Assembly: GCA_964559555.1 (NCBI GenBank)
Contig: CAZLHM010000006.1
Location: forward strand, 9,008 to 73,007
Origin: an uncultured Candidatus Bathyarchaeia archaeon
Lineage (GTDB): Archaea > Thermoproteota > Bathyarchaeia > 40CM-2-53-6
Reading direction: 5' to 3'
Length of the DNA: 64,000 nucleotides
Shown here: piece after piece, positions 1 to 64,000 of the stretch
Position numbering within the stretch: position 1 is the stretch's first letter
How the letters are laid out: each line of letters begins with the position of its first letter
Program-made: the position numbers and the translations under genes
The notes under the pieces: model-generated
The model's input: the letters and a program-made list of their open reading frames with translations, nothing else
The model's database searches: none
What the model was told of the DNA's origin: nothing

Positions 1-695
1 CAACGTACAACGAGCGTGAGACTATCTCGAAGCTCGTTCCTTGGGTCCTTGACGTATTCCGAGAGAACGGGATCGATGGGTGGATACTGATCGTAGATGA
101 CTCAAGTCCAGATGGAACCGGTCAACTTGCGGATGCTCTCTCGAAGGAGTACGCCAGTGTACGAGTCCTTCACAGGCAGGGAAAGCTCGGCATCGGCAGC
201 GCCTACAAGGACGCATTCAATCACATCCTCGCCGACGGAGAGACTGGGGTCATTGTTGAGATGGACGCCGATCTGTCACATGATCCGATCTATCTCCCTT
301 CCCTCATCCGTGCGGCTGAAAGCGTTGGAGGTGTCGGTCTTGGCTCACGGTACGTAGAGGGGGGCCAGATAGTCGGCTGGCCAAGAAGAAGAAAGCTCGT
401 CAGTTGGGGTGCAAACTTCCTTGTTCGCATGATCCTCTGGCTGAAAGTCAAAGACTCTACTAGTGGCTATAGAGCCTACGTGAGGGAGGCTCTGGTGAAG
501 ATCGGATATGGCGATGCAGGCACAAGGGCGTATGCGTTCCAAGTCGAGATGCTCTACAAGTGCCTTCAGCACCACTTCAATATCGAAGAGGTGCCGATCA
601 CGTTCCACGAGCGTCAGCTCGGGAAGTCGAAGCTTGCCAAGGCGGACATCCTGGACTTCATGAAGACAGTTCTAAGGCTGCGGTTCCAACTCTGA
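1..695 (+). CDS. Glycosyltransferase family 2, dolichyl-phosphate mannose synthase (DPM1)-like; 5' end lies outside the window
   Basis: The frame is open from base 3. The translation TYNERETISKLVPWVLDVFRENGIDGWILIVDDSSPDGTGQLADAL...VIVEMDADLSHDP carries the GT2 DxD/DAD-type signature, and the C-terminal part matches DPM1-like enzymes. Confidence 0.75.
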   Translation, partial: TYNERETISKLVPWVLDVFRENGIDGWILIVDDSSPDGTGQLADALSKEYASVRVLHRQGKLGIGSAYKDAFNHILADGETGVIVEMDADLSHDPIYLPSLIRAAESVGGVGLGSRYVEGGQIVGWPRRRKLVSWGANFLVRMILWLKVKDSTSGYRAYVREALVKIGYGDAGTRAYAFQVEMLYKCLQHHFNIEEVPITFHERQLGKSKLAKADILDFMKTVLRLRFQL

Positions 696-702
696 ATCTG
701 CT

Positions 703-1146
703 CTACTTGAGTAGGCTCCGTCTATCGACGACCAGAAGCAACGACACGACTAGACCTATCGCGTAGAAGACGAGTGACACGTTGAATGCTGTCACCGCAT
801 CATTGGGATACCATCCGAAGACCGTTACTGAGTAGTAGAGCGCGGATGAGACCAGTACCATTCCGAGTGGAAACAGGACTAGTGCCAACCACAATCCGAA
901 GCGCTGCTCGAACAGGATTCCCAGTCCGGTTGCGATTGAGGCCAGACTCAAAGCCATCAGAGGAAGAAGTGTGAGATCGTAGATAGCGGAGAACACAAGC
1001 CCGTATACCCCGAGTATGATGAAGATGACACTGGCGACGAGCAATGCTGTCGCGCGAGTTCGCTCGAGACCTCTCTTCTCAGCCAACGTGTTCAACTCAA
1101 GCGTCAGGCCTAACACAGACTCACGTATATCGTCTTTTGGGTCCAT
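703..1146 (-). CDS. Hypothetical integral membrane protein (about 4 TM)
   Basis: The 147 aa ORF has four long hydrophobic segments and no recognisable motif. Confidence 0.45.
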   Translation of the reverse strand: MDPKDDIRESVLGLTLELNTLAEKRGLERTRATALLVASVIFIILGVYGLVFSAIYDLTLLPLMALSLASIATGLGILFEQRFGLWLALVLFPLGMVLVSSALYYSVTVFGWYPNDAVTAFNVSLVFYAIGLVVSLLLVVDRRSLLK

Positions 1147-1269
1147 TTCTCCCGCCTCGAGGATCTCGTGCGCCAGGCTTGTGGCTGTTGACGCGACCGA
1201 ATTGACGCCTTGCGTATCCTATGGTATGACGCAAAGAGAAAAAGAGAAGGGGTTCTTGCGGGCGGGTAC

Positions 1270-1785
1270 CTACCAGAGTGGTATGTTCGCGAACTTCCTG
1301 TGCAGGATTGCGTCGAGTCCTAGGATCCTGCCGCCAGGCGCTACGATCATGGCTAGTTGTGCACCGATCATGACTAGGTTGATGCCTGCCGTCGATGGTG
1401 AGGTGTGACCAGCGGCGAAGTAGAAAATCACGTTCATGACTATTCCACCGACAGCGCCGAAGCGAGTCAGTAGGCCGAGAAGTAGGCTGACTCCGACGAG
1501 TATTTCGGTAACGGCTATCGCGGTCACAACTGCTCCGGCATTCGGAGCCGCTGTGTTAGCTAGGAAGTCCACCATGAATGGGTAGGGATTCGTCTTCGTC
1601 CAGACAGAACCGAAGACTGTGACGAACCCAGCGAAGTAGCCGCTCGGGTCGGTCAGGATGTGCTCGATCTTTCCACTTCCAGAGTTCAACCACTCGTATG
1701 CCAAGAAAAGTCTAACCAGGAGTACCGAAATCGCTGCGTTCGACACCTGAAGTTGTGCCCTGCTAATGGTTTCTGCGATTGTCAT
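1270..1785 (-). CDS. DoxX family membrane protein
   Basis: The 171 aa product has 4 TM helices with a DoxX-like pattern (YEWLNSGSGK...; FAGF...; LLGLLTRFGAVGG). Confidence 0.6.
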   Translation of the reverse strand: MTIAETISRAQLQVSNAAISVLLVRLFLAYEWLNSGSGKIEHILTDPSGYFAGFVTVFGSVWTKTNPYPFMVDFLANTAAPNAGAVVTAIAVTEILVGVSLLLGLLTRFGAVGGIVMNVIFYFAAGHTSPSTAGINLVMIGAQLAMIVAPGGRILGLDAILHRKFANIPLW

Positions 1786-1872
1786 CGCTATGACCTTGGC
1801 GTGCTCGATGATATTATGATATTTAAGGATTGGGCAATTATTATGATCGTCATCACGAAAAAGGCACTAACC

Positions 1873-2610
1873 TTACTCCGGCCGAACCGTATATAGTACG
1901 TATTCACAAAAGCCGTCTCCTCGACCGACGCAGCGGAGCTGCTTGGCTTGTGCCCTCGGAATAGTGCTCTTTAGAAGTCCGTCCAAAAGGCCGTCGTCGA
2001 ATCCGCCGCAGACGAGGTCTGGATGCTCCCTCGCGAGCTCAGATAGAACGCAATTGTGTATCCTGTATCTCACTGACTGACCAGTGACCTCCACTATTTC
2101 GGGTACTGCGCCCATTCCGTCCAAATGCAGTTCCACGAAATACTTCTTGAGCATCCTCATGTCCCATCTCTCCACACCGTGCTTAGATGTGAGTTCTCGT
2201 GCCAAGTTGGACCCGAACTCGTGTCCCATTGTCCAGAGGGTTGTTTTCGTCTTCTGGGGACCTAGGTTGCGGATGAGTCCTTGCAGCAAGATGTTCGAAA
2301 TGATCTCATAATGTCTCCTCGGAAACTCCACAGAAATGGGTTTCTGTGTTGCGTGATACCTCACGATGGGTCTTCCAACTTTCCCCCGTTGTTCGCTTGC
2401 CTCTCTTATCATGCCAAGCAGTTTGAGCATGTTGAGGTGGTGGCGGACGGTGATGGTCTTCAGCGAGAGTATCTGTGCAAGCTCAGCTGCACTCATGTCC
2501 TTCGTCGCCAGTAGCTTCAAGATGTTGACTCTTGAACGGCTTGACAGCACCTTGCTGAGCTCAGTCATACTCAAGGGACGCACGGGTTTCAGATGATAAT
2601 TATGACACAC
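1873..2610 (-). CDS. ArsR-family wHTH transcriptional regulator with a C-terminal Cys-containing V4R-like domain
   Basis: The N-terminal LSKVLSSRSRVNILKLLATKDMSAAELAQILSLKTITVRHHLNMLKLLGMI is a typical ArsR HTH. The C-terminus has HNCVLSE...LVCGGFDDG...CVGRGDGFCEY, which looks like V4R. The likely start is the internal MTELSK near 2568. Confidence 0.6.
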   Translation of the reverse strand: MCHNYHLKPVRPLSMTELSKVLSSRSRVNILKLLATKDMSAAELAQILSLKTITVRHHLNMLKLLGMIREASEQRGKVGRPIVRYHATQKPISVEFPRRHYEIISNILLQGLIRNLGPQKTKTTLWTMGHEFGSNLARELTSKHGVERWDMRMLKKYFVELHLDGMGAVPEIVEVTGQSVRYRIHNCVLSELAREHPDLVCGGFDDGLLDGLLKSTIPRAQAKQLRCVGRGDGFCEYVLYTVRPE

Positions 2611-2674
2611 TTAATCTTTTCACCAGACGAGTCCAAGCTCATGGGCAGAGATTGACGCGGAACTTGATAGGCTA

Positions 2675-3230
2675 CTACGAGTCGGTCGGCTTGACAAGCG
2701 CCGCGATCTCGTCTGTCAGCGTCTGGCCGTTGTCGTCCAAGTCTACAACTCGGATTCCCGCAATCTGACTGGGATGCTCTCGGGCAGAAATCACTCCGGT
2801 GATCGCGAGCACGGGGGCAGACGTGCCTTCCAGCCTGTCCAGCGCGTCTCTCTCATCTTTCGCTGTAATAATCTTGACAACGTCAGACCTTCTCGAGACC
2901 TCCGTGTGGAAACCCTCTAGTAGAAGGACATCCAGTTTCTGCGCCCCCAGCAGCTCAGAAAGTGCTTCGAGCGTGAAGCGCGATGTATCCATTTTCCTGA
3001 TCAGGGCGAGCTCTGTTGGAGCAACGGCGACCACCACCCTCGAACCTGCCGAAGCATGCCTGCCTGTGTCTTTCCTAGGCTGGTCAATTGAGGCTCCGAA
3101 ATCATGCATATGCTTGGCAGATCCGACCTTCAACCCTTTGTTCGACAGCTGTCGAACCAGATATTCGATCGTCGTGGTCTTTCCAGAGTTCTTCGAGCCG
3201 ACGATTGATATGATCCTCAGCCTTGACCAT
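2675..3230 (-). CDS. mobB: Molybdopterin-guanine dinucleotide biosynthesis protein B (MobB), with an anomalous start (see finding)
   Basis: The tracked ORF 2675-3133 begins at TTG (LKVGSAKHMHDF). The Walker A region RIISIVGSKNSGKTTTIEYLVRQLSNKG is encoded in-frame upstream (3217-3134) with no ATG/GTG/TTG in that frame. An ATG at 3230 with an SD-free leader sits in the +1 frame only 13 nt upstream. Confidence 0.6.
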
Positions 3231-3258
3231 CTCGTCGTTGATTGTGTGTGCGAAGGGG

Positions 3259-4506
3259 CTACCTCATGGCTGCGTGCTCCAGTTTTCCAAACAATGTCAC
3301 TTTGATCTTCTGGCCTCTTCTGATCTGTCTGGATGGAGGGAGAAGAGCAAATCCGTTGGCTCGTGAGAGTGAGCTCAATATGTTCGTCCCACCGTGAATG
3401 GGCTCTGCAAGCAATCTTTGCGCCCTCCGTCTAATTCGGAGCCGCAGAAATGTGTGGACGGGCGCCTTCTCGACCGCTGACTCTAGGTCTGCATGGAGGG
3501 TCGGTAGCAACTGGCTCTGTTCGCTCCCTGCGAGCTTAGCAAGCGTCGGAAGGACAAATGTGTAGAATGCCATTGTGCACGACGCTATATGGCCGGGCAA
3601 CATGAAGACGGGCTTGCCCCGAACAAAACCGACACCTGCTACGTGCCCAGGCCTTATTTTCACGCCGTGAGCGACAACCTCGCCGAGCCTACGAATGGCG
3701 TCCGGCACAAAGTCCTTCTCCCCGACTGAACAACCGCCGATGGTGGCGACTGCATCCGCAAGCCGGGTCCCTTCATCGATTCTGGCAGCAATGCTATCAG
3801 GATCATCAGGCGCGATTCCCAACAAGATCGGCGTTGCGCCAACTTCTGACGTGGCCGCGGCAATCACGTACGCATAGTTATTCACGATCTTGAGAGGGTT
3901 AAAGTGACGTATGTCGACGACTTCATCTCCAACGGACAGAATTGCCAGTTTCGGCTTTCGAAAGACCGAGACCTCACGTTTTCCTAAAGAGACCAACACA
4001 CCAAGGTCTTGGGCTCGAACGATCTGACCTCTCTTGAGTACGAGAGTTCCTTTTCTAACGTCCTCGCCGGGTCTGCTCAGTGCTTCCCCCGGCTTCACCT
4101 CCTTTAGAACAAGTATCTCGTTCCCAGACCTCCTCGTGTTCTCGACTTTGATCAGGCAGTCAGCACCTTTAGGCACGGGAGCGCCACAGGCCACATAGTA
4201 CGCCTCCCTGTCTCTGAGTCTGCGTTTGGTCGGGTAATCCTCGGGGAAGAGTCTCCCCGCCAAGCGTAGGCCCACTGGATGAGCAGCAGATGCACCACTG
4301 GTCCAGCGCGCTCTTGTTGCGTACCCGTCCACCCATGGTCTGACAAAGAAGGGAATGTCGATTGCAGATGTGATGTCCTCGCACAGGATTCTTCCAAGAG
4401 CGTCCTTGACAGGAACGCGCTCGGCGGGCACAGGTCCCAAGCGTATTCGCAGTCTAATCAGACGTAGAATGGCCTGAGGTGTTCTGAAATCCAGTTTTCT
4501 GGTCAT
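3259..4506 (-). CDS. moeA: Molybdopterin molybdotransferase MoeA
   Basis: The 415 aa product has the MoeA N-terminal domains and an MoCF-binding domain (..GGCSVGEKDFVPDAI.., GATPILLGIAPDDPD). Confidence 0.85.
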   Translation of the reverse strand: MTRKLDFRTPQAILRLIRLRIRLGPVPAERVPVKDALGRILCEDITSAIDIPFFVRPWVDGYATRARWTSGASAAHPVGLRLAGRLFPEDYPTKRRLRDREAYYVACGAPVPKGADCLIKVENTRRSGNEILVLKEVKPGEALSRPGEDVRKGTLVLKRGQIVRAQDLGVLVSLGKREVSVFRKPKLAILSVGDEVVDIRHFNPLKIVNNYAYVIAAATSEVGATPILLGIAPDDPDSIAARIDEGTRLADAVATIGGCSVGEKDFVPDAIRRLGEVVAHGVKIRPGHVAGVGFVRGKPVFMLPGHIASCTMAFYTFVLPTLAKLAGSEQSQLLPTLHADLESAVEKAPVHTFLRLRIRRRAQRLLAEPIHGGTNILSSLSRANGFALLPPSRQIRRGQKIKVTLFGKLEHAAMR

Positions 4507-4797
4507 GTGGACGTACGTCCCCCTGATTGGTCAGGTGAGGAGATGAGTGCTATTTATGATACTGACTGTTATTTGTCCTCAGGAGATATTCTCTAGACGA
4601 TGACATTTCGTACATTGTCCTGGGCTCGAGTCACTTGGATTGTCATAAGCGCAAGCGTTCCTCTTCTGAGGTTCTTTCCTGCGCGAGTCAGTCCTCTGGA
4701 CGTTCTAGGGAAGAATGTTGACCGAGAACTCAACAGAAAATAGGGAGATCGGCAGTACGTTGAGCTAGGTATGCAACATCCCGCCGAATAGAGGTCA

Positions 4798-5721
4798 GTG
4801 AGATTGATTCCGGATCAGGTCCGACTTCATGTCTCTCCATCTCAAATCTTCTCGGGACTTGCGAAGCCGTTCACCGAGGCGAAGTATGTGGTGCTTGGCG
4901 TGCCATTCGACCGAACAAGCACGTATCGAGCAGGCTCAAAGTTTGGCCCCTCTGCCATTCGAGACGCCTCCCTGAACATTGAGACGTACAGCGTCCGTTC
5001 CAAGTTCGATCTAGAAGACGCTCCAATTTGTGATATCGGGGATCTACATGCTGTGGACATCGTTGATGAGACGCTTCGCCGTCTGACGGAAGTTGAAGCT
5101 CACCTTGTTGCGGCTTCGAAGGTCCCGGTCGTTCTTGGAGGAGAGCATACGATCTCGCTTGGAGCAATTGTCTCCTTTCCCAAAGATGTTGGAGTTGTAT
5201 GCTTCGACGCTCATGCGGACATGCGAGATGAATACATGGGTGAGAAGATTACGCACGCGACATTCCTCAGAAGAGTCATAGAGAAGATTGGGCCAGAGAA
5301 AGTCGTACATGTCGGCCTGAGGGCATTCTGCAAAGAGGAACTCGCTTTCATCGAGAAGAACCGCGTAAAGCATTTCCCGATGCATGATTTGAAGCGCCAC
5401 AGCGTCAGAGAAGCCGCACGGCTCGTCCGGGCAGCGACCTCAGATCTCAAGAGATTGTATGTCACCATAGACATTGACGTGCTTGATCCTGGTTTTGCTC
5501 CAGGAACAGGAAACCCTGAACCGGACGGGATGTCACCGGACCTCTGCCTTAGTCTTCTGGCGCGCGTGTGCGATGAGAGGTTGATAGGATTTGATGTTGT
5601 GGAGGTATCTCCGCACTATGATACCGGAATCACCGCTGTGCTTGCAGCGAAGATACTCTTCGAAGCGATCTGTGCGGCAGAGGCGAGCAGACCAAGGGCG
5701 AGACAGACAAGACTTAGCTAG
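4798..5721 (+). CDS. speB: Agmatinase / arginase-family ureohydrolase
   Basis: Mn-binding motifs are present: GGEHTISLGAI, DAHADM, DIDVLDPGFAPGTGNPEPDGM. This is the arginase fold. Confidence 0.8.
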   Translation: MRLIPDQVRLHVSPSQIFSGLAKPFTEAKYVVLGVPFDRTSTYRAGSKFGPSAIRDASLNIETYSVRSKFDLEDAPICDIGDLHAVDIVDETLRRLTEVEAHLVAASKVPVVLGGEHTISLGAIVSFPKDVGVVCFDAHADMRDEYMGEKITHATFLRRVIEKIGPEKVVHVGLRAFCKEELAFIEKNRVKHFPMHDLKRHSVREAARLVRAATSDLKRLYVTIDIDVLDPGFAPGTGNPEPDGMSPDLCLSLLARVCDERLIGFDVVEVSPHYDTGITAVLAAKILFEAICAAEASRPRARQTRLS

Positions 5722-7078
5722 TTCGCATCATCTTCGCGATGAAGTGACCGTTGCAGTCGTGAATGTGTGGGTACAACCGTTGACCTTTATCCAGTCCATA
5801 CAGTCCGGGTAGCCCTATTCTCGGTTTTGCGTCTGTCACCTGGAAATCAGGATGAACGCGTAGAAATCGGTCGACAACGTATTCATTCTCCTCTGGAAGA
5901 ATGGTGCACGTACTGTACACAAGGCAGCCATCCTTCCGTAGATATTGCGACGCGTTCTCAAGCATCATGGATTGCATGCCCGCGAGCTGACGGACGCGCT
6001 CGGGTGTGACTCTCCACTTTGCGGCGGGTGATTTCCAGAAGGTTCCTGTATTGCTGCACGGGGGGTCCAGAATGACAACGTTGACTTGTTTCTCAATGGG
6101 TAGAGGTTTCGTGCTGTCCGCCACCAGTGGATGGGCGATCTCGACTCCAAGTCGTGACATTTCCCGTTTCCACAAAGCCATTCTGAGTGATGACTTGTCC
6201 ACGGAATACACCGCTCCGTCATTCTCCATCAGTTCCGCCAGATGTGCGGTCTTAGAGCCAGGTGCCGCGCACAAATCGAGAACAGAGTCCCCTGGTCTCG
6301 GAGCTGCAACCAAGCTGGCAAGGACGCTGGCTTTATCCTGAATCACTACCATTCCGTTTCTAAAGGGCTCCGATCTTACGATCGGTCGTCTAGAGTGCTG
6401 AACCTTGAATGTGAGCCGCATACCATCCACAGGATCGATTCTGATCCCGGCTCGCTCAATCGCACGAAGACAGTCTTTCTCAGTTCCTTGCAAGGTGTTG
6501 ATTCGGATATATGACGTGGTTCGAGTGGAGTTTCTTTGCATCAACCTCAGCGTCGACGGTCTACCGAGGATACGAGTACAGGCAGACATGAACCACTTCG
6601 GATGGAAGTATCCTAGGGCCTCAGCCTCGTACGATGAAATGCGATCCAATAGCCTTTCGGGTTCCGTCGAAATAATGTGTCCTAGGGTGAGCTCGAATGG
6701 GTGAAGATCCCTCCAACCCAGTACCGAACGTGCTGCCCGCACAAGGCGAGTGATATCGTGTTCACTGGCTCGGTGGAACTCCGCCCAATAGCAGAGCATC
6801 CTGAGGAAGCTCGATACGCCGTGCTGGAGAGACATTAAATCGATCTCGCTCGACATGGCGATCCGAATGATGTGGTCGATGAAGTTCCGGTGACGAGATG
6901 TCTCGAGCACAAGTAGCTGAGCAGTCCTCAGCTGGTCACTCTTGGTCACTTGGAGTTGTCTCGCCGCCTTGGCGAATGACGCGCGCTCGCTGAGTCCTTG
7001 AAGTTCCATCCAACTTAGCGCTTCGATAGCTAAAGCGACCGCGTCACGCACTACTCTCATCCACTTCGAGCGAATCAT
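5714..7078 (-). CDS. RsmB/NOP2/Sun-family RNA (cytosine-C5)-methyltransferase
   Basis: It has a NusB-like N-terminus, the SAM motif VLDLCAAPGSKTAHLA, and catalytic DPPCS and TCT(I/S) motifs (ILDPPCSNTG, YSTCTILPEENE). Its 3' end overlaps speB by 8 nt, convergently. Confidence 0.8.
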   Translation of the reverse strand: MIRSKWMRVVRDAVALAIEALSWMELQGLSERASFAKAARQLQVTKSDQLRTAQLLVLETSRHRNFIDHIIRIAMSSEIDLMSLQHGVSSFLRMLCYWAEFHRASEHDITRLVRAARSVLGWRDLHPFELTLGHIISTEPERLLDRISSYEAEALGYFHPKWFMSACTRILGRPSTLRLMQRNSTRTTSYIRINTLQGTEKDCLRAIERAGIRIDPVDGMRLTFKVQHSRRPIVRSEPFRNGMVVIQDKASVLASLVAAPRPGDSVLDLCAAPGSKTAHLAELMENDGAVYSVDKSSLRMALWKREMSRLGVEIAHPLVADSTKPLPIEKQVNVVILDPPCSNTGTFWKSPAAKWRVTPERVRQLAGMQSMMLENASQYLRKDGCLVYSTCTILPEENEYVVDRFLRVHPDFQVTDAKPRIGLPGLYGLDKGQRLYPHIHDCNGHFIAKMMRTS

Positions 7079-7221
7079 CCTGCTCTCTTGAACAACTGAC
7101 CTGCCTCGGTTTGTGTCTCGGTGCTATATTTGTGTACGTTGCCTAGGCAGCAGTCATGGCGGCATAAACGCTATCTGGACTAGTCGAGGTAGTCTTCGAG
7201 CAGGATGGAGCACTCCGACGG

Positions 7222-10200
7222 ATGCAGACGCTCGACGAATATGTTCTCCGGCCAAGAGAATCTGTGTCCCAAGAGAGACCTATCGTCGGGAAGGAACCAA
7301 GTGCTCCATCGGAGATCCCACCCTCCTACTTCGTTTCGATAGGCTACGATGGAGAGAAGAGAGCTTGCTATCTTCGACTATATGAGCCGAAGACTCACCG
7401 AATCTACGAATGGTACGACACAACCGGTCACAAACCGTACTGTTACTCTGACAAGTCTGAAGAGGAACTCCGAACTAATGACGCGGTAACGAAGAATCCG
7501 GGATTCGAGACGTTCAAGAAGGAAGAGAAGTATGACGCGCTTCGCTTCCAGACAGTGAGCCGCACCAAGTTAGTCGCCAAAGATCCCCTAACGATCGGAG
7601 GAAAACCCATCGGTTCAATACGTGATGCCATCCGCGCATGGGAGGCTGACATAAAATACGTGGAGAACTATATCTACGACAAGAATCTTGAACCTGGAAT
7701 GATGTACGAAGTCAAAGGAGGAGAGCTCGCCGAAGTTAAGTTTTCCTTGGCGTCCGAATCGCTCACGCAAGTAGCGCGACTGCTTCAAACGGAATCAGAG
7801 GATTATCAAAGGCTGGCAATTGAATGGATGCGTCTTCTGGAATGTCCTGTGCCAACCTACCTGAGAGCTGCGCTTGACATCGAGGTCTTCTCTCCGGTCA
7901 CGACCAGAATACCTGACCCTGAGACCGCAGACCAAGAAGTCATCTGCGCAAGCCTCGTCGGCTCAGACAACAAGAAACGTGTCCTCCTCCTAAAGAAGAA
8001 GGACAAGGAGCAGGGACGGATCGCGTTTGCTCAGGATGCTTTGGTCGAGTTCTATGAAACTGAGAAACAACTACTAGCTGAGCTTTTCAGGGGAATGCTG
8101 GAGTATCCGTTGATTCTCACATTCAACGGTGATGACTTCGATCTCAAATATCTGTATCATCGCGGGCAGAACCTAGGTTTCGCGAAGAATCAGATTCCAA
8201 TCGAGATGGGTCGAGATGTTGCCTATCTGAGGTATGGCGTGCACATCGACCTCTACAAGTTCTTCTTCAATCGAGCGATACAGGTCTATGCCTTCGGACA
8301 GAAGTACCGCGAGAACACACTTGGCGAAGTCAGCGAGGCGATACTCGATAGGGGAAAGATGGAGACGACGGGTCCCGTCTCGGAACTAGACTACGGCGAG
8401 CTTGCTGCGTACTGTCTCAACGATGCCGAGATCACTCTCGAGTTGACGACATTCGACGACGATCTCGTAATGAAGCTGATGACTGCGCTATCGCGAATTA
8501 GCTACATGAGCTTGGAAGATGTATCGCGACAAGGCGTCTCCAGGTGGATAAGAAGTATGATGTACTGTCACCACAGAAAGCGGAACTACTTCATCCCTCG
8601 CGCCGACGAGATTCAGGAACTCAAAGGAGGCACAACGACCGAGGCAGTCATAAAGGGCAAGAAGTACAAGGGCGCAATCGTCGTCGAGCCACGACCCGGA
8701 GTTCACTTCAACGTCTCTGTACTGGATTTTGCTTCCCTGTATCCTTCCATCATAAAGAACTGGAACCTCGGGTACGAGACAGTCCGTTGTCCTCACTCGG
8801 ATGGGCAGTGTAGACAGAACATCGTTCCGGGAACCTCACACTGGGTCTGCAAGAGGACGAGAGCACTTGAGAGTCTGCTGATCGGCTCACTGAGGGACCT
8901 GCGCGTAAACTGGTACAAGCCACGGTCAAAGGACACATCACTAACGAAGAGCCAGCTAAGCTGGTACAAGGTCGTATCCGACGCATTGAAAGTGGTGCTA
9001 AATGCGTGTTTCACTGGCGACACCGAGGTTCTAACACCCTCCGGGAAACGAAAGATAACCGAGCTGAACGTCGGCGACGAGATCTATACACTCAACGAGA
9101 GCACCGGGACGGTGGAAGTTAAGCCGATTGTCGAGTGCCAGCACTTCGTGTACACAGGCCCGCTCGTCCAAATAGCTAGTCGCCGCGTCGACTGGAGGGT
9201 GACAGACAATCATGAGTTGTATGTCGGACGACGAAACTATAAAGCTCAGAAAAGGAGCATACAATTCTCGAAACGGAAAGCTCTCCTTGAAGCTTACGAG
9301 CTCGATAGGAGATACCTATTTCGTCACCCAGTGGTCGACTTCCTAGCCACAGACGGGGGCTTCTATGAACGGGTTAGTCTCTGGTCACAAGTACCGAGTG
9401 ATGAGGAGCTCGTCGTCATAGAACCGAACCGGCCGTGGGAGCGAAGGTTCTCACAAAGTTCAAGATTCGCACACTATTCCTTCGCTGACAAGCTGACTCA
9501 CAGCGAGGACGTTCGGTACTACAGAACGAGCAGAGATGTAATCGACTCGATCGCTGAATCTCCCAGACAATTCGAGACGCTGCATGACTGTACCCTCCAC
9601 GTCAGTGACTTTGAAGGGCTTGGGAGGCGAGGCCCATGGTCTTTCGATCCATTCGCTCTGTATGAGCTGATCGGATGGTACGTCACTGAAGGCAGTATTC
9701 AAACTGGCGAGAACAAGGCCGGCGACAAGTTCGCGAGGATCACGATCTCACAGCATCCAAAGCATCTCTCAAACCGAAAACGCATCAGATCTACTGTCAC
9801 AAGACTGGGGCTTGAGGCGAAAGTCTGGCGAACTGCCATAGCATTCAGCTCTAGAGTGATTGCCGAATTTCTCCGCGAGAAATGTGGGACGGGGAGGTGC
9901 GATAAACGTCTACCTGACTTCGTCTTTGAAGCGCCAGTACGGCTCAGGAAGATACTTCTAGAAACCATGATGCATGGCGACGGCAACATGGAGAGAGGTT
10001 ATTACTCGACCGTCTCCAAGAAACTGGGGGAAGATTTCCGGCACTTGGCATTCACCCTCGGAATAGAAACGTCTATGAGAACTGAGTCGCTGCGGGGGCC
10101 CAACCCCGTCTATAGGATCAAGCTTCATGACAAGAGGCATGACGCAATCTCATGCGGAGACTTCAGAATAACACCAGTGACCGGATTGGATGTCTACTGT

Positions 10201-11067
10201 GTTACTGCCCAAGACAACCACACGATTTATGCCGGTCGCAACGGGAAGCTGGGCTGGATAGGTCAGAGCTACGGTGTCTTCGGAGCCGACAGGTTCGCTC
10301 TCTACTGCCCACCCGTCGCTGAGGCAACGACGGCGATCGGCAGATATGCAATCTCACAAACCCTGAAGAGAGCGAGCGAACTCGGAATCGAAGTGCTCTA
10401 CGGTGACACAGATTCGCTCTTCCTCGAGAGCCTTGATCCTCAACTACTTGGGGAACTCGTTGACTGGTCCAGATCATCACTTCAGATGGAGCTTGAGGTC
10501 GACAAGAACTACCGATACCTTGCCTTGAGCTCTCGGAAGAAGAACTACCTTGGCGTAAAACCGGACGGTAGTGTCGACATCAAAGGGCTCACGGGAAAGA
10601 AGCGACACATCCCAGAATTCCTTTCCAGAGCCTTCTATGACATGGTGCAGATTCTGAGCGAAGTGAAATCCCCCGAGGAGTTCGAAGACGCCAAGAGAAG
10701 AATAACAGAACTCGTGAAAGGATGCTACCTCAGGCTGCGTAGCCGTGAATACTCAGTTGAAGAGCTCGCATTCTCTGTGATGATGGGACGAGAGACAGAG
10801 AGGTACACGAAGACTACGCCTCAACACGTGAAGGCTGCGAAGCAGCTCCAAGATAGAGGCTTCGAGGTCAAGTCTGGCGAACTGATAGCTTTCGTGAAGG
10901 TGATTGGGGAGCCCGGAGTGAAACCCGTACAACTGGCCAAGATTGAGGATGTGGATGTCCAGAAGTACATGGAATACCTTCACTCAACCTTCGAACAGGT
11001 CCTCGACGCGCTCGGAGTCGAATTTGAAGATCTCGTCGGTGTCAAGAAACTAGAGTCTTTCTTCTAG
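7222..11067 (+). CDS. polB: Family-B DNA polymerase (PolB) interrupted by one intein
   Basis: The exonuclease motifs (FDIE, YCLNDA), DFASLYPSII (region II), KVVLNA/SYGVFGA (KxxxNSxYG, split) and YGDTDSLF (region I) are all present. The 1281 aa total becomes about 861 aa of extein after removing the intein. Confidence 0.9.
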   Translation: MQTLDEYVLRPRESVSQERPIVGKEPSAPSEIPPSYFVSIGYDGEKRACYLRLYEPKTHRIYEWYDTTGHKPYCYSDKSEEELRTNDAVTKNPGFETFKKEEKYDALRFQTVSRTKLVAKDPLTIGGKPIGSIRDAIRAWEADIKYVENYIYDKNLEPGMMYEVKGGELAEVKFSLASESLTQVARLLQTESEDYQRLAIEWMRLLECPVPTYLRAALDIEVFSPVTTRIPDPETADQEVICASLVGSDNKKRVLLLKKKDKEQGRIAFAQDALVEFYETEKQLLAELFRGMLEYPLILTFNGDDFDLKYLYHRGQNLGFAKNQIPIEMGRDVAYLRYGVHIDLYKFFFNRAIQVYAFGQKYRENTLGEVSEAILDRGKMETTGPVSELDYGELAAYCLNDAEITLELTTFDDDLVMKLMTALSRISYMSLEDVSRQGVSRWIRSMMYCHHRKRNYFIPRADEIQELKGGTTTEAVIKGKKYKGAIVVEPRPGVHFNVSVLDFASLYPSIIKNWNLGYETVRCPHSDGQCRQNIVPGTSHWVCKRTRALESLLIGSLRDLRVNWYKPRSKDTSLTKSQLSWYKVVSDALKVVLNACFTGDTEVLTPSGKRKITELNVGDEIYTLNESTGTVEVKPIVECQHFVYTGPLVQIASRRVDWRVTDNHELYVGRRNYKAQKRSIQFSKRKALLEAYELDRRYLFRHPVVDFLATDGGFYERVSLWSQVPSDEELVVIEPNRPWERRFSQSSRFAHYSFADKLTHSEDVRYYRTSRDVIDSIAESPRQFETLHDCTLHVSDFEGLGRRGPWSFDPFALYELIGWYVTEGSIQTGENKAGDKFARITISQHPKHLSNRKRIRSTVTRLGLEAKVWRTAIAFSSRVIAEFLREKCGTGRCDKRLPDFVFEAPVRLRKILLETMMHGDGNMERGYYSTVSKKLGEDFRHLAFTLGIETSMRTESLRGPNPVYRIKLHDKRHDAISCGDFRITPVTGLDVYCVTAQDNHTIYAGRNGKLGWIGQSYGVFGADRFALYCPPVAEATTAIGRYAISQTLKRASELGIEVLYGDTDSLFLESLDPQLLGELVDWSRSSLQMELEVDKNYRYLALSSRKKNYLGVKPDGSVDIKGLTGKKRHIPEFLSRAFYDMVQILSEVKSPEEFEDAKRRITELVKGCYLRLRSREYSVEELAFSVMMGRETERYTKTTPQHVKAAKQLQDRGFEVKSGELIAFVKVIGEPGVKPVQLAKIEDVDVQKYMEYLHSTFEQVLDALGVEFEDLVGVKKLESFF
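9007..10266 (+). mobile_element. Intein (420 aa) with a LAGLIDADG homing-endonuclease domain, inserted in the PolB KxxxNSxYG motif
   Basis: Block A is CFTGDTEVL (Cys1). Block B is RVTDNHELY (TxxH). The LAGLIDADG motifs are LYELIGWYVTEGS and LLETMMHGDGN. Block F is DVYCVTAQDNHTIYAG. The intein ends ...GWIGQ and is followed by Ser+1 (SYGVFG). Confidence 0.8.
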
Positions 11068-11090
11068 ACCATGGGGCAGCAACAATCTCT

Positions 11091-11864
11091 ATGCAGGATG
11101 AGTCATTGAGGGGCGATTACATCGCGATACTGGGACTGCGGTACATTCCGATTGTCAGGTGTGGGGATGATCTCGGCAGGATCATAGTTGAGGCAGCAAG
11201 AAGGCAGAGGGTGGGTACGCGAGACGGGGACATAGTTGTGGTGGCTCAAAAGATTGTTTCGAAGGCCGAGGGGCGTTTTGTCTCTCTTGAAAAGATCAAG
11301 CCCTCCGAGATGGCAAGGCGGCTTGCCAGACCGATGGGGAAAGATCCGCGACATGTTGAAGTCATTCTGCGGGAGACAAAACGGATTGTAAGAAGGCGAG
11401 GAAGCCACCTGATCGTCCAGACTCGACATGGTCTAGTTTGCGCCAACGCAGGTGTAGACAGATCAAACGTGGAAGGACAAGAGATCGTGTCGCTGCTTCC
11501 TCTTAATCCCGACCGATCAGCGCGTAGGATCCGAGTGGAGATCAGAAGCATCACCGGCAAACGGGTTTCCGTGATAGTGTCGGACACTTTCGGAAGGCCT
11601 TGGAGGATTGGGCAAACAAACGTCGCCATCGGTCTGTCAGGCATGAGGCCTTGGGTCGACTATCGCGGCACGAAGGACATGTTCGGATACAGACTATCAG
11701 TGACGATGATGGGCGTTGCGGATGAGTTGGCAGGTGCGGCCGAGCTAGTGATGAACAAGTCTGACGGGATCCCGGTGGCCATCATCCGAGGATACTCTCA
11801 TCGAGCGACACGGGGAAGCGCGCGCGAGCTGGTTCGACCTGCGAGGCAAGATCTCTTCCGGTAG
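11091..11864 (+). CDS. cofE: Coenzyme F420-0:L-glutamate ligase (CofE)
   Basis: The 257 aa product has the CofE hallmarks GDDLGRIIVE..DGDIVVVAQKIVSKAEGR and LVCANAGVDRSN. Confidence 0.8.
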   Translation: MQDESLRGDYIAILGLRYIPIVRCGDDLGRIIVEAARRQRVGTRDGDIVVVAQKIVSKAEGRFVSLEKIKPSEMARRLARPMGKDPRHVEVILRETKRIVRRRGSHLIVQTRHGLVCANAGVDRSNVEGQEIVSLLPLNPDRSARRIRVEIRSITGKRVSVIVSDTFGRPWRIGQTNVAIGLSGMRPWVDYRGTKDMFGYRLSVTMMGVADELAGAAELVMNKSDGIPVAIIRGYSHRATRGSARELVRPARQDLFR

Positions 11865-11872
11865 ATGAGTGC

Positions 11873-12721
11873 TTACATTCCGCTCGTATGCATAATGCTA
11901 CACAAGGTCCTTGCATCCTCAAGCATATTCATGTTGTTAAATAGGACATAGATTTCTTGGGCGCCTCTTGCCAGGCACGCCGTTGCGGCGTCTTTCAACC
12001 GTCCGAGATCCTCAATCGAATATCGATATCGATAGTTGAACTCCCTCGGTCCCAAGCCATGTAAGCGAAAGTAGCAGGTGTCCGTGTCCATCGCTGGTTT
12101 GCTTCTCAGAATGTCCACCGCATGAATGATGTCGACCCTCTGGCAAAGCTCCTTGATCACGTCTTGATGTTCTTTCCAATTACCCCTAGGTTCCCAAGCA
12201 ATCCTCATTCCTCCCCTATCGATCTGTCCGAAGAATCTGCGAGCATTCTCGACGTTTCTCTTCGAGAATCCATAGCTGGCTGGACATTGGATCAGACAGA
12301 CTCTGGTCCGGAGGATCCTACAGATCTCTAGCGTCCTTTCCCATGCATCAAGGTTTTCTCGAGTAGGCTTCAAATGACCGCATCTTGACGCTCTTCTAGG
12401 CAGGTTCGCTGTGCTCATGTGCTTCCATGTGGGGCTCGTCGCTGGATGGGTGATTATCTGCCAAGCCTTCACACAGAACTCGAACCTTGGCGGCGCCTGA
12501 GTTCTCCAATGCTCGGCCGTGTCTAGCTGTGGTAGTTGATAGAATGTACTTTGCAGCTCTACGACGCCGAACTCGTGCAGATATTCATGCTGTCGAGTCG
12601 GGAAACCACAGCAGCCAACCTTCACAGGTCGGTCTTCGATCAAACCTGCCCTTCTCATCACAGTACTCCAGTAGCTCATACAAACATTTCGAGCGACACT
12701 GAGCCCCTTCTTGTGCAACAA
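11873..12721 (-). CDS. DUF72 (YecE-like) family protein
   Basis: It contains VKVGCCGFP...EYLHEFGVVELQSTFYQLP, the DUF72 signature. The likely start is the internal M (MRRAGL). Confidence 0.65.
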   Translation of the reverse strand: MLHKKGLSVARNVCMSYWSTVMRRAGLIEDRPVKVGCCGFPTRQHEYLHEFGVVELQSTFYQLPQLDTAEHWRTQAPPRFEFCVKAWQIITHPATSPTWKHMSTANLPRRASRCGHLKPTRENLDAWERTLEICRILRTRVCLIQCPASYGFSKRNVENARRFFGQIDRGGMRIAWEPRGNWKEHQDVIKELCQRVDIIHAVDILRSKPAMDTDTCYFRLHGLGPREFNYRYRYSIEDLGRLKDAATACLARGAQEIYVLFNNMNMLEDARTLCSIMHTSGM

Positions 12722-12818
12722 CGAATTCCCCGATCATTGACACTTCCCCGAGACGCTCGATCGCAGCAAACTTAACTACTGCTCCCTGTCCCTTTACGCC
12801 AAAAGGGAAGCATTCTTC

Positions 12819-13523
12819 TTGAATTCGATCAAGCCACCGGTGCCTGTCCAAGTCAGCGATCTAGTCAACTTCTCCAGACTCGCACTTGGATTGACGGAAG
12901 GATCACAGATCCTCTGGCACTTCAAGCACAAGGGCCGACACGTGCTCGGAATCTTCACCGCATACATGTACTGGGATGGAGACCTCCCGATACTCGCCCA
13001 CACTTACGTCGACACCCCTCCCAAACCATTCCTTGCATACAAGAGTGACTCGACGAAGGGGGAGGAATGGATGTTCACCGATGATGCGGATGATAGCAGG
13101 TACCGGTATGGATCATTCGTTGAAGTGAAGAGCCTTCCGGAGAAATTCCTCGAGTGCCTTGATGGCGAATACCCATCTCCCCCCCTGCCCATGCTGGCTG
13201 AGGTAGAGAACATCAACTCCATAGTACGAACACTGGTCCCCTTGTCAATGCGTGAAGGCACGGTCTTTCCACTCTGGCATTTCCCACGGGGCGACAAACA
13301 TGTCGTGGGAACGTGCATCCCATTCGAACACTACTACGAGGCAGATGCGCTTCCCGTTTTCTTCTACCTCGTTCAAGAGAAGCCGCCGCCGGCAGCCTTT
13401 GTCAAGTATGCTGCTTCAAAACCGACAGGCGAAAAGATCGAGTACGTCGGTAACACTTCCGATGCAAAGGGGTTCTACGCGAAGATAGTTGATGTAAAAG
13501 ACTTCCCGATATTTCCCCAGTGA
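12819..13523 (+). CDS. Hypothetical protein
   Basis: This 234 aa ORF has good coding appearance. No recognisable motif. Confidence 0.4.
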   Translation: MNSIKPPVPVQVSDLVNFSRLALGLTEGSQILWHFKHKGRHVLGIFTAYMYWDGDLPILAHTYVDTPPKPFLAYKSDSTKGEEWMFTDDADDSRYRYGSFVEVKSLPEKFLECLDGEYPSPPLPMLAEVENINSIVRTLVPLSMREGTVFPLWHFPRGDKHVVGTCIPFEHYYEADALPVFFYLVQEKPPPAAFVKYAASKPTGEKIEYVGNTSDAKGFYAKIVDVKDFPIFPQ

Positions 13524-13600
13524 CTCAGGCGATTTGAGAGGCTCGTATCGCGCCTCGACATTGGCCCATTGTGGTCACTTTCGAGATGGAGTGAAGCACG

Positions 13601-14362
13601 TTGAAGTTCAAGCAACAGATCCATGACGCGGCAGAACGTAACAAGTCCCCTATCGTGTTAGCTCTTGACCTGACGCATAGGAACAGAGAACTGCTGTACA
13701 CTGCTAGTCTCAAGCTGATTCGTTCTGCATCCCGATTCTTGTGCGCAGTGAAAATCAATCGCCAGTTGGTTCTCCCTCTGGGGCTGCATGACAGTGTGGC
13801 TTCGCTCGTCGATGAGATTCATCGTCAAGGTATTCCGGCGATCATGGACGCAAAGATCAACGATATCGGTCACACAAACGAATTCATCACATCGGAGTAT
13901 TTCTCGAGTGGGTTCGACGCAGTCACCGCAAGTCCATTCGTTGGATACAAAGACGGACTAGAACCCGTTTTTCGACTCGCTGAGTCCGAGCAGCGAGGAG
14001 TCCTGTTGCTTGTGCACATGAGCCATAAGGGAGCAGCCGAAGGCTACGGACAGACCATCATCGACGAGAAGACGGGGCAAGGGAGGGTCCAGTTTGAAGT
14101 ATTCGCCGAAAGAGCCCTCAAATGGGGAGCCGACGGAGCCATAGTGGGAGCAACATTCCTTGACACAATCAAGAGGGCAAATGAGATTCTTGGCGAGAAG
14201 GTTCCCATATTCTCCCCCGGAGTGGGCGTTCAAGGTGGAAGTCCAAGTGACGCATTGGCTGCCGGTGCCAAGTACATAATCGTTGGCAGGTCCATATATG
14301 AAAGCGAGGACCCTTCACGGGCTACTGAGAAACTGCGCAATTCCATCATGGCGACAAGCTAG
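13601..14362 (+). CDS. pyrF: Orotidine 5'-phosphate decarboxylase
   Basis: Matches to OMP decarboxylase include [20 protein letters not shown], and the C-terminal IVGRSI phosphate-binding region. Confidence 0.85.
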
Positions 14363-14511
14363 GTTTCCTCCGTTCTCCACAGCTCTTTCTTGAGCATGTC
14401 GCGCACGGCAGCTCTTATTGCCGCACTTCTACTCTGGTACATTCCGGCCTTCACGAGTTCATCAAGTCCCTCAAGAATGGCTTCAGGGAGTTTCACCGTC
14501 ACCAGTTTCAA
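14359..14511 (-). CDS. Ribbon-helix-helix (CopG/NikR-like) small DNA-binding protein, absent from the >=60 aa ORF track
   Basis: The minus-strand translation (M)[49 protein letters not shown] shows a textbook RHH beta-strand-helix-helix pattern. The frame opens at a TAA at 14562-14564, and alternative starts are TTG 14529, TTG 14511, GTG 14502 and GTG 14496. Its stop codon overlaps the pyrF stop. Confidence 0.6.
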
Positions 14512-14598
14512 AACCCACGGCTCCGTCAACCGACCGGTATTCCAGCCGACATGATATGACCCTTACTGATACAGTCGAAATCAGGAGGAAAGATTTTA

Positions 14599-14961
14599 TT
14601 GAACTCGGCTTGTCTTCGAGCCCAAGTGGTTACGTTGGGAGGAGCAAAGAAGAAGAGCCTGGCGCAGATGGAGAAGACTCAGGTTCAGCAAGACAAGAAG
14701 GTAGAGCCAGCGAAGAAGTCAAAAGGCAAGCCTTCGACGGAGAAGAAGTTGCGAGGTGTCGATGTTCCGAACATAGAAGACGCACGTTTTCTCTCGGAAC
14801 TGTCAAAGATGGGGGCGATCACTCCATACGCACTTGCATCGCAGTTCAATCTCAGAATAAGCGTGGCGAAGGACATGCTGGAGGAGCTGGAGCGAAAACG
14901 ATTGGTCACCGCCGTCGGTGGAAATGCGAGGATACGCATCTATCGAATGGCGGCAGCCTAG
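14599..14961 (+). CDS. rps25e: Ribosomal protein eS25 (S25e)
   Basis: The Lys-rich N-terminus plus ITPYALASQFNLRISVAKDMLEELERKRLV fits the S25e winged helix. An AGGAGG at 14583-14588 sits 10 nt before the TTG at 14599. The alternative start TTG 14635 gives MGGAKKK. Confidence 0.75.
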   Translation: MNSACLRAQVVTLGGAKKKSLAQMEKTQVQQDKKVEPAKKSKGKPSTEKKLRGVDVPNIEDARFLSELSKMGAITPYALASQFNLRISVAKDMLEELERKRLVTAVGGNARIRIYRMAAA

Positions 14962-15470
14962 GTCTTTTCTAGGCGTATCTTGCTTCCAGTCGCAACCTCC
15001 CTGAAGATCTCAGTTCCTTTCTTGACGATACCGATGACATTCACAGGGCTATAGGGCTGAGTATTTCCGTAGAAGACGCACACCGCGGAGCCAATCGGCC
15101 AGAACGCAACGGTTCCTGTCGTCACCTTCGACTTCGCTTTCTCGAGCCCCATCGTGAGTCCAGCTTCAAAGTAGATCTCTTCCTTCCAACGGGCGACTCT
15201 TCCTTCTATTGGCAATCGTCTGAGCAATGCATCGGTCGTCCTTGGAGCATAGAAACGTATCAATTCTGCTTCGGCGTGCCTTCCATCCTCGAACACGAAA
15301 CGTACCGGTACCCTCGAGACACTGCTTGCCAATGTTGCACCGGCACCTTCGGCCTTAGAAAAGATATAGGTTTGATGCAGAGGCCTAGTCCATCCATCTT
15401 CAGATGAGGATTGCAGTTGATGCATAGGACAAGGACCGTCATAATGGGCGCAGCGGGAAGGGATTTTCAT
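14958..15470 (-). CDS. Cyclophilin-like (TM1367-family) domain protein
   Basis: VPVRFVFEDGRHAEAELIRFYAPRTTDALLRRLPIEGRVARWKEEIYFEAGL...VAFWPIGSAVCVFYG matches the cyclophilin-like TM1367 family. The true start is probably near 15335. The N-terminal extension of the ORF overlaps the divergent neighbour. Confidence 0.5.
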   Translation of the reverse strand: MKIPSRCAHYDGPCPMHQLQSSSEDGWTRPLHQTYIFSKAEGAGATLASSVSRVPVRFVFEDGRHAEAELIRFYAPRTTDALLRRLPIEGRVARWKEEIYFEAGLTMGLEKAKSKVTTGTVAFWPIGSAVCVFYGNTQPYSPVNVIGIVKKGTEIFREVATGSKIRLEKT

Positions 15471-16766
15471 AATTTCAACGTGTTCTTTAGAAGGCGACCT
15501 GACTATGAGGTCGTAGCATTCACCGCATCGCAGATACCTGGAATCGAGCAGAGAACATACCCGCCAGCTCTTGCAGGCGAACTATACCGGGATGGAATCC
15601 AGATTGTGGCGGAGGAGCAGCTCCCAGCATTGGTCAAAGAGAAGAACGTCGAGCTTGTCGTTCTCGCTTACAGCGATCTTTCCTACGAAGATGTCATGCA
15701 CAAGGCGTCGCTTGTAGGTTCCAATGGCCCTGACTTCATGATGATGGGTACAAAGAGTACCATGCTGAAGGCCAAAGTTCCCGTTGTCTCGGTTTGTGCA
15801 GTCAGGACCGGTGCAGGCAAGAGCACAGTCTCGAGAACAGTTTCCAGATCCCTGAAAGAGCAAGGGAAGAAGGTCATCGTGGTGCGTCACCCAATGCCGT
15901 ACGGTGACTTGGAGACCGAGGCAGTGCAGAGATTCGCAACCTATGATGACATGGACAAGGCGAAGTGCACAATCGAAGAGCGAGAGGAGTACGAGCCTCA
16001 CATAGACCAAGGAAACGTCGTCTATGCCGGTGTGGACTATGGACAGATACTCCATGCAGCCGAGATGGAAGCAGACGTGATCCTTTGGGATGGAGGTAAC
16101 AATGATCTGCCCTTCTACGAACCTGACCTTCACATAGTCGTCGCAGATCCTCATAGAGCTGGGAACGAACTCACCTACTATCCAGGGGAAACCAACGTGA
16201 GGATGGCCCACATTGTAGTGATTAACAAGGTCGACAGTGCACCTCCAGGGAGTGTTCGGCTCGTGCGTGAGAACGTGAAGCAACTGAACCCCACGGCTGC
16301 TATGATCGAAGCCGCGTCCACAATACGCGTAGACGACCCTTCATTAGTGAAGGGAAAGTCCGTCCTGGTTGTGGAAGACGGTCCGACCGTTACCCACGGC
16401 CAGATGAGAGAATCCGTTGGAGCGATCGCAGCCCACTCTCACGGAGCGCGCGAGCTTGTCAACCCTAGACCTTTCGCTGTGGGCTCGATCAAGAAGACGT
16501 ACGAGAAGTACCCCCACATCGGTTTCGTCCTGCCGGCGATGGGATACGGGGCCAAGCAGATCAGCGAACTGGAGCAGACGATCGACAAGACACCATGCGA
16601 TGCTGTTGTGCTTGGAACGCCGATTGATATTCGTAGAATAATGAAGGTCTCAAAACCTGCTGCTCGGGTTAGATACGAGATGCGTGAAGTCACCAAGCCC
16701 GGTCTTGATCACTTCCTGAGCGAATTCCTCCAGAGGCCAGACGCGAGTTCTAGATCGCTCGTTTGA
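15411..16766 (+). CDS. P-loop protein, cyclic 2,3-diphosphoglycerate synthetase-like
   Basis: The 451 aa product has a Walker A (VRTGAGKSTVSR). The length, IMGAAGRDFHNFNV N-terminus and DGGNND region resemble cPGS-family proteins. The assignment is from memory of the family, not a search. Confidence 0.45.
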   Translation: MQLMHRTRTVIMGAAGRDFHNFNVFFRRRPDYEVVAFTASQIPGIEQRTYPPALAGELYRDGIQIVAEEQLPALVKEKNVELVVLAYSDLSYEDVMHKASLVGSNGPDFMMMGTKSTMLKAKVPVVSVCAVRTGAGKSTVSRTVSRSLKEQGKKVIVVRHPMPYGDLETEAVQRFATYDDMDKAKCTIEEREEYEPHIDQGNVVYAGVDYGQILHAAEMEADVILWDGGNNDLPFYEPDLHIVVADPHRAGNELTYYPGETNVRMAHIVVINKVDSAPPGSVRLVRENVKQLNPTAAMIEAASTIRVDDPSLVKGKSVLVVEDGPTVTHGQMRESVGAIAAHSHGARELVNPRPFAVGSIKKTYEKYPHIGFVLPAMGYGAKQISELEQTIDKTPCDAVVLGTPIDIRRIMKVSKPAARVRYEMREVTKPGLDHFLSEFLQRPDASSRSLV

Positions 16767-17946
16767 CCGACTCAGCAACGAACTGAAGTTCTGTCTGTCT
16801 GAGTAGAGGATGTACTGGGAGCGAGAAGACCTGGCGACAGGCTCGTTCCGTTTCGGGTAGGGCGCTTCTTCGCGTTGATTGCACATCACGATAGTACGGG
16901 AGCATGTGAACCGGCGACTCGTAGTATACCGAAGCACCGATGTTCCTTGAGCGAAGCTTTTCGACGAGCTTGTTTCGTTTTCCAGCGTTGGCGCCTCTTA
17001 GCCGAGGGGTGAAGAGGTACCAGGAGTGTCTTCGACCTGTGGGCTCCTTGGGCATCACTAGTTTACCAAAGACACCCAGTTTCTCAATCAGGTATTCGGC
17101 GTTCTTTCTGCGAGCTTCCAGGAAGCTCGGTAGTCTCTTCAGCTGCACGATTCCCAGAGCGCCGGATATCTCCGGCAGGTGATAGTTGTGGCCTTGTCTC
17201 GAAACCCAATACGGTCTTTCCTCTCCATGCGTTCTGATCATTCTTACCTGTTCGGCTAGATCGTCGTCATTTGTCGTCACCATTCCACCTTCTCCAGTTG
17301 TCATGTTCTTGCCCGCGTAGAAGCTGAAACATGCTGCATCCCCGATTGAACCTGCCTTGTGTCCCTTGTATTCCGATCCGTGTGCTTGGGCAGCATCCTC
17401 AATTACGGTGATTCCTCGTTTGCGTGCAAGTTCCATCATCGGATCCATGTCGGCACACAGTCCATACATATGGACTGGCAAGATGGCCTTCGTGGCGCGT
17501 GTCAGTGCAGGCTCGATAGTCTCAGCCGTGACGGAATATGTGTCTTCGTCGATATCACAGAACGACGGCTTTCCTCCGGCGAGTACCACAGCACCGGCAG
17601 TAGCGGAAAAAGTGAAGGAGGGAATGACCACCTCATCTCCGGGTTGGAGGCCTGCGGCCCAGAGTGTAGAGTGCAAGGCTGCTGTACCGGATGAGACGGC
17701 GACGGCATGTTTCACTCCGACGAACTTAGCAAACTCCTTCTCAAACTGAAGTACCCTCGGACCCTGTCCGCTCTTCTCACTGAGTATGCCGCTCTTGATG
17801 ACTTCGACGACAGCGTCGATCTCCTCCTTTCCCATGGAGGGCATATTGATTGGTATCATGTCACGCATCGAGTTCATTGCCACGCAGTCTGCATATGTCA
17901 CGACGGAAAATCTAAAAGCGTTTCTCGCCTGTCTGCTCCTCACCAA
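16750..17946 (-). CDS. DegT/DnrJ/EryC1/StrS-family PLP-dependent sugar aminotransferase
   Basis: It carries the signature DEVIVPSFTFSATAGAV, FSFYAGKNMTTGEGG (PLP Lys) and HGHNYHLPEISGALG. The likely start is the internal MIPINMPSMG (about 17859). Confidence 0.8.
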   Translation of the reverse strand: MVRSRQARNAFRFSVVTYADCVAMNSMRDMIPINMPSMGKEEIDAVVEVIKSGILSEKSGQGPRVLQFEKEFAKFVGVKHAVAVSSGTAALHSTLWAAGLQPGDEVVIPSFTFSATAGAVVLAGGKPSFCDIDEDTYSVTAETIEPALTRATKAILPVHMYGLCADMDPMMELARKRGITVIEDAAQAHGSEYKGHKAGSIGDAACFSFYAGKNMTTGEGGMVTTNDDDLAEQVRMIRTHGEERPYWVSRQGHNYHLPEISGALGIVQLKRLPSFLEARRKNAEYLIEKLGVFGKLVMPKEPTGRRHSWYLFTPRLRGANAGKRNKLVEKLRSRNIGASVYYESPVHMLPYYRDVQSTRRSALPETERACRQVFSLPVHPLLRQTELQFVAESVKRAI

Positions 17947-18188
17947 TGCTGTGCCTAATCCTGAAAGTCAGGACTGCGCAGCACGGGGGAATCTCCAAGC
18001 ACGATCTCCTCGAATCGCAGTACGAGGTGCTTGCAGCTGCGAAGGCACGCCTCGGTACCTGTCCTGTGCCAGATGTGGGACAACTCCCAGTTTTGCGTCA
18101 CGAGAGTGCGGGGCGATTCGTATCCTTTGTAGGGCAACGAGCTCTGGAATTCTGGTTCGAGGGCGGGAGCGCTAAGAGGACGTAACAC

Positions 18189-18197
18189 TTATATAAA
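18189..18197 (+). promoter_or_regulatory. Archaeal TATA box (TTATATAAA) with an upstream BRE-like purine-rich element, for the thermosome gene
   Basis: This is a consensus-like TATA element 48 nt upstream of the thermosome start. The predicted TSS is near 18220. Confidence 0.55.
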
Positions 18198-18244
18198 GAC
18201 GAATTTTCCGTTTCGGTGCTCTTTGAAAACCGAGGTCATGATGT

Positions 18245-19888
18245 TTGGCCACTCAATTTGCAGGACAGCCGGTCCTTATTCTCAAAGAAGGAGCATCACG
18301 CGCAACTGGCAGAGACGCGCAGCATGCAAGCATTGCTGCCGCTCGCATAGTCGCGGAGTCTGTAAAGTCGTCGCTGGGGCCGAAGGGCATGGACAAGATG
18401 CTTGTTGATAGCTTTGGCGACGTAACGATCACGAACGACGGCGCAACGATCCTCGACGAGATGGATGTCCAACATCCTGCCGCAAAGATGTTGGTGGAGG
18501 TTGCGAAAACGCAGGACGATGAGGTTGGTGACGGCACAACAACGGCGGTTGTTTTGACGGGGGAACTGCTGGGCAAAGCTGAGCAGCTAATCGACAAGGA
18601 TGTTCATCCGACGGTCATAGTTGATGGCTACGAGATTGCGGCCGAGAAGGCCCTTCAAGTGCTCGAGGATATCGCGATCAAGGTCGACCCTGTGGACAAG
18701 TCCATGCTCAAGAAGATCGCAACTGTGGCCGTGTGCACCAAGATGTTAGCGGAATACAAAGATGAAGTAGGCGATTTCGCCGTAAAAGCCATCCTAGAGG
18801 TAGCCGAGAAGGACGGCAAAGGCTACAAGGTTGACATAGATGACATTAAGGTTGAGAAGAAGCCAGGCGAGTCCTTGTCGGAGACCAGACTGATACAGGG
18901 TATTGTTCTAGACAAGGAAGTCGTACATCCTGGAATGCCTAAGCGCGTCGAGAACGCCAGAATAGCTCTTCTCAGTTGCCCACTGGAAGTTGAGAAGACC
19001 GAATTCGACGCTAAGCTGAACATAAAGAATCCAGATCAGATGAAGGCGTTCTTAGATGAAGAGGAAAAGATCCTGAGAGGGATGGTCGACAAGGTTGTCG
19101 CCGCAGGAGCAAATGTGGCGATTTGTGAGAAAGGGATTGACGATGTTGCACAGCACTTCCTTGCGAAGAAGGGTGTTCTGGCTGTCCGTCGTGTGAAGCA
19201 GTCCGACATGGAGAAGCTTGTCAAGGCGACCGGCGCTAAGGTCGTCACAAACATAGAAGACTTCGGCAGCAAGGACCTTGGCGCCTCGCAGCTGGTCGAG
19301 GAGAAGAAAGTCGCGGACGACAAGATGACATTCGTTGAAGGCTGCAAGAACCCCAAAGCCGTAACGATTTTCGTGAGGGGGGGAACGGAGCGGATCGTTG
19401 ACGAGGCCGAGCGAGCCGTTCATGACGCGCTTTGCGTTGTTAGGGATGTAGTCGTCAATCCAAAGATCGTAGCGGGTGGCGGTGCCCCGGAAGCCGAAGT
19501 AGCAAAAAGGCTCAGGACATATGCCGACAAGCTAGCAGGCAGAGAGCAGCTTGCAGTGCAAGCGTTCGCAGAAGCGCTAGAGTCAGTGCCGATGATACTT
19601 GCCGAGAACGGAGGGCTGGACCCCATCGATACGCAGGTTGAACTGAGAACGAAACACGACGAAGGACAAGTATGGGCTGGCGTTGATCCGTTCAAGGGGA
19701 AAGTTTCCGATCTGTCGAAACAGAATGTCTACGAACCGCTCGCAGTCAAACTTCAACTGATCAAGTCAGCCAGTGAGGCGGCAGGAATGATTCTGAAGAT
19801 AGACGACGTGATCGCAGCCTCAAAGAAGGAAGAGAAGGGGCCGCCTAAGGGGCCAGAAGAGAGTGGTGAAGAAGCGGGCGAGTACTAG
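18245..19888 (+). CDS. ths: Thermosome subunit (group II chaperonin)
   Basis: It has GPKGMDKML, the ITNDGATIL equatorial motifs, and the ATP-binding GDGTTT. The C-terminus ends with a GEEAGEY tail. It starts at TTG. Confidence 0.9.
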
Positions 19889-20144
19889 GCGCCAAGAGAC
19901 CACACTGATCGGCCCTAGGAAGCTTACTCGCTTCGAGAAGGCGAGGGTCGTTGGCGCCCGCGCCCTTCAGATCGCTCTTGGAGCGCCTGTGCTAATTGAG
20001 ATTGACCCCGGAAGCCTTTCTCCGATAGACATTGCCACAGAAGAGCTTGAGGCCCGCGCACTTCCAATCAGCATCAGAAGGACTCTTCCGGACGGGACGA
20101 GCCAGAACATACCGTTGAAGGCGATACTGGCACAAGAAGGCTAG
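19863..20144 (+). CDS. rpoK: DNA-directed RNA polymerase subunit K (Rpo6)
   Basis: [26 protein letters not shown] is the RpoK/Rpb6 signature. The only canonical starts (GTG 19863 or 19866) overlap the thermosome 3' end. Confidence 0.75.
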
Positions 20145-20174
20145 TGCTTGCCTCCCCCCGTGGAGTAGTGCAAA

Positions 20175-20402
20175 TTGGAGGCTACAGAGACGAGGGATTG
20201 GAACTACGCGCTTGCTCTCTTGATCGTGGTTTCTGGAATCTTCTTGATCTTGAGGTTTGCTGGACGAGCCTTCGTGACCATTGACTTCGAGATTCTTGTT
20301 ATCCATTTCCCCGCGGTGATCTGCCTACTCATCTACGTGGCGAAGAGATACTCAGCATCAGTCTGGAAGCCGTTCGCTGGCATCTCATTCCAGAAGGCAT
20401 GA
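20175..20402 (+). CDS. Small 2-TM membrane protein (hypothetical)
   Basis: The 75 aa ORF has two hydrophobic helices. It could be spurious. Confidence 0.3.
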   Translation: MEATETRDWNYALALLIVVSGIFLILRFAGRAFVTIDFEILVIHFPAVICLLIYVAKRYSASVWKPFAGISFQKA

Positions 20403-20750
20403 TATCATCAGTGGGTATGGCGGTCTGGTCGTCGGATGTGGAAACCACGGATGAGGGTGTCCTGCCCCGGGCAGACAGAATGGGCATAGAATCATTCCAT
20501 ACCATACGCGAGTACACGCTCTGCACAGTGGACGACCACACCTGATACAGAAACGGATTGCAGGAGCTAGTGGATGGAAAAAGCATCGAGACAGCCTTGG
20601 GTGCGCACCATGCGCAACAGGCAGCGGCGCAACCATTTGAGGCATTTCATGAATAAGAGGTCGGACTAATCTCGCTCCGCACTTCAAGCAGTAGTTGGCC
20701 TCGTCACGATTGTCAGATCCACAGCTGGGACATTTGAATATCATATCCAT
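20385..20750 (-). CDS. Zinc-ribbon domain protein (double CxxC pairs)
   Basis: CPSCGS..CLKCGA and CIRCGRPLCRAC..CPFC give multiple Cys pairs. Confidence 0.45.
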   Translation of the reverse strand: MDMIFKCPSCGSDNRDEANYCLKCGARLVRPLIHEMPQMVAPLPVAHGAHPRLSRCFFHPLAPAIRFCIRCGRPLCRACTRVWYGMILCPFCLPGAGHPHPWFPHPTTRPPYPLMISCLLE

Positions 20751-20818
20751 CGCTTCGATTTCCTGAGGAGTTAACCTTTGCTGGTTAATGCGACCTACTG
20801 ATATGCCTAGTCAGTCAC

Positions 20819-21400
20819 CTATTCTATGATCGGCCTTCCATGCTCTAGCCGTAGCTTTATCAACGTCTTGACCACTACTCCAGTTTCTCTTTCTACTCGG
20901 TCAACTCCTCCGAGCTCAGCCCTCTCGATGACTGCGACGGCATCGGCTAGGGCTATTCCATGCGACACCAGTTCTTTGATGATTGCAGCGTAGGTCCCTC
21001 CCGTAGCGATTATCGAATCCACGAGAAGCACAGTGTCTCCAGGCCCGACGCCATTTGCGTACATTATGTCCTCGGAGTAGCCGGTTCTCTTAACGATCTT
21101 GATCTCCGTAGGCAACAGGTAAGATTTCTTTCTGATTATGAGCATCGGAATTCCTGTAACGAGACTTAGGGCCGTAGCGATCTGTATACCCATGGCTTCG
21201 GGCGCAATGATCTTGTTGCTCCGTTTTACGTTGCTCACCCTAGCGACTTCAAACGCACAGCCCCACAATGCTTCAGTAGGGATTTCCGGTACTCCGGAGC
21301 TGAGCGGATTGACAACATAATCATAGTGACCTTGCGGAGACGGGATGCGGACAACGGTGGCCTTGCGTAGGTCTTCCCTTATCGTCTCGAGCCAATCCAT
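20819..21400 (-). CDS. Purine phosphoribosyltransferase (type I PRTase, archaeal HGPRT/APRT-like)
   Basis: The PRPP-binding motif VLLVDSIIATGGT is present, and the product is about 190 aa. Confidence 0.7.
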   Translation of the reverse strand: MDWLETIREDLRKATVVRIPSPQGHYDYVVNPLSSGVPEIPTEALWGCAFEVARVSNVKRSNKIIAPEAMGIQIATALSLVTGIPMLIIRKKSYLLPTEIKIVKRTGYSEDIMYANGVGPGDTVLLVDSIIATGGTYAAIIKELVSHGIALADAVAVIERAELGGVDRVERETGVVVKTLIKLRLEHGRPIIE

Positions 21401-21476
21401 TCGGCAACCACTGGCAGTTCTGTAACGTCTATGCTAGATAGAAGTTCCGCAGCGATCAAGCCGTTGACAGTTCGGA

Positions 21477-22061
21477 TCATGCGCTTAGGGGTGCGGGCTC
21501 TTTCGAAGCAGGATGGTCCTCATCTATAGGAATGACCATCACCAGCGCGTCTGCTCCGTCCGCATAGTAGTGCGGAACGTTCTTTGCAAGTGAGAAACCG
21601 AGTTTCCCATAGAGAGCGAGGCCCGCTTCGTTTATGGTTCTGACCTCCAAGTAGCATTCTTCGGCGTTCATCTCTCGCAGGGCAGAAAGTGCGCGCCTGA
21701 CGAGGTCCGAGGCGATTCCAATCCGTCTGTACTCGGGCAGCACCGCGACCGAGATAATGTGTCCCTTGCGGACGAACTTCAGTCGCTTGATGTCAGAGAA
21801 ACCGTGCTCCATTCGACACATGATGTATCCTACAATCCGATTGGGAACCTCCGCAACAAGGAAGGCGGTTGGGCAGCTCCGATATGTGTCAATGAAGAAG
21901 AAGGATGCGTAGTTCTCCGGAAGGCAGTTCTTGTTTATTTCGATGACAGAATCGAGATCCTCGGTGTTGAACAGCCTCAATGAGAACTTGGTCTCTGTCA
22001 GCATCGTATTTTCGATCGCACATGTCAACAGGTGGGTACTATAAGTTGTTTGGGATGACAT
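21477..22061 (-). CDS. GNAT family N-acetyltransferase (Ard1/RimI-like)
   Basis: VLPEYRRIGIASDLVRRAL carries the acetyl-CoA motif R/QxxGxA. The likely start is MLTETK. Confidence 0.7.
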   Translation of the reverse strand: MSSQTTYSTHLLTCAIENTMLTETKFSLRLFNTEDLDSVIEINKNCLPENYASFFFIDTYRSCPTAFLVAEVPNRIVGYIMCRMEHGFSDIKRLKFVRKGHIISVAVLPEYRRIGIASDLVRRALSALREMNAEECYLEVRTINEAGLALYGKLGFSLAKNVPHYYADGADALVMVIPIDEDHPASKEPAPLSA

Positions 22062-22089
22062 CGCATTTGAATTGGATCAATATGTTTAA

Positions 22090-23268
22090 GTGAAATCTAC
22101 CAGCGTTGCATGGCCACTACGTACAGGAGGATGGACTCTGTCTTCTACTTCAGGGGCTCATGCATCCCAAGACAGCACCTATCCTGATCTTGCTGGAATG
22201 AAAGAGATCGTTCAGAGAAGATTCGATGTCGTCGATGCGTACGTAGACCAGCATGGCATTCCAAGTTTTCTTGTCGTAGACGGACCAGTCAAGCAGAAGT
22301 TCAAGGAGCTGCTGCGGGATCTGCAAGCGCATCGCCTGAGTGCCTCAATACGCAGGTACTCGGACAGGCTCTTGGTCAGAGTTTTTCAGAGAATCCCAGT
22401 GCGTCGCTCCAATCCGATGGTCAACTTGATCCTGATGTTCGCAACAATCGGAACGATTCTTTTCTCCAGCTACAGCCTCACGTACTCAATGGATCCCGAA
22501 CTTCTGAGGATGGTCTTCGGAGGACTAAATCTCAATGCCTTGATAGCAATGTTTGCTGCTGCACTGTTTGGGATTATCGCACTTCACGAGCTAGGCCACA
22601 AGCTCGCAGCTGTAGCCCATGGCATGGACTCCTCGCTTCCATACTTCATACCAGGTCCTCCGCCTTTCGGAACGTTTGGAGCTGTGATCTCTCTGAAGAG
22701 CCCTCCCGCAAACAGGGACGAACTGTTCGACCTCGGATTCAGCGGACCCATCGTCGGGTTCATCGCAACAGCCATTGTGGGAATCATGAGCATACTGACG
22801 GCTCCTCTTGTCCCGGAAGCTCAGGTGCAGAAATTGGTCGAACAGGGACTGCTTGCGATTCAAGAGTGGCCTCGAACACCGCTATTGATGATACTGCTGA
22901 ACTATCTCGACATCCGAACAGTCCCGCCCGGTCAACTGCTCGTCTTGACACAGGTCGCGTTCGCGGCCGAGATTGGCGCGCTGGTCACCTTTCTGAACAT
23001 AATTCCCGCTTGGCAGTTGGACGGGGGTCACATAATGAGAGCAATGCTGGGACCGCAAGGGCATAGGCTTGCGACCGGGATCGGCATTGCAGTATTGGCC
23101 TTGGCAGGGTACTGGCCCTTCGCCCTGCTAATACTAGTCTTCATGCTCTCACGTGGCGGATGGACTGGCGCCGAGCCTCTGGACGATGTCTCGTCACTGT
23201 CTAGTGGGAGAAAGGTTCTGTTCGTTCTGGCCTTGGTCATGCTCCTACTTTGCTTCATGATCTTGTAA
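22090..23268 (+). CDS. Site-2 protease family (M50) membrane metalloprotease
   Basis: It has the HExxH motif IALHELGHKLAAVAHG within a polytopic membrane protein, and a later NxxPxxxLDGG-like motif (NIIPAWQLDGGH). Confidence 0.8.
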   Translation: MKSTSVAWPLRTGGWTLSSTSGAHASQDSTYPDLAGMKEIVQRRFDVVDAYVDQHGIPSFLVVDGPVKQKFKELLRDLQAHRLSASIRRYSDRLLVRVFQRIPVRRSNPMVNLILMFATIGTILFSSYSLTYSMDPELLRMVFGGLNLNALIAMFAAALFGIIALHELGHKLAAVAHGMDSSLPYFIPGPPPFGTFGAVISLKSPPANRDELFDLGFSGPIVGFIATAIVGIMSILTAPLVPEAQVQKLVEQGLLAIQEWPRTPLLMILLNYLDIRTVPPGQLLVLTQVAFAAEIGALVTFLNIIPAWQLDGGHIMRAMLGPQGHRLATGIGIAVLALAGYWPFALLILVFMLSRGGWTGAEPLDDVSSLSSGRKVLFVLALVMLLLCFMIL

Positions 23269-23274
23269 CGGAGT

Positions 23275-24111
23275 GTGGAGGTCACTGCCACCCGTCTCTC
23301 TGGCTTACATTCAGCTTCGATAGACGAACTAGTCGCGGCGCAACAGCGCGCGCAGAACCCTAGGATGCCGATCGCGAATCCATACATAGCTATGCTTCGA
23401 GAAACGGGGCAGACATCTTTCTGCAACATCGCTCATCTTGCAACGAGCAATGGCGTCTGTCGATCTTCATTTGAAGAAGTCGTGTTTAACCTCAAGGAGG
23501 CAGGGATCGTCACTGTCATCAACGAAGAGGTCCACGTCATTCCCGGACAACGACTGAGAATCGCGGAACTAGCAATCCAGAATGGTGCTGATCCCGAGAG
23601 GATTGCCAGGGAACTTCGATGGCAGGAATTCGAGGCGTTCGCAAGTCAGATTCTTGCCAAATACGAATACAAGACCGCACGCCGACTCGTATTCAGCGAT
23701 TCAGGTCATCGTTTTGAGATCGATGTCCTAGGTGCCAAGGAGCCGATCTTGCTCTGTATTGACTGTAAGCACTGGCATCACGGTTGGGCTCCAAGCAAGA
23801 TCACGATGGCAGCCATGAACCAACTACTGCGCGCTTTCCATCTCTCCAAAGTCCTGAAAAAGTACGCGGGGAAGGTTCACACCTTGGGCTGGCGATCTGT
23901 GCAGCTTCTTCCTGCTCTGCTGACATTGGCGGACGTGTCTTCCAGCAGAATCAATGGTGTCCCGATTGTTTCCGTGCTTCGCTTCAGGGATTTTGTGTCC
24001 GAAGTGAATCCCTGGGTCGACGAGCTCCGCTTCATCGAAGCTCGAGTACGCGATGGAACTCCCGAGCTGTCAGGGCTCCCTGCTACTTCTTCGATTCCAG
24101 CTCTTCTCTAA
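23275..24111 (+). CDS. wHTH plus Mrr-like (PD-(D/E)xK) restriction-endonuclease-domain protein
   Basis: The C-terminal half, WQEFEAFASQIL...SDSGHRFEIDVLG...LLCIDCKHW, matches the Mrr_cat pattern (E..F, D..ID, QCK). Confidence 0.5.
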   Translation: MEVTATRLSGLHSASIDELVAAQQRAQNPRMPIANPYIAMLRETGQTSFCNIAHLATSNGVCRSSFEEVVFNLKEAGIVTVINEEVHVIPGQRLRIAELAIQNGADPERIARELRWQEFEAFASQILAKYEYKTARRLVFSDSGHRFEIDVLGAKEPILLCIDCKHWHHGWAPSKITMAAMNQLLRAFHLSKVLKKYAGKVHTLGWRSVQLLPALLTLADVSSSRINGVPIVSVLRFRDFVSEVNPWVDELRFIEARVRDGTPELSGLPATSSIPALL

Positions 24112-25744
24112 GGGTCCGTCTGAGGATCTTCCCTACTAGTGTCTTGGGTAGCGAGCTTCGGAATTCGACTGATGTCGGTGCCTTATAGGTGGCAATCTTC
24201 TCCTTGCAGAACTCGATGATCTCTTTCTCTGTCACTTTTCCCTCGTATCCCTGCTTGAGAGTCACGTAGGCCTTCACGGTTTCACCTCTGTAGGGATCTG
24301 GGACACCCAATACTGCTGCCTCATTTACGGCCGGGTGCTCGTATAGGATTTCCTCGACTTCTCGGGGCCAGACTTTCAGACCCGAAACATCGATCATATC
24401 CTTCTTCCGGTCAACGATGTAGAAGTAGCCGTCTTCGTCCATCTTGGCGATGTCGCCTGTATAGAGCCATTTGTTCCTCAATGCTATGTCGGTTTCATCC
24501 GGCTTGTTCCAGTAGCCCTGCATTACCTGTGGGCCTTTGATCACCAGCTCGCCTGTCTCACCGGATTTGAGGTCCCTCGTCCCAGTCTCAAGATCGACGA
24601 CCTTGGCGTCGGTGTCAGGAACGGGAATGCCAATAGAGCCGGGCCGGTTTTTCTTGGGGTCGTCGAGAGGATTAGCGTGTGAGACGGGACTAGACTCGGT
24701 GAGGCCGTATCCCTCCACCAAGCGACCTCCTGTTATTTGCTCGAATTTCCTCTGGATCTCGACTGGCAATGGTGCAGCACCGGAAATGCATGCGCGAAGC
24801 GAACTGAGATCATACTTGCCTATGTCTGGTCTATTGATGAGGGCAACGTACAGGGTAGGGACACCGCAGAAGACCGTGGCCTTGTATTTGCTGATCCCCT
24901 TCAGTATTGCCTTCTGGTCACGCGGGTCGGGTAGCATGAGCATGGTGGTGCCCGTGAAAACGTGAGTATTCATGGCCGTCGTCATGCCAAAGATGTGAAA
25001 TAGAGGCAACGCGGTCACACCGATGTCGATCCCTCGTCGCACTGGCAATAGAACCTCACATTGAGCGGCGTTCACAATCAGATTTCTGTGAGTAATCATC
25101 GCACCCTTTGGCACTCCCGTTGTCCCACCCGTATACTGAAGAAGAGCCAAGTCGTCTGGTGCCACGGCAACTGGCTTCGGACTCGGTTCATATCTGCTCA
25201 TGAGCGATAGAAAGTCAATGGCTCCGGGGCACTTGTGTGACTTCACGCCTTTCAATGGTGCCAAGAGCCTCAGTAGTGGAGGAAGGTAGTCGCGTGGGCT
25301 GACAGCAATAACGTTCCGCAGTTTCGTCTTCGCTTTGATCTCTTGAACTATCGAGTAGAGAGTATCCATGACAACTAGAGTCTCAGCCTTGGCATCGTTC
25401 AGTTGATGTTCGAGTTCTCTCCCCTTGTACAGTGGACTGCAGGCAACGCATACGGCCCCCGCGCGGAGGGCTCCATAATAGGCGATGGCAAATTGCGGGA
25501 TATTCGGAAGCATAATTCCGACTCTATCGCTCTTCTTTACCCCTAGATCTTGCAATGCCGTGGCGAAAGTGTCAACTAGTCGGTCGAGCTCACGGTACGA
25601 GAATCGTCGCCCATAATAGATGATCGCAGGATTGTCGGGATAGTTCTTAGCAGCCTGTTTCATTACTTCGCCCAGTGAGATGTTAGGGTACTCTATCGAC
25701 TTTGGAACTCCCTCAGGCCAGAACTTGTACCATGGTTTTTCCAA
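24083..25744 (-). CDS. fadD: Long-chain fatty acid--CoA ligase (AMP-dependent synthetase)
   Basis: The AMP-binding motif LQYTGGTTGVPKGAMITHRN, YGLTESSP and the GWxxTGD motif WLYTGDIAKMDEDGY are present. Confidence 0.85.
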   Translation of the reverse strand: MEKPWYKFWPEGVPKSIEYPNISLGEVMKQAAKNYPDNPAIIYYGRRFSYRELDRLVDTFATALQDLGVKKSDRVGIMLPNIPQFAIAYYGALRAGAVCVACSPLYKGRELEHQLNDAKAETLVVMDTLYSIVQEIKAKTKLRNVIAVSPRDYLPPLLRLLAPLKGVKSHKCPGAIDFLSLMSRYEPSPKPVAVAPDDLALLQYTGGTTGVPKGAMITHRNLIVNAAQCEVLLPVRRGIDIGVTALPLFHIFGMTTAMNTHVFTGTTMLMLPDPRDQKAILKGISKYKATVFCGVPTLYVALINRPDIGKYDLSSLRACISGAAPLPVEIQRKFEQITGGRLVEGYGLTESSPVSHANPLDDPKKNRPGSIGIPVPDTDAKVVDLETGTRDLKSGETGELVIKGPQVMQGYWNKPDETDIALRNKWLYTGDIAKMDEDGYFYIVDRKKDMIDVSGLKVWPREVEEILYEHPAVNEAAVLGVPDPYRGETVKAYVTLKQGYEGKVTEKEIIEFCKEKIATYKAPTSVEFRSSLPKTLVGKILRRTLREELESKK

Positions 25745-25777
25745 ACAAGAAGCACCATACCTGCCTCATAGTCGAGT

Positions 25778-25786
25778 CTATAAAAC
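25778..25786 (-). promoter_or_regulatory. TATA-like box (minus strand TTTTATAG) upstream of fadD
   Basis: It is centred about 38 nt upstream of the fadD ATG. Confidence 0.4.
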
Positions 25787-25949
25787 ACTAACTGAGATCA
25801 CCAAGGCGGATACTCTCGGGATATGTGCCGCCGATGTCCGGGTTCCTGCAGTCTGAACGGCTCGGTGGCGTATGTCCCGATGTGGAGTAGGATCTAGTAT
25901 CGATTCTCTGGAACGTGCATGCGGCTCGAAATACGGTTGCGATTGTTAA

Positions 25950-25997
25950 ATGAACAAAAAGAGGGCAGGGGAGTTCTGAGTCTGGTGAGGTTGCCCT
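25950..25997 (-). terminator. Hairpin (AGGGCA/UGCCCU) followed by an oligo-U tract downstream of the acyl-CoA dehydrogenase gene
   Basis: The 6-bp stem (25962-25967 with 25992-25997) is followed on the transcript by CUUUUUGUUCAUUU, a typical archaeal oligo-T termination signal. Confidence 0.4.
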
Positions 25998-25998
25998 G

Positions 25999-27210
25999 TC
26001 ACTTGCCGGCTTCTTCCCACTTCCTCCAAGCCGCGAACTCTGAGCCTAGAAGCTGGAGGGCGATTACGATCTTCTGAGCGTTTCTTGTTCCTTCTGCAAC
26101 CACGGCCTGTCTCGTGGTTCTGTACGCCTGTTGCACATCGTAGTCTGTTGTCGTTCCCATACCGCCGAACCATTCGACGACATCGCTAATTGCCTTCATG
26201 CAGCTCTCGGAGGCGACAAGCTTTGCGCAGGAGGCGGCCATCATTGCATCATAGAACGATGCCCGTCCGTCGTGGTATCTGTCGATTAGCCACGCGGCGC
26301 GGTAGCACAACCATCGTGCTGCTAAGACGTTAGCATAGTTTTCGGCAAGCTCGAACTGGATTCCTTCAAAACCGGCGATAGGTCGCCCAAATGCTCGGCG
26401 CTGTTTGATGTGTTCCATGCCAAGCTCGAGACACTTTTCAGCACCCGCAACAATTGCCATCGTGGTTGGGACTCGGGCGTGAACGAATGACTCATACGTC
26501 AGCTGATATCCCGTCCCTTCGAACCCGATGAGACAGTGTTCGGAGACCTTGGTGTTATCGTATCTGACTCCACCCAGGTCTATGCCCATTCCCTCGAAAA
26601 CTGATGTGGTGATGCCGTTCGACGTCACCGGGATGAAGAGCAAGCTCATTCCCTTTGATCCGAGTTCGGGTTTGGTCTTCACAGAAGTGATGAAGCCACC
26701 ACCATACTTCATCGCTTCAGGAACGCAACTCAGTATCTGCTTCTCTCCACTGATCACGTACTCTCCGTTGGTCTTCTTGGCTGTTGTCGCTATTGCTGTG
26801 AAGTCGGTGCCGCATCCGGGCTCGGTATTGTGAAGGGGAGTTATCCAGCCGTCCTTCACGACCTTTGGGAGAATCTCTTCTTTCAACTCCGCCGTTCCAT
26901 ACGCCGCAATTATGCGTGCACAGGTAGCCCCGTACCAGACCGGAATTCCCGCTACACCTGTCGGGTCAGCTTTCGTGAGTTCCTCTACCGCGATTGCGAA
27001 AGTCACGTAATCTGACTCGCTTCCGCCAAACTCCTTCGGGAGAAGCAGACCAAATAGGCCCTGACTTGTCAGAGCCTTGTGAACATCAGCTGTAATCATC
27101 CGTTCCTTTGCTATCTCTTTTGCTTTCGGCGTAAGCACTTTCGCGTAGTAATCCTTGAGCGTGCGTCTAAAGAGCTCTTGTTCTTCTGTGAAGTTGAAGT
27201 CTATGGGCAT
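25999..27210 (-). CDS. Acyl-CoA dehydrogenase
   Basis: The 403 aa product has the ACAD N, middle and C domains, including a FAD-binding region with the conserved W (GGMGTTTDYDVQQAYR), and a catalytic Glu region near the C-terminus. Confidence 0.85.
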   Translation of the reverse strand: MPIDFNFTEEQELFRRTLKDYYAKVLTPKAKEIAKERMITADVHKALTSQGLFGLLLPKEFGGSESDYVTFAIAVEELTKADPTGVAGIPVWYGATCARIIAAYGTAELKEEILPKVVKDGWITPLHNTEPGCGTDFTAIATTAKKTNGEYVISGEKQILSCVPEAMKYGGGFITSVKTKPELGSKGMSLLFIPVTSNGITTSVFEGMGIDLGGVRYDNTKVSEHCLIGFEGTGYQLTYESFVHARVPTTMAIVAGAEKCLELGMEHIKQRRAFGRPIAGFEGIQFELAENYANVLAARWLCYRAAWLIDRYHDGRASFYDAMMAASCAKLVASESCMKAISDVVEWFGGMGTTTDYDVQQAYRTTRQAVVAEGTRNAQKIVIALQLLGSEFAAWRKWEEAGK

Positions 27211-27216
27211 CGCGTT

Positions 27217-28044
27217 TCACTTCCCTTTGAACTCTGGTTTTCGTTTCGACATGAACGCAGAAACACCTTCCATCACGTCCTTTGTCGAAAGCACGATACC
27301 AAACGCCTCAGATTCGAACTTGAGTCCCACATCAAGTGGCACTTGAGTTGCATAGTTCAGTGCGTGTTTCGCCGCTTTCAGCGCTATCGGTGGTCCCTCG
27401 ACGAACTGCTTAGCGAATGCCTTTGTTTCTTCTACGAGTTTGTCTCTCGGAACAACTCTGTTGACTAGACCAATCCTGTGAGCTTCTTCTGCAGTGATTC
27501 GATCACCCAGCATTATCAACTCCTTTGCCTTCGCCAAGCCCACTATGCGTGTTAGTCTCTGCGTTCCACCCCAACCCGGCATGAGGCCAAGCCTGATTTC
27601 TGTCGCGCCAACTTGGGCGCTTTCTGATGCGATTCTGAAGTCGCAGGCGAGAGAGAGTTCGAGGCCGCCTCCTAGTGCGTAACCGTTGATGCAGGCGATT
27701 ACGGGTTTCCCTAGCGCTTCGATTCGTGCAGTAAGCTCGTGTCCCTTCATCGACGCATCAGTGGCTGTAGATGGAGTTATGCCGGTGAATGAGGTGACAT
27801 CTGCTCCGGCGCTGAATGCTTTCTCGCCGGCTCCTGTGATTACAACACATTTCACTTCTTTGTCCGACTCGAAGTCAGAGAGCGCAGAGGTGAACTCGTT
27901 CATCATGTCAAGGGTCATCGTGTTGAGTCTGTGCGGACGATTCAGGGTGATCCAGCCAATTCCCTCTTCTTTCTTAACGATAATGTCCTGGTAGGTCTTT
28001 CCTTCACTCAATCCTGAGAACCTCTGGTGAATGAGGAGTCGCAC
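27217..28044 (-). CDS. Enoyl-CoA hydratase (crotonase family)
   Basis: The oxyanion-hole motifs VITGAGEKAFSAGAD and ACINGYALGGGLELSLACD are present. Confidence 0.85.
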   Translation of the reverse strand: MRLLIHQRFSGLSEGKTYQDIIVKKEEGIGWITLNRPHRLNTMTLDMMNEFTSALSDFESDKEVKCVVITGAGEKAFSAGADVTSFTGITPSTATDASMKGHELTARIEALGKPVIACINGYALGGGLELSLACDFRIASESAQVGATEIRLGLMPGWGGTQRLTRIVGLAKAKELIMLGDRITAEEAHRIGLVNRVVPRDKLVEETKAFAKQFVEGPPIALKAAKHALNYATQVPLDVGLKFESEAFGIVLSTKDVMEGVSAFMSKRKPEFKGK

Positions 28045-28115
28045 TACCGACTATAAGAAACTCTCTACACGCTCGCTGACTCACATTATGTTCGACTGCT
28101 GCGCGTGTCGTTGCG

Positions 28116-29312
28116 TTATCTGTACTTGTGAAATCCCTGACCTGCCTTCTTGCCCAACCGTCCGTTCTTCACGTACTCGGGGAGGAGCGGGCACGATTCG
28201 TACATTGGCTCTGAGTATCTGCCGTGCAGATCACAGAGGTTCTTGACTATCGTGTCGATTCCAATCTTGTCTGCCAGCTCACACGGTCCTGAAGGCCATC
28301 CTGTGCCAAACTTCATAGCGGTGTCTATGTCAGCTGGCGTAGCAACATCGTCGTGAACAAGCCATGCAGCTGCATTGGCGGCCATAGTATAGAGCCTATT
28401 CGGGTCGAACTTGTCTGCGAGTTCGAATGGTATCCGCGGTCGCCCGGCGCTCCAGTTGTAGAACCCCTCTCCTGTCTTCTGGCCGAGCTTTCCGGCTTTG
28501 ACTAGAGGCTGGTAGATCGTGCTGGGCTTGGCTCGGGCGCCAAAAGCCTCCTCCATCTCTCTGGCGACGCTGTTAAGTATGTCTAGACCGACGAAGTCAG
28601 CAAGCTCGAATATGCCCATTGGAAATCCCGCTTGGTACTTCATCGCAGCGTCAACCTCTTCCTTCGTCGTCTCATTGCGTTCAACGGCCCAAAATGCTTC
28701 GTTGAACACCGAGGCGAGAATTCCGTTGACGATGAACCCTCGGACATCCTTCTTCACGAGGACAGCCGTCTTTCCGAGTTTCTTCGCGAGATCCAATGCA
28801 AACTTGGTCGTCTCTTCGCTTGTTTGCGCTCCTCTGATGATTTCCAGCAAAGGCATCATTTGTGGAGGATTGAAGAAGTGTAGTCCCACGACCTTGTCGG
28901 GTCTATTGGTCATCTTTCCGAGCTCGCTGATGCTAAGCGTTGACGTGTTAGAACCGAGGATGGCATGTTTGGGTGCCAGCTTGTCCATCTGGGCAAAGAG
29001 CTTCTTCTTCATCTCAAGGTTCTCAGGAGCTGCCTCAACGATAAGATCCGCATCCTTGAACGCTTCATCCATGCTCGTTGTGACGCGTAGACGGGCCATT
29101 GCCGCTTCGGCATCTTCCTTCCGGATAGTCCTCTTCTCTGCAAACTTCTCCAAACTCCACTGAATCTTCTCGCGTGCTTTCGCTAGAATCTCGTCGCTGA
29201 TGTCAACCATCGTGACCTCCGTGCCTGTCATGATCAGCAGTTGTGCTATTCCGTGACCCATTGATCCCGACCCCAAGACGGCAGCTTTCTTCAACGATTG
29301 TACGCTCATCAC
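28116..29312 (-). CDS. 3-hydroxyacyl-CoA dehydrogenase
   Basis: It has an N-terminal Rossmann fold (AVLGSGSMGHGIAQ) and duplicated C-terminal 3HCDH domains. Confidence 0.85.
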   Translation of the reverse strand: MMSVQSLKKAAVLGSGSMGHGIAQLLIMTGTEVTMVDISDEILAKAREKIQWSLEKFAEKRTIRKEDAEAAMARLRVTTSMDEAFKDADLIVEAAPENLEMKKKLFAQMDKLAPKHAILGSNTSTLSISELGKMTNRPDKVVGLHFFNPPQMMPLLEIIRGAQTSEETTKFALDLAKKLGKTAVLVKKDVRGFIVNGILASVFNEAFWAVERNETTKEEVDAAMKYQAGFPMGIFELADFVGLDILNSVAREMEEAFGARAKPSTIYQPLVKAGKLGQKTGEGFYNWSAGRPRIPFELADKFDPNRLYTMAANAAAWLVHDDVATPADIDTAMKFGTGWPSGPCELADKIGIDTIVKNLCDLHGRYSEPMYESCPLLPEYVKNGRLGKKAGQGFHKYR

Positions 29313-29355
29313 ACTCTCTCCAGCTACCGTTGCCAGCCTTCTAGTATTTCAGAGA

Positions 29356-29793
29356 TTAGATCGGCACGAGCTCGTAGCTAGAACCTTCCGGGGAAGGCTT
29401 TCCAACAAGCTTGACTTTCATGCCGACTTTGGCTTGACCGAGTTTCACACCTGTGAGCCAAGCAAGTACTCTTACCCCTTTGTCTAGCTTCGCCACGGCG
29501 ACTGTGTATGTCTCATGCTCAGCAAAGCTCGTAGGTCTAACGATGACATGCGTGAACGTCTCGATCTGTCCCTTATCGCCGGTCAGGTCGATCCAGTCCA
29601 TGTCCGAACCAAGGCATTTGGAGCAATCGACCACCGGCGGGAAGTACTTCTGCCCACATTTCTTGCACACTGTACCGTAGACTTTGCCGTTCTCCAGTTC
29701 GTCCCAGAATCTCGCGGTTTTGTTTGTTGGGATGTCAAATGTGAGGGTCATCGGCTTCGATTTGAGTGCACGTGTTGGAGGACCAAATGCCAT
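29356..29793 (-). CDS. DUF35 Zn-ribbon/OB-fold protein (thiolase-associated)
   Basis: A CKKCGQKYFPPVVDCSKC rubredoxin-like ribbon is followed by an OB fold. It is gene-coupled to the thiolase, with 2 nt between them. Confidence 0.75.
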   Translation of the reverse strand: MAFGPPTRALKSKPMTLTFDIPTNKTARFWDELENGKVYGTVCKKCGQKYFPPVVDCSKCLGSDMDWIDLTGDKGQIETFTHVIVRPTSFAEHETYTVAVAKLDKGVRVLAWLTGVKLGQAKVGMKVKLVGKPSPEGSSYELVPI

Positions 29794-29794
29794 G

Positions 29795-30958
29795 CTAATC
29801 CCTCCCCAGTATCATTACGTAGCAGTAATGCCCGGTGCCACCAACATTGTGAGCAAGCGCGTTACCCTGCTTGACGGGAACCTGCCTCTTCCCCGCTTCT
29901 CCGCGCAGTTGGCGTGTGAGCTCAGTCATCATGGAAACCCCAGTCGCGCCAATTGGATGTCCCTTGGCCTTGAGACCGCCATCCACATTGACGGGTATTC
30001 TCCCTCCGATCTCCGTTTGGCCTTCACGAATCATCTTGCCGGCAGCCCCTCGCTCGCAGAATCCCAGATCCTCATACGCCAGAAGCTCAGCAATCGTGAA
30101 GCAATCGTGAACGGTCGCGACATCAATTCTGCTTGCGTCTACCTTTGCGGAGGAATATGCCCGCTCGGCGGCCAGCGTCGCGGAATGCAGAGACGAGAAG
30201 TCCTCTCTCTTGCTGATGTTCGCCGTGCCAGAGGACACGCCTAGCCCCTTGATCCAGATCGGTGTATCTGACAGATCCTTTGCCCTGTTCTCAGATGCCA
30301 AGACTATTGCTGCAGCCCCGTCGCTGACTGGACAGCAATCGAAGATCTTCAACGGCCAGGCAATTACTCGAGATGAGAGTACATCTTCGACCTTGATGGG
30401 TCTCTGGAAATGCGCGTAAGGATTCATAGAAGCATACTTGTGGCTCTTCACAGCGACCTTTGCGAGGTCCTCTTCCGTTGTGCCATGCTTCTTCATGTGG
30501 GCAGTTGCGTGAAGTGCATAGTAGGCTGGAAATGTCATGCCGAAGTTGTGAAACTCCCAGAGATAGTAGCCAGCCCTTCCGATCAGTTCGATTGAGGTCA
30601 GGATGTCCACCTCGGTCATCTTCTCGACGCCCACGGCCATCGCAACGTCAGTGTGACCGCTCGCAACAGCTTGATACGCAGCCACCACAGCAGCGCTCCC
30701 AGACGCGCATGCAGCTTCGCACCTGATGAGCCCTGCTCCAGTGAGACCGGAATATTCGGAAATCACAACTGCCGGAAGGAACTCCTCGTACCACCCTCCT
30801 GCGGTCCCGACGCTGACTAAGCCGATGTCATTCTGTCCGATGCCGGCGTCTTGGATCGCTGGTTTGATCGCTTCGAATGCCAACTCCGCGAGGTTTGCGT
30901 CACGACGATCACCGAAGACTGAATGCCCTATGCCTACAACGGCAACTCTTCGAGACAA
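29795..30958 (-). CDS. Thiolase (acetyl-CoA C-acyltransferase, archaeal SCPx-type)
   Basis: The 387 aa product has a thiolase fold with an active-site Cys region (CEAACASGSAAV) and a C-terminal His/Cys region. Confidence 0.85.
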   Translation of the reverse strand: MSRRVAVVGIGHSVFGDRRDANLAELAFEAIKPAIQDAGIGQNDIGLVSVGTAGGWYEEFLPAVVISEYSGLTGAGLIRCEAACASGSAAVVAAYQAVASGHTDVAMAVGVEKMTEVDILTSIELIGRAGYYLWEFHNFGMTFPAYYALHATAHMKKHGTTEEDLAKVAVKSHKYASMNPYAHFQRPIKVEDVLSSRVIAWPLKIFDCCPVSDGAAAIVLASENRAKDLSDTPIWIKGLGVSSGTANISKREDFSSLHSATLAAERAYSSAKVDASRIDVATVHDCFTIAELLAYEDLGFCERGAAGKMIREGQTEIGGRIPVNVDGGLKAKGHPIGATGVSMMTELTRQLRGEAGKRQVPVKQGNALAHNVGGTGHYCYVMILGRD

Positions 30959-31044
30959 GAACCCAACTCCTGAGATGAATTCTGAATTAGTGGGCGAAGC
31001 TAGTTCTCGGCGAGCTTAAAGCTCTTGTCACAATAGAAAATGAG

Positions 31045-31557
31045 TTGGATCAATCGTCCAATCGTGAACGTTACAGGGCTTTCTCCGTGTGTCCTGATGG
31101 TAGACCTTTTCTATCTCCTTCGAGGGAGTCGTTCCCGTCGCTGGTAGTATGCTTGGTGAAGTTTCCTTCTGAGGAATGGATAGAGCTGTTCATGGAGGCG
31201 GTCAACGCGAACAGCAACTATGAGGAAGCCGCGAAGACTTGGGAGGGCGACTTTCTCTTCGTAATCGAACCCGACACAGAGCTGAAAGATCCCGCTACTT
31301 TCTATGTGGACTTGTGGCATGGTAAATGTCGAGGCGTTGATCTCCTCAAACCAGGTGAGGAGAGAACTACAGCCTTCGTCTACTCAGGACCCTACGCGAA
31401 CTGGAAGAAGCTGATCAACAAGCAGATCGATCCGATTCAAGGCCTCTTGACTGGCAAGTTCAAGCTGAAGGGCGACATGGTCAAGGTTCTGCGGGCGGTG
31501 AGGGCGGCAAAAGAACTCGTCGAGACTGCCGGAAAGGTCCCGACAGAGTTCGCGTGA
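31045..31557 (+). CDS. SCP2 (sterol carrier protein 2)-domain protein
   Basis: The LTGKFKLKGDMVKVLRAV motif is present. The probable start is TTG/GTG at 31153/31156, giving (M)VKFPSEEWIELF... Confidence 0.65.
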   Translation: MDQSSNRERYRAFSVCPDGRPFLSPSRESFPSLVVCLVKFPSEEWIELFMEAVNANSNYEEAAKTWEGDFLFVIEPDTELKDPATFYVDLWHGKCRGVDLLKPGEERTTAFVYSGPYANWKKLINKQIDPIQGLLTGKFKLKGDMVKVLRAVRAAKELVETAGKVPTEFA

Positions 31558-31585
31558 ACTACAGGATTGGCGAGTCAGACCTCCA

Positions 31586-32752
31586 ATGTGGTATTTTACC
31601 AGTCCTGAGATAGCCTTCGGAGAAGACGCTCTTGAGCATCTGAGAACCATCGAAGGAACGCGCATCCTCATCGTAACAGATCCAATCGTTTCCAACCTTG
31701 GGATTCTGGAGCCTGTGCTGAACGAGCTGAAGAGGGAAGCACGACAGATAGAGATCTTCAGCCAAGTTGAGCAGGAGCCTTCTTTTGAGAACGTTGGAAA
31801 GGTGGCGAAGGCTGCGCACCACTTTCAGCCAGACTTGTTCGTCGCGGTAGGGGGAGGTTCGTGCATAGACGCGGCGAAGGCTGGATGGATTCTCTACGAA
31901 CGACCCGATTTGAAGCTCGAGGCAGTTAGTCCTCTAACCAAGCTCGATCTCCGAAAGAAGGCAAGATTCGTTGCCATTCCTACAACGGCGGGAACAGGTT
32001 CGGACGCGACTTGGGTTGCGGTGCTCACGGACAAGGCTCAGGATTTCAAAGTCGACTATATCGCTTCCAGAGAACTCACCCCTGATTTCTCAATATTAGA
32101 CCCGCGGCTCTTGCTCAAGCTTCCTAGAGAGACGACCGCGCAGACCGGGCTCGATGCACTGACGCAGGGGATCGAAGCCTATGTGAGTCAGTGGCGAAAC
32201 GATTTCTCCGACGGTCTCGCGTTGAGGTCAATTCAAATCCTGTTTGAGTATCTTCCGAAAGCATATGACAACCCGGATGATCTCTTGGCGAGACAAAAGA
32301 CGCAGAACGCTGCGACAATTTCGGGGCTCGCTTTCGGGAACGCTCAGCTCGGTCTGGCACACGCAATGGGGCATGCGTTAGGCGCAACCTTCCACATGAG
32401 TCATGGACTGTCCGTTGCACTTTCGAATCTGTATGTTATTCCATTCTCGCGTCGTGACGCGGCAGGAAGGTACGCTGACATCGCTTGTGCCATCGGGATT
32501 GAGGAACCCTCAGCCGACAAGGCCACTGACCGACTCGTGCAAGCGACCAAGCGCCTCATGACTTATCTGAAGACGCCCCTGTCCTTGCGCGATGCAGGCA
32601 TTTCTCACAGCGATCTTGAGCAGAACATTGACGACCTGGTGGAAAAGACGAACAGATCAACGTGCACATTCGTCAACCCGAGGGTACCGGATGTGCGAGA
32701 GATCCGTAGACTCTTCGTTTGCATGCATGAAGCGAAAGATGTTGACTTCTAG
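31586..32752 (+). CDS. Iron-containing alcohol dehydrogenase
   Basis: The Fe-ADH motifs GGGSCIDAAKA, the His cluster AHAMGHALGATFHMSHG, and NAD-binding GSD are present. Confidence 0.85.
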   Translation: MWYFTSPEIAFGEDALEHLRTIEGTRILIVTDPIVSNLGILEPVLNELKREARQIEIFSQVEQEPSFENVGKVAKAAHHFQPDLFVAVGGGSCIDAAKAGWILYERPDLKLEAVSPLTKLDLRKKARFVAIPTTAGTGSDATWVAVLTDKAQDFKVDYIASRELTPDFSILDPRLLLKLPRETTAQTGLDALTQGIEAYVSQWRNDFSDGLALRSIQILFEYLPKAYDNPDDLLARQKTQNAATISGLAFGNAQLGLAHAMGHALGATFHMSHGLSVALSNLYVIPFSRRDAAGRYADIACAIGIEEPSADKATDRLVQATKRLMTYLKTPLSLRDAGISHSDLEQNIDDLVEKTNRSTCTFVNPRVPDVREIRRLFVCMHEAKDVDF

Positions 32753-32758
32753 ACGACG

Positions 32759-34618
32759 GTGGCACGATTGATCGGCGGATACACGGGAAGGACTCTATTC
32801 GTCGATCTTAATCACGGAAGTATCACCGAGAAGCCTACGAATGAGGAATTCGCTCGCACCTACATTGGTGGAAGCGGCTACGCCTGTAGGCTTGCTCTAG
32901 ATTACTTGGAGCGGAGGACTGACCCGCTCGGCTCTGATAACGTGTTGATCTTCGCGGCAGGCCCCTTGGCGGGCACATCTGCGCCGAGTTCTGGGCGCCA
33001 TGCCGTATGTGGGAGGTCGCCGCAGACGGGATTGTGGGGTGAATCCTACGCGGGCGGTGTCTTCGGCGCAAAGATGAAGTTTGCTGGGTTCGATGTCCTG
33101 GTTGTGACCGGGAGAGCGACAGATCCAACCTACATCTCCGTGAGAGATGGCAACGCGGAACTCAGGCCAGCCAGACACTTGGTCGGTGAGGACACGTCGG
33201 CGACTCAGAAACTCATCAAGGAGGAACTCCGTGACCAATCAGCAAGCATCTCATGCATCGGTAAGGCCGGAGAGAACCTAGTCAAGTATGCCACAGTGAT
33301 GAACGATTGGAACCGCGCTGCCGGTCGAACCGGCATGGGCGCCGTGATGGGAAGCAAGAATCTGAAAGCCATCGCAGTCTCCGGGAACCACAAGGTTTCT
33401 GTGGCAAACCCTGACGAGTTCACGAAGGCCTGCAGCAGTGCATTGAAGTTCCTGAGAGAATCAAGCGGCACAGAAGCTTTTCGCGTGGCCGGAACAGCAT
33501 GTGGCGCGACGTACTTCAATGAGATCGGGAATATGCCGAACAAGTACTTCTCCAGAGGGACATTCGAAGACTCGTACAAGATCGACGGCGTCTCAATGAA
33601 GCAATCAATCCTCTCGGGGACAAGTACCTGCTATGGCTGCGTGATCCGATGCGGACGAGTAGTGACTATCAACGAAGGTAAGTACGCGATAGGCAAGACC
33701 GACGGACCAGAATACGAGACTCTGTGCGGTTTCGGACCGAATCTATCCTGCACGTCTCTCGAAGCTATCGCGTTCGTGAATGAACTCTGTAACCGTTATG
33801 GAATGGACACCATCAGCTGCTCGGTAACTATCGGGTTTGCCTACCACCTCTACGAGAAGGGCATACTGACGAAGCATGACACCGGTGGTTTCGAATTGAA
33901 GTGGGGTGAGATCGACCCGGCGATCGAGTTGGTGAAGATGATAGCGGAGAGAAGAGGCATCGGCGGCCTTCTCGCAGAGGGAACACGCGAGATGGGTAAG
34001 AAGTATGGGGTCGAAGAGCAAGCCATGAACGTGAAAGGCCTTGAGCTACCGTTCCATGATCCAAGGGCCATCAGTGGGATGGCGGCATCCTACGCCACCT
34101 CGCCCAGAGGTGCCTGCCACAACTACTCCACGATCTACTTGGTTGAGATCGGGCAGATCGTTCCAGAGCTCGGCATCTTCTCCATGGACAGACTGTCCAA
34201 CGACGGAAAGGCCGAACTTGCCTTCAACAGCGAGAACTACCGGGCCGTCTATAATGCGATGTTGATGTGTCAATTCGCCAACCCGCCGGTACAGGACGTG
34301 GCAGACATGCTTTCGCACTGTACTGGCCTTGAAGTCACTCCACAAGAACTGCTCAAGATAGGTGAGAGGATCATCATGGCGAAACGCGTCATGAATCTGC
34401 GTCTAGGCGCGACTGCGCAAGACGATCGCTTGCCAAAACACATACTGCAACCACTGCCCGATGGTCCAGCGGCAGGCAACGTTCCTGATCTGGGTCGCCA
34501 GTTGAAGGAGTACTATGCAATCAGAGGATGGGATCAAGATACCGGCGATCCCGTCGTGGAAAAGCTTCACTCGCTCGGTCTTGACTCGTTGTCCGCGTAT
34601 TTACCATCTAGAAGCTGA
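32759..34618 (+). CDS. Aldehyde:ferredoxin oxidoreductase (tungstopterin AOR family)
   Basis: The 619 aa product has the AOR N-terminal domain (YTGRTLFVDLNHGSITE) and the CxxCxxxC..C [4Fe-4S] and pterin-binding regions (TCYGCVIRCGR). Confidence 0.85.
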   Translation: MARLIGGYTGRTLFVDLNHGSITEKPTNEEFARTYIGGSGYACRLALDYLERRTDPLGSDNVLIFAAGPLAGTSAPSSGRHAVCGRSPQTGLWGESYAGGVFGAKMKFAGFDVLVVTGRATDPTYISVRDGNAELRPARHLVGEDTSATQKLIKEELRDQSASISCIGKAGENLVKYATVMNDWNRAAGRTGMGAVMGSKNLKAIAVSGNHKVSVANPDEFTKACSSALKFLRESSGTEAFRVAGTACGATYFNEIGNMPNKYFSRGTFEDSYKIDGVSMKQSILSGTSTCYGCVIRCGRVVTINEGKYAIGKTDGPEYETLCGFGPNLSCTSLEAIAFVNELCNRYGMDTISCSVTIGFAYHLYEKGILTKHDTGGFELKWGEIDPAIELVKMIAERRGIGGLLAEGTREMGKKYGVEEQAMNVKGLELPFHDPRAISGMAASYATSPRGACHNYSTIYLVEIGQIVPELGIFSMDRLSNDGKAELAFNSENYRAVYNAMLMCQFANPPVQDVADMLSHCTGLEVTPQELLKIGERIIMAKRVMNLRLGATAQDDRLPKHILQPLPDGPAAGNVPDLGRQLKEYYAIRGWDQDTGDPVVEKLHSLGLDSLSAYLPSRS

Positions 34619-35429
34619 TCTTCATCGCCTGAACGATCCTTGGAAGCGTCTCTCCCGCGAGCGCGTAGAGTTTGTAGTCACACAGATGATCCCACTCGGC
34701 TCTCTCAGTGTTGATTGAAATGATCTTAGCTCCGTTCCTCTTCACGATCTCTGGAAACGAGGCTGCCGGTTCGACTTCGAGTGATGTTCCAACGGCGAGG
34801 AGCAAGTCTGCGGATCTCACTTCTTTGATCGCCTCGTCTAGCACCTTCTTCGGAACCGCCTCTCCAAACAAGATCACATCAGGCTTGAGTGGACTTCCAC
34901 ATCTGCTGCATCTTGGTATGTCCTGCCGTATTAGGCAATTCATGATTTCCTCAGTTGCATATGTGCTGCCGCAATTCGCACAACTGACACGTTCTATGGT
35001 GCCGTGAATCTCGATGACGCGTCTGCTTCCAGCGCGTTGGTGAAGCCCATCTATGTTCTGAGTAATAACACACTCAAGTCGTTTCATCTCTTCCAGCTCT
35101 GCCAAGGCAATGTGAGCCGGGTTCGGCTTCGCTCTAAGGAATGACCAACCAATGTCTCTCGCGAACTCCCAGAACTTCTGTGGATCTTGCATGAACGAGC
35201 CAATGGAAGCGACTACGGCCGGATCGTACCTGCTCCACAGCCCACTCTTGCCGCGGAACGTTCCGAGCCCGCTCTCTGCTGAAATCCCCGCGCCTGTTAG
35301 GGCTACCGCTCTTCTTGCATGCTTGATCTCATGGGCGATTGACATTATGGCGGAGTAGGCTTCCAATATGCGCCGAGCCATGAGAGGAAGTGCCGCAATA
35401 TATTTGGTTGATCTGCAGTATGGTGCCAT
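34608..35429 (-). CDS. NAD-dependent protein deacetylase (Sir2 family)
   Basis: GAGISAESGLGTFRG, the Zn ribbon CANCG...CSRCG and the catalytic HG are present. Confidence 0.8.
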   Translation of the reverse strand: MAPYCRSTKYIAALPLMARRILEAYSAIMSIAHEIKHARRAVALTGAGISAESGLGTFRGKSGLWSRYDPAVVASIGSFMQDPQKFWEFARDIGWSFLRAKPNPAHIALAELEEMKRLECVITQNIDGLHQRAGSRRVIEIHGTIERVSCANCGSTYATEEIMNCLIRQDIPRCSRCGSPLKPDVILFGEAVPKKVLDEAIKEVRSADLLLAVGTSLEVEPAASFPEIVKRNGAKIISINTERAEWDHLCDYKLYALAGETLPRIVQAMKISF

Positions 35430-35479
35430 CGCTCAGAACGATTTATCATGGTTGAAAGCACTGCTAGGGGAGATCTGTC

Positions 35480-36157
35480 TTGAAGGATGAGGTTATCCAG
35501 AGACAACTCGCGGATGCAATAGTGAGAGGGGAGTCGGGGTTGGCCGAGGCGAAGGCCAAGGTCATTGCGCAGTATGCAAAGGATCCGACTGAGGCACTCG
35601 ATGATCTGTACGACGCGTTCAGGGCCGCCGAGAGTCTCCACATGATGGGCGAGTATGATGAGAATCGTTTTGATGCCTCGGCGCATGCGGCTCAGGCTTC
35701 ACTGAACGCTCTCAAGTCATCATTAATACCAAGGCAGACCCGTTTCAAAGCAAGGATCTGTATTGGGCCGGTTTCTGGTGGGAGAGATGTCATCAGTACA
35801 ATAGTCGCGGCGATGCTCACAGCGACGGGTCATGAAGTGACTGATCTGTCAAGAGCGACAACTTCCAAGGAATTGTTGAGGAACGCCGAGCAGAGCAACG
35901 TGGAGCTCCTTATCGTGAGCTTCAACGAGCAAACTGTGTCACTTGCAGAGGAGTTCATCAGCGAATTCGAGTCTGGCGGGTTCCAGAGCAAGTTCCAAGT
36001 GATGGCGTTCGCCAGAGGGTCTCCTCCAAACATCCCAGTGTCCGACCGCTTCGCTCTTGTCGTCCATGAGCCGCTCGAACTGCTGAGCAAGGTTACCGAG
36101 TTCCTGATCCGAAAGCAACGTTCCGTTCAAAAGGATGAGGATGACTCAACAGACTGA
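35480..36157 (+). CDS. Corrinoid-protein-like (B12-binding cap plus B12-binding Rossmann domain) lacking the DxHxxG histidine
   Basis: An N-terminal helical cap is followed by ICIGPVSGGRDVISTIVAAMLTATGHEV. The D is retained, but the His is replaced. Confidence 0.45.
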   Translation: MKDEVIQRQLADAIVRGESGLAEAKAKVIAQYAKDPTEALDDLYDAFRAAESLHMMGEYDENRFDASAHAAQASLNALKSSLIPRQTRFKARICIGPVSGGRDVISTIVAAMLTATGHEVTDLSRATTSKELLRNAEQSNVELLIVSFNEQTVSLAEEFISEFESGGFQSKFQVMAFARGSPPNIPVSDRFALVVHEPLELLSKVTEFLIRKQRSVQKDEDDSTD

Positions 36158-36245
36158 GCGGTCAACCGCGGGCGCGTCAGCGGCGATTGAATTCTGCACA
36201 AGGTTGATTATGTCACGTCCGGGAATACGTGCGCCGGGCTGCTAG

Positions 36246-37493
36246 ATGGTCGCTCGTAAGGCGCTCCTAGTGATCTGCGACGGCATGGGAGATCGGGTAC
36301 AGAAAGAGTTTGGCGACGAGACTCCGCTTGGGGTCGCCAAGACTCCCACCTTCGATCAGCTAGCTTCCACAGGGTCCATCGGACTCGTGGATCCCGTGAG
36401 TCCTGGGATAAGGCCTGGAAGCGACTACGCAACGACAGCCATGCTCGGCTACGATCCACGCATCTACTATACTGGTAGAGGCGGACTTGAAGCCGCAGGC
36501 GCAGGAATGGAACTCGGACCGGGCGATGTCGCTTTCCGCTGCAACTTCTCAACGGTCGACGACGACCTAACCGTCATCGATCGCCGCGCAGGCAGGATCG
36601 AGCAAGGAACCGACGAGATAGCTGAAACGATTCGTCGGATCCGACCCCGAGGTGTCAAGGGGTTGAAGATCGACTTCGAGGCGACCATCGCACATCGCGG
36701 CGTGTTGATCCTCAAGGGCAGAGGACTATCGCGGATGGTTTCTGATGTTGACCCTCACAAGGAAGGCGTGAAGATTCTGAAGTGCGAGCCGTTGGATGAC
36801 TCATCCGCCGCCAAGAGAACGGCCTCAGCAGTCAACGACTTCGTTGCGCAGTCCTTCAGGCTGCTCAAGGATGACCCTGTCAATGCTGAAAGGATCCGCC
36901 AGGGCAAACGTCCTGCAAACATCATACTTCCAAGAGGGGCGGGAACACTGCCTCCCTTCAAGTCACTAGTGGAATTGTATGGGATGAAGGTGGCGTGCGT
37001 CGCCGCCGTTGCGCTCGTCAAAGGTGTCTGCAAGATCGCGGGAGCCGAACTCGTGGCAGCCGATGGTGCTACTGGCGGTCTCGACACGAACTATGAGGGA
37101 AAAGCAAATGCGGCTCTGAAAGTGATGGAGGATCATGACCTCGTCATTCTTCACATTAAGGCGCCTGATGTCGCCAGCCATGATGGTGACTTCAAGAAAA
37201 AGGCGACCGTGATCGAGAAAATAGATGCCGCTGTCGGAAAGATCCTACCATCGCTCGATGCGAGTTCCACATATGTGATAGTGACAGCTGATCACACGAC
37301 GCCAGTGAGTGTGAAGGATCATACGGGCAATCCCGTTCCGTTGCTGATCAATGGTCCAGGCGTTCCGCGTAGCAGTGTAACGAAGTTTAGCGAGAATACG
37401 GCATCACGAGGCAATCTAGGCAGGCTTCACGGCCTTGACATAATGCCGATCATCGCCGACTACCTTGACAAGGCAAAGAAGTTCGGTTTCTGA
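36246..37493 (+). CDS. apgM: 2,3-bisphosphoglycerate-independent phosphoglycerate mutase, archaeal type
   Basis: ALLVICDGMGDR and the metal-binding DHTTP region (VTADHTTPV) are present. Confidence 0.85.
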   Translation: MVARKALLVICDGMGDRVQKEFGDETPLGVAKTPTFDQLASTGSIGLVDPVSPGIRPGSDYATTAMLGYDPRIYYTGRGGLEAAGAGMELGPGDVAFRCNFSTVDDDLTVIDRRAGRIEQGTDEIAETIRRIRPRGVKGLKIDFEATIAHRGVLILKGRGLSRMVSDVDPHKEGVKILKCEPLDDSSAAKRTASAVNDFVAQSFRLLKDDPVNAERIRQGKRPANIILPRGAGTLPPFKSLVELYGMKVACVAAVALVKGVCKIAGAELVAADGATGGLDTNYEGKANAALKVMEDHDLVILHIKAPDVASHDGDFKKKATVIEKIDAAVGKILPSLDASSTYVIVTADHTTPVSVKDHTGNPVPLLINGPGVPRSSVTKFSENTASRGNLGRLHGLDIMPIIADYLDKAKKFGF

Positions 37494-37501
37494 GTGAGAA
37501 C

Positions 37502-38647
37502 ATGCCGCATAGCAGCCGATCGATGGCAGGAGTTGTGATCCTCCTCGCACTCGCAGTGTTTGCGCCTTGTGTGACTGGACAGGTTGAAGAGTCCGCGCTG
37601 CTGAGAATCGTGAGCGTGGAATACCCTCGCCAAGTTCCCCGCTCACATTCGTTCGCAGTCGAGATCCGGGTCGAGTACGCCTTTCGCGACTATAGCGACA
37701 TCTATGCCGCAATCTACGAGAGCCCGCAGGGCAAGCTGGAGCGTCTTCTGTGGCGAAGCGATACTGAGCACCTGATACGGGTCGGGGATAGAACCTACCA
37801 AATACAACTGAAATCCCCGTCGATTGAGAAGCAGTGGTTGCTGACGGCTTACGTTTTCTTTCGTAACGTCACGGGATTGTTCTACTTCACCGATCGAGAA
37901 CATGGACCCGGATTTGCCGAGGTCAGCATCAAGGTCGCTGACAATGCCAAACTAACGGTGCACACGCCGTATGGGAATGTTCCCATATGGGTTGATGGAA
38001 CGGAGCGCTTCACAGACGCGAACGGGTTTCTAGTCAATGATGTCAGAGTGCTCGCTGAACACACGATTGCGGCTCCTGACGAGTTGTCGATCATCTCGGG
38101 TTGGAGGGCGGTATTTGTCGGTTGGAACGGCACTGACTCAGCGAATCCGATAACCCTGATTGTCAGGAACGACATCAAGCTGGCGGCCGAGTTTCGAGAC
38201 GAGTTCTATCTCGATATCGTTTCGGATATCGGAGGGGTGAGAGGAACTGGTTGGTATCGTTCGGGTGCTGTCGCCAACTTCTCGGCGACTGCGATAATTC
38301 CATCAGAGGGCTGGGAGGGTCTCTTTGGGGTTCGGCATAGGTTCACCGGTTGGAGCGGAGATGTTGTCAGTGGGGCTCCAAACGAGTCGATAGTGATGGA
38401 TCGTCCCAGCAGAGTTGTCGCAAGCTGGTCCGTTGACTACAGTGGCTCGCTCTATCTAGTTACCATAGTTGCCGCTCTTGGGGTTGTGGGATTGGCGGCT
38501 CTGCTTGTGAGGCGAACGACAACGCGTGGCTCAGAGGAAATCGCCGAGCCTGCTGTGAAGGCGTTCTGCATGTTCTGCGGCGCCGAGATCGACCCGGACG
38601 CCAGTTTCTGCTCGAAGTGCGGAAAGAGCCAGCTCAGTTCGAGCTAG
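37502..38647 (+). CDS. Secreted, membrane-anchored repeat protein with a cytoplasmic C-terminal zinc ribbon
   Basis: It has a signal peptide, GW-containing repeats (ISGWRAVFVGWNG; GTGWYRSG...RFTGWSGD), a single TM, then CMFCGAEIDPDASFCSKCG. Confidence 0.5.
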   Translation: MPHSSRSMAGVVILLALAVFAPCVTGQVEESALLRIVSVEYPRQVPRSHSFAVEIRVEYAFRDYSDIYAAIYESPQGKLERLLWRSDTEHLIRVGDRTYQIQLKSPSIEKQWLLTAYVFFRNVTGLFYFTDREHGPGFAEVSIKVADNAKLTVHTPYGNVPIWVDGTERFTDANGFLVNDVRVLAEHTIAAPDELSIISGWRAVFVGWNGTDSANPITLIVRNDIKLAAEFRDEFYLDIVSDIGGVRGTGWYRSGAVANFSATAIIPSEGWEGLFGVRHRFTGWSGDVVSGAPNESIVMDRPSRVVASWSVDYSGSLYLVTIVAALGVVGLAALLVRRTTTRGSEEIAEPAVKAFCMFCGAEIDPDASFCSKCGKSQLSSS

Positions 38648-39191
38648 TCGAGGGTCTCCGAGCTGGACGGAGCATCTGTATCGCGCGGATCGCGAAGTCT
38701 CCGATCTCCGGAATGAATAGGTCCAGAACGATCACAAGAAATGCGACCGAGAATACCCCCAAGATCAGCCCGGTTGGATAGTGCGCCAGAGACCAAGGAA
38801 GGATACCTCTGTAGAGAAGGAGGATCTCAAGCGCGATTCTGCCAATGTTCGCTAGGAAGACGAGGACAGCCACGCTCGCGATCGCGGTCACCTTCCTTCT
38901 CCATGCCACCTGAGGGAGCGGGATCAAAAGGCCAACAAAGACCGCGATTACCTGCACGCCGGTGCACATTCGTTCGATCTCGAACTCGTTCACAAACGCT
39001 TTGCCGTCACTGACCCACGAGTGAGCCGGAATCCCAATCCAGCTCAGCAAAGCGGCAGAGCTTTCGGCCGTGACCTTCTCGAGGAGAAAGTAGTTCGGTA
39101 AGTAGTATAGCCCTGCGGACAGAACCACAGCTACCGCGGTGTATTCGAGAATGTTGCGGAACCCCACAGTTCTGTCAATGAGTGCTCGCAT
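38634..39191 (-). CDS. Archaeosortase/exosortase family transpeptidase (small ArtE/F-like)
   Basis: The polytopic 185 aa product has the conserved active-site Cys (FEIERMCTG) and the downstream N-x-x-R motif (LANIGRIA) characteristic of exosortase/archaeosortase. Confidence 0.65.
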   Translation of the reverse strand: MRALIDRTVGFRNILEYTAVAVVLSAGLYYLPNYFLLEKVTAESSAALLSWIGIPAHSWVSDGKAFVNEFEIERMCTGVQVIAVFVGLLIPLPQVAWRRKVTAIASVAVLVFLANIGRIALEILLLYRGILPWSLAHYPTGLILGVFSVAFLVIVLDLFIPEIGDFAIRAIQMLRPARRPSTSSN

Positions 39192-39550
39192 GGCCGTTTC
39201 ATCATCTCATCCGTGTGACTTGAGTCTTGCTCCTCACTCAAAGCCAATGGCATGATATGGCAGAGATGAGTTTGGACTCGACTGAAACAAGATCGCCGTG
39301 GCGTGGTGATTATGATCAAACGTTGTTCTTCCTTTGCTGGTTGAAGGTCTTGTATCGATAGCGGTCTTCTTTGGCTCAGCATCGATCGGCAACGACTCGA
39401 TCCTCATCTACGTTGCCGATTGGAGCAACTGATGGGTAGGTCTCTTTGACGGTCGCGGAGGAAGTAAACTTGGGTGAAACAGCTGCACAAGTCAGGCCCT
39501 AGGGGGTCTAGGATGACCAAACGTGCGAGGGATTCCGGGAATAAGGCAGC

Positions 39551-39566
39551 TTTTTATAAAAATAAA
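39551..39566 (+). promoter_or_regulatory. TATA-rich element (TTTTTATAAAAATAAA) upstream of the 39584 membrane-protein gene
   Basis: The AT-rich TATA consensus lies about 30-40 nt before the GTG/ATG starts. Confidence 0.4.
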
Positions 39567-39583
39567 GCGACTTCCTAGCTTGA

Positions 39584-40015
39584 GTGGTTGTAGTAATGGT
39601 CGAGGTTCGCAAGGGAGTTGGGCTGGCGATAATTCTCGCGAGCATAGTGGCGTGGGTGTATGGTGCGATGAACCTGTACAACGAGAAAGTGCTCGAGATG
39701 TCAGTCGCAGATGTCCCAAGAGTGATCGAGATCGGGTTCGTACCGATCCTGATCGGAGCCGCGCTCTTCATATACGGGGTCACGGTGCAAGGATACAAGA
39801 CAAAAGCCGGACTCGTTGTCCATACAATCGCCAACATTCCATACTTCTACGCCATATACTCGGTATACCAACTAGGACTACGACATGTGCTCAATCCCAT
39901 GCAGTATTTCCAGGAGACGGTGGTCTTCTGGGGTCTGGGACTGGCCTTGAACGTCGCGGGCATCGTGGCGAACCAGATAGGACGCAAGAAACCGACAGTC
40001 ACCCCAACTGGATAG
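39584..40015 (+). CDS. Hypothetical 4-TM membrane protein
   Basis: The 143 aa ORF has a hydrophobic periodicity. It starts at GTG 39584 or ATG 39596. Confidence 0.4.
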   Translation: MVVVMVEVRKGVGLAIILASIVAWVYGAMNLYNEKVLEMSVADVPRVIEIGFVPILIGAALFIYGVTVQGYKTKAGLVVHTIANIPYFYAIYSVYQLGLRHVLNPMQYFQETVVFWGLGLALNVAGIVANQIGRKKPTVTPTG

Positions 40016-40410
40016 TGAGCAGCAAGAACATGGCTCTTACAGGGATCGTTGGGGTCCATTAGATACATAGTGTGAGCAACCAAGGCTCGCGAGCACGTCT
40101 ATCGCTAACGATCACGAATTGCGCTTGCCAAAGTCCGCGTTCAGTCTGGAAATGAGTCGACAGATCAGTCCTGTGTAACTGGCCTCGTGGCTTACGCACA
40201 CCACTGTACATGGCCCGAGCTTGACAACCACAAGAGACGCTTGGGGCTCTTTGGTAGTGAGGCCGAGGCCTTGTAACCCGTGCGGGGTGCGCTTGGTACG
40301 CCTAGCCGCCGTGCTCAGGATGGCATGAGGTAGGTTATGTGGCTCCCGCGTGTCATCGATGGTCTGACGCATTGTCTTATATTATCTGAGAGGATATTGT
40401 ATGGAGAACC

Positions 40411-40809
40411 GTGTCATCTCTTCTAGAAGACCCCGCTCATCGAGTCGTGAACTTGGAGAGGAGACGCTATCGGGGACGTATCCAGATAGCCGCTGGCATT
40501 CTCGAGATCGCTAGGACGGGTTCTCGCAAGACCAGAATAATGTATCTTGGTAACCTAAGCTTCGAGGTCCTACAGAAGTATCTGGATCTGCTACTGAAAC
40601 TGGGCATGATCGAAGCGCAAGGTCGCTCGGAGAGGCAATACTTCACAACCGAGAAGGGCCTTGGGTTCCTGAACGACTTCTACCAGCTTCGGAGGCACGC
40701 AGGGATCGTCCAAGAAAAGAAGGCTGTCCTAGAGAGGAGCCTGTCCATGACGACTGTCGAAGTCGATGAGACTCCACGAAAGGTTGAGGAGATCGGTGCT
40801 GCACCATGA
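40411..40809 (+). CDS. Winged-helix DNA-binding protein (archaeal HTH_45-like regulator)
   Basis: The 132 aa product has RIQIAAGILEIARTGSRKTRIMYLGNLSFEVLQKYLDLLLKLGMIE. It starts at GTG, and a TATA-like TTATATTA lies at 40377-40384. Confidence 0.5.
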   Translation: MSSLLEDPAHRVVNLERRRYRGRIQIAAGILEIARTGSRKTRIMYLGNLSFEVLQKYLDLLLKLGMIEAQGRSERQYFTTEKGLGFLNDFYQLRRHAGIVQEKKAVLERSLSMTTVEVDETPRKVEEIGAAP

Positions 40810-41285
40810 ATCCTCGTTGTTACGATAGAGTTTTAGGTTCCGACACTCGCGTCCCTATTGTCTCCCCGGCTACTCGTGGAACAGAACTTGGATGCGTCTC
40901 TCGTGTTTCCAAGGGCTGCGTCGCCGAGACTCACGCGATCAGCTATTCGAGTCTGTTGAGATTCAGGGTCCGGGGAGTGCGGAACGGCAACTGGCGGGCT
41001 CTCAGCCGATTGGAGAGAGGACTCTACAATTGCGCGTTACTGTTGGCCAAGCGACGACAGAGGATAGTCAATGCCAAGTTGTTGGCGCCAATCAAAGCCA
41101 TTATCAGTAGACTGTTGGCCACTATTCGGACGCGCATAATCGCCATCGGCGAGGCTAGGGCCTGCGCTTTGTATGAAACCTATGCGAGAAACGGTGTCTT
41201 CAGATGGGCACCCGAAGCGGAGAGATGGCTCACCGATCCCAAAGCGGTCTTCTATCTTGGAGTTACAGAGTTGTTCAATCGATGA
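40806..41285 (+). CDS. Hypothetical protein (translationally coupled to the wHTH gene by an ATGA overlap)
   Basis: The 159 aa ORF has no recognisable motif. Confidence 0.35.
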   Translation: MNPRCYDRVLGSDTRVPIVSPATRGTELGCVSRVSKGCVAETHAISYSSLLRFRVRGVRNGNWRALSRLERGLYNCALLLAKRRQRIVNAKLLAPIKAIISRLLATIRTRIIAIGEARACALYETYARNGVFRWAPEAERWLTDPKAVFYLGVTELFNR

Positions 41286-41439
41286 AAGACCACGCGAGTA
41301 GACCCGCCTTCCAACCCTGCGACCACGGGAGACCAAGCTTTACAGACTTGGAGCCGGAGTACCACGGTAGCGAGGGGCAGTGTCACGCATCCGTACGCCC
41401 TTGGTTGACTGGTCAGTTGGATAAGATGAGAGGGTCCTA

Positions 41440-42741
41440 ATGGTCTCTCCGCCGGATCTAGCCTTGGCCCAACCTCTATCCGTAGACATCCTACTGACCA
41501 TATTTGTGTTGATCACTGCCGTGATCTTTTTGTGGTCGCTGTACAATCTGTCGATATTCGCAGCCGGGGTCAGGCGCTACTTCCGTATCCACGACAAGAG
41601 AGTGGATTCTGAACCCCAAAGCCGATCCCCGTTCATCTCTCTGATAGTCCCAGCCAAGAATGAAGAGAAAGTTATCGGGCGCGTCTTGGATTCTTTGCTG
41701 GATTTGCGATACCCGAAAGATAGGATGGAGGTCTTCGTTGTTGAAGATGGCTCGACAGACAACACCAAGGGAATAGCACTTCGCTATGCCTCTGAGCATC
41801 CGAACTTGATTCGCTGCATTCACAATGCTACTTCTGAGGGTAAACCCGCAGCTCTGAATCTCGCGCTTCAACAAGCACGTGGCAACATCGTGGGGGTGCT
41901 CGACGCCGACAATGTTCCGGACTCACGGCTGCTTGTCCACGTCGCCAAGTCTTTCGATGATAACGCGACCGTCGCCGTTCAAGGCATCACTGAATCGATA
42001 AACGCGCAAGCAAACATGTTGACGAAGGTAGTCTCCCTCGAGGAGGCTGCGTGGTTCAAGACCGTTCTGAATGGCAAAGATCACCTGAGGCTGTTTGTTC
42101 CGTTGACGGGAAGCTGCCAATTCATCAGGAGTAATGTGCTAAGGGAACTCGGAGGATGGGATAAATCGTCATTGGCAGAGGATGTTGAACTGGCCGCACG
42201 TCTTCTGGCCAACGGTCATCGAGTCAGATTCTGCGAGCAAGCTGTCACATCGCAGGAGGCGCCATCACGTCTGTCCCAGCTCTTCCGTCAACGATCAAGA
42301 TGGTACCGTGGGTACATAGAGACCGCCATCAAGTATGGGAGCCTTCTGACGAATCCCAATGGTCTCCGAGTCGACGCCGAGGTGACACTGTTCGGACCTA
42401 TCCTGTTGGGAATGAGCTTTGCCAACTACTGGCTGTCGTGGGCGGTCTTAACTTGGACGACGACGTTCGTTGCCAGAATCTTGGCGTATCTAATGGTTGG
42501 ACTTACGTCCGCCCTGTTGCTCGCCCTAGGACTCGGACTTGTGTACCTTGTGAGACCTAGAAGAATCTCCAACTTCCTGTGGCTGCCATTTATCTACGCA
42601 TACTGGTTCCTTCAAACCGTGATCGCGACCTACGCCTTGTCTCTGATGGTTCTACGCAGACCGAGGATCTGGGCGAAGACCGAGAAGACAGGTTCAGTCG
42701 ACAGCAGACATGAAACCAACACGACACCGATTGGAGAGTAG
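41440..42741 (+). CDS. Processive family-2 glycosyltransferase (CesA/NodC/PgaC/HAS-like synthase)
   Basis: An N-terminal TM precedes the GT-A domain (LIVPAKNEE, VEDGSTDNT, VLDADNVP). An ED motif (SLAEDVE) and QRSRW (QxxRW at 42289-42303) are followed by 4-5 C-terminal TM helices. Confidence 0.75.
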   Translation: MVSPPDLALAQPLSVDILLTIFVLITAVIFLWSLYNLSIFAAGVRRYFRIHDKRVDSEPQSRSPFISLIVPAKNEEKVIGRVLDSLLDLRYPKDRMEVFVVEDGSTDNTKGIALRYASEHPNLIRCIHNATSEGKPAALNLALQQARGNIVGVLDADNVPDSRLLVHVAKSFDDNATVAVQGITESINAQANMLTKVVSLEEAAWFKTVLNGKDHLRLFVPLTGSCQFIRSNVLRELGGWDKSSLAEDVELAARLLANGHRVRFCEQAVTSQEAPSRLSQLFRQRSRWYRGYIETAIKYGSLLTNPNGLRVDAEVTLFGPILLGMSFANYWLSWAVLTWTTTFVARILAYLMVGLTSALLLALGLGLVYLVRPRRISNFLWLPFIYAYWFLQTVIATYALSLMVLRRPRIWAKTEKTGSVDSRHETNTTPIGE

Positions 42742-42789
42742 GGCGAGCCATAGCTGCCTCCTGTTCCGTCGGCGAGCGGTGAGAATACT

Positions 42790-43887
42790 ATGATCGCGAG
42801 TCTCATAGTGACTATAGCTGTCGGCGCCGTCCTGCTTTTCTTGGCGAAGGGATACGAGAAAACAATGTCGCTAATCTCATCGAGGCATCAAAGGCGGAAT
42901 TCCGATCCACCAAGGATCAATGCGGATCTGCCACGGATAACTGTCATGATACCTACATTCAATGAGGCTGGTACGATCGCCAGAAAACTTGAGAATCTGT
43001 TTGACTCTGACTACCCTCGTGATCTCTTGGAGATCATTGTAGTGGACAGTTCCTTAGATGAGACTGGGGTGATCGCAAGTTCCTATCCTGTCAAGGTCGT
43101 GAGGTGCGATGCTGTAGGCAAGATCCGCGCCATAAATGAGGGAATCAAGCTCTGCAAGACAGACATAGTTGTCCTTACGGACTGTGACACAATTCTGGAC
43201 AGGAGATCGATTCTCTGCCTAGTTCAGTCGTTCTCAACTGATGTTGGAGCGGTTGGGGGAATCGTGAGGCCTAAGGGCAATGGTGAATGGTTCTCATCGA
43301 TGAAGAGCTCCTACCACGAATGGGATTGGGGACTCAGAGAGGTAGAGGGCACCGTTGACACCGTATGCTCGCTCGACGGCAACCTCGTCGCCTTCAGAAA
43401 GTCAATCATCAATGAGATACCGGGTGATGCCTTTGCAGATGATATGGAACTAACCTTCGCCATTAGGAAGAAGGGATACCGCTGCATCATTAGCAGAGGA
43501 GCCGTTGCCTACCAGATGATTCCCAATGGCTTGTCGCGGGATCTGCAGAGGATGCGGCGCATCATCAAGCTGACGATACTAACGTCTCTTAGGCATTCCC
43601 GGATGCTCTTCAGCACTAAGTACGGCTGGTTCTCAATGATTACGTTTCCATCTAGAAGATTTCTCAATCTGCTCACGCCTTTCATGTTGGCGTATGTCGC
43701 TGTATTTCTGTGGCTGTACAGCCCTCTGCTGCTCCTATCCGGCATCGCGCTTGCGATCGCGATCTCAATCCTTGGGTTAAGGAAAATCGGATACTACTGG
43801 ATACTTCTTTTGGCCCTGACACTGGCCTGGCTGGACATCTTCGCCGGGAATTTTCATAGAGGCGCTGTTTGGCAGAAGGTCCGCTGA
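42790..43887 (+). CDS. Membrane-bound GT2 glycosyltransferase (paralogous architecture to 41440, QxxRW degenerate)
   Basis: It has VMIPTFNEA, VVDSSLDET, VLTDCDTILD (DxD) and LQRMRRI with no W, followed by C-terminal TMs. Confidence 0.7.
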   Translation: MIASLIVTIAVGAVLLFLAKGYEKTMSLISSRHQRRNSDPPRINADLPRITVMIPTFNEAGTIARKLENLFDSDYPRDLLEIIVVDSSLDETGVIASSYPVKVVRCDAVGKIRAINEGIKLCKTDIVVLTDCDTILDRRSILCLVQSFSTDVGAVGGIVRPKGNGEWFSSMKSSYHEWDWGLREVEGTVDTVCSLDGNLVAFRKSIINEIPGDAFADDMELTFAIRKKGYRCIISRGAVAYQMIPNGLSRDLQRMRRIIKLTILTSLRHSRMLFSTKYGWFSMITFPSRRFLNLLTPFMLAYVAVFLWLYSPLLLLSGIALAIAISILGLRKIGYYWILLLALTLAWLDIFAGNFHRGAVWQKVR

Positions 43888-43956
43888 TGCCTAGTACGCG
43901 CCCGCCAGAAGGTTGATCGAACGAGCAGCTCAACAGTCTGCCTTGTAGCTCGTTCT

Positions 43957-45042
43957 TTGCGGTCACATGCGGGAGATGGTAGGGCCGTCTACGCTAGAGG
44001 GCTCTATGCGGCGCTGAGAGAAAACGGGGTCGAGGTACGCATATGGGATCCACCCAGTCTTGGAAGAGCATTCGGCTCGGCCTTGAGTATCATCTGGTAT
44101 GATATCATCGCACCGTTCGTCTTCTTGATCCTTCCCAGCGCATACAGGCGATATCGCCTCATCCACGCCGCGTTTCCTGAACAAGGACTCTGGTTTCCCA
44201 TCTTGAAGATCAGGAAAGTTCTGACCGTGCACGACCTCAACCCTCTACTTGACAAGGGGTCATCACTGACACAGATACTATGGAACCTGTATGCACGAAT
44301 CATCTACTCGATTGCCATCGGATTTGCAGACCACATCATCGCAGTCTCGACGCAGACCAAAGACGAGCTTCAATCGATTGCCGGCGTCAAAGAGCATAGA
44401 ATAACGGTCATAGCTCCAGGAATAGCAGACGCGTTCACGCCGCGGCCGAGAACGATCAATCTCGACCCGCTCATCGGTTTCGTTGGAAAGCTGACTGAGA
44501 GAAAGAATGTAGGGTTCCTGCTGGATTCATTGAAGACCTTGACTATCTCAGATTCGTCCAGAAGGTGGAGATTGGCTATCTACTGTGGCGAGAGCGTCAA
44601 AGTAGAGAGGCCAGGATCCGTTGCGGGCCGAGATTCGGATGATCGGGTCACTTTTCATCCGTTTGTGCCTGCAACCGAGATGCCCAATGTCTATACCAGG
44701 TTCTTTGTTATGATATATCCGAGCAAACACGAAGGCTTCGGGTTCCCAATACTGGAAGCGCAGAGATGCGGCACTCCAGTGATCATCACGGAGGGATCGA
44801 GAATCCCTGACGAAGTCGCTAGGTACACGTTGAAAGCGAAGAGCCCCTTGGAGGCAGCTCACATCTGCATCAGACTCATCGAGAACAAGGAGCTCTATGA
44901 TCAGACTTCGCGTGAGGCCTCCGTGTACGCGGGGACTTTCTCTTGGCAAGTGCAGGCAAGGGAAGTCGAAAACTTGTACGAATCCCTATTGGCTTCGAGC
45001 GTGAAGTCCGACCGGGCATCGGATCAGCTGCATACAGAATGA
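43957..45042 (+). CDS. Glycosyltransferase family 1 (GT4 retaining, GT-B fold)
   Basis: The EX7E motif is EGFGFPILEAQRCGTPVI. It starts at TTG. Confidence 0.75.
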   Translation: MRSHAGDGRAVYARGLYAALRENGVEVRIWDPPSLGRAFGSALSIIWYDIIAPFVFLILPSAYRRYRLIHAAFPEQGLWFPILKIRKVLTVHDLNPLLDKGSSLTQILWNLYARIIYSIAIGFADHIIAVSTQTKDELQSIAGVKEHRITVIAPGIADAFTPRPRTINLDPLIGFVGKLTERKNVGFLLDSLKTLTISDSSRRWRLAIYCGESVKVERPGSVAGRDSDDRVTFHPFVPATEMPNVYTRFFVMIYPSKHEGFGFPILEAQRCGTPVIITEGSRIPDEVARYTLKAKSPLEAAHICIRLIENKELYDQTSREASVYAGTFSWQVQAREVENLYESLLASSVKSDRASDQLHTE

Positions 45043-45953
45043 AACACGTCGTACTGACTGGCATATCATCGACCGGATGCGAGACAGAAGCAGGGCGCGT
45101 CAACCAAGGCCGTGTATCCGTTGTCATTCCAACCTATCAGTCATCTAGAGACATCGCGACCTGTCTTCGGAGCGTTAGAGATCAGACCTACAAGGTCGAC
45201 CAGGTCATAGTCGTGGATGCGTTCAGCAGAGATGGAACTGCCAGTGTGGCCTCGGAGCTGGGCGCGAGTGTGATTCTTGCCCACGGCACACAGGCCGCCG
45301 CAAGGAACGTCGGTTTATGTAGTTCCGAGGGTGACTACGTGCTCTTCTTGGATTCGGATCAAGAGCTGGAACCTGGCGTCGTGGAGGACTGTGTGACACA
45401 ATGTGCGAGCGGTGATGTTTATGCTGTGAAGATCCCGGAGTTCTTCGTGGGTCACGATTTCTGGGGTAGGTGTTCCGCGCTCTGGAAGAACCACGTAGTG
45501 GCCGTTTGGGGGTCGGAAGGTGGAATTCCAAGGTTCTACAAGCGAACCGTTTTGACGGGACCCGACGTTTTCAAGACTTGCCTGCGCCTATGGGAAGACC
45601 ATGAACTCTACCAGAGGACCAAGTCGACGGTGCTGGGCAAGGAGAGCTGGTGCAGGTCGCGAATCATTCACCATGAGAAAGTCTCACCAAAGGGCTTGGT
45701 CAGGAAGTATCTATCATACGGGCGCTCAATCGTCACCTTCAAGAGGACCATCACCGAAACCCCATTGGCCTCAACCATCAAGCTCGCCCTATCGACGGCA
45801 TTTCACGTCATCAGGACTCCCGGCAACTCACCGTTGATTTTCTGCGGATGCGTTGTCCAGATTGTTCTGAAGGGATTCTCAGTGGCCCTAGGCTCTCTGC
45901 TTGGTCTGGCGTCGCTAAGTGATTGTCGATCTCCTCCTCAAGTCCCGGCATGA
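45039..45953 (+). CDS. Glycosyltransferase family 2
   Basis: VSVVIPTYQSSRDIATCLRSVRDQTY, VVDAFSRDGT and FLDSDQE are present. The start MKHVVL at 45039 overlaps the upstream stop (ATGA). The tracked ORF start at 44943 is an over-extension. Confidence 0.75.
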   Translation: MKHVVLTGISSTGCETEAGRVNQGRVSVVIPTYQSSRDIATCLRSVRDQTYKVDQVIVVDAFSRDGTASVASELGASVILAHGTQAAARNVGLCSSEGDYVLFLDSDQELEPGVVEDCVTQCASGDVYAVKIPEFFVGHDFWGRCSALWKNHVVAVWGSEGGIPRFYKRTVLTGPDVFKTCLRLWEDHELYQRTKSTVLGKESWCRSRIIHHEKVSPKGLVRKYLSYGRSIVTFKRTITETPLASTIKLALSTAFHVIRTPGNSPLIFCGCVVQIVLKGFSVALGSLLGLASLSDCRSPPQVPA

Positions 45954-45976
45954 ATCTCTGAGGCCAAGTCCTTCCT

Positions 45977-47872
45977 TTGAGAACGGAAAGAATCATCTTC
46001 CGAAGTAAACTGCGCCCGATATTGGTCATGCTCCTGACAGCGACCACAGCAGCCTGTCTCGTGGCTAGGACGCCTATCCGAGCTGAGAGTAGCGACGATT
46101 GGATGGACTGGGCCAACATTGCGTGGTCATACTTCCAGCCAAGTGTTGGGGTCAATTCGAACACCGGCCTACATTACCCTACGTCAGGTTGGCATCGATT
46201 CACAGATTGGGACGTGGGCGTCTATGTCGACGCGATCATGGACGCAGAGAAACTCGGCATCGTCAGCAGAGAGGGAACTTGGGGATCAGACTTCAGGATA
46301 GAGAGAGTGCTCAGCTTTCTTGAGACACGACAGCTGACAAGCGATGGCTTGCCTTACGCACAATACGACGCTGAGACCGGCAAGGTTCCTAGTGATATTG
46401 GAAGCAAGACCGCTCATCAGTCCGACAGCGGAAAGATGCTCATAGCCCTCGGCGAATTGAGGAATCTGAGACCGGGGCTGACAACAAGGATCAACGCCCT
46501 TGTCGCGAGACACAACTTCACCAAGTTTGCCGAGAGCAACTACTTCTCGGGAAATGACGTGTATCCGTTCTATGCAGCTCAGGGTTACCGCGCCTTTGGA
46601 TACTCGACGCCGGCGCTGCGATCGCTCAACTCGTTAGGAGTTGGCGGGAAATTCGTTGACGTGTATGGCATACAACTCCCATTGGCACATGTAACATCGG
46701 AACCGCTGGTGTGGGCAATACTCGAGAACCACGTCGAGGATCCACTCTACAGAACCTATGCGGACAGGGCTTTCACAGCCCAACAGAAGCGGTACGAGGC
46801 TACGGGTAAGCTGACCGCGTTCAGTGAAGGCTCCTACTGGGACCCGCACAATTTTGTGTGGGAGCTGATCGTAAACTGGAATGGGGAGACCTGGGTCATA
46901 TACGCGTCGGGGAAGATCAACGTCGTCCCATTAGCCTATGCGAAGTTGGCATTCGCGTTCCACGCAATCTACCATACCCAGTACACGGCGTTGTTGGTTA
47001 ATGAGTTCTCTTCAATGTATGTGAGTCCTTCGGGAGGGTTCTATGAGGGCAAGTCGGAGCAGGGAGCAACGCTCGGGATCCTCAGTGACAAGACAAACGG
47101 CATGATCCTCGCCGCCGCCCGATACTACCTATCCAGTTCACAGCAGAAGGGATTCGAACTGCATCTTCAACCCTCAAACGCGACGGTCATTCGAGGAGGA
47201 AAGGCGAACTTCACCGTTCAGCTCGCGAGAATTGGCTTGTTCTCAGAGGAGGTGGCCCTGAGCTTGGCAGGGCTTCCAGCCGGCGCTTCATATCTCCTCG
47301 ATCGCTCACAGGCAACTCCGCCGGCGACTGTTGATCTACAGATCACGGCCTCGCCGAAAGCTCTAGTGGGCAGCTATGTCTTCAGCGTGAATGGAGCGAG
47401 CAAGAGCGTCTCGAATTCTGCCTCGGCAACCTTGATGGTGAGGTCGCTGACAACCACGACACTACAGCTGGAATCACTGACCGTAAGCCTCCCTGAGAAG
47501 GTGAAGATAGTGGGCAGCACTGGACCTCCGAGAGTAGCCGCCGTCACGCTGTACGTCAGCTTTAATGGCTCCACGTGGACGAAGCTCAAGACGGTCTACT
47601 CTAGCGAGAACGGCATATTTCGCGTGGTCTACTCGCCTCCGCAGCTCGGCACGTATGTGATTAAGGCTGAAGCTGCCGAATCTGAATACTACCTGGCGTC
47701 AGAGAGCCCTTCAGTGACGTTCACAGCTGTTCCAGAGTTCGCATTCATAACAACCGTGGCGATCATGCTTCTCGCGGTGCTATTACTGGTCAGATGCTCC
47801 ATGACATGGAAGCCATCGAGTACGCCGGGCAGAGTCATCATTCGAAACAGGTCAGGGTCCTACGTCTCCTAG
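45977..47872 (+). CDS. Secreted surface protein with a PEF-CTERM-like sorting signal (paralog A)
   Basis: A signal peptide (...ARTPIRAES/SDDW; likely start about 46028) precedes a conserved approximately 400 aa N-domain (WHRFTDWDVGVY), an Ig/CARDB-like domain and a transthyretin-like domain. The C-terminal VPEF is followed by a TM helix and a basic tail. Confidence 0.6.
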   Translation: MRTERIIFRSKLRPILVMLLTATTAACLVARTPIRAESSDDWMDWANIAWSYFQPSVGVNSNTGLHYPTSGWHRFTDWDVGVYVDAIMDAEKLGIVSREGTWGSDFRIERVLSFLETRQLTSDGLPYAQYDAETGKVPSDIGSKTAHQSDSGKMLIALGELRNLRPGLTTRINALVARHNFTKFAESNYFSGNDVYPFYAAQGYRAFGYSTPALRSLNSLGVGGKFVDVYGIQLPLAHVTSEPLVWAILENHVEDPLYRTYADRAFTAQQKRYEATGKLTAFSEGSYWDPHNFVWELIVNWNGETWVIYASGKINVVPLAYAKLAFAFHAIYHTQYTALLVNEFSSMYVSPSGGFYEGKSEQGATLGILSDKTNGMILAAARYYLSSSQQKGFELHLQPSNATVIRGGKANFTVQLARIGLFSEEVALSLAGLPAGASYLLDRSQATPPATVDLQITASPKALVGSYVFSVNGASKSVSNSASATLMVRSLTTTTLQLESLTVSLPEKVKIVGSTGPPRVAAVTLYVSFNGSTWTKLKTVYSSENGIFRVVYSPPQLGTYVIKAEAAESEYYLASESPSVTFTAVPEFAFITTVAIMLLAVLLLVRCSMTWKPSSTPGRVIIRNRSGSYVS

Positions 47873-47994
47873 GAATCGTGGACTACGTGACATGGAATTT
47901 GCGTCTTCAAGACCAGAGCAAGGGGGGCCCAGACTCGTGGTGAGACAAATCGATTCCTATGCTCTACCGCATAGAAACAGCATCATTTCTGCGA

Positions 47995-48012
47995 CACGGG
48001 GGAGCCCCCCCT
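47995..48012. repeat. Perfect C7-TCTA-G7 hairpin within a G/C homopolymer-rich inter-paralog spacer
   Basis: The sequence ccccccc tcta ggggggg is flanked by further G5, G6 and G6 tracts between 47915 and 48055. Confidence 0.5.
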
Positions 48013-48062
48013 CTAGGGGGGGTACCCTTGCCCATTCGCGCTTGGCTGGGGGGCTGCTCATC

Positions 48063-49841
48063 ATGATCCTAGTGGCATTGGCATTTGTGGGCAATGAGAT
48101 ATCAAACGCCGAGTCTAGTGATAACTGGGTTGGCTGGGCTAACACCGCTTGGAAGTACTTCCAACCTGAAATCGGCGTGAATTCGAATACCGGTCTGCAC
48201 TATGCCACCTCAGGATGGCATCGCTTCACAGATTGGGATCTCGGCGTGTATATTGAGGCGATGATCGACGCCGAGAAGCTAGGCATACTAGGTCGGGACG
48301 GGACATGGGGCGCAAACTACAGGCTCGACAAGATCCTTGGCTTTCTCGAAAGTCGGCAACTTTCGAGTGATGGGCTACCATTCGCCCAGTACGACGCGGA
48401 GACGGGCCATGTTCCTAGCGACATAGGAACTAGGACGGCTCATCCATCTGACTGTGGCAGGCTGCTGCTCTCCTTGGATGACCTCAGAGTTTTCAGACCT
48501 GACCTCACAGCTAGAATCGGCTCGCTCGTTGCCAGACACAACTTCCAAGCGCTCGCTGAGAGCAGCTACTTCGCTGGGAACGACATCTACCCAGTATACC
48601 TCGCCCAAGGTTACCATGCTTTTGGTTTCTCAACGCCCAGGCTGAGATCCGTTGAGTCTTTGGGCGGCGGAAGTTACGTGTCCGTGTACGGTGAGAGTCT
48701 ACCGAAGGCATGGGTTACAACAGAGCCACTCCTGTCAGCGATACTCGAGAATCGGTCGGTCCATGTCCGCTATAGAACATATTCGGACAGGGTTTTCTCA
48801 GCTCATCAGAAGAGGTACGAAGCGACCGGGAATCTAACAGCATTCAGTGAGGGTTCATACTGGGGACCGTACTACTATGTCTACGAGTGGGTCGTGAATG
48901 CTTTGGGTGAAACTTGGACGGTCTATGCGTCCGAGAAGATACATGCCGTGCCACTTGTCTACTCAAAGATTGCCTTCGCGTTCCACGCAATCTACCACAA
49001 CCAATACACCAACCTTCTGGTGAGTCAGCTGTCACCTCTACAGTCGAGCAGCCCCTCTGGAGGTTACTATGAGGGCAAGTCGGAAGAGGGCGCGACGCTT
49101 TCAGTCTTGAGCGATAAGACGAACGGAATGATCCTCGCAGCTGCCCGCTATTATCTAACGCACGAATCGCAACCAACATTCGAACTAAGCTTTCAACCGT
49201 CAAGCCTCTCGGTCATCAAGGGAGGCAACTCAACATTGTTCGTGCAGCTGACACCCATCGGGGGATTCGGCGACCCTGTCACCCTAACTGTCATGGATGT
49301 GCCATCTGGGGTCTCCTGCCAACTAGGTCAATCGCAAGCAACACCGCCTGCGACAGTGTCCCTCCAAGTCACGGCATCGATTGAAATGTCAGTCGGCACC
49401 TATGAGATCGGTGTGAGTGGAGTTAGCAGTTCTGTCTCCAAGCAATCCCTAGCCACCCTGACGATTCGATCGACGACCAGTACAACGATTCAGCTATCAA
49501 CACATACGGCAAACGTGAGTGAGGCGGTAGAAATCCTCGGCAGTGCTCAGCCCCCGAGAACGGCGACAATAGTGTTTCTTGTGAGTTTCAACGGCTCGAC
49601 GTGGACTCCACTGACAACCGTCAACTCGCACGAAAACGGCACTTTCCGCACGGAGTTCTCACCACTCGAACCAGGAGCATACATGATCAAAGCACAAGCG
49701 GCGGAGAGCGAGTACTACCTGTCTTCGGAAAGCGAGCCTGTAACGGTGACGGCTGTTTCGGAGTTCTCCTCAGTCTTCGTCTTGGCGATCGCACTCTCGG
49801 TGGCCGTTGTGTCCACTACCTTTCTGCGTGAGCGATCCTGA
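48063..49841 (+). CDS. Secreted surface protein with a [S/P]EF-CTERM sorting signal (paralog B)
   Basis: The start is MILVALAFVGNEISNAES/SDNW (the tracked ORF start 47892 is probably an over-extension). It is about 65-70% identical to paralog A throughout. The C-terminal SEF is followed by a TM and LRERS-COOH, the classic archaeosortase-signal geometry. Confidence 0.6.
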   Translation: MILVALAFVGNEISNAESSDNWVGWANTAWKYFQPEIGVNSNTGLHYATSGWHRFTDWDLGVYIEAMIDAEKLGILGRDGTWGANYRLDKILGFLESRQLSSDGLPFAQYDAETGHVPSDIGTRTAHPSDCGRLLLSLDDLRVFRPDLTARIGSLVARHNFQALAESSYFAGNDIYPVYLAQGYHAFGFSTPRLRSVESLGGGSYVSVYGESLPKAWVTTEPLLSAILENRSVHVRYRTYSDRVFSAHQKRYEATGNLTAFSEGSYWGPYYYVYEWVVNALGETWTVYASEKIHAVPLVYSKIAFAFHAIYHNQYTNLLVSQLSPLQSSSPSGGYYEGKSEEGATLSVLSDKTNGMILAAARYYLTHESQPTFELSFQPSSLSVIKGGNSTLFVQLTPIGGFGDPVTLTVMDVPSGVSCQLGQSQATPPATVSLQVTASIEMSVGTYEIGVSGVSSSVSKQSLATLTIRSTTSTTIQLSTHTANVSEAVEILGSAQPPRTATIVFLVSFNGSTWTPLTTVNSHENGTFRTEFSPLEPGAYMIKAQAAESEYYLSSESEPVTVTAVSEFSSVFVLAIALSVAVVSTTFLRERS

Positions 49842-49843
49842 AA

Positions 49844-51418
49844 TTGCGGTTTCCGCTACGCAACCAGAACAACGTGCACCGGCCCGTTGTCACCTCCACT
49901 GGTAGGACTGGTAATCTAGAGCGGAGTCATGATCTTCGGCCTGCTGTGATGGCCTTTCTAGTTCCTTTGGTCATCCGCACGATTCCAGAGGTCATCGCAT
50001 GGCCTTACCCGTTGGGCTTCGATACCGTCTTCTTCTACGTGCCATGGATGCTTCAAGGATATCCTTTCAACTTCTCGTTGCTCGACTTGCTCAGGCAAAC
50101 GAGCCTCTTTCCGGCTGTTGCTACATTGTTGAATCGATGGGTCATAAGCGATCCGATACTGGTCATCAAGGTTCTTGGGCCGCTGCTCTACGGCCTACTA
50201 GGGATTTCGATCTACGAGTTTTCCATTAGGGGGCTCCGTTGGAGTGAGAGAAAATCGCTGATTCTCGTGTACGTTGCGTCAGTATACTTCGTTTCGCTCT
50301 GCATATCTTGGGAGCTGTATCGTCAAATGCTCGGGACAATCTTCCTCCTTCTTGCACTCATAGCCTATACGTCATTCGATGGAAAGGCGCGATATCTTGC
50401 ATTATCCTCCTGTGCCGTACTTGTAGTGATGTCCCATGAATTGGTCGCCGTCATTCTCCTGCTGTCCGTGATGGGCGACGGCGTTTTCAATTTTCTTAGA
50501 AAGAGATACAAGTCAATATCTGTTCTCAAAGTCGCGCTTGCTCTAGTTCCTGCGGGCGTACTTTTCGTCTGTCAGCGATACGGCCCTACTGAGCTGGGCG
50601 CAAACGTGTTGATAGAGGTCTTCAAGGTTGATGCGATCACTATGGCCACACATGTATTTGGTTTCTTGATCTACAGTTTCGCATTTTTGGTTCCGCTGGC
50701 AGCTTACGGGGCGAGACGAGTAGGATCAGGCGTGGTCCATTCGTGGTTTGGCATCTCGCTGGCTCTTGCAATTTGGCCGGTCGCGTTTCCCTTGGCACCC
50801 GCATTCTGGTTTCGTTGGGCGATGTTCATGGTCTACCCACTCGCGATCTATTTCACAGGTGGCTTGTGCGACCTCTTCTCGTTGGCGGGAGGGCGTTCGG
50901 TTGTTGCGCTCAAGGCAACTGCCGTATTGCTCATCCTATCGCTAAGCGTATTGTCAGGCTACTACATCGCAGCCGCCCCTGAGAACTCACATCCTTACTT
51001 CTCCGATCTCAACCCCTACAAGACGTACATCCAATCCTCCATGCTACAGAACACGATTCCGTTGGAAGATGTGGATTCGACAATTGCAGCACTTTCTTGG
51101 TTGGAAGATCGAACGAACGAGCATTCCGTGCTGATATTGCATGAGGCATTCTACGCATGGGCACTTCTGTACACGCACTCGCCCACCTCGATCATTCTGG
51201 TACGTGAAAACAAGCCTCTTTCAGCTGTGACCCGAGAGCCTGCTCTGGGTATGCTGATGGATGAGTCGTCACTCGTGGCTGAGAACGGCTATCAGGTCTA
51301 CACAATATGGTGGGCGAATGGAAAGGGATGGTATATGATTCCAGAATTGCCTAATCAGTTCTCTCTCCTAATGCAATTTGGGAATATCGGCGCTTACGCC
51401 TATGTCGGCGAAGAATGA
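49844..51418 (+). CDS. Large polytopic membrane protein (>=10 TM), possibly GT-C/polymerase-like
   Basis: The likely start is MAFLVPLV at about 49949. The product is hydrophobic throughout with no clear catalytic motif. Confidence 0.45.
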   Translation: MRFPLRNQNNVHRPVVTSTGRTGNLERSHDLRPAVMAFLVPLVIRTIPEVIAWPYPLGFDTVFFYVPWMLQGYPFNFSLLDLLRQTSLFPAVATLLNRWVISDPILVIKVLGPLLYGLLGISIYEFSIRGLRWSERKSLILVYVASVYFVSLCISWELYRQMLGTIFLLLALIAYTSFDGKARYLALSSCAVLVVMSHELVAVILLLSVMGDGVFNFLRKRYKSISVLKVALALVPAGVLFVCQRYGPTELGANVLIEVFKVDAITMATHVFGFLIYSFAFLVPLAAYGARRVGSGVVHSWFGISLALAIWPVAFPLAPAFWFRWAMFMVYPLAIYFTGGLCDLFSLAGGRSVVALKATAVLLILSLSVLSGYYIAAAPENSHPYFSDLNPYKTYIQSSMLQNTIPLEDVDSTIAALSWLEDRTNEHSVLILHEAFYAWALLYTHSPTSIILVRENKPLSAVTREPALGMLMDESSLVAENGYQVYTIWWANGKGWYMIPELPNQFSLLMQFGNIGAYAYVGEE

Positions 51419-52391
51419 TTCAGCCCCTGCAGCAGCACTTTCAGCTGCCAATTCATTGCAGGGTGACCCTCATCCTGTGAAGGTTCGGAAACTCGCGGTT
51501 GTCATTCCAGCTCTCAATGAGGCGACCAGCATAAGCAGAGTCATAGCTGACACGAAGACCGCTCTTTGCGATATTGATCACGAGATCATCATTGTCGATG
51601 GGCAATCTTCGGACGGCACAGACAAGCTTGCGGTGGCTAGCGGCGCTCGTGTGATTTACCAGCCTGGCAAAGGATATGGTGATGCTTTGAGAACTGGATT
51701 TGCATACGCGCGAAAGAGAACTGGTGCTGACGTTATCGTCATGCAAGATGCGGACTTGACATATGATCCCAAGGATGCCCTTGAACTCCTCCGACCGATT
51801 ATGGAAGGCAGGGCGGAGATGGTCGTGGGAAACAGGTTCGAACGAATGGAGCGGGGCGCCATGACACGGGTCAATCTCTTTGGAAACAAACTGCTTTCGA
51901 GTATTGCTAGATTTGCGCTTGATTTGAGAATCGGTGATACCCAATGTGGGATGAGAGCGTTCAAGGCTGATTTGCTTCGCTTTATGACCCTTCAGACAGA
52001 AGGCATGACCACCGCGATCGAGATGCTTTCTGAAGCCAAGTTTGCCGGCGCAACGATCACCGAAGTTCCAATCTCTTATCGCGTCCGGGAGGGACGCACG
52101 AAACTTCACCCGCTGAAGGACGGTCTTCGAATACTTGGTACGATGCTGAGGTTGATGCGTGACAGCAAGCCTCTCATCTTCTTTGGGGGCCTAGGGTTAC
52201 TCTCGACTCTTGGCGGAATTGTGTTGGGGTTGGACATTGTCCTGATCTGGCTAAGCACCGGAGCCATTACGAGGCTCGGCAGCCTGATTCTGTCAGTCCT
52301 GTTACTCGTCGCCGGATTGCAGCTATTCGCTTTCGGGCTGCTTGCAGACATGATAAGAGGCATGCGTCGAGAGTCCAAGAGGATTGAATAG
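51378..52391 (+). CDS. GT2 polyprenyl/dolichyl-phosphate sugar synthase (GtrB/DPM1-like, with 2 C-terminal TM)
   Basis: LAVVIPALNEATSI, IIVDGQSSDGT and QDADLTYDP are present, and C-terminal TM helices are as in GtrB/ArnC. Confidence 0.75.
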   Translation: MGISALTPMSAKNDSAPAAALSAANSLQGDPHPVKVRKLAVVIPALNEATSISRVIADTKTALCDIDHEIIIVDGQSSDGTDKLAVASGARVIYQPGKGYGDALRTGFAYARKRTGADVIVMQDADLTYDPKDALELLRPIMEGRAEMVVGNRFERMERGAMTRVNLFGNKLLSSIARFALDLRIGDTQCGMRAFKADLLRFMTLQTEGMTTAIEMLSEAKFAGATITEVPISYRVREGRTKLHPLKDGLRILGTMLRLMRDSKPLIFFGGLGLLSTLGGIVLGLDIVLIWLSTGAITRLGSLILSVLLLVAGLQLFAFGLLADMIRGMRRESKRIE

Positions 52392-52596
52392 AGTGAGTCA
52401 TGACGCAGGGGCGAAAGTCCCGTGTTGTTGGAGATCCAACTGGAACCGCCACCAAGAGTTCTGTGCCGATCCTCTTGTCTGCAATCCCGTTTGCCGGGAT
52501 AACAGAGAGCCCGCAGCATAGGAGAAACCGTATGTGACATCGCGACCAGAGCTATATCACGCGATTGGCATTCTCTAGCCGGAGTTTGTTCGGGAC

Positions 52597-53652
52597 TTGA
52601 AGAATCACGCCCTGATCACTGGGATAACCGGTCAGGATGGAGCCTACTTGGCAAAATTCCTTCTGGACAAGGGATACCAAGTCTACGGCACGTTCAGAAG
52701 ACTATCAACTCCGAACTTCTGGAGGCTTCAGCACCTCGGCATAAGCAACTCGGTCAATCTGATCCCTGCAGATCTGCTTGATGCGGGATCAATGGTTGAG
52801 GCCATTCGTCTTAGCGAGCCGGATGAGATCTACAACTTGGCTGCACAAAGCTTTGTGGGAGCGTCCTTCGAGGAACCTGTTGCAACTGCAGAAATCTCAG
52901 GAGTGGGAGTGGTTAGGATTCTTGATGCGATTAGACAGCTTTGCCCACACGTCAAATTGTACCAAGCCTCCACCAGTGAGATGTTCGGGAATCTCGGCCA
53001 AGACAAGGAGCCAATAGCGGAAAGCGTGAATTTCAAACCAGTCAGCCCCTACGCAGCTGCGAAGGTCTACGGTCATTATGTGACTAGAATCTATCGTGAA
53101 GCATACGGCATTTTCGCGTGTAATGGGATCCTCTTCAATCACGAATCTCCCCTTAGAGGCTTGGAGTTCGTTACAAGAAAGATTTCAAACGGAGTGGCGA
53201 AGATTGCTCTCGGTCTTTCACACGATCTGAGGCTTGGCAACCTGAATAGCAGGAGAGACTGGGGATACGCTCCGGAATATGTTGAATCCATGTGGATGAT
53301 GCTTCAGCAGGACCAGCCAGACGACTACATCATAGCTACAGGCGAATCTCACACTGTTTCTGAGGTGGTGGAGATGGCTTTCAAGGAGGCTGATCTGGAT
53401 TGGAGAGAATACGTCAAGATCGACAATGCGCTCTTTCGACCTCTCGATGTTGACTCATTATGCGGAGACTACTCGAAGGCATCCAAGAAGTTTGGGTGGA
53501 GACCGCGGACAGGTCTACCTGACCTAGTCAGACTCATGGTGAAGGAAGACATCTCTAGGTGGCGGAGACATCTCAAGGGAGAGACGTTCCCTTGGGACGC
53601 TCCTAGCTATCCAGACGAGATGCGCGTGCTAACGAGATCGACGCAGTCGTGA
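52597..53652 (+). CDS. gmd: GDP-mannose 4,6-dehydratase
   Basis: ALITGITGQDGAYLAKFLLDKGYQVYG, the catalytic YxxxK (YAAAKVYGHY) and the TSE triad are present. Confidence 0.85.
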   Translation: MKNHALITGITGQDGAYLAKFLLDKGYQVYGTFRRLSTPNFWRLQHLGISNSVNLIPADLLDAGSMVEAIRLSEPDEIYNLAAQSFVGASFEEPVATAEISGVGVVRILDAIRQLCPHVKLYQASTSEMFGNLGQDKEPIAESVNFKPVSPYAAAKVYGHYVTRIYREAYGIFACNGILFNHESPLRGLEFVTRKISNGVAKIALGLSHDLRLGNLNSRRDWGYAPEYVESMWMMLQQDQPDDYIIATGESHTVSEVVEMAFKEADLDWREYVKIDNALFRPLDVDSLCGDYSKASKKFGWRPRTGLPDLVRLMVKEDISRWRRHLKGETFPWDAPSYPDEMRVLTRSTQS

Positions 53653-53855
53653 TGGCGTGTCCACCGTCTCTCAACGAAGAATGGATTATCGGACTGGCGC
53701 TGCCGCAGGATTTGACAGATACAGCTCCAAGACGCTTGCTGACATCGAGCTTTGGGACTGCCTTTCCCGGTTACTATCCGGAATCCTCTAGAGACTGTGG
53801 CTGCAGGAAAGGGGGAGTTCAGCATCAAGATGGTCGTGGCGCGAAAGGTGAGTAG

Positions 53856-55706
53856 TTGAACCGCCCGAGTGTGGCATCAGTGCTTCTGGCGATCCTCTCG
53901 TTAGGAACAGTGCTATCAGGGGTCGCGATGCTCAACTGGCCACTGCCTTCCGGTACGCGGAACTATGTTGGAGAAGTGTGCACATGCAGAAAGATGAAAC
54001 AAAGTGAGCGCATAGTACGCGTGACCCAATTTGGGCAAGCCCCAATCGTAGATGGCAAGATCGATGCCACCGAGTGGATGAATGCGAATTTTCTGAGGAC
54101 CACTACTGAGGTGGGAAACTTCACTATCGCTGCGAAGCAGCTATTCACGCAGCTCAAGGATCTATTCTTACTCATTGAACTGAGATCAGTAGCAACTCAA
54201 ATCCAAGACGTGGAGATTGCACTGCAATTCAGCCAGACATACTTGATTCAAATCACGCCAGGCGGCGAGGAGACCGTGACGCTGGAATCGAAAGGAGGAC
54301 CCTGGCTTAAGTATGAAGGTCCAGAGTTTGCTGTCCAGAACTCCTCGTTGTCAACTGAAGGAGACAAGTCCATAATCACTGTGGAAATGAAGATCCGCCT
54401 TGATTCACTGTTTCAACGAACGCTACCGAATCTGGCAGTGGCAACTGCGCAGGGAGAGAAGATGCTTTGGCCTGCAGGCGCAAACTTGGATAAGCCCCAG
54501 ACGTGGGCGACCCTCGTGGGCCTTCTGCAGGATGACCTTAAGATTCAGCGGGTCTGGATAGGCGACGCTAACGGAAGCCTGGTTACACCAAGCGGGGAGG
54601 AGGACTACTTCGTTTGGGTCTCGGTAGCCAACCCGGGACCTGGAGCAGTGAAGTCCGTATTCAGAGTGATCCTCGACGGAACCATTGTGAACGAAACTCT
54701 GTCTGCGATACCGAACTGGGATAAGCTTCTCAACTACTCGTTCAGGATCGGGCCATCGTCACGGGGACAACACAACGTGACAATAGTTCTTAATCCCGAT
54801 TTCTCAGTGTTCGAAGAGAACTATCAGAACAATGCTGCCACACATCTATACTATGTAGGCAACTACACTCTGGCAAGACTAGAGCTGAATCTGCTGAAAA
54901 GCCATGATGTCAAGGTGAATGGTACACTGCTTACGACCGATTCATCTGGCTGGCTTCAGTTTCAGGTTCTCCCACACACTTCAGCATACGCAGTTTCTGT
55001 CGAACCATTAGTCAACTTGACTCGCGGGGAGAGAGCTGTGTTCTCCGGCTGGCTCAATGGACCTTCCTCGCCCCAGATAGTTGCACGGGTTCCTGCAAAC
55101 GAGTCCCTCTACTTGAGAGGAGTGTATAGCAGGGAGGACCTTCTGAATGTCACGTCCGTAATCGGCTCAACTAGTGGAGGAGGATGGTACGAGAAAGGAT
55201 CCTCCGCAAACTACTCGGTGGAGCCCCTCGTTGAACTGGGGCATGATACGCGCTACGTGTTTTGCTGGTGGGGCGGCGACGTTCTCGATTATCGTTCGAA
55301 CGCCACCGCAGCGATGGAACGCCCTGAGAACGTGGAAGCAGTGTGGTGTAAGCAGTACTTGGTGAGCCTAGCCTCTCAACTAGGTACGCCCGAAGGCGGT
55401 GGGTGGTACAATGAGGGTAGCGATGCCACCGTTCGCGTCGAGGCGGACTATCCGCTATTGAGGTTCGATAGGTGGATTGATGAACGTGGCAACCAATTCG
55501 TTTCCCCCGTTTTGGTCGCAAGAGTCGACGCACCAAGAACACTCAACGCAGTCTGGGAACTGGACTTGCGTCAACTGTTCCTTCTTCTTGCATTCGCCGG
55601 AATTGGCCTAGGGCCCTATCTGGCTCGCTTGACTACGGAGCCGCCTTTCCAAGAGGAGACTCGCTCAAGACAAATGAGCCGATACGTCTTGGTCGACGAC
55701 TTATGA
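53856..55706 (+). CDS. Secreted repeat-containing surface protein with a C-terminal TM anchor
   Basis: It starts at TTG with a signal peptide. It has repeated GGGWY...GS.A..SVE...W.G motifs (at TSGGGWYEKGSSANYSVE and TPEGGGWYNEGSDATVRVE) and a C-terminal hydrophobic helix. Confidence 0.5.
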   Translation: MNRPSVASVLLAILSLGTVLSGVAMLNWPLPSGTRNYVGEVCTCRKMKQSERIVRVTQFGQAPIVDGKIDATEWMNANFLRTTTEVGNFTIAAKQLFTQLKDLFLLIELRSVATQIQDVEIALQFSQTYLIQITPGGEETVTLESKGGPWLKYEGPEFAVQNSSLSTEGDKSIITVEMKIRLDSLFQRTLPNLAVATAQGEKMLWPAGANLDKPQTWATLVGLLQDDLKIQRVWIGDANGSLVTPSGEEDYFVWVSVANPGPGAVKSVFRVILDGTIVNETLSAIPNWDKLLNYSFRIGPSSRGQHNVTIVLNPDFSVFEENYQNNAATHLYYVGNYTLARLELNLLKSHDVKVNGTLLTTDSSGWLQFQVLPHTSAYAVSVEPLVNLTRGERAVFSGWLNGPSSPQIVARVPANESLYLRGVYSREDLLNVTSVIGSTSGGGWYEKGSSANYSVEPLVELGHDTRYVFCWWGGDVLDYRSNATAAMERPENVEAVWCKQYLVSLASQLGTPEGGGWYNEGSDATVRVEADYPLLRFDRWIDERGNQFVSPVLVARVDAPRTLNAVWELDLRQLFLLLAFAGIGLGPYLARLTTEPPFQEETRSRQMSRYVLVDDL

Positions 55707-55789
55707 GAGCCTTGGCAGGACCAATTCCAAGCGTCCGGGATACTAACAGTCGCGCGCGTAGCATCTCGCCTATGTAGTCGGGTCGAGCT

Positions 55790-56017
55790 ATGGAATCTGC
55801 CAAACTCAATCGCAGTTCTCTTCCCTGGAAGTTCAGTCTAAGGCTCCTAGCCGTAGTCAGTGTTTTCGTCGTGGTTGTAGCTGTGTTAATCCGGCTTTTC
55901 TTGGACTTGGGGAAAAGGCTAACGAGCCTTCAGCTGGGGTTCGCAGTCGTGGCGTTTCAGCTCTTTGCAGTAGCCGCGATTTGCCTCGCAGTCAAGGTCG
56001 CCTCTAAGGCAGAGTAG
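55790..56017 (+). CDS. Small 2-TM membrane protein (hypothetical)
   Basis: The 75 aa ORF is strongly hydrophobic. Confidence 0.3.
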   Translation: MESAKLNRSSLPWKFSLRLLAVVSVFVVVVAVLIRLFLDLGKRLTSLQLGFAVVAFQLFAVAAICLAVKVASKAE

Positions 56018-56056
56018 CCGTCGCCCTCCGCGGAGTCAAAGTGCACACACGGCGGG

Positions 56057-57613
56057 ATGTCTGAGGTCAAGTTGAGGAGGGTCCTAGTTCTCGGGCTCGA
56101 TGGAGTCACCTTCACGCTACTAGACCCATGGATCGACCAGGGCAAGTTGCCCAACATTGCAGCTCTCATCAAATCAGGGGTACGATCCACGATGAAATCC
56201 GCGCTGCCCCCCATGACAGCCACGGGATGGACATCTATCGTAACTGGGACCAATCCGGGCAAACACGGCATATTCCATTTCGTTGATCTAGTGAATCAGA
56301 AGGGAAGGCCGCTTTCATCTATTGATGTGAAGGCGCCTTCACTTTGGCGCATTCTGAGCGATGCCGGTAGGTTCTCAGTGTTCATCAATGTTCCCCTCAC
56401 GTATCCACCACAACCCATCAAAGGCATGCTCATACCAGGACTTCCCGTACCAGCCTCGGCTCTTGCGGATCAAGCAGATTCCAAATTTGCGTACCCCTCC
56501 TGGCTGAGCGAGGAACTGGGTAGGATTGGCTACGAGATCGAACCTCCGCTTCATGTTGAGCTTATGACCGATAGGAACTCCAAGATTGCTTTCGCGACCA
56601 AAGTGAATGAGATCACTGCAAAGCATAGCAAGCTGGCTGAGGCACTACTTGGGAACTGTCATTGGGACCTTTTCTTCATCGTCTTTTCGGGTCCGGATAG
56701 GATTCAGCACTACTTTTGGCGATACTTGGACAAGTCTCATCCACTTTACCATGAAGAGGAGGCGCTTGAGCTTGCTCAGGAGCTCTTGAGACATCATGAG
56801 CTTGTCGACAGTGCGGTCGGGAGACTAGTCAAGAGCGCGTGCAATGACGACACGGTGGTCTTCTGCATATCAGATCACGGCTTTGGTCCACAGTACAACA
56901 CCTTCTTTGTGAACAACTGGCTGCTTGAGGAGGGTCTACTCAGACTTCGAAGGAAAGCGGTCGTGAAGCGGGCGTTGAGTTCAATCAATGCGAGCCCTCA
57001 ACGCATTGTGAGCCTACTCGCCAACTCGCCATTCCGCAAATTGCTTACTTGGCTGGCAAGACGTGTCATGCGAGAAGGCCTTGGCACTCAAAGAGTCTTT
57101 TCGTTCATCAATCTCTCCGACATAGACTACGTGAGAACGAAAGCGTATTCTCCTGCTCCAAACTTCGTGAACCTAAGCAGCTCTTCTCCGGAGGAGAGAA
57201 CGCGGCTGATTGCGTCCTTGAAATCGGAGCTAGAAGCGCTCACGGACCCGAGCACTGGAGGACGTGTGATAGATCGCGTACTAGCGAGGGAAGAGGTCTA
57301 CAGCGGTCCCCACGTCTCTTCTGCTCCTGACTTGGTTTTGATTCCTGCAATGGGATTTGCCGCACATTCCGCGTTTGATGACAAGAACCGAGTCTTCGGA
57401 AGTAGGCGCTTCGGCGGGGTCATCGACGAGCCGTGTGGATGCCACAACACTGAAGCGGTTTTCATTGCTTCTGGCCGCGGAATAAGAAAGAACACACAAA
57501 TCAACAGGATTGACTCGCTTGATGTATGCCCAACGATACTCCATATCATTGGCATTACGGCACCGGACCATCTTGACGGAAGGATTCTGCACGAAATCTT
57601 CGTCCCACAATAG
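56057..57613 (+). CDS. Alkaline-phosphatase-superfamily enzyme, type I phosphodiesterase/nucleotide pyrophosphatase (PF01663)-like
   Basis: LVLGLDGVTFTLLDP...TMKSALPPMTATGWTSIVTGTNPGKHG carries the nucleophile Thr motif. A later DHGFGP metal site is present. Confidence 0.65.
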   Translation: MSEVKLRRVLVLGLDGVTFTLLDPWIDQGKLPNIAALIKSGVRSTMKSALPPMTATGWTSIVTGTNPGKHGIFHFVDLVNQKGRPLSSIDVKAPSLWRILSDAGRFSVFINVPLTYPPQPIKGMLIPGLPVPASALADQADSKFAYPSWLSEELGRIGYEIEPPLHVELMTDRNSKIAFATKVNEITAKHSKLAEALLGNCHWDLFFIVFSGPDRIQHYFWRYLDKSHPLYHEEEALELAQELLRHHELVDSAVGRLVKSACNDDTVVFCISDHGFGPQYNTFFVNNWLLEEGLLRLRRKAVVKRALSSINASPQRIVSLLANSPFRKLLTWLARRVMREGLGTQRVFSFINLSDIDYVRTKAYSPAPNFVNLSSSSPEERTRLIASLKSELEALTDPSTGGRVIDRVLAREEVYSGPHVSSAPDLVLIPAMGFAAHSAFDDKNRVFGSRRFGGVIDEPCGCHNTEAVFIASGRGIRKNTQINRIDSLDVCPTILHIIGITAPDHLDGRILHEIFVPQ

Positions 57614-57647
57614 GTTCATTTCAAAAGGTCTCCTAGTTCCGTTGAAG

Positions 57648-58265
57648 CGCATGCAGGTCCCAGAACTTGGGACAAGAGGAAGACTGGTCTCGCTCATTGA
57701 CGGCGAGAACGTTATTGTCAGACCTGTCTTGCCTACCGATGTTCTGAGCTGCTACGCATTGTATAGCTCCCTCTCTCCGAGGAGTAGGCGATACAGCGGA
57801 TCCCACGCCTTGATACGTTGGGCTATGCTGCTGCCCTTGCTTGCTCTTTCATCCGTTGGGCCTGCCAGAAGATTCCTCCTTGATTTGCTTCCTCTGGGCG
57901 TGGCTTCGGCGTACGCAGCAAAGAACTCGAGCCGCAAGATCATCGGTCTTTTCTTTCTCAAGGTTCGAAGGCGGCAAGTCCGTGTTGCGGAGCTTGGAGA
58001 GTTCATAGCAGATGATTACCAAGGTCGAAACCTAGGCAAGTCTCTGCTCAGGATGGAGATAGCTGAGGGTTACTCCCTGGGCTTCAGAGAGCTCGTAATA
58101 GCCGTTCACTCACAGAACCGCAAAGTGATCAACATCTATCAGAAGATGGGGTTCACGTTGCTCAAGAGGCTACCAACAGGTCGTCTATTGATGCATCTCA
58201 TTCTCGATAGCGAATTGAAATCCAAGAGGGAAAACAGATACATCATTTCTACCGCGACCCACTGA
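57648..58265 (+). CDS. GNAT family acetyltransferase
   Basis: IADDYQGRNLGKSLL and the NIYQKMGF motif are present. The start taken is MQVPELG. The tracked ORF start 57510 overlaps the upstream gene. Confidence 0.55.
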   Translation, partial: RMQVPELGTRGRLVSLIDGENVIVRPVLPTDVLSCYALYSSLSPRSRRYSGSHALIRWAMLLPLLALSSVGPARRFLLDLLPLGVASAYAAKNSSRKIIGLFFLKVRRRQVRVAELGEFIADDYQGRNLGKSLLRMEIAEGYSLGFRELVIAVHSQNRKVINIYQKMGFTLLKRLPTGRLLMHLILDSELKSKRENRYIISTATH

Positions 58266-58346
58266 TGTTGCATCCCGCGGGTCGGGAAGCCTAACGCGGG
58301 CAAGAGGAATTCAGGAGTCTGATCTGAGCTGCGAGGAGAGTGCATC

Positions 58347-60392
58347 ATGGGCAAGTTCAACTTGCAGCTTATGACAGCCATCATGGTGGGGCTTTATTTC
58401 ACTAGCCGATATCTTGCTCACAATCTTTCGATCCAGTTCATCCTATGCTCGGTCATGTTCTTCTTCTGGCCTGGGTTCCTATTCGCTCGAGCCAAAGGTA
58501 TATCTCGCAATCCGGTCGGCCTAGGGACCATCCCCTTCGCATTCTGCTACTCTCTGGCGTTTGACGTTTTGATATCGATACCATTCCTGTTTGTCAGCCG
58601 ACCGACTGTGGGGTCGGAAACTTACCCAATCTATTTCTCGGCTGCTGTCTTGATCCTTGCAGGACTCTGCGCAGTACTAACAAAACCGAATATCAATGGA
58701 GAGGCACCTGGGAGCAGGCCGAAGACAATCATCAACCGGACTCTTGCCTTGGTTCTAGTCTGTGTCCTCGCTTTGTCTCTCGTGAACATCTTAGCGCTAG
58801 ACTACCCTTTGAGGTTTCCCGATGAAAGCCGGTACATGTATGTTGCCAGAAACATAGCGAATGATCCGCTCAACACATCGATTGACCCTCCGATCATAGC
58901 AGAGTTTGAACCACCTTTCGCCTATGCGAGGGGAGTGCCCCCAGAAGAGAGGAATTTTGTCTTGGATTTCCTGTCCCCCGATCGATACTTGTTTGTGCTA
59001 ATCCTCTCAGCCTACGGTCAGTTAACCAGCTTCTCTCCCGAGACGTATGACGCCATTTCGCTAACCATTTACGTCACACTAGTGCTTGCCACTGCTGCTC
59101 TCTCAGTGGAAGTTCTTGGATCGCAAGCAGGCCTAGTCGCTACGAGTTTGATCGCCCTGAACCCGTTGGTCTTCTTCTATTCTAGACGCTTCTTCCCTGA
59201 TATCCTAGAAGCCAGCCTAATGGCAACGGCGATGTTCTTCATGTTCAGATCGCTCAAGTCCCGAAACACGAGCAGGTCCGGCCTCATTGATGCCTTCCTG
59301 GCTTTCGTCTTGGCCTGTAACGTCAAGCTGTCAGCGATCTTGTTTATCCCTTCTCTTCTTGTGTTAGGGCGTCCAACTCTTCAGCAGTTCTTCCGGCGCT
59401 TCCCTCGCAGATGGTGGGCATGGACCATCGTTTCTGCCGTCATCTTGGGCGTGGTGGCGTTCATGCTTCTCCAACCGTTTCGATCGCACTTCTTGCTGGA
59501 CGTGGTGAATCGCTTCTTCATGACCGACAATCTCAGCCAGTTGCGAAGAGCACTCCTCCCAACTGACTATCCAATGCCGGTTCTGTTTCTAGCAGTCGCC
59601 AGTGTGGCGGCACTCGTGGAAAGAAGGGGCACGATGGCGTTCGCACTCGGGTCTCCGGTGATACTGTTCCTTGCGTTCTTTATGGTCAACGGCCTCGACC
59701 GAACTCAGAGGTTCTTCATTCCAATCTACCCACTTGTGGCGGTTCTCGCCACCTATGGTCTCCTCAACTCTGTTGGAGGAACGACTGCGGCTCGACGTGC
59801 ATTGTTGATCCTTCTCGGATCGGCGCTGGCGGTGGTGCCCATTCTCTCGATCGAGGCTCCATGGTTTTCTAGCGGCATTCCATTTGGACTCTTGGCTGCC
59901 ACCTCGATCATTACGGTCTTCGTTTCGTTAACGAAGGCCTTTGAATACAGAATCCCCAAGAGGATTCTTCTAGGAACGACTCTGATATCGCTTGTCGTGC
60001 TCTCGTCAGTAGGAGCGGTGACTTATGCTTTCTCGAATGACATGGGCGTCGAGAGTGATCCGGGCGTCAGAGAAGTCGGAGCATGGCTTCGCGAGAACAC
60101 CAGTCCCGAATCCATCATTCTCACCAACGCCTTTCTGTCTCTTCCGGTATACTGTGATTTCAGGAGTGTGATGATACCGCCGCCTGGTGAGGAGACATTC
60201 CTGCAGTTAATAAAGAACAAGGCGGTACAGTACGTTGTGTTCTTCACAAGTGAAGTCTACGGAGTATCTTTCCTGGAAAAGTACCCGTACATAGTGAAGT
60301 ATCTATCGGAAATTCCGCCTGGAACAGCCAAAGTCCTAGAGTCAAACCTAGGCTCCTCGCCTAGCTACATAGTCTACGAAGTTCAATCGTAG
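58347..60392 (+). CDS. GT-C superfamily membrane glycosyltransferase (ArnT/PMT-like)
   Basis: The 681 aa product has at least 12 TM helices. An ArnT-like loop motif FPDESRYMYVARNIA (compare ArnT DETRYAEISREM) follows the N-terminal TM block. Confidence 0.55.
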   Translation: MGKFNLQLMTAIMVGLYFTSRYLAHNLSIQFILCSVMFFFWPGFLFARAKGISRNPVGLGTIPFAFCYSLAFDVLISIPFLFVSRPTVGSETYPIYFSAAVLILAGLCAVLTKPNINGEAPGSRPKTIINRTLALVLVCVLALSLVNILALDYPLRFPDESRYMYVARNIANDPLNTSIDPPIIAEFEPPFAYARGVPPEERNFVLDFLSPDRYLFVLILSAYGQLTSFSPETYDAISLTIYVTLVLATAALSVEVLGSQAGLVATSLIALNPLVFFYSRRFFPDILEASLMATAMFFMFRSLKSRNTSRSGLIDAFLAFVLACNVKLSAILFIPSLLVLGRPTLQQFFRRFPRRWWAWTIVSAVILGVVAFMLLQPFRSHFLLDVVNRFFMTDNLSQLRRALLPTDYPMPVLFLAVASVAALVERRGTMAFALGSPVILFLAFFMVNGLDRTQRFFIPIYPLVAVLATYGLLNSVGGTTAARRALLILLGSALAVVPILSIEAPWFSSGIPFGLLAATSIITVFVSLTKAFEYRIPKRILLGTTLISLVVLSSVGAVTYAFSNDMGVESDPGVREVGAWLRENTSPESIILTNAFLSLPVYCDFRSVMIPPPGEETFLQLIKNKAVQYVVFFTSEVYGVSFLEKYPYIVKYLSEIPPGTAKVLESNLGSSPSYIVYEVQS

Positions 60393-60440
60393 CATCGCGT
60401 TCGCCATGGTGAACCTTCCTCTACGCTGCTCTTCGAGGAA

Positions 60441-61721
60441 ATGATGATGACTGCATTGCCAACGCTCATAGAAGGCGGACAGGGTTTTCGGACTTTGCAG
60501 CCAACTAATCGTTTGAGAGTACTCTTCGCAACACCTTTGCCGCCGCATATATTGGGAGGGATCGAAGAGTATGCGCACACCATTTCGGGCCTCCTCGAGC
60601 GGATGGGACACGAGATCTCAGTAGTGACAGCCCGGCCTTCCTCTTACCGCGGTCTTGTGCTGCGAGAGAAACCGTATTCTCACAGTTCTCGCTTGTTCTT
60701 GTTGCCTAGTTTGCTCCTTTTCAGGCGTCCGTTTGTGATGAGTCCGGTTAGTCTTCTTCAGCTGGCGGCTCTCACGCGAAACTCGGATGTGGTTCACATT
60801 TTCATGCCTTTCCCTGGAATCGAGGTCGCTCTGTCCTTGTTGGCCCACGTCCTCGGGAAACCAGTACTCATCACCTATGCATGTGATGCGCTCGTGGACT
60901 TTGAGTCACGAGAAGGAGTTTGGGATTTTCTGGCATCGTTTGTCGAGCGATTGTATGACCGGATCTCGGCGATTCCAGCCCTTGTCATGGCATCTTTGGT
61001 CTGTACTAGCTCGGCGGCCTTCGTGCGCTATTCCCGGCTCTTGGGCAGATACTCAAGGAAGATCGTTGTGGTTCATCAAGGGATTGCTGTTGAGCAACTG
61101 CACGAGGCAACCCGGGAAGACGTGAGAAAGCTTCGAAAGCAGCTGGTTGGTGACAGATTCGACAAGCTAGTCACGTTCGTAGGTCGATTGGTGCCTTACA
61201 AGGGGTTGCCTTTTCTCCTACGCGCGTTTCGTCGGATAGTCTCTGACCCCAAAGCCGGCCGTACGATATTGCTGATTGGCGGAGCAGGTCCGATGCTGGA
61301 CCCCTTGCGTCAACAGATCCGTGAACTTGGACTTGAGAGGAATGCGAGTCTCCTTGGCTATGTTAGCGAGAGCCGCCTAGCGACCCTTCTACGGGCCTCC
61401 GACATCTTCGTCGCACCCTCTGTCTCTGCACTTGAATCTACACCGATCGCCGTCCTCCAAGCGATGGCACTAGGTGTCCCCGTAGTGGTTACAGATGTAG
61501 GTGGTACGGCTGAATCCGTTCCCAATGATGGAGTCCGCGGCATCATTGTTCCAGCTGGGGACGAAGCTAGGCTCGCGGATGCGATCTTTAAGCTGCTTCA
61601 GAGTCCAACAAGCAAGATGCATCCTGTGAATGAAGACGTGAGAAGTTGGGACGATGTTGCGATGGAATATTCGAAACTATATCGAAGCGTATCAGCTCCC
61701 CGTACTCAACGAAAGGCCTGA
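60441..61721 (+). CDS. Glycosyltransferase family 1 (GT4)
   Basis: VGRLVPYKGLPFLLRAF and the EX7E motif LESTPIAVLQAMALGVPVV are present. Confidence 0.8.
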   Translation: MMMTALPTLIEGGQGFRTLQPTNRLRVLFATPLPPHILGGIEEYAHTISGLLERMGHEISVVTARPSSYRGLVLREKPYSHSSRLFLLPSLLLFRRPFVMSPVSLLQLAALTRNSDVVHIFMPFPGIEVALSLLAHVLGKPVLITYACDALVDFESREGVWDFLASFVERLYDRISAIPALVMASLVCTSSAAFVRYSRLLGRYSRKIVVVHQGIAVEQLHEATREDVRKLRKQLVGDRFDKLVTFVGRLVPYKGLPFLLRAFRRIVSDPKAGRTILLIGGAGPMLDPLRQQIRELGLERNASLLGYVSESRLATLLRASDIFVAPSVSALESTPIAVLQAMALGVPVVVTDVGGTAESVPNDGVRGIIVPAGDEARLADAIFKLLQSPTSKMHPVNEDVRSWDDVAMEYSKLYRSVSAPRTQRKA

Positions 61722-61800
61722 CCAAGGATCAAGAGACGCAGCGAAACCAATTGGAGACACATGTTTGCCATCTCCGCTGTGCTGAGATCCGAATCTTCAC

Positions 61801-63174
61801 GTGAAGGCAAGTCTTGGAATGACACAGCGCATCTCGAACAACACGATAGTCGCGTTAATCACTATGGACAGTGTCCGGCCGGATCACTTGGGCTGCTACG
61901 GTTACGGAAGAAGTGCTACCACTTTCTTGGATCATTTCTCATCGAATGGGATTCAGTTCAACAACGCATTTAGTCCAGGCGGGGGAACGCCAGACGCATT
62001 TCCAAGCATCATGTGCGCGTGTCCTCCACCGCTTCATCTTAAGGACAGAGACATATCCGGCAGGAAGACGATCGCGAATCTACTCAGGGAATGTGGTTTC
62101 TCTACAGCTGCATTTCATTCCAATCCCTTTCTTTCCGCGACTCGAGGATATGGTGAAGGTTTCGACAATTTCGATGATTCAAGTGCCGCGTCGCCTTGGC
62201 TTCCCGCATCTCTAGAAGACATTCAAAGAGCTGCCAACCTAGTCTTCCTCAATCGAGGTCCGTTCGTTGATTGTTGGAGCTTAGCAAGAAAGACAATAAG
62301 GTGGCTAAAGACGACCCCTAGGCCTGTCTTCTTGTGGGTACATTTCATGGATACGCATTTTCCCTTTGTTCCACCAACAACGGAAACAGGTCTTGTGATG
62401 TCAATGAAGAATCGGGCTCTCTGGTTACCAATTCTTTCGAGGAAACTACAGCAGAAGCGAACACAAGTTCAAGCATCAACAAAGAGTGTTCTGGAAGATG
62501 CCTATGACGCCTGCATCAGAGCGCTAGATCGATGTCTTGCGGTCCTTGTGGGCGAGCTTTTCAGATCTTTCAATAACAGGCTGCTCGTGCTCACTGCTGA
62601 TCATGGCGAGGCCTTTTGGGAGCATGGATACTTTGGCCATACCGGAGTACACGATGAGGTGATCAAGGTTCCCCTCGTTTTGTATGGAGACGATTTGCCG
62701 AAAGGTAAGATCATCAGGCGGCCTGTAAGCCTGACAGGGATCCTTCCGACCATTGCGGGACTCGTCGGACATGTTGTAGACACTGGTACGGCTTGGAGCC
62801 TAGTTCAGCCCGGAGATGCCGCGCCTATAGGTGAAGAGAAGTTCGTCAGTACTAGCTTGGATCCGCCGAGTGGGCGCAGGTTCATTGGAGTAAGGACTCC
62901 AAGGTTCAAGTTCATCTCGGAGGAAGCTCTGCACGCAGGTAAAGAGGTCGCTCACGAGCAATTGTACGATCTTGTGAATGATCCCAAGGAGACTGTGGAT
63001 ATATCTAGCAAGTATCCTGATGAAGTCAGCGTAGCAAAGGAATGCATACAGAAGACGTACGGTGATGAGTATCTCATCGCGACGCACTTATCAGAAGAGA
63101 ACAAGCGAACGGACATTACGGACCGTGACGAAGCACGACTTGCGCGACGATTGCGCTCATTGGGTTACTTGTGA
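61801..63174 (+). CDS. Sulfatase-like hydrolase/transferase (alkaline phosphatase superfamily, PF00884-like)
   Basis: ITMDSVRPDHLGCYGYG is the metal-binding N-terminus. The nucleophile region is SPGGGTPDAFPSIM, where Thr rather than CxPxR suggests a transferase/LtaS-EptA-like enzyme. Confidence 0.65.
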   Translation: MKASLGMTQRISNNTIVALITMDSVRPDHLGCYGYGRSATTFLDHFSSNGIQFNNAFSPGGGTPDAFPSIMCACPPPLHLKDRDISGRKTIANLLRECGFSTAAFHSNPFLSATRGYGEGFDNFDDSSAASPWLPASLEDIQRAANLVFLNRGPFVDCWSLARKTIRWLKTTPRPVFLWVHFMDTHFPFVPPTTETGLVMSMKNRALWLPILSRKLQQKRTQVQASTKSVLEDAYDACIRALDRCLAVLVGELFRSFNNRLLVLTADHGEAFWEHGYFGHTGVHDEVIKVPLVLYGDDLPKGKIIRRPVSLTGILPTIAGLVGHVVDTGTAWSLVQPGDAAPIGEEKFVSTSLDPPSGRRFIGVRTPRFKFISEEALHAGKEVAHEQLYDLVNDPKETVDISSKYPDEVSVAKECIQKTYGDEYLIATHLSEENKRTDITDRDEARLARRLRSLGYL

Positions 63175-63216
63175 GATCGTCGAAAGTTGACTAGCTGCTC
63201 AGTCTCGTCTGACAAG

Positions 63217-63251
63217 CTGGGGTCAGTGGTTCGTCAAATGTCCGACCCCAG
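63217..63251 (+). terminator. Hairpin (8-bp stem CTGGGGTC/GACCCCAG) after the sulfatase-like gene
   Basis: It is a perfect 8-bp inverted repeat with a 19-nt loop. No obvious downstream T-tract. Confidence 0.3.
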
Positions 63252-63301
63252 TGTAGACCTAACGAAGCGAGGGATACAGCCTCCCTTGAGGGTTTGACGA
63301 G

Positions 63302-64000
63302 TTGAAGTACAAGATCCCGGCAGCGAGACCTGATCTCGATGAGACAGAACTGGAAAACGTGAAGGATGCGGTAGCCAGCGGTTGGGTGAGTTCAAAAGGA
63401 CCATTCATAGAGGAGTTTGAAATAGAATTCTCCAAGTACATCGGCGCAGAACATGGGATAGCGGCATCTAATGGGACAGTCGCGCTTCACCTAGCCTTGA
63501 CAGCTCTTGGCATCGGGCCAGGTCATGAGGTACTAGTTCCCTCGCTCACATTCATAGCCGCCGCGAATGCTGTCACGTACACGGGCGCCCGCCCGGTCTT
63601 CGTGGAGTCTCACCCTGAGTATTGGTGCATGGATCCGGAGGCGGTCAAGAAGAGTATCACAGACAAGACCAAGGCCGTCTTACTCGTCCACCTGTATGGG
63701 CACCCATGTGACCTTGACCCTATCCTGGAAGTTGCCCGTGGGAGAAGATTGTTGATCATTGAAGACTGCGCAGAAGCTCATGGAGCAGAATACAACGGAA
63801 AGAGAGTCGGCTCCTTTGCGGATGTCTCGTGTTTCTCTTTCTATGGAAACAAGATAATCACAACCGGGGAGGGCGGGATGTGCTTGACCAACAGCAGAGG
63901 GCTTGCTGAGAAGATGAGGATTCTTAGGGATCACGGAATGAACCCGACAAGACGGTACTGGCATGATGTCATAGGGTTCAACTATCGCATGACCAACCTC
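63302..64000 (+). CDS. DegT/DnrJ/EryC1-family sugar aminotransferase; 3' end lies outside the window and it is not in the ORF track
   Basis: From TTG 63302 the translation is KYKIPAARPDLDETELENVKDAVASGWVSSKGPFIEEFE...HEVLVPSLTFIAAANAV...FSFYGNKIITTGEGGM. The frame is open to the window end. A GAGGGT sits 8 nt upstream. Confidence 0.8.
   Translation, partial: MKYKIPAARPDLDETELENVKDAVASGWVSSKGPFIEEFEIEFSKYIGAEHGIAASNGTVALHLALTALGIGPGHEVLVPSLTFIAAANAVTYTGARPVFVESHPEYWCMDPEAVKKSITDKTKAVLLVHLYGHPCDLDPILEVARGRRLLIIEDCAEAHGAEYNGKRVGSFADVSCFSFYGNKIITTGEGGMCLTNSRGLAEKMRILRDHGMNPTRRYWHDVIGFNYRMTNL

Follow-up and report, generated by a model that had tools for sequence, protein, structure and literature searches.

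A nine-gene region of an uncultured Bathyarchaeia MAG was found to comprise two separable, putatively catabolic units, which together would lead anaerobically from hydrophobic alcohols or aldehydes to acetyl-CoA; we assign this reading a probability of roughly 0.55. One unit runs thiolase–DUF35–HCDH–ECH–ACAD and then ACS, and the divergent one runs SCP2–FeADH–AOR. The entity that is conserved is the scp2-adh-aor trio, an autonomous and widespread unit. The window (the whole stretch of DNA analysed, 64 kb) carries the following features:

24083..25744, minus strand: ACS, FadD-like AMP-forming acyl-CoA synthetase, 553 aa (Pfam AMP-binding, 4e-105, and AMP-binding_C)
25745..25998, minus strand: ACAD–ACS gap, 254 bp, with a T-rich run following the ACAD stop and a TATA-like box
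25999..27210, minus strand: ACAD, acyl-CoA dehydrogenase, 403 aa (all three ACAD Pfam domains)
27217..28011, minus strand: ECH, crotonase-type enoyl-CoA hydratase, 264 aa (Pfam ECH_1, 1e-73)
28116..29312, minus strand: HCDH, 3-hydroxyacyl-CoA dehydrogenase, 398 aa (Pfam 3HCDH_N, 8e-67)
29356..29793, minus strand: DUF35, ChsH2-like zinc ribbon and OB fold, 145 aa (zf-ChsH2, 1.5e-9; OB_ChsH2_C, 2e-14)
29795..30958, minus strand: thiolase, archaeal/SCP2-type, 387 aa (Pfam Thiolase_N and Thiolase_C_1)
30959..31152, no strand: divergent intergenic region, two separately conserved blocks in six aligned orthologous regions
31153..31557, plus strand: stand-alone SCP2-fold protein, 134 aa (Pfam SCP2, 6e-10)
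31586..32752, plus strand: Fe-ADH, iron-type (group III), 388 aa (Pfam Fe-ADH, 2e-42; ADH_Fe_C, 5e-43)
32768..34618, plus strand: AOR, aldehyde:ferredoxin oxidoreductase sensu stricto, 616 aa (Pfam AFOR_N, 1e-75; AFOR_C, 2e-125)
34608..35429, minus strand: Sir2/CobB-type NAD-dependent protein deacylase (Pfam SIR2, 2e-53)

All nine genes of the original prediction were recovered in place; their family matches are strong and the catalytic motifs intact. Starts were corrected with the aid of public gene calls for this same contig and of homologue alignments: SCP2 most likely starts at 31153 (vs. ORF 31045–31557, plus strand), ECH (minus strand) ends at 28011 according to the public gene call (vs. 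ORF 27217–28044), and AOR starts at 32768 (vs. ORF 32759–34618, plus strand). The archaeal host proposed earlier was confirmed by a thermosome and an archaeal PolB encoded in the window and by the relatives: the genome relatives of AOR are Bathyarchaeia MAGs (4/4), and among the homologues of ACAD, which are plentiful at 66–93% identity, one that is 87% identical is labelled Bathyarchaeia. The layout is not due to chance: at least five independent contigs share the nine-gene order (L003, L004, L006, L009, L014).

The thiolase, first gene of the β-oxidation operon, scored 573 bits with NCBIfam PRK12578 (cut-off 485) and retains C84, the HDCF motif (284–287), and H334. The DUF35 gene is separated from the thiolase stop by 1 nt, and its product, with two CxxC pairs, is the thiolase partner. 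HCDH is not fused to ECH and has a duplicated C-terminal domain (two 3HCDH C-terminal stretches in Pfam). In Rossmann folds, an Asp following GxGxxG denotes NAD rather than NADP; Asp37, read by eye, occupies this position in HCDH, which therefore should use NAD. The catalytic Glu pair of ECH (E118 and E138, 20 residues apart in the 264 aa numbering) is kept, as is the catalytic E373 of ACAD within an AEGT motif. The thiolase/DUF35 pair has partners of the degradation type: crotonase ECH, NAD-type HCDH, ACAD, and AMP-forming ACS. According to Schmerling et al., these enzyme classes make up the β-oxidation set of Sulfolobus acidocaldarius, the ACAD/ETF of which is unable to work reductively. That organism uses a stand-alone thiolase for β-oxidation and its KT/DUF35 pair as a condensation-favouring, synthetic thiolase. 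The synthetic role of the S. acidocaldarius pair counts against the proposed route.

The tight gene packing described originally holds overall, with the exception of the 254 bp gap between ACAD and ACS. A TATA-like box, GTTTTATA, lies in this gap at 25785–25779 (about 35–41 nt upstream of the ACS start) and is invariant among five aligned orthologous gaps, the remainder of which is variable. It is a putative ACS promoter element, and ACS is probably its own transcription unit. ACS retains the A10 lysine (K539 in PKTLVGK); its top NCBIfam matches are long-chain-fatty-acid–CoA ligases, with PRK06187 at 463 bits (cut-off 476).

The SCP2 gene is the first of the trio. Its AlphaFold2 model (pLDDT 95.7) was matched by Foldseek to Thermus thermophilus SCP2 (2cx7, TM 0.82–0.85), followed by the yeast, rabbit, and Archaeoglobus fulgidus proteins; the gene product is, as modelled, a genuine SCP2 fold, and lipid binding is its candidate role. 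Identity is 62–87% across Bathyarchaeia and Thermoplasmata, with WEGDF, DLWHGKCR, and GKFKLKG invariant. The Fe-ADH is nearest to the ADH domain of AdhE (top PDB entry 3zdr, 2e-87). Its metal ligands D190, H259, and H273 are kept, and Gln194 replaces the DxxxH histidine; the lack of this canonical ligand counts against the route. The tungsten-type identity of AOR was borne out: the protein groups with Pyrococcus furiosus AOR (top PDB entry 1aor, 1.5e-126, 40.3% identity) and not with FOR, GAPOR, or BamB, and it keeps the C-x2-C-x3-C...C cluster ligands and the equivalents of Glu313 and His448.

Conservation of the trio was counted only for those AOR relatives whose upstream DNA spans 1.9 kb or more. 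The trio is present in 13/13 relatives at ≥48% AOR identity and in 6/19 at 43–48%, and is still seen down to about 41%; variants with only ADH or only SCP2 beside AOR exist, and trio-linked AORs group together in a crude NJ tree. No description of a three-gene SCP2–ADH–AOR operon was found in the searchable literature. SCP2 follows alcohol/aldehyde oxidation chemistry and not an enzyme family: an orthologous SCP2 (67% identical) accompanies a Zn-ADH and an NAD-ALDH in the Thermoplasmata locus L097, and an SCP2–FeADH fusion protein of 717 aa exists. A third link of SCP2 to this chemistry is a Promethearchaeota (Asgard) MAG with the order ACAD/two thiolases/two DUF35, SCP2, ADH, AOR, flavodoxin.

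Beyond the divergent adjacency in the window's own lineage and this Asgard locus, a second Bathyarchaeia lineage carries trio and acyl-CoA genes on one contig (same strand, 12–15 kb apart), and a FadD-like ACS directly follows AOR in five distant loci. The association of the trio with the β-oxidation unit is repeated and non-obligatory. The single module originally envisaged did not hold: acyl-CoA genes are missing from the vicinity of most trio loci, which counts against the joint route, and the β-oxidation operon is conserved independently and also occurs without the trio alongside.

In the proposed route, the SCP2-fold protein would bind and present an alcohol or aldehyde of poor solubility, the Fe-type ADH would oxidise the alcohol with NAD(P)+, and the tungstopterin AOR would convert the aldehyde irreversibly into the acid, pulling the unfavourable ADH step and delivering electrons to ferredoxin or flavodoxin. 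The FadD-like AMP-forming synthetase, under a putative promoter of its own, would activate the acid from AOR, and unit A (thl-duf35-hcdh-ech-acad) would shorten the acyl-CoA in a CoA-dependent β-oxidation cycle, its archaeal SCP2-type thiolase being held by the DUF35 protein. We infer the oxidative direction, the chain length, and the redox partners of this route. The idea as such is known, and novelty is moderate, because a route through AOR, ADH, FadD, and β-oxidation has already been proposed, independently, in alkane-oxidising archaea for alcohols and alkane-derived intermediates; the novelty lies in the carrier-assisted trio.

The earlier pathway interpretation as a whole is partly supported. 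Enzyme classes for each step from alcohol through aldehyde, acid, and acyl-CoA to acetyl-CoA are encoded with intact catalytic residues. A "complete route" was an overstatement: no ETF, ETF-oxidising enzyme or complex, or ferredoxin was found in the 64 kb window, which counts against the route, and the gene tables of the relatives' loci likewise list no ETF family. The electrons from ACAD thus have no evident acceptor in what is presumed to be a fermentative or acetogenic anaerobe, and ETF and ferredoxin would necessarily be encoded elsewhere in the genome. The claim of long-chain substrates likewise went too far: ECH, HCDH, ACAD, and ADH best match short-chain or AdhE-type families, all below curated cut-offs (the top match of ECH, a short-chain enoyl-CoA hydratase, reaches 295 bits vs. 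394), and the sole pointers to hydrophobic substrates are the FadD-like ACS and SCP2.

These best matches are of clostridial types that often work reductively, which counts against oxidation and favours the same genes being run reductively as a fermentative electron sink, a reading that we consider unlikely. Thiolase/DUF35 would condense acetyl-CoA, HCDH, ECH, and a Bcd-like ACAD served by an unlinked bifurcating Etf would form butyryl- or longer acyl-CoA, and AOR with reduced ferredoxin, followed by ADH, would turn free acids into alcohols, in the manner of the AOR–ADH routes of acetogens or of engineered Pyrococcus. AOR is reversible in principle, and a respiratory acceptor is not evident within the window. 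The top matches comprise a short-chain crotonase, 3-hydroxybutyryl-CoA dehydrogenase, acryloyl/butyryl-CoA dehydrogenase (closest PDB relatives of ACAD: 5lnx, 9w60, 4l1f), and the AdhE ADH domain. In S. acidocaldarius, the KT/DUF35 thiolase outperforms the stand-alone enzyme 60-fold in condensation, and ADH plus AOR of Bathyarchaeota has been annotated in print as acetate-to-ethanol, which also counts against oxidation. However, the only enzyme of the cluster linking acids and CoA esters is a synthetase of the AMP-forming kind, which acts in the direction of acyl-CoA and would waste ATP in a fermentation; AOR–ACS adjacency recurs in distant loci; orthologous operons carry two additional ACAD paralogues, typical of degradation; an SCP2 carrier makes little sense with water-soluble C2–C4 products; and SCP2 stands with an oxidative-direction NAD-ALDH in L097.

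It is similarly doubtful that the operons are functionally independent and adjacent in this lineage by an accident of rearrangement, with the trio detoxifying or oxidising aldehydes and alcohols from other sources (for example, amino-acid or 2-oxoacid fermentation or products of TPP enzymes) and the β-oxidation operon serving fatty or branched acids that are imported. In most lineages the trio is found by itself, without an enriched neighbour family (at most three occurrences among 75 flanking ORFs), and in sister lineages its neighbours are an ALS-like TPP enzyme, a 2-hydroxyacid dehydrogenase, a family III CoA-transferase, and an ADP-forming ACD. Conserved adjacency in loci with the window's layout reflects relatedness, because synteny extends well past the cluster (M50 peptidase, Sir2, phosphoglycerate mutase). 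The divergent region holds two separate blocks, CTTAAAG..CTCTTGTCA on the thiolase side (about 31015–31030) and GATAGACCTTTTCTATC on the SCP2 side (about 31099–31116), both putative promoters; the DNA between them varies in length (about 190–420 bp among six orthologues), and no shared operator was evident in the six-orthologue alignment. Against independence, the thiolase/DUF35/ACAD/ACS association occurs in at least three non-syntenic arrangements, one of them in another phylum, and the carboxylic acid produced by the trio is the exact substrate of the adjoining ACS.

A biosynthetic thiolase/DUF35 operon, the finding named originally as one that would refute the route, is very improbable and largely refuted by gene content: such pairs scaffold both known complexes (mevalonate thiolase/HMGCS and archaeal fatty-acid synthase), and among solved structures the thiolase most resembles the mevalonate thiolase of Methanothermococcus thermolithotrophicus (6esq, 4e-80; 7yvy is the other closest relative), but neither this pair nor its counterpart in any orthologous locus is flanked by an HMG-CoA synthase, the mevalonate-type NCBIfam equivalog reaches 384 bits (cut-off 600), and the cluster has an (S)-type crotonase, NAD-type HCDH, and ACAD in place of an SDR ketoacyl-CoA reductase, MaoC dehydratase, or MDR enoyl-CoA reductase.

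MobB and MoeA (2675–4506), proposed originally as suppliers of the AOR cofactor, are real genes; they lie 28 kb from the cluster and the link is weak. The tungstopterin of P. furiosus AOR is a non-nucleotide form, so that a need for MobB is not obvious. The Sir2/CobB-type deacylase (NCBIfam PRK00481.1-3, 300 bits, cut-off 243) is convergent with AOR (11 nt overlap) and might possibly regulate ACS; it adjoins AOR only in closely related syntenic loci and not in L005, L011, or L013.

All nine genes named in the original prediction were confirmed with the list of open reading frames (ORFs) and a Pfam scan. The starts of the SCP2, ECH and AOR genes were revised with the aid of homologue alignment and of the gene calls published for the same sequence, an ENA metagenome contig of about 75.6 kb; the public AOR start lies 9 nt downstream of the first GTG, and an exact look-up with the GTG-start version returned no match, while that with ADH succeeded. 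The genes, with the basis of each call in brackets, are:

24083-25744, minus strand, AMP-forming acyl-CoA synthetase, ACS (ORF list and Pfam)
25999-27210, minus strand, acyl-CoA dehydrogenase, ACAD (ORF list and Pfam)
27217-28044, start revised to 28011, minus strand, crotonase-type enoyl-CoA hydratase, ECH (Pfam; public gene call)
28116-29312, minus strand, 3-hydroxyacyl-CoA dehydrogenase with duplicated C-terminal domain, HCDH (ORF list and Pfam)
29356-29793, minus strand, DUF35/ChsH2-type zinc-ribbon-OB protein (ORF list and Pfam)
29795-30958, minus strand, thiolase (ORF list and Pfam)
31153-31557, plus strand, SCP2 protein of 134 aa (Pfam; start from public gene calls and homologue alignment)
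31586-32752, plus strand, iron-type alcohol dehydrogenase, ADH (ORF list and Pfam)
32768-34618, plus strand, aldehyde:ferredoxin oxidoreductase, AOR (Pfam; start from public gene call)

The beta-oxidation set of ACAD, crotonase-type hydratase, NAD-type HCDH and thiolase was found to be complete, catalytic residues included (Pfam, NCBIfam and residues read from the sequence). The catalytic glutamate of ACAD is E373 in an AEGT motif, ECH keeps E118 and E138 at a distance of 20 residues, HCDH has GxGxxG followed by D37, and C84, the HDCF motif and H334 are all retained in the thiolase. The DUF35 protein carries two CxxC pairs, and the A10 lysine of ACS is kept. Judged by family membership only, the hydratase/HCDH step would be (S)-stereospecific. 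As to the host, the window carries a thermosome gene and an archaeal family-B polymerase; all four AOR relatives among species-representative genomes (68-81% identity) are from Bathyarchaeia metagenome-assembled genomes (MAGs), and an 87%-identical ACAD bears the Bathyarchaeia label.

The original prediction had joined these genes into one module leading from alcohol through aldehyde and fatty acid to acetyl-CoA. The genes themselves are confirmed and this interpretation is supported in part: the beta-oxidation enzyme classes of that route stand, and no electron-transferring flavoprotein (ETF) that could serve ACAD as acceptor was found in the window. The region comprises more than one operon: ACAD and ACS are separated by 254 bp, and thiolase and SCP2 diverge from a region of 194 bp (approximately 190-420 bp in relatives). 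Alignment of five orthologous ACAD-ACS gaps gave variable sequence except for a T-rich stretch past the ACAD stop and an invariant, TATA-like GTTTTATA block located approximately 35-41 nt upstream of the ACS start. Because this block is invariant within an otherwise variable gap, ACS probably has an archaeal promoter of its own. The aligned divergent regions contain two separately conserved blocks, one by each start codon, with a variable middle, which suggests two promoters; they gave no sign of an operator shared between thiolase and SCP2. A scan for sigma-70 promoters and intrinsic terminators, with a model that is not applicable to archaea, gave fewer matches than shuffled sequence.

Conservation was assessed at 97 related loci besides the window's own contig (4 species-representative genomes, 13 exact homologue look-ups and 80 metagenome contigs anchored on the AOR alignment), onto which ten window proteins, i.e., those of the nine cluster genes and Sir2, were mapped by tblastn; L numbers denote such loci. 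The full layout, with the beta-oxidation genes divergent from the SCP2-ADH-AOR trio, was present in L003, L004, L006/L007, L009 and L014, and in part in L008 and L010. The full-layout loci are syntenic past the cluster (M50 peptidase, Sir2, phosphoglycerate mutase), so conservation of the layout is largely a matter of relatedness. The trio was also found without the window's beta-oxidation genes in L005, L015 and L011/L012 (AOR 60-75% identical), where a family III CoA-transferase, a different ACAD, an ALS-like TPP enzyme, a 2-hydroxyacid dehydrogenase and an ADP-forming acyl-CoA synthetase lie upstream of it, and amid unrelated genes in L013 (AOR 53%).

Trio counts took in only loci whose sequence extends 1.9 kb or more upstream of AOR. 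With AOR identities of at least 48%, the trio was present at all 13 loci (ADH only, SCP2 only and neither, 0 each). At 43-48% identity (19 loci), 6 had the trio, 5 ADH only, 4 SCP2 only and 4 neither; below 43% (22 loci), the corresponding numbers were 3, 0, 1 and 18. In a crude neighbour-joining tree without support values, rooted with the AOR of Pyrococcus furiosus, the AORs linked to SCP2/ADH grouped together and unlinked ones were mostly basal. When the 75 ORFs around 14 non-syntenic trio loci were searched for enriched neighbours, no family occurred more than 3 times and no hidden fourth component emerged. Persistence of the trio without the beta-oxidation genes, together with this lack of a recurrent neighbour family, argues that it is an autonomous, widely distributed operon.

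Certain neighbours of the trio deserve separate mention. The ACAD upstream of it in L005 (122-8160), L011 (815-8212) and L015 resembles cyclohexanecarboxyl-CoA dehydrogenase, and a fragment of a TPP enzyme is kept between thiolase and SCP2 in L008 (2100-3212). For the TPP enzymes by the trio in L011 and L008, candidates for 2-hydroxyacyl-CoA lyase, 2-oxoacid decarboxylase or acetolactate synthase, every NCBIfam match was below cut-off. It is speculation that an aldehyde-forming lyase or decarboxylase of this kind links the trio to an alpha-oxidation or Ehrlich-type pathway.

The AOR carries AFOR_N (Pfam, 1.4e-75) and AFOR_C (2.4e-125) domains, both full-length, and shares this two-domain architecture with P. 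furiosus AOR (PDB 1aor), to which it aligns over its full length (1.5e-126, 40.3% identity). Residues C288, C291, C295 and C494 of the P. furiosus enzyme, which bind the [4Fe-4S] cluster, and its active-site residues E313 and H448 all have identical counterparts in the phmmer alignment to 1aor, and are invariant or nearly so in 34 homologues. Bit scores against PDB entries were 426 for 1aor, 286 for FOR, 233 for WOR5 and 196 for BamB, and the GAPOR equivalog scored 28.8 against a cut-off of 1300; by these scores the enzyme is nearer to AOR sensu stricto than to FOR, GAPOR, WOR5 or BamB. A bis-pterin cofactor with tungsten, or else molybdenum, and ferredoxin as acceptor are predicted. The window AOR differs from that of P. 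furiosus in its membership of a subclade co-operonic with SCP2 and iron-type ADH; no SCP2 protein or iron-type ADH is known to be encoded alongside the P. furiosus gene.

Both domains of group III iron-type ADHs were found in the window ADH (N-terminal, Pfam 1.8e-42; C-terminal, 5.1e-43), which matched PDB 3zdr at 1.9e-87. The canonical Asp-His-His-His metal site is incomplete: D190, H259 and H273 are kept, and the histidine of the DxxxH motif is Gln194. Gln and His alternate at this position among relatives at 70-75% identity; in more distant trio ADHs it is His in almost all, with Gln in one (L051). As the two residues alternate among close relatives, Gln194 appears to be tolerated, and activity is probably retained.

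The SCP2 assignment (Pfam 5.6e-10) was examined with an AlphaFold2 model (pLDDT 95.7), for which each of the top approximately 40 Foldseek matches was an SCP2 protein or domain (best TM 0.82-0.85): Thermus thermophilus SCP2, followed by yeast, Archaeoglobus fulgidus AF1534, rabbit SCP2, UbiJ and the alkyl-binding domains of alkylsulfatases. From its fold the protein would bind a hydrophobic ligand such as a lipid, in an internal tunnel. The stand-alone T. thermophilus protein (PDB 2cx7/1wfr) is the closest solved structure and of equal size (TM 0.82-0.85, 30% identity), whereas the archaeal subfamily has an invariant polar motif of its own, DLWHGKCR. The Thermus protein stems from structural genomics and is not known to have an assigned pathway.

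SCP2 is the most conserved trio member (in L011, 84% identity for SCP2, 72% for ADH and 60% for AOR). Over Bathyarchaeia and Thermoplasmata its identity is 62-87%, with WEGDF, DLWHGKCR, GPYxNW and GKFKLKG invariant; the invariant polar residues of the subfamily (SCP2 alignment A3) are E31, D33, D53, H56, C59, R60 and K102. Such residues would be unusual in a passive lipid carrier and hint at a site that binds a head group or a metal, or at a surface for contact with another protein. A 67%-identical SCP2 is tightly clustered with a zinc-type ADH and an NAD-type aldehyde dehydrogenase (ALDH) in a Thermoplasmata MAG (L097, one locus only), a non-homologous replacement of iron-type ADH and AOR. 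A profile search over 1.84 billion representatives yielded 1,194 members of the subfamily, among them a 717-aa protein in which SCP2 is fused N-terminally to an iron-type ADH. Because of this fusion and the replacement locus, SCP2 appears tied to alcohol/aldehyde chemistry rather than to one enzyme family. Subfamily members from the same search (P0457, P0502, P0472, P0463) present fusions with a B12-binding radical-SAM enzyme, an R2-like di-iron (ribonucleotide-reductase small chain) domain, a TIR domain and an iron-type ADH.

The order thiolase-DUF35-HCDH-ECH-ACAD is likewise kept independently of the trio. In L094, which shares a contig with L005 (overlap of the two loci verified), it follows an ACS gene and precedes two more ACADs; the set lies 12-15 kb upstream of the trio, in the same orientation. 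The same six genes occur on a 728-kb contig (L096) by two further ACADs, acyl-CoA mutase/MeaB, more thiolase/DUF35 sets and an HdrD-like Fe-S protein; the flanks of the operon there (1-1654 and 11224-20072) comprise the HdrD-like CCG/Fe-S protein, acyl-CoA mutase with MeaB and a B12-binding subunit, and two thiolases grouped with two DUF35 genes. ACAD is not always part of the operon, an orthologue standing alone in L095. In a Promethearchaeota (Asgard) MAG (L098), ACAD and two thiolase-like and two DUF35 genes lie directly upstream of SCP2-ADH-AOR on the same strand, and a FadD-like ACS directly follows AOR in five distant loci. The association of the trio with acyl-CoA genes is thus repeated and non-syntenic (L094/L005, L098, five AOR-ACS loci), and not obligatory. 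Downstream of AOR in L098 (9912-10891) lie a flavodoxin gene and another SCP2.

An oxidative direction of the pathway is favoured, with a probability of roughly 55%, because ACS is AMP-forming, AOR-ACS adjacency recurs, ACAD paralogues are expanded and an NAD-type ALDH takes the place of AOR in L097 (one locus). The presence of SCP2 suggests hydrophobic ligands, and the FadD-like ACS reached 463 bits with the model of a long-chain ligase subfamily, whose cut-off is 476. AOR and ADH are reversible in principle, and ECH, HCDH, ACAD and ADH have their best matches in short-chain or AdhE-type families, all below equivalog cut-offs. These are the families of the clostridial crt-bcd-etfBA-hbd butyrate/butanol genes and of acid reduction by AOR and ADH, from which the window differs in that its operon lacks etfAB, its thiolase is of the archaeal DUF35-dependent kind, and an AMP-forming ACS is found instead of a CoA-transferase or Ptb-Buk. 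In published annotations of Bathyarchaeota, ADH with AOR has been taken for an acetate-to-ethanol route and the beta-oxidation genes for degradative or possibly synthetic. If the reductive reading were true, the trio would serve to make long-chain alcohols and be of biotechnological interest. With regard to redox partners, no ETF-family protein was found among window ORFs of at least 150 aa or in the gene tables of the related loci examined, and an ETF may be encoded elsewhere in the genome. No ETF-oxidising enzyme was found in the 64 kb window, nor a ferredoxin, the CxxCxxCxxxCP motif being absent in all six frames.

A biosynthetic role of the thiolase paired with DUF35 (KT/DUF35), as part of a mevalonate or fatty-acid synthase complex, was rejected on gene content. 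The question had been posed with the original prediction, as membership of the pair in a biosynthetic clade, and the answer went against such membership. No HMG-CoA synthase (HMGCS) was found beside the pair in the window, where its neighbours are HCDH and the divergent SCP2, or in L004, L006, L009, L094 or L096, and SDR, MaoC and MDR genes were absent from the cluster and the orthologous loci. The thiolase passed the generic archaeal thiolase model of NCBIfam (573 against a cut-off of 485) and fell below that of the mevalonate equivalog AcCoTHIOL_METTL (384, cut-off 600). Biosynthetic readings are unlikely because of these results and because the pair is co-operonic with degradative enzyme classes and accompanied by an AMP-forming synthetase. 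The precedent in their favour is Sulfolobus acidocaldarius, in which KT/DUF35 serves as a scaffold for an NADPH-dependent SDR ketoacyl-CoA reductase and a MaoC dehydratase, synthesis being completed with an MDR enoyl-CoA reductase; KT/DUF35 is reversible there, with condensation 60-fold better. Beta-oxidation in that organism employs ACAD/ETF, a fused HCDH-ECH protein of (S) specificity and a thiolase that stands alone (Schmerling et al., bioRxiv 10.1101/2024.07.05.601840). Shared with the window are CoA dependence without ACP, the degradative ACAD, (S)-type hydratase and NAD-type HCDH, and the thiolase-DUF35 pairing. In the window, however, the pair is co-operonic with unfused ECH, HCDH and ACAD, whereas the Sulfolobus pair is synthetic and HCDH-ECH is fused. 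As far as gene arrangement tells, the locus is a mixed arrangement outside the Sulfolobus model and a counter-example to the rule derived from it that KT/DUF35 equals a biosynthetic thiolase, which bears on the debate over fatty-acid metabolism in archaea and in the Asgard relatives of eukaryotes.

The logic of the oxidative route is already known: a path through AOR, ADH, FadD and beta-oxidation has been proposed for archaea that use alkanes or alcohols, e.g., Ca. Cerberiarchaeum oleivorans (PMC10811742), in which alcohol or aldehyde is likewise converted into fatty acid by tungsten AOR, activated by FadD and degraded by beta-oxidation. Bathyarchaeota beta-oxidation genes have also been annotated repeatedly in the literature. 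The Cerberiarchaeum route was drawn from genome-wide inventories and lies downstream of alkyl-CoM reductase, whereas the window, which lacks Acr/Mcr, has its genes in a physical cluster, and a dedicated SCP2 carrier belongs to the operon. What appears new is the occurrence of KT/DUF35 within beta-oxidation and the SCP2-ADH-AOR operon, of which no description was found in the searchable literature on SCP2 in connection with AOR, archaea or Bathyarchaeia.

In anoxic sediments and peat, Bathyarchaeia rank with the most abundant archaea, and their diet is still argued from gene inventories. The linked ADH, AOR, ACS and beta-oxidation genes with a lipid-carrier gene give a testable hypothesis of anaerobic use of fatty or isoprenoid alcohols. 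SCP2, ADH and AOR form a compact three-protein system open to expression and assay, and the trio, carrier-containing and found across phyla, is a tractable lead on the handling of hydrophobic alcohols and aldehydes in anaerobic archaea. A bolder proposal, which we regard as doubtful, is that the trio, with a possible SCP2-ZnADH-ALDH counterpart at the one Thermoplasmata locus, would be a dedicated carrier-assisted machine of anaerobes of the Bathyarchaeia, Thermoplasmata and Asgard groups for uptake and oxidation of insoluble long-chain or isoprenoid alcohols and aldehydes (waxes, phytol, ether lipids). SCP2, instead of being a passive carrier, would then be an obligatory subunit that channels the substrate, a role proposed because of the invariant His-Gly-Lys-Cys-Arg motif. 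If true, archaea would possess in the trio an anaerobic counterpart, coupled to ferredoxin, of the SCP2-assisted lipid oxidation of peroxisomes, and the lipid alcohols of sediments would have a sink so far unrecognised. Like the window, eukaryotic peroxisomal SCPx/SCP2 and the SCP2 domains of MFE-2 associate an SCP2-fold carrier with a thiolase of the SCP2 type (HDCF) and with beta-oxidation of acyl chains of low solubility. The window SCP2 differs as a separate 134-aa protein in an anaerobic, ferredoxin-linked setting, its conserved partners being ADH and AOR (or Zn-ADH and ALDH), not thiolase.

Genes for MobB and MoeA (2675-4506, minus strand), which act in maturation of the molybdopterin/tungstopterin cofactor, had been put forward as a possible supply for AOR. 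The genes are real; they lie 28 kb away, the examined loci show no tie between them and the cluster, and a dedicated supply was on these grounds rejected as evidence. CofE (F420:gamma-glutamyl ligase; 11091-11864, plus strand) is likewise not linked to the cluster. All three are consistent with pterin- and F420-dependent metabolism.

A Sir2/CobB deacylase gene (34608-35429, minus strand) overlaps the 3' end of AOR by 11 nt, an adjacency seen only in closely syntenic relatives, and a GNAT acetyltransferase gene (21477-22061, minus strand) flanks the cluster on the opposite side. In bacteria, the A10 lysine of ACS is acetylated and deacetylated by GNAT/Sir2-type pairs. An ORF of 225 aa (35480-36157, plus strand) is kept by Sir2 in relatives (218-225 aa, no Pfam match on record); its sole match, to a B12-binding domain, stays below threshold (23.7 bits, cut-off 32.1). 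tRNA and Rfam scans of the window gave no match. In the family-B DNA polymerase (7222-11067, plus strand, 1281 aa), weak matches to Hint (aa 592-679) and to LAGLIDADG (aa 926-967) lie between the exonuclease and polymerase domains, so that the protein probably contains an intein that includes a homing endonuclease. Genes for cell-surface glycans form a long island on one strand (41440-63174, plus strand), with several glycosyltransferases of the GT2 and GT4 families, a tandem pair of DUF3131 proteins, a GDP-mannose 4,6-dehydratase, a sulfatase, a phosphodiesterase, a PMT-like protein and large ORFs without family match.

Follow-up and report, generated by a model that had tools for sequence, protein, structure and literature searches.

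A predicted archaeosortase locus and a putative surface-glycan gene cluster lie side by side as separate modules in a Bathyarchaeia species

The exosortase/archaeosortase family is defined by a Cys/Arg/His triad and a tripartite signal (Haft preprint 10.1101/2023.06.07.544157; review PMC6098224). ArtA of Haloferax volcanii, which acts on PGF-CTERM proteins, processes a substrate that carries a long extension beyond the signal (PMC6098224), and ArtC pairs with PEF-CTERM, as cited in PMC5244752. Exosortase genes frequently lie within EPS loci. On the glycan side, an accessory block of K. pneumoniae combines a cellulose-synthase-like gene, three DUF3131 genes, and OpgC (PMC12974863).

We analyzed a 64-kb stretch of DNA from an uncultured Bathyarchaeia archaeon, hereafter the window, in which the original prediction had recognized an archaeosortase, two tandem paralogs with sortase-type tails about 7 kb away, and glycosyltransferase genes between them. 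All of these were found at the positions and the distance predicted, and for the region the protein families, the folds, the statistics of synteny, and the conserved motifs were established directly. The putative sortase (38634..39191, minus strand, 185 aa) scores above cutoff on two models, TIGR04178, the signature of exosortases and archaeosortases (37.0 bits, cutoff 23), and PF09721 from Pfam (32.1, cutoff 25.7). It carries Cys76 (nt 38964-38966), an N115-x-x-R118 motif with Arg118 at 38838-38840, and His137 at 38781-38783; these catalytic residues lie at or inside its three strong hydrophobic segments, and all three are invariant among 17 homologs. On the strength of both model scores and of these invariant residues, the protein is assigned by sequence to the exosortase/archaeosortase family, as proposed. 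It falls outside every named subfamily, since the highest named scores, 43.8 for heimosortase and 42.7 for ArtH, are far from the respective cutoffs of 130 and 200. ArtC was ruled out, as no ArtC match was obtained at E<=0.1 with the NCBIfam models. A total of 563 homologs were found, and the unnamed subfamily occurs in Bathyarchaeia and Methanomethylicus.

The sortase gene belongs to a neighborhood at 35.5-40.8 kb (unit 1). Convergent with it, and overlapping its 3' end by 14 nt, is a gene (37502..38647, +) for a 381-aa protein with a signal peptide, an ectodomain, one transmembrane (TM) helix, and a cytoplasmic zinc ribbon (PF13240, E 3.3e-7); no P[G/E]F motif was found ahead of its TM helix. 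Some 25 Bathyarchaeia loci have a homolog of this partner immediately beside the sortase, and in most Bathyarchaeia loci the pair is flanked by homologs of a 225-aa protein (35480..36157, +) with a weak B12-binding-like match (PF02310, 23.7 bits, under cutoff). The flank on the zinc-ribbon side is syntenic in relatives (zinc-ribbon protein, 225-aa protein, SIR2, and in some phosphoglycerate mutase), and the opposite flank is different in every relative. The sortase-side module ends with a gene for a winged-helix protein of the HTH_45/Sso10a family (40411..40809, +; PF14947, E 5.6e-19; NF053610, 75.4 bits, cutoff 60). HTH_45 genes also lie upstream of the sortase in loci L006, L021, L123, and L124; within this clade the winged-helix gene and the sortase gene remain together.

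The glycan module (unit 2, from 40.8 kb to 63 kb or beyond) begins with a gene for a 159-aa protein (40806..41285, +) that overlaps the HTH gene by 4 nt. Homologs of this protein accompany DUF3131 genes in L004/L045, L044, L047, L052, L055, L058, and L095, and they are absent from the sortase loci of other species. The original prediction had joined the archaeosortase, the processive GT2 synthases, and the two PEF-tailed proteins into one dedicated, co-inherited module resembling the bacterial exosortase/PEP-CTERM EPS loci. All the genes do lie within 11 kb in this genome, and sortase clients tend to be near their sortase; in L005 and L125, two of the closest relatives, another large PEF-tailed protein is encoded about 5 kb upstream. 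However, the GT2/DUF3131 island adjoins the sortase only in copies of the same contig (L001-L003). The island was absent near the sortase in 39 of 39 genome loci, including L005 (73% identity), as well as in the four closest-relative loci (L123-L126, 75-76% identity). Counted the other way, none of 79 DUF3131 loci (737 kb) contained a sortase, and a related 1.69-Mb contig retains the order GT2-DUF3131-DUF3131-GT-C with no sortase within 10 kb. The sortase is also on the strand opposite to the island, and unrelated genes intervene. In other species, GT2/DUF3131 genes were missing from all of the roughly 40 sortase loci. Synteny therefore largely refutes a conserved sortase-EPS-substrate module, and we regard this reading as very improbable. 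The gene order instead indicates that the archaeosortase locus and the gene cluster for the sugar polymer are distinct modules, side by side in this Bathyarchaeia species only.

The loci of relatives also point to the signal recognized by this clade of enzymes. Thirty-two of 39 loci contain at least one ORF with P[G/E]F, a TM helix, and basic residues no further than 10 kb from the sortase, and 29 of 47 such ORFs sit less than 1 kb from the sortase gene. They made up 48 of 1342 ORFs in sortase loci and 5 of 1092 in control archaeal loci (odds ratio 8.1, p = 2.5e-8). The consensus is [I/V]-P-[G/E]-F-P followed by the TM helix and Arg/Lys, with I or V at position -1 in 45 of 47 signals and P at position +3 in 39 of 47; the motif Pro itself, present in 47 of 47, follows from the way the search was built. 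Counted from their first basic cluster to the end of the protein, these signals span 7 to 33 residues. The IPGFPxE tails beside the sortase in other genomes score 19.9-25.9 bits on the Loki-CTERM model (cutoff 19.9), and TIGR03024 is the best curated model for the small VPVPEFP proteins that adjoin it. This pattern supports a link between the enzyme clade and P-[G/E]-F-type tripartite C-terminal signals, and appears to identify the cognate signal. By analogy with Haloferax ArtA, the sortase would act on secreted proteins, cutting at their C-terminal [I/V]-P-[G/E]-F-(P) next to the TM helix and swapping the helix for a lipid anchor; both cleavage and lipidation are steps that we infer.

The two tandem paralogs, which had been described as diverged, are 57.6% identical, and both contain DUF3131 (PF11329) at E ~1e-41 (6.8e-41 in paralog A). 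Paralog A (45977..47872, +, 631 aa) has a signal peptide, a predicted (alpha/alpha)6 domain of the beta-1,2-glucanase clan, Ig-like domains, and a candidate sorting signal at 47729..47869 (+). This signal consists of V585-P-E-F, a 17-residue hydrophobic helix, and a 26-residue tail with four Arg and one Lys (VPEF-AFITTVAIMLLAVLLLV-RCSMTWKPSSTPGRVIIRNRSGSYVS). Paralog B (47892..49841, +) has an A-like architecture and is 592, 634, or 649 aa long depending on the gene caller; a start at 48063 would remove the n-region of its signal peptide. Its tail (49755..49838, +; VSEF-SSVFVLAIALSVAVVSTTFL-RERS) is a degenerate version in which Ser623 replaces the Pro. Apart from these two, no ORF of the 64-kb window combines [P/S][G/E]F with a hydrophobic helix close to its C-terminus, and B has the window's sole S[G/E]F tail. 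As the genes are paralogs, one tail cannot be taken as independent confirmation of the other. The proteins had been described simply as surface proteins; they do appear to be surface-tethered, but are glycoside-hydrolase-like enzymes. The long tail of A had been counted at 27 residues and called unusual; it is long, but one residue shorter and within the range spanned by the sortase-linked signals.

These C-terminal segments could be ordinary, permanent TM anchors in which [P/S]EF is incidental and archaeosortase processing is absent. Among 76 non-redundant DUF3131 homologs, 22 are anchored by a plain TM helix that lacks the motif, and 50 have no anchor. Neither window tail matched TIGR03024, the PEF-CTERM model proposed as a check, or any other curated CTERM model. 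In addition, the Pro is lost in paralog B, and the tail of paralog A is long and weakly basic, lacks the Pro common after Phe, and has a single Arg as its first basic "cluster". Against this, [V/I]PEF abutting the TM helix is kept in seven closest-clade DUF3131 homologs (P0123, P0124, P0129, P0132, P0142, L044, and L052; 56-68% identical) despite differing surrounding residues, and the L044 ortholog of paralog B (68% identical) has IPEF where B has VSEF. The tail of ortholog P0129 reaches 22.3 bits on the PEF-CTERM model (cutoff 23), and the same [I/V]P[G/E]F core recurs in sortase-adjacent proteins across the class. Nor does length argue for plain anchoring, given sortase-adjacent signals with tails of up to 33 residues and the extended ArtA substrate mentioned above. 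We therefore consider plain anchoring unlikely, while giving it some weight. A PEF-type tail is, among DUF3131 enzymes, a trait of this lineage only, as relatives have plain TM anchors or none. Since the sortase-linked signals show the [I/V]-P-[G/E]-F pattern, paralog A is probably a client of the sortase in trans. On a profile built from the tails linked to the sortase, it outscored every other window ORF (11.2 bits; E 0.016 in a set of 1357 tails), but the rank is modest and the profile discriminates poorly, as the TM helix dominates the score. Paralog B was not ranked by this profile and is a doubtful client because Ser replaces the invariant Pro; it may stay TM-anchored. The tails of the original prediction are thus both present, with A a plausible client and B a questionable one.

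Four glycosyltransferase genes (41440-45953) separate the sortase from the paralogs, as had been described. The first encodes a membrane-embedded GT2 synthase (41440..42741, +, 433 aa; PF13641, E 2.7e-38) with a QRSRW (QxxRW) motif at residue 284. It reaches no specific synthase family cutoff, the best NCBIfam match being PgaC/IcaA at 131.8 bits, far under the cutoff of 422. It is followed by a second membrane GT2 with a variant QRMRR motif (42790..43887, +, 365 aa; PF13641, E 2.4e-21), a GT4 enzyme (43957..45042, +, 361 aa; Glyco_transf_4 and Glycos_transf_1 in Pfam, GT4 families in NCBIfam), and a soluble-type GT2 (45039..45953, +, 304 aa as called, ORF open from 44943; PF00535 and NCBIfam GT2 families). 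Downstream of the paralogs, a 489-524-aa protein (49844..51418, +) without a Pfam or NCBIfam match is predicted to be a GT-C-fold membrane glycosyltransferase; its model (pLDDT 86.2, pTM 0.89) matches STT3, ALG9, AftA, and AglB in Foldseek (TMq 0.5-0.62), and Asp25 in its first loop is invariant. The next gene encodes an AglJ-like polyprenyl-phosphate hexose synthase of GT2 (51378..52391, +, 337 aa; TIGR04182, 255.4 bits, under the cutoff of 325; dolichyl-phosphate hexose transferase NF041391, E 5.3e-33), which probably provides the donor used by the GT-C enzyme.

The DUF3131 domain, which is joined to Ig-like spacer domains, is modeled (pLDDT 89.8) as an (alpha/alpha)6 barrel of the beta-1,2-glucanase clan with the Cgs cyclization domain as its closest structure; at the sequence level, its match to SGL-clan enzymes of solved structure is not significant (E 0.19). 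Its nearest structural relatives include the secreted catabolic beta-1,2-glucanases GH144, GH162, and GH192-194, and its architecture would suit a surface-displayed hydrolase. The paralogs could accordingly be catabolic, surface-anchored glucanases harvesting environmental beta-glucans and not partners of a synthase. We find this improbable, as the best structural match is a biosynthetic domain and the bacterial parallel has OpgC and a synthase. Moreover, distant archaea commonly place DUF3131 between a membrane GT2 (up to 3 kb upstream in 27 of 49 testable loci, 55%) and a GT-C homolog (up to 3 kb downstream in 23 of 43, 53%), and not beside sugar transporters or kinases. Unit 2 would then be a cell-surface glycan island, with a frequent core of QxxRW GT2, one or two extracellular DUF3131 proteins, and GT-C. 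The GT2 would polymerize and extrude a beta-glucan, the surface-held DUF3131 enzymes would cleave, trim, or transglycosylate it, and the GT-C enzyme, supplied by the AglJ-like lipid-sugar synthase, would decorate the glucan or its carrier; we infer both the identity of the polymer and this division of labor. A possible archaeal beta-1,2-glucan module merits follow-up. Taken together, a housekeeping archaeosortase locus and an adjacent, independent surface-glycan island, with paralog A as a client in trans, form the explanation we favor with moderate confidence.

Compared with ArtA/PGF-CTERM, the predicted system shares the superfamily with its conserved Cys, Arg, and His, a tripartite signal with P-G/E-F abutting the TM helix followed by basic residues, and secreted surface clients for which helix removal and lipid anchoring would be expected. 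It differs in that the sortase is far smaller (185 aa; 22.4 bits on the ArtA model, cutoff 75), the host is not a euryarchaeon, the signal carries an additional Pro behind Phe and tolerates either Glu or Gly mid-motif, and a conserved convergent gene encodes a zinc-ribbon partner. With ArtC/PEF-CTERM of methanogens and ANME-2 it shares the PEF tripeptide, and TIGR03024 is the best model for the ortholog tails as for the VPVPEFP proteins, but all matching tails (10-22.3 bits) remain under its 23-bit cutoff, the two window tails are unmatched, and the enzyme is not ArtC. The Loki-CTERM model (NF033507), mentioned in no paper found by our literature search, is reached by the IPGFPxE-TM-Arg tails near the sortase in other genomes but not by the window DUF3131 tails; Heimdallarchaeosortase (heimosortase) and ArtH are the nearest enzyme models, at scores far below their cutoffs. 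The exosortase/PEP-CTERM EPS loci (XrtA, EpsH) have a homologous enzyme, the same tripartite-signal logic, and, as in this one genome, glycosyltransferases nearby; here, however, the polysaccharide linkage is not conserved, the motif is PEF/PGF and not PEP, and the host has no outer membrane. The novelty lies in a new archaeosortase subfamily and in new, probable clients of a sorting system already known. For the glycan island, the closest systems are Cgs (GT84, a GH189 cyclization domain, and GH94) and OpgH/OpgG of E. coli, in which a synthase is likewise paired with a glucan-cutting or glucan-transferring domain, a likeness extended by the co-occurrence of GT2, DUF3131, and OpgC in K. pneumoniae (PMC12974863). 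In the window, by contrast, the parts are separate proteins, the synthase is a GT2 that falls short of the cutoff of every named synthase family and not a GT84, and the putative polymer would meet an (alpha/alpha)6 enzyme that is extracellular and membrane-tethered, in a set that includes a GT-C transferase.

The 185-aa product of the gene at 38634-39191 (-), predicted originally to be an archaeosortase, does belong to the exosortase/archaeosortase family, as it scored 37.0 bits against TIGR04178 (cutoff 23) and 32.1 bits against PF09721 (cutoff 25.7). The Cys and NxxR motifs on which that prediction was based are present as Cys76 and Asn115-x-x-Arg118, and in an alignment of 17 homologues (54-100% identity) Cys76 (MCTG), Asn115-x-x-Arg118 and His137 (LAHYPTG) are invariant. 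Cys76, Arg118 and His137 lie at or inside the hydrophobic segments 72-90, 107-125 and 142-160, and thus match the Cys/Arg/His triad and intramembrane active site of the family (10.1101/2023.06.07.544157). The protein scored below the cutoff of each named archaeosortase subfamily against which it was scored: 43.8 bits for heimosortase (heimdallarchaeosortase; cutoff 130), 42.7 for ArtH (200), 22.4 for ArtA (75), 19.3 for ArtD (125), 18.7 for ArtE (95) and 13.7 for pacearchaeosortase (80). ArtC, the published partner of PEF-CTERM (PMC5244752), was absent among the subfamily-model matches at E ≤ 0.1. The family is large and tightly conserved, with 563 clusters of homologues at E ≤ 1e-3, many of them 60-77% identical, and it has members in Bathyarchaeia, Methanomethylicus and other Thermoproteota (39 species-representative genomes).

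All ORFs were extracted from 39 genome loci carrying the sortase (656 kb) and searched with the proteins of the window. The GT2/GT4/DUF3131 island adjoins the sortase only in loci L001-L003, which are copies of the window contig (ENA ERZ27245483 k141_631119; JGI Ga0212089_10000579), itself also assembled independently in ENA, JGI and Logan data. The conserved module of archaeosortase, EPS synthase and substrate that had been proposed was not recovered, as this linkage was found in 0/39 genome loci and 0/4 closest-relative loci, and the sortase in 0/79 metagenome loci containing DUF3131 homologues (identity down to ~30%).

The constant neighbours of the sortase lie on its other side. A 381-aa zinc-ribbon membrane protein (37502-38647, +) is one of them in ~25 Bathyarchaeia loci; its gene is convergent with that of the sortase and in most cases overlaps its 3' end or adjoins it (a 14-nt overlap in the window). 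The other constant neighbour in the sortase loci outside L001-L003 is a 225-aa protein (35480-36157 in the window). In the four closest relatives with long contigs (L005, 73% sortase identity; L123/L124, 75%; L125/L126, 76%), this flank is syntenic with the window and comprises the zinc-ribbon protein, the 225-aa protein and SIR2, to which some relatives add a mutase (a phosphoglycerate-mutase-like gene at 36246-37493 in the window) and others AFOR, Fe-ADH, SCP2 or thiolase. The opposite flank varies by relative and contains HTH_45 genes with a Big-domain protein, a Wzx-like flippase, an M6 peptidase or toxin-antitoxin genes. Since the island is found beside the sortase only in L001-L003 and this flank differs in each relative, the island is a lineage-specific neighbour. 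In the window, the sortase gene is followed by genes for a small membrane protein (39584-40015), an HTH_45 protein (40411-40809) and a 159-aa protein (40806-41285), the last two overlapping by 4 nt. Within this clade the HTH_45 gene accompanies the sortase, and it is in DUF3131 loci that the 159-aa gene recurs, which places the seam between modules at this apparently translationally coupled pair. Homologues that carry a name are annotated as Bathyarchaeia or Bathyarchaeota. GC content is even throughout the window (51-56%) and hence gives no compositional sign of a foreign island. A scan for sigma-70 promoters and intrinsic terminators, which is unsuited to an archaeon, returned the same counts as shuffled sequence and was disregarded. 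Judged from gene order across genomes, the island can be separated from the sortase locus, and the resemblance to an exosortase-type EPS module is a species-specific juxtaposition; the inference of an EPS module was attractive but wrong.

We searched the sortase loci for ORFs of ≥100 aa ending in P-[G/E]-F, followed by a hydrophobic stretch and a basic pair. There were 48 such ORFs, in 32/39 loci, as compared with 5 non-DUF3131 ORFs in the 79 DUF3131-centred archaeal loci (737 kb; odds ratio 8.1, p = 2.5e-8). In the loci compared, tailed proteins thus accompany the sortase, and outside L001-L003 the GT2/DUF3131 genes do not. Most of the non-redundant signal ORFs (29/47) are located <1 kb from the sortase gene. 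The Pro and Phe of the signal core are fixed by the search pattern itself; around them, Ile or Val occupies position -1 in 45/47 signals and Pro follows the Phe in 39/47, while the middle position is about equally Gly (25) and Glu (22). As adjacency of enzyme and signal protein is the standard in silico evidence for pairing (10.1101/2023.06.07.544157), we took [I/V]P[G/E]F(P) as the signal of the clade, and the enzyme is paired with it on this basis. IPGFPxE tails beside homologous sortases scored 25.9, 23.4, 19.9 and 19.6 bits against Loki-CTERM (NF033507, cutoff 19.9); for the VPVPEFP tails next to the sortase, PEF-CTERM was the best model, at 13.4-14.6 bits, below its cutoff of 23. In a local HMM built from 47 tails linked to the sortase, most of the score came from the TM helix, so that plain anchors could not be told apart from true signals, and the HMM was counted as weak support. 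A literature search found no publication on Loki-CTERM or on any Bathyarchaeia archaeosortase.

Three families recur among the signal ORFs. The first is a 160-aa CarboxypepD_reg/PEGA-domain protein ending SHVPVPEFP-helix-RRTKRKK (L009-L025, L038 and L043; ~9280-9840, +); in ~19 Bathyarchaeia loci its gene immediately precedes that of the sortase on the same strand. The second is a ~1000-aa M6-peptidase/CARDB protein ending PPIPGFP[I/V]E-helix-RRRR. The third, a protein of 370 aa, contains a CBM_56-like region, ends LEIPGFPFES-helix-KRR (L026-L042; ~10500-11630, -) and is convergent with the sortase in Methanomethylicus-type loci. Because they sit directly beside the sortase in other genomes, the 160-aa and 370-aa proteins look like dedicated clients. 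No homolog of the small VPVPEFP protein or of the 370-aa IPGFPFE protein was found in the window. The only window homologs of the large M6/CARDB proteins are the zinc-ribbon protein and a 616-aa protein (53856-55706, +), neither of which has a P[G/E]F tail. We count the sortase system as a new subfamily, the signal of which is a PEF/PGF hybrid and which has new clients that are enzymes.

The 616-aa protein matched the large IPGFP-tailed proteins of M6/CARDB type at 115 bits and ends in a TM helix and an acidic tail. The zinc-ribbon protein and the ~1000-aa IPGFP-tailed M6/CARDB proteins have homologous ectodomains; the former ends in a TM helix and a cytoplasmic zinc ribbon, again without P[G/E]F. 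The zinc-ribbon protein was considered as a sortase substrate and rejected, as no orthologue has a P[G/E]F motif before the TM helix; partner, regulator or decoy of the sortase are candidate roles.

The tandem surface proteins described in the original prediction are present, as DUF3131 paralogs A (45977-47872, +) and B (47892/48063-49841, +). They are 57.6% identical, and end in VPEF-helix-RCSMTWKPSSTPGRVIIRNRSGSYVS and VSEF-helix-RERS, respectively. They are the only ORFs of the window with such a C-terminus, and both tails have the tripartite layout, with the motif set against the TM helix and basic residues near the C-terminus. The post-TM tail of paralog A had been described as unusually long at 27 residues; it has 26 (4 Arg and 1 Lys) and is not exceptional, as in sortase-adjacent signals the stretch that begins at the first basic cluster and runs to the C-terminus is 7-33 residues long, and one substrate processed by ArtA likewise has a long C-terminal extension (PMC6098224). 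The expected affiliation with PEF-CTERM did not materialize: neither tail matched TIGR03024 (cutoff 23) even at E ≤ 10, both were below the Loki-CTERM cutoff (19.9 bits), and no curated CTERM model matched. Tails of orthologues scored 22.3 (P0129), 16.3, 15.5, 11.0 and 10.4 bits on TIGR03024, all below 23. Conservation of the tail pattern in orthologs, on which the prediction depended, was observed, as seven DUF3131 homologues of the closest clade (P0123, P0124, P0129, P0132, P0142 and those of L044 and L052; 56-68% identical) keep [V/I]PEF immediately before the helix with differing flanking residues. More distant DUF3131 proteins have a plain TM anchor (22/76) or none (50/76), and the PEF tail is therefore a recent acquisition in a lineage that owns this sortase.

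Whether the two paralogs are clients of this sortase has to be weighed separately. Paralog A lacks the Pro after Phe and lies 6.8 kb from the sortase gene, on the opposite strand and with unrelated genes between, among the largest distances in the distribution; judged by its tail, it is probably a client. Paralog B has Ser at the Pro position, where the L044 orthologue (68% identical) reads IPEF, and permutation of the PGF motif blocks processing by ArtA (PMC6098224); its status as a client is doubtful. Two sister lineages carry a different large PEF-tailed protein in the variable flank (ending TPTPEF in L005 and ILTPEF in L125). Clients of any kind thus show a loose tendency to sit near the sortase, with no tie to polysaccharide synthesis. 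Taken as a whole, the observation behind the original prediction was confirmed and its interpretation is supported in part: the sortase and the PEF-type signals are real, and are linked by comparative evidence.

The start of paralog B is uncertain, with gene callers giving 592, 634 or 649 aa. A G5-AG-C7-TCTA-G7 tract (gggggagccccccctctagggggggt) is found at 47996-48025, just upstream of the signal-peptide codons. It would be coding if translation started at ATG 47892 or GTG 47940, and part of the 5' leader if it started at TTG 48042 or ATG 48063. The tract could be a slippage-prone or structured element.

Small secreted proteins ending in VIPEFP or PIPEF followed by a TM helix and basic residues were also observed in three DUF3131 loci (L057, 1104-1697 and 5446-6321; L058, 62-655 and 4497-5318; L059, 446-1012), the DUF3131 proteins of which have no signal. 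Clustering of PEF-type clients around glycan genes is hence also seen in other lineages.

The core of the glycan island recurs in its own right. The glycosyltransferases reported between the sortase and the paralogs are in place at 41440-45953 as GT2 (41440-42741), GT2 (42790-43887), GT4 (43957-45042) and GT2 (45039-45953). The paralogs are followed by a polytopic 524-aa protein (49844-51418, +) and an AglJ-like GT2 (51378-52391). The island reaches at least 63 kb of the window, its extension (52597-63174) encoding a GDP-mannose 4,6-dehydratase (52597-53652), a phosphodiesterase (56057-57613), a GNAT protein (57510-58265), a PMT_2-like GT-C (58347-60392), a GT4 (60441-61721) and a sulfatase (61801-63174). 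Among the DUF3131 loci, a homologue of the QRSRW GT2 synthase is encoded ≤3 kb upstream of DUF3131 in 27/49 testable loci and one of the 524-aa membrane protein ≤3 kb downstream in 23/43, so that the arrangement is syntenic in about half of the testable loci. The order GT2-DUF3131-DUF3131-membrane protein-GT4 is kept on a related 1.69-Mb contig (Ga0315314_1000001).

No Pfam or NCBIfam family matches the 524-aa protein. Its structural model is confident (pTM 0.89) and resembles STT3, ALG9, AftA and AglB in Foldseek (probability 1.00, TMq 0.5-0.62), and on this modelled fold it is identified as a GT-C transferase and is a candidate new GT-C family. Asp25 of a G-x-D motif in the first extracytoplasmic loop is invariant and is likely catalytic. 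The next gene, the AglJ-like polyprenyl-phosphate hexose synthase, would be the natural supplier of its donor.

Both paralogs carry PF11329/DUF3131. The AlphaFold model of paralog B (22-sequence alignment; mean pLDDT 89.8) predicts an (α/α)6 barrel at ~20-367, two Ig-like domains at 372-565 and a terminal helix. In a fold search the barrel was closest to structures of the SGL clan. A phmmer search returned no PDB sequence at E ≤ 1, and a profile search gave only E values of 0.19 and 2.2, to GH144-like 'putative glucoamylases'. The domain has no sequence membership in the CAZy families GH144, GH162, GH189 or GH192-194, and Pfam files it as DUF3131. As the similarity to solved members is insignificant, the placement is a fold-level assignment, and we assign DUF3131, from its predicted structure, to a β-1,2-glucanase-like fold of clan GH-S (SGL clan). 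This clan comprises the β-1,2-glucanase families GH144, GH162 and GH192-194 and the related GH189, and its acid/base positions, a general acid Glu and a base Asp/Glu, correspond to E221 and D149 of EeSGL1 (PMC12102758). D57, D59, D130 and E263 are invariant in the alignment of 22 DUF3131 homologues.

Taken together, the GT2 would polymerise and export a β-glucan, which surface-tethered DUF3131 enzymes would cleave, trim or transglycosylate, and to which the GT-C enzyme would add lipid-linked sugars. Paralog A would in this lineage be freed from its TM helix and lipid-anchored by the sortase in trans, and paralog B may stay helix-anchored. We hypothesize from the modelled fold that the polymer is a β-1,2-glucan. 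That the GT2/DUF3131/GT-C trio is an archaeal pathway for making and processing β-1,2-glucan, its cutting or cyclising enzyme outside the cell and here anchored by an archaeosortase, is a tentative reading and somewhat unlikely as it stands. The product could be cyclic or like the osmoregulated periplasmic glucans. The trio occurs in many Bathyarchaeia and other archaeal metagenome contigs, and the DUF3131 fold assignment and the GT-C identification suggest that it is a glycan module that recurs in archaea and is apparently undescribed, a more original lead than the sortase system.

To our knowledge, archaeosortase biology is based almost wholly on ArtA of one haloarchaeon, and β-1,2-glucans have so far been described as bacterial products. 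If the proposed pathway is true, β-1,2-glucans extend to archaea and archaeosortases gain an enzymatic class of clients. A 2018 review had archaeosortases confined to a subset of Euryarchaeota (PMC6098224); the clade defined here is a distinct and well-conserved one in Bathyarchaeia and Methanomethylicus, with the signal [I/V]P[G/E]FP read from gene adjacency. Its clients, the M6 peptidase/CARDB protein, the small PEGA-like protein and here probably glucanase-like enzymes, are testable targets for research on the envelope of a sediment lineage that is abundant and uncultured. The GT2/DUF3131 pairing has a bacterial parallel in an accessory block of K. pneumoniae, in which a cellulose-synthase-like gene is found with three DUF3131 genes and OpgC (PMC12974863).
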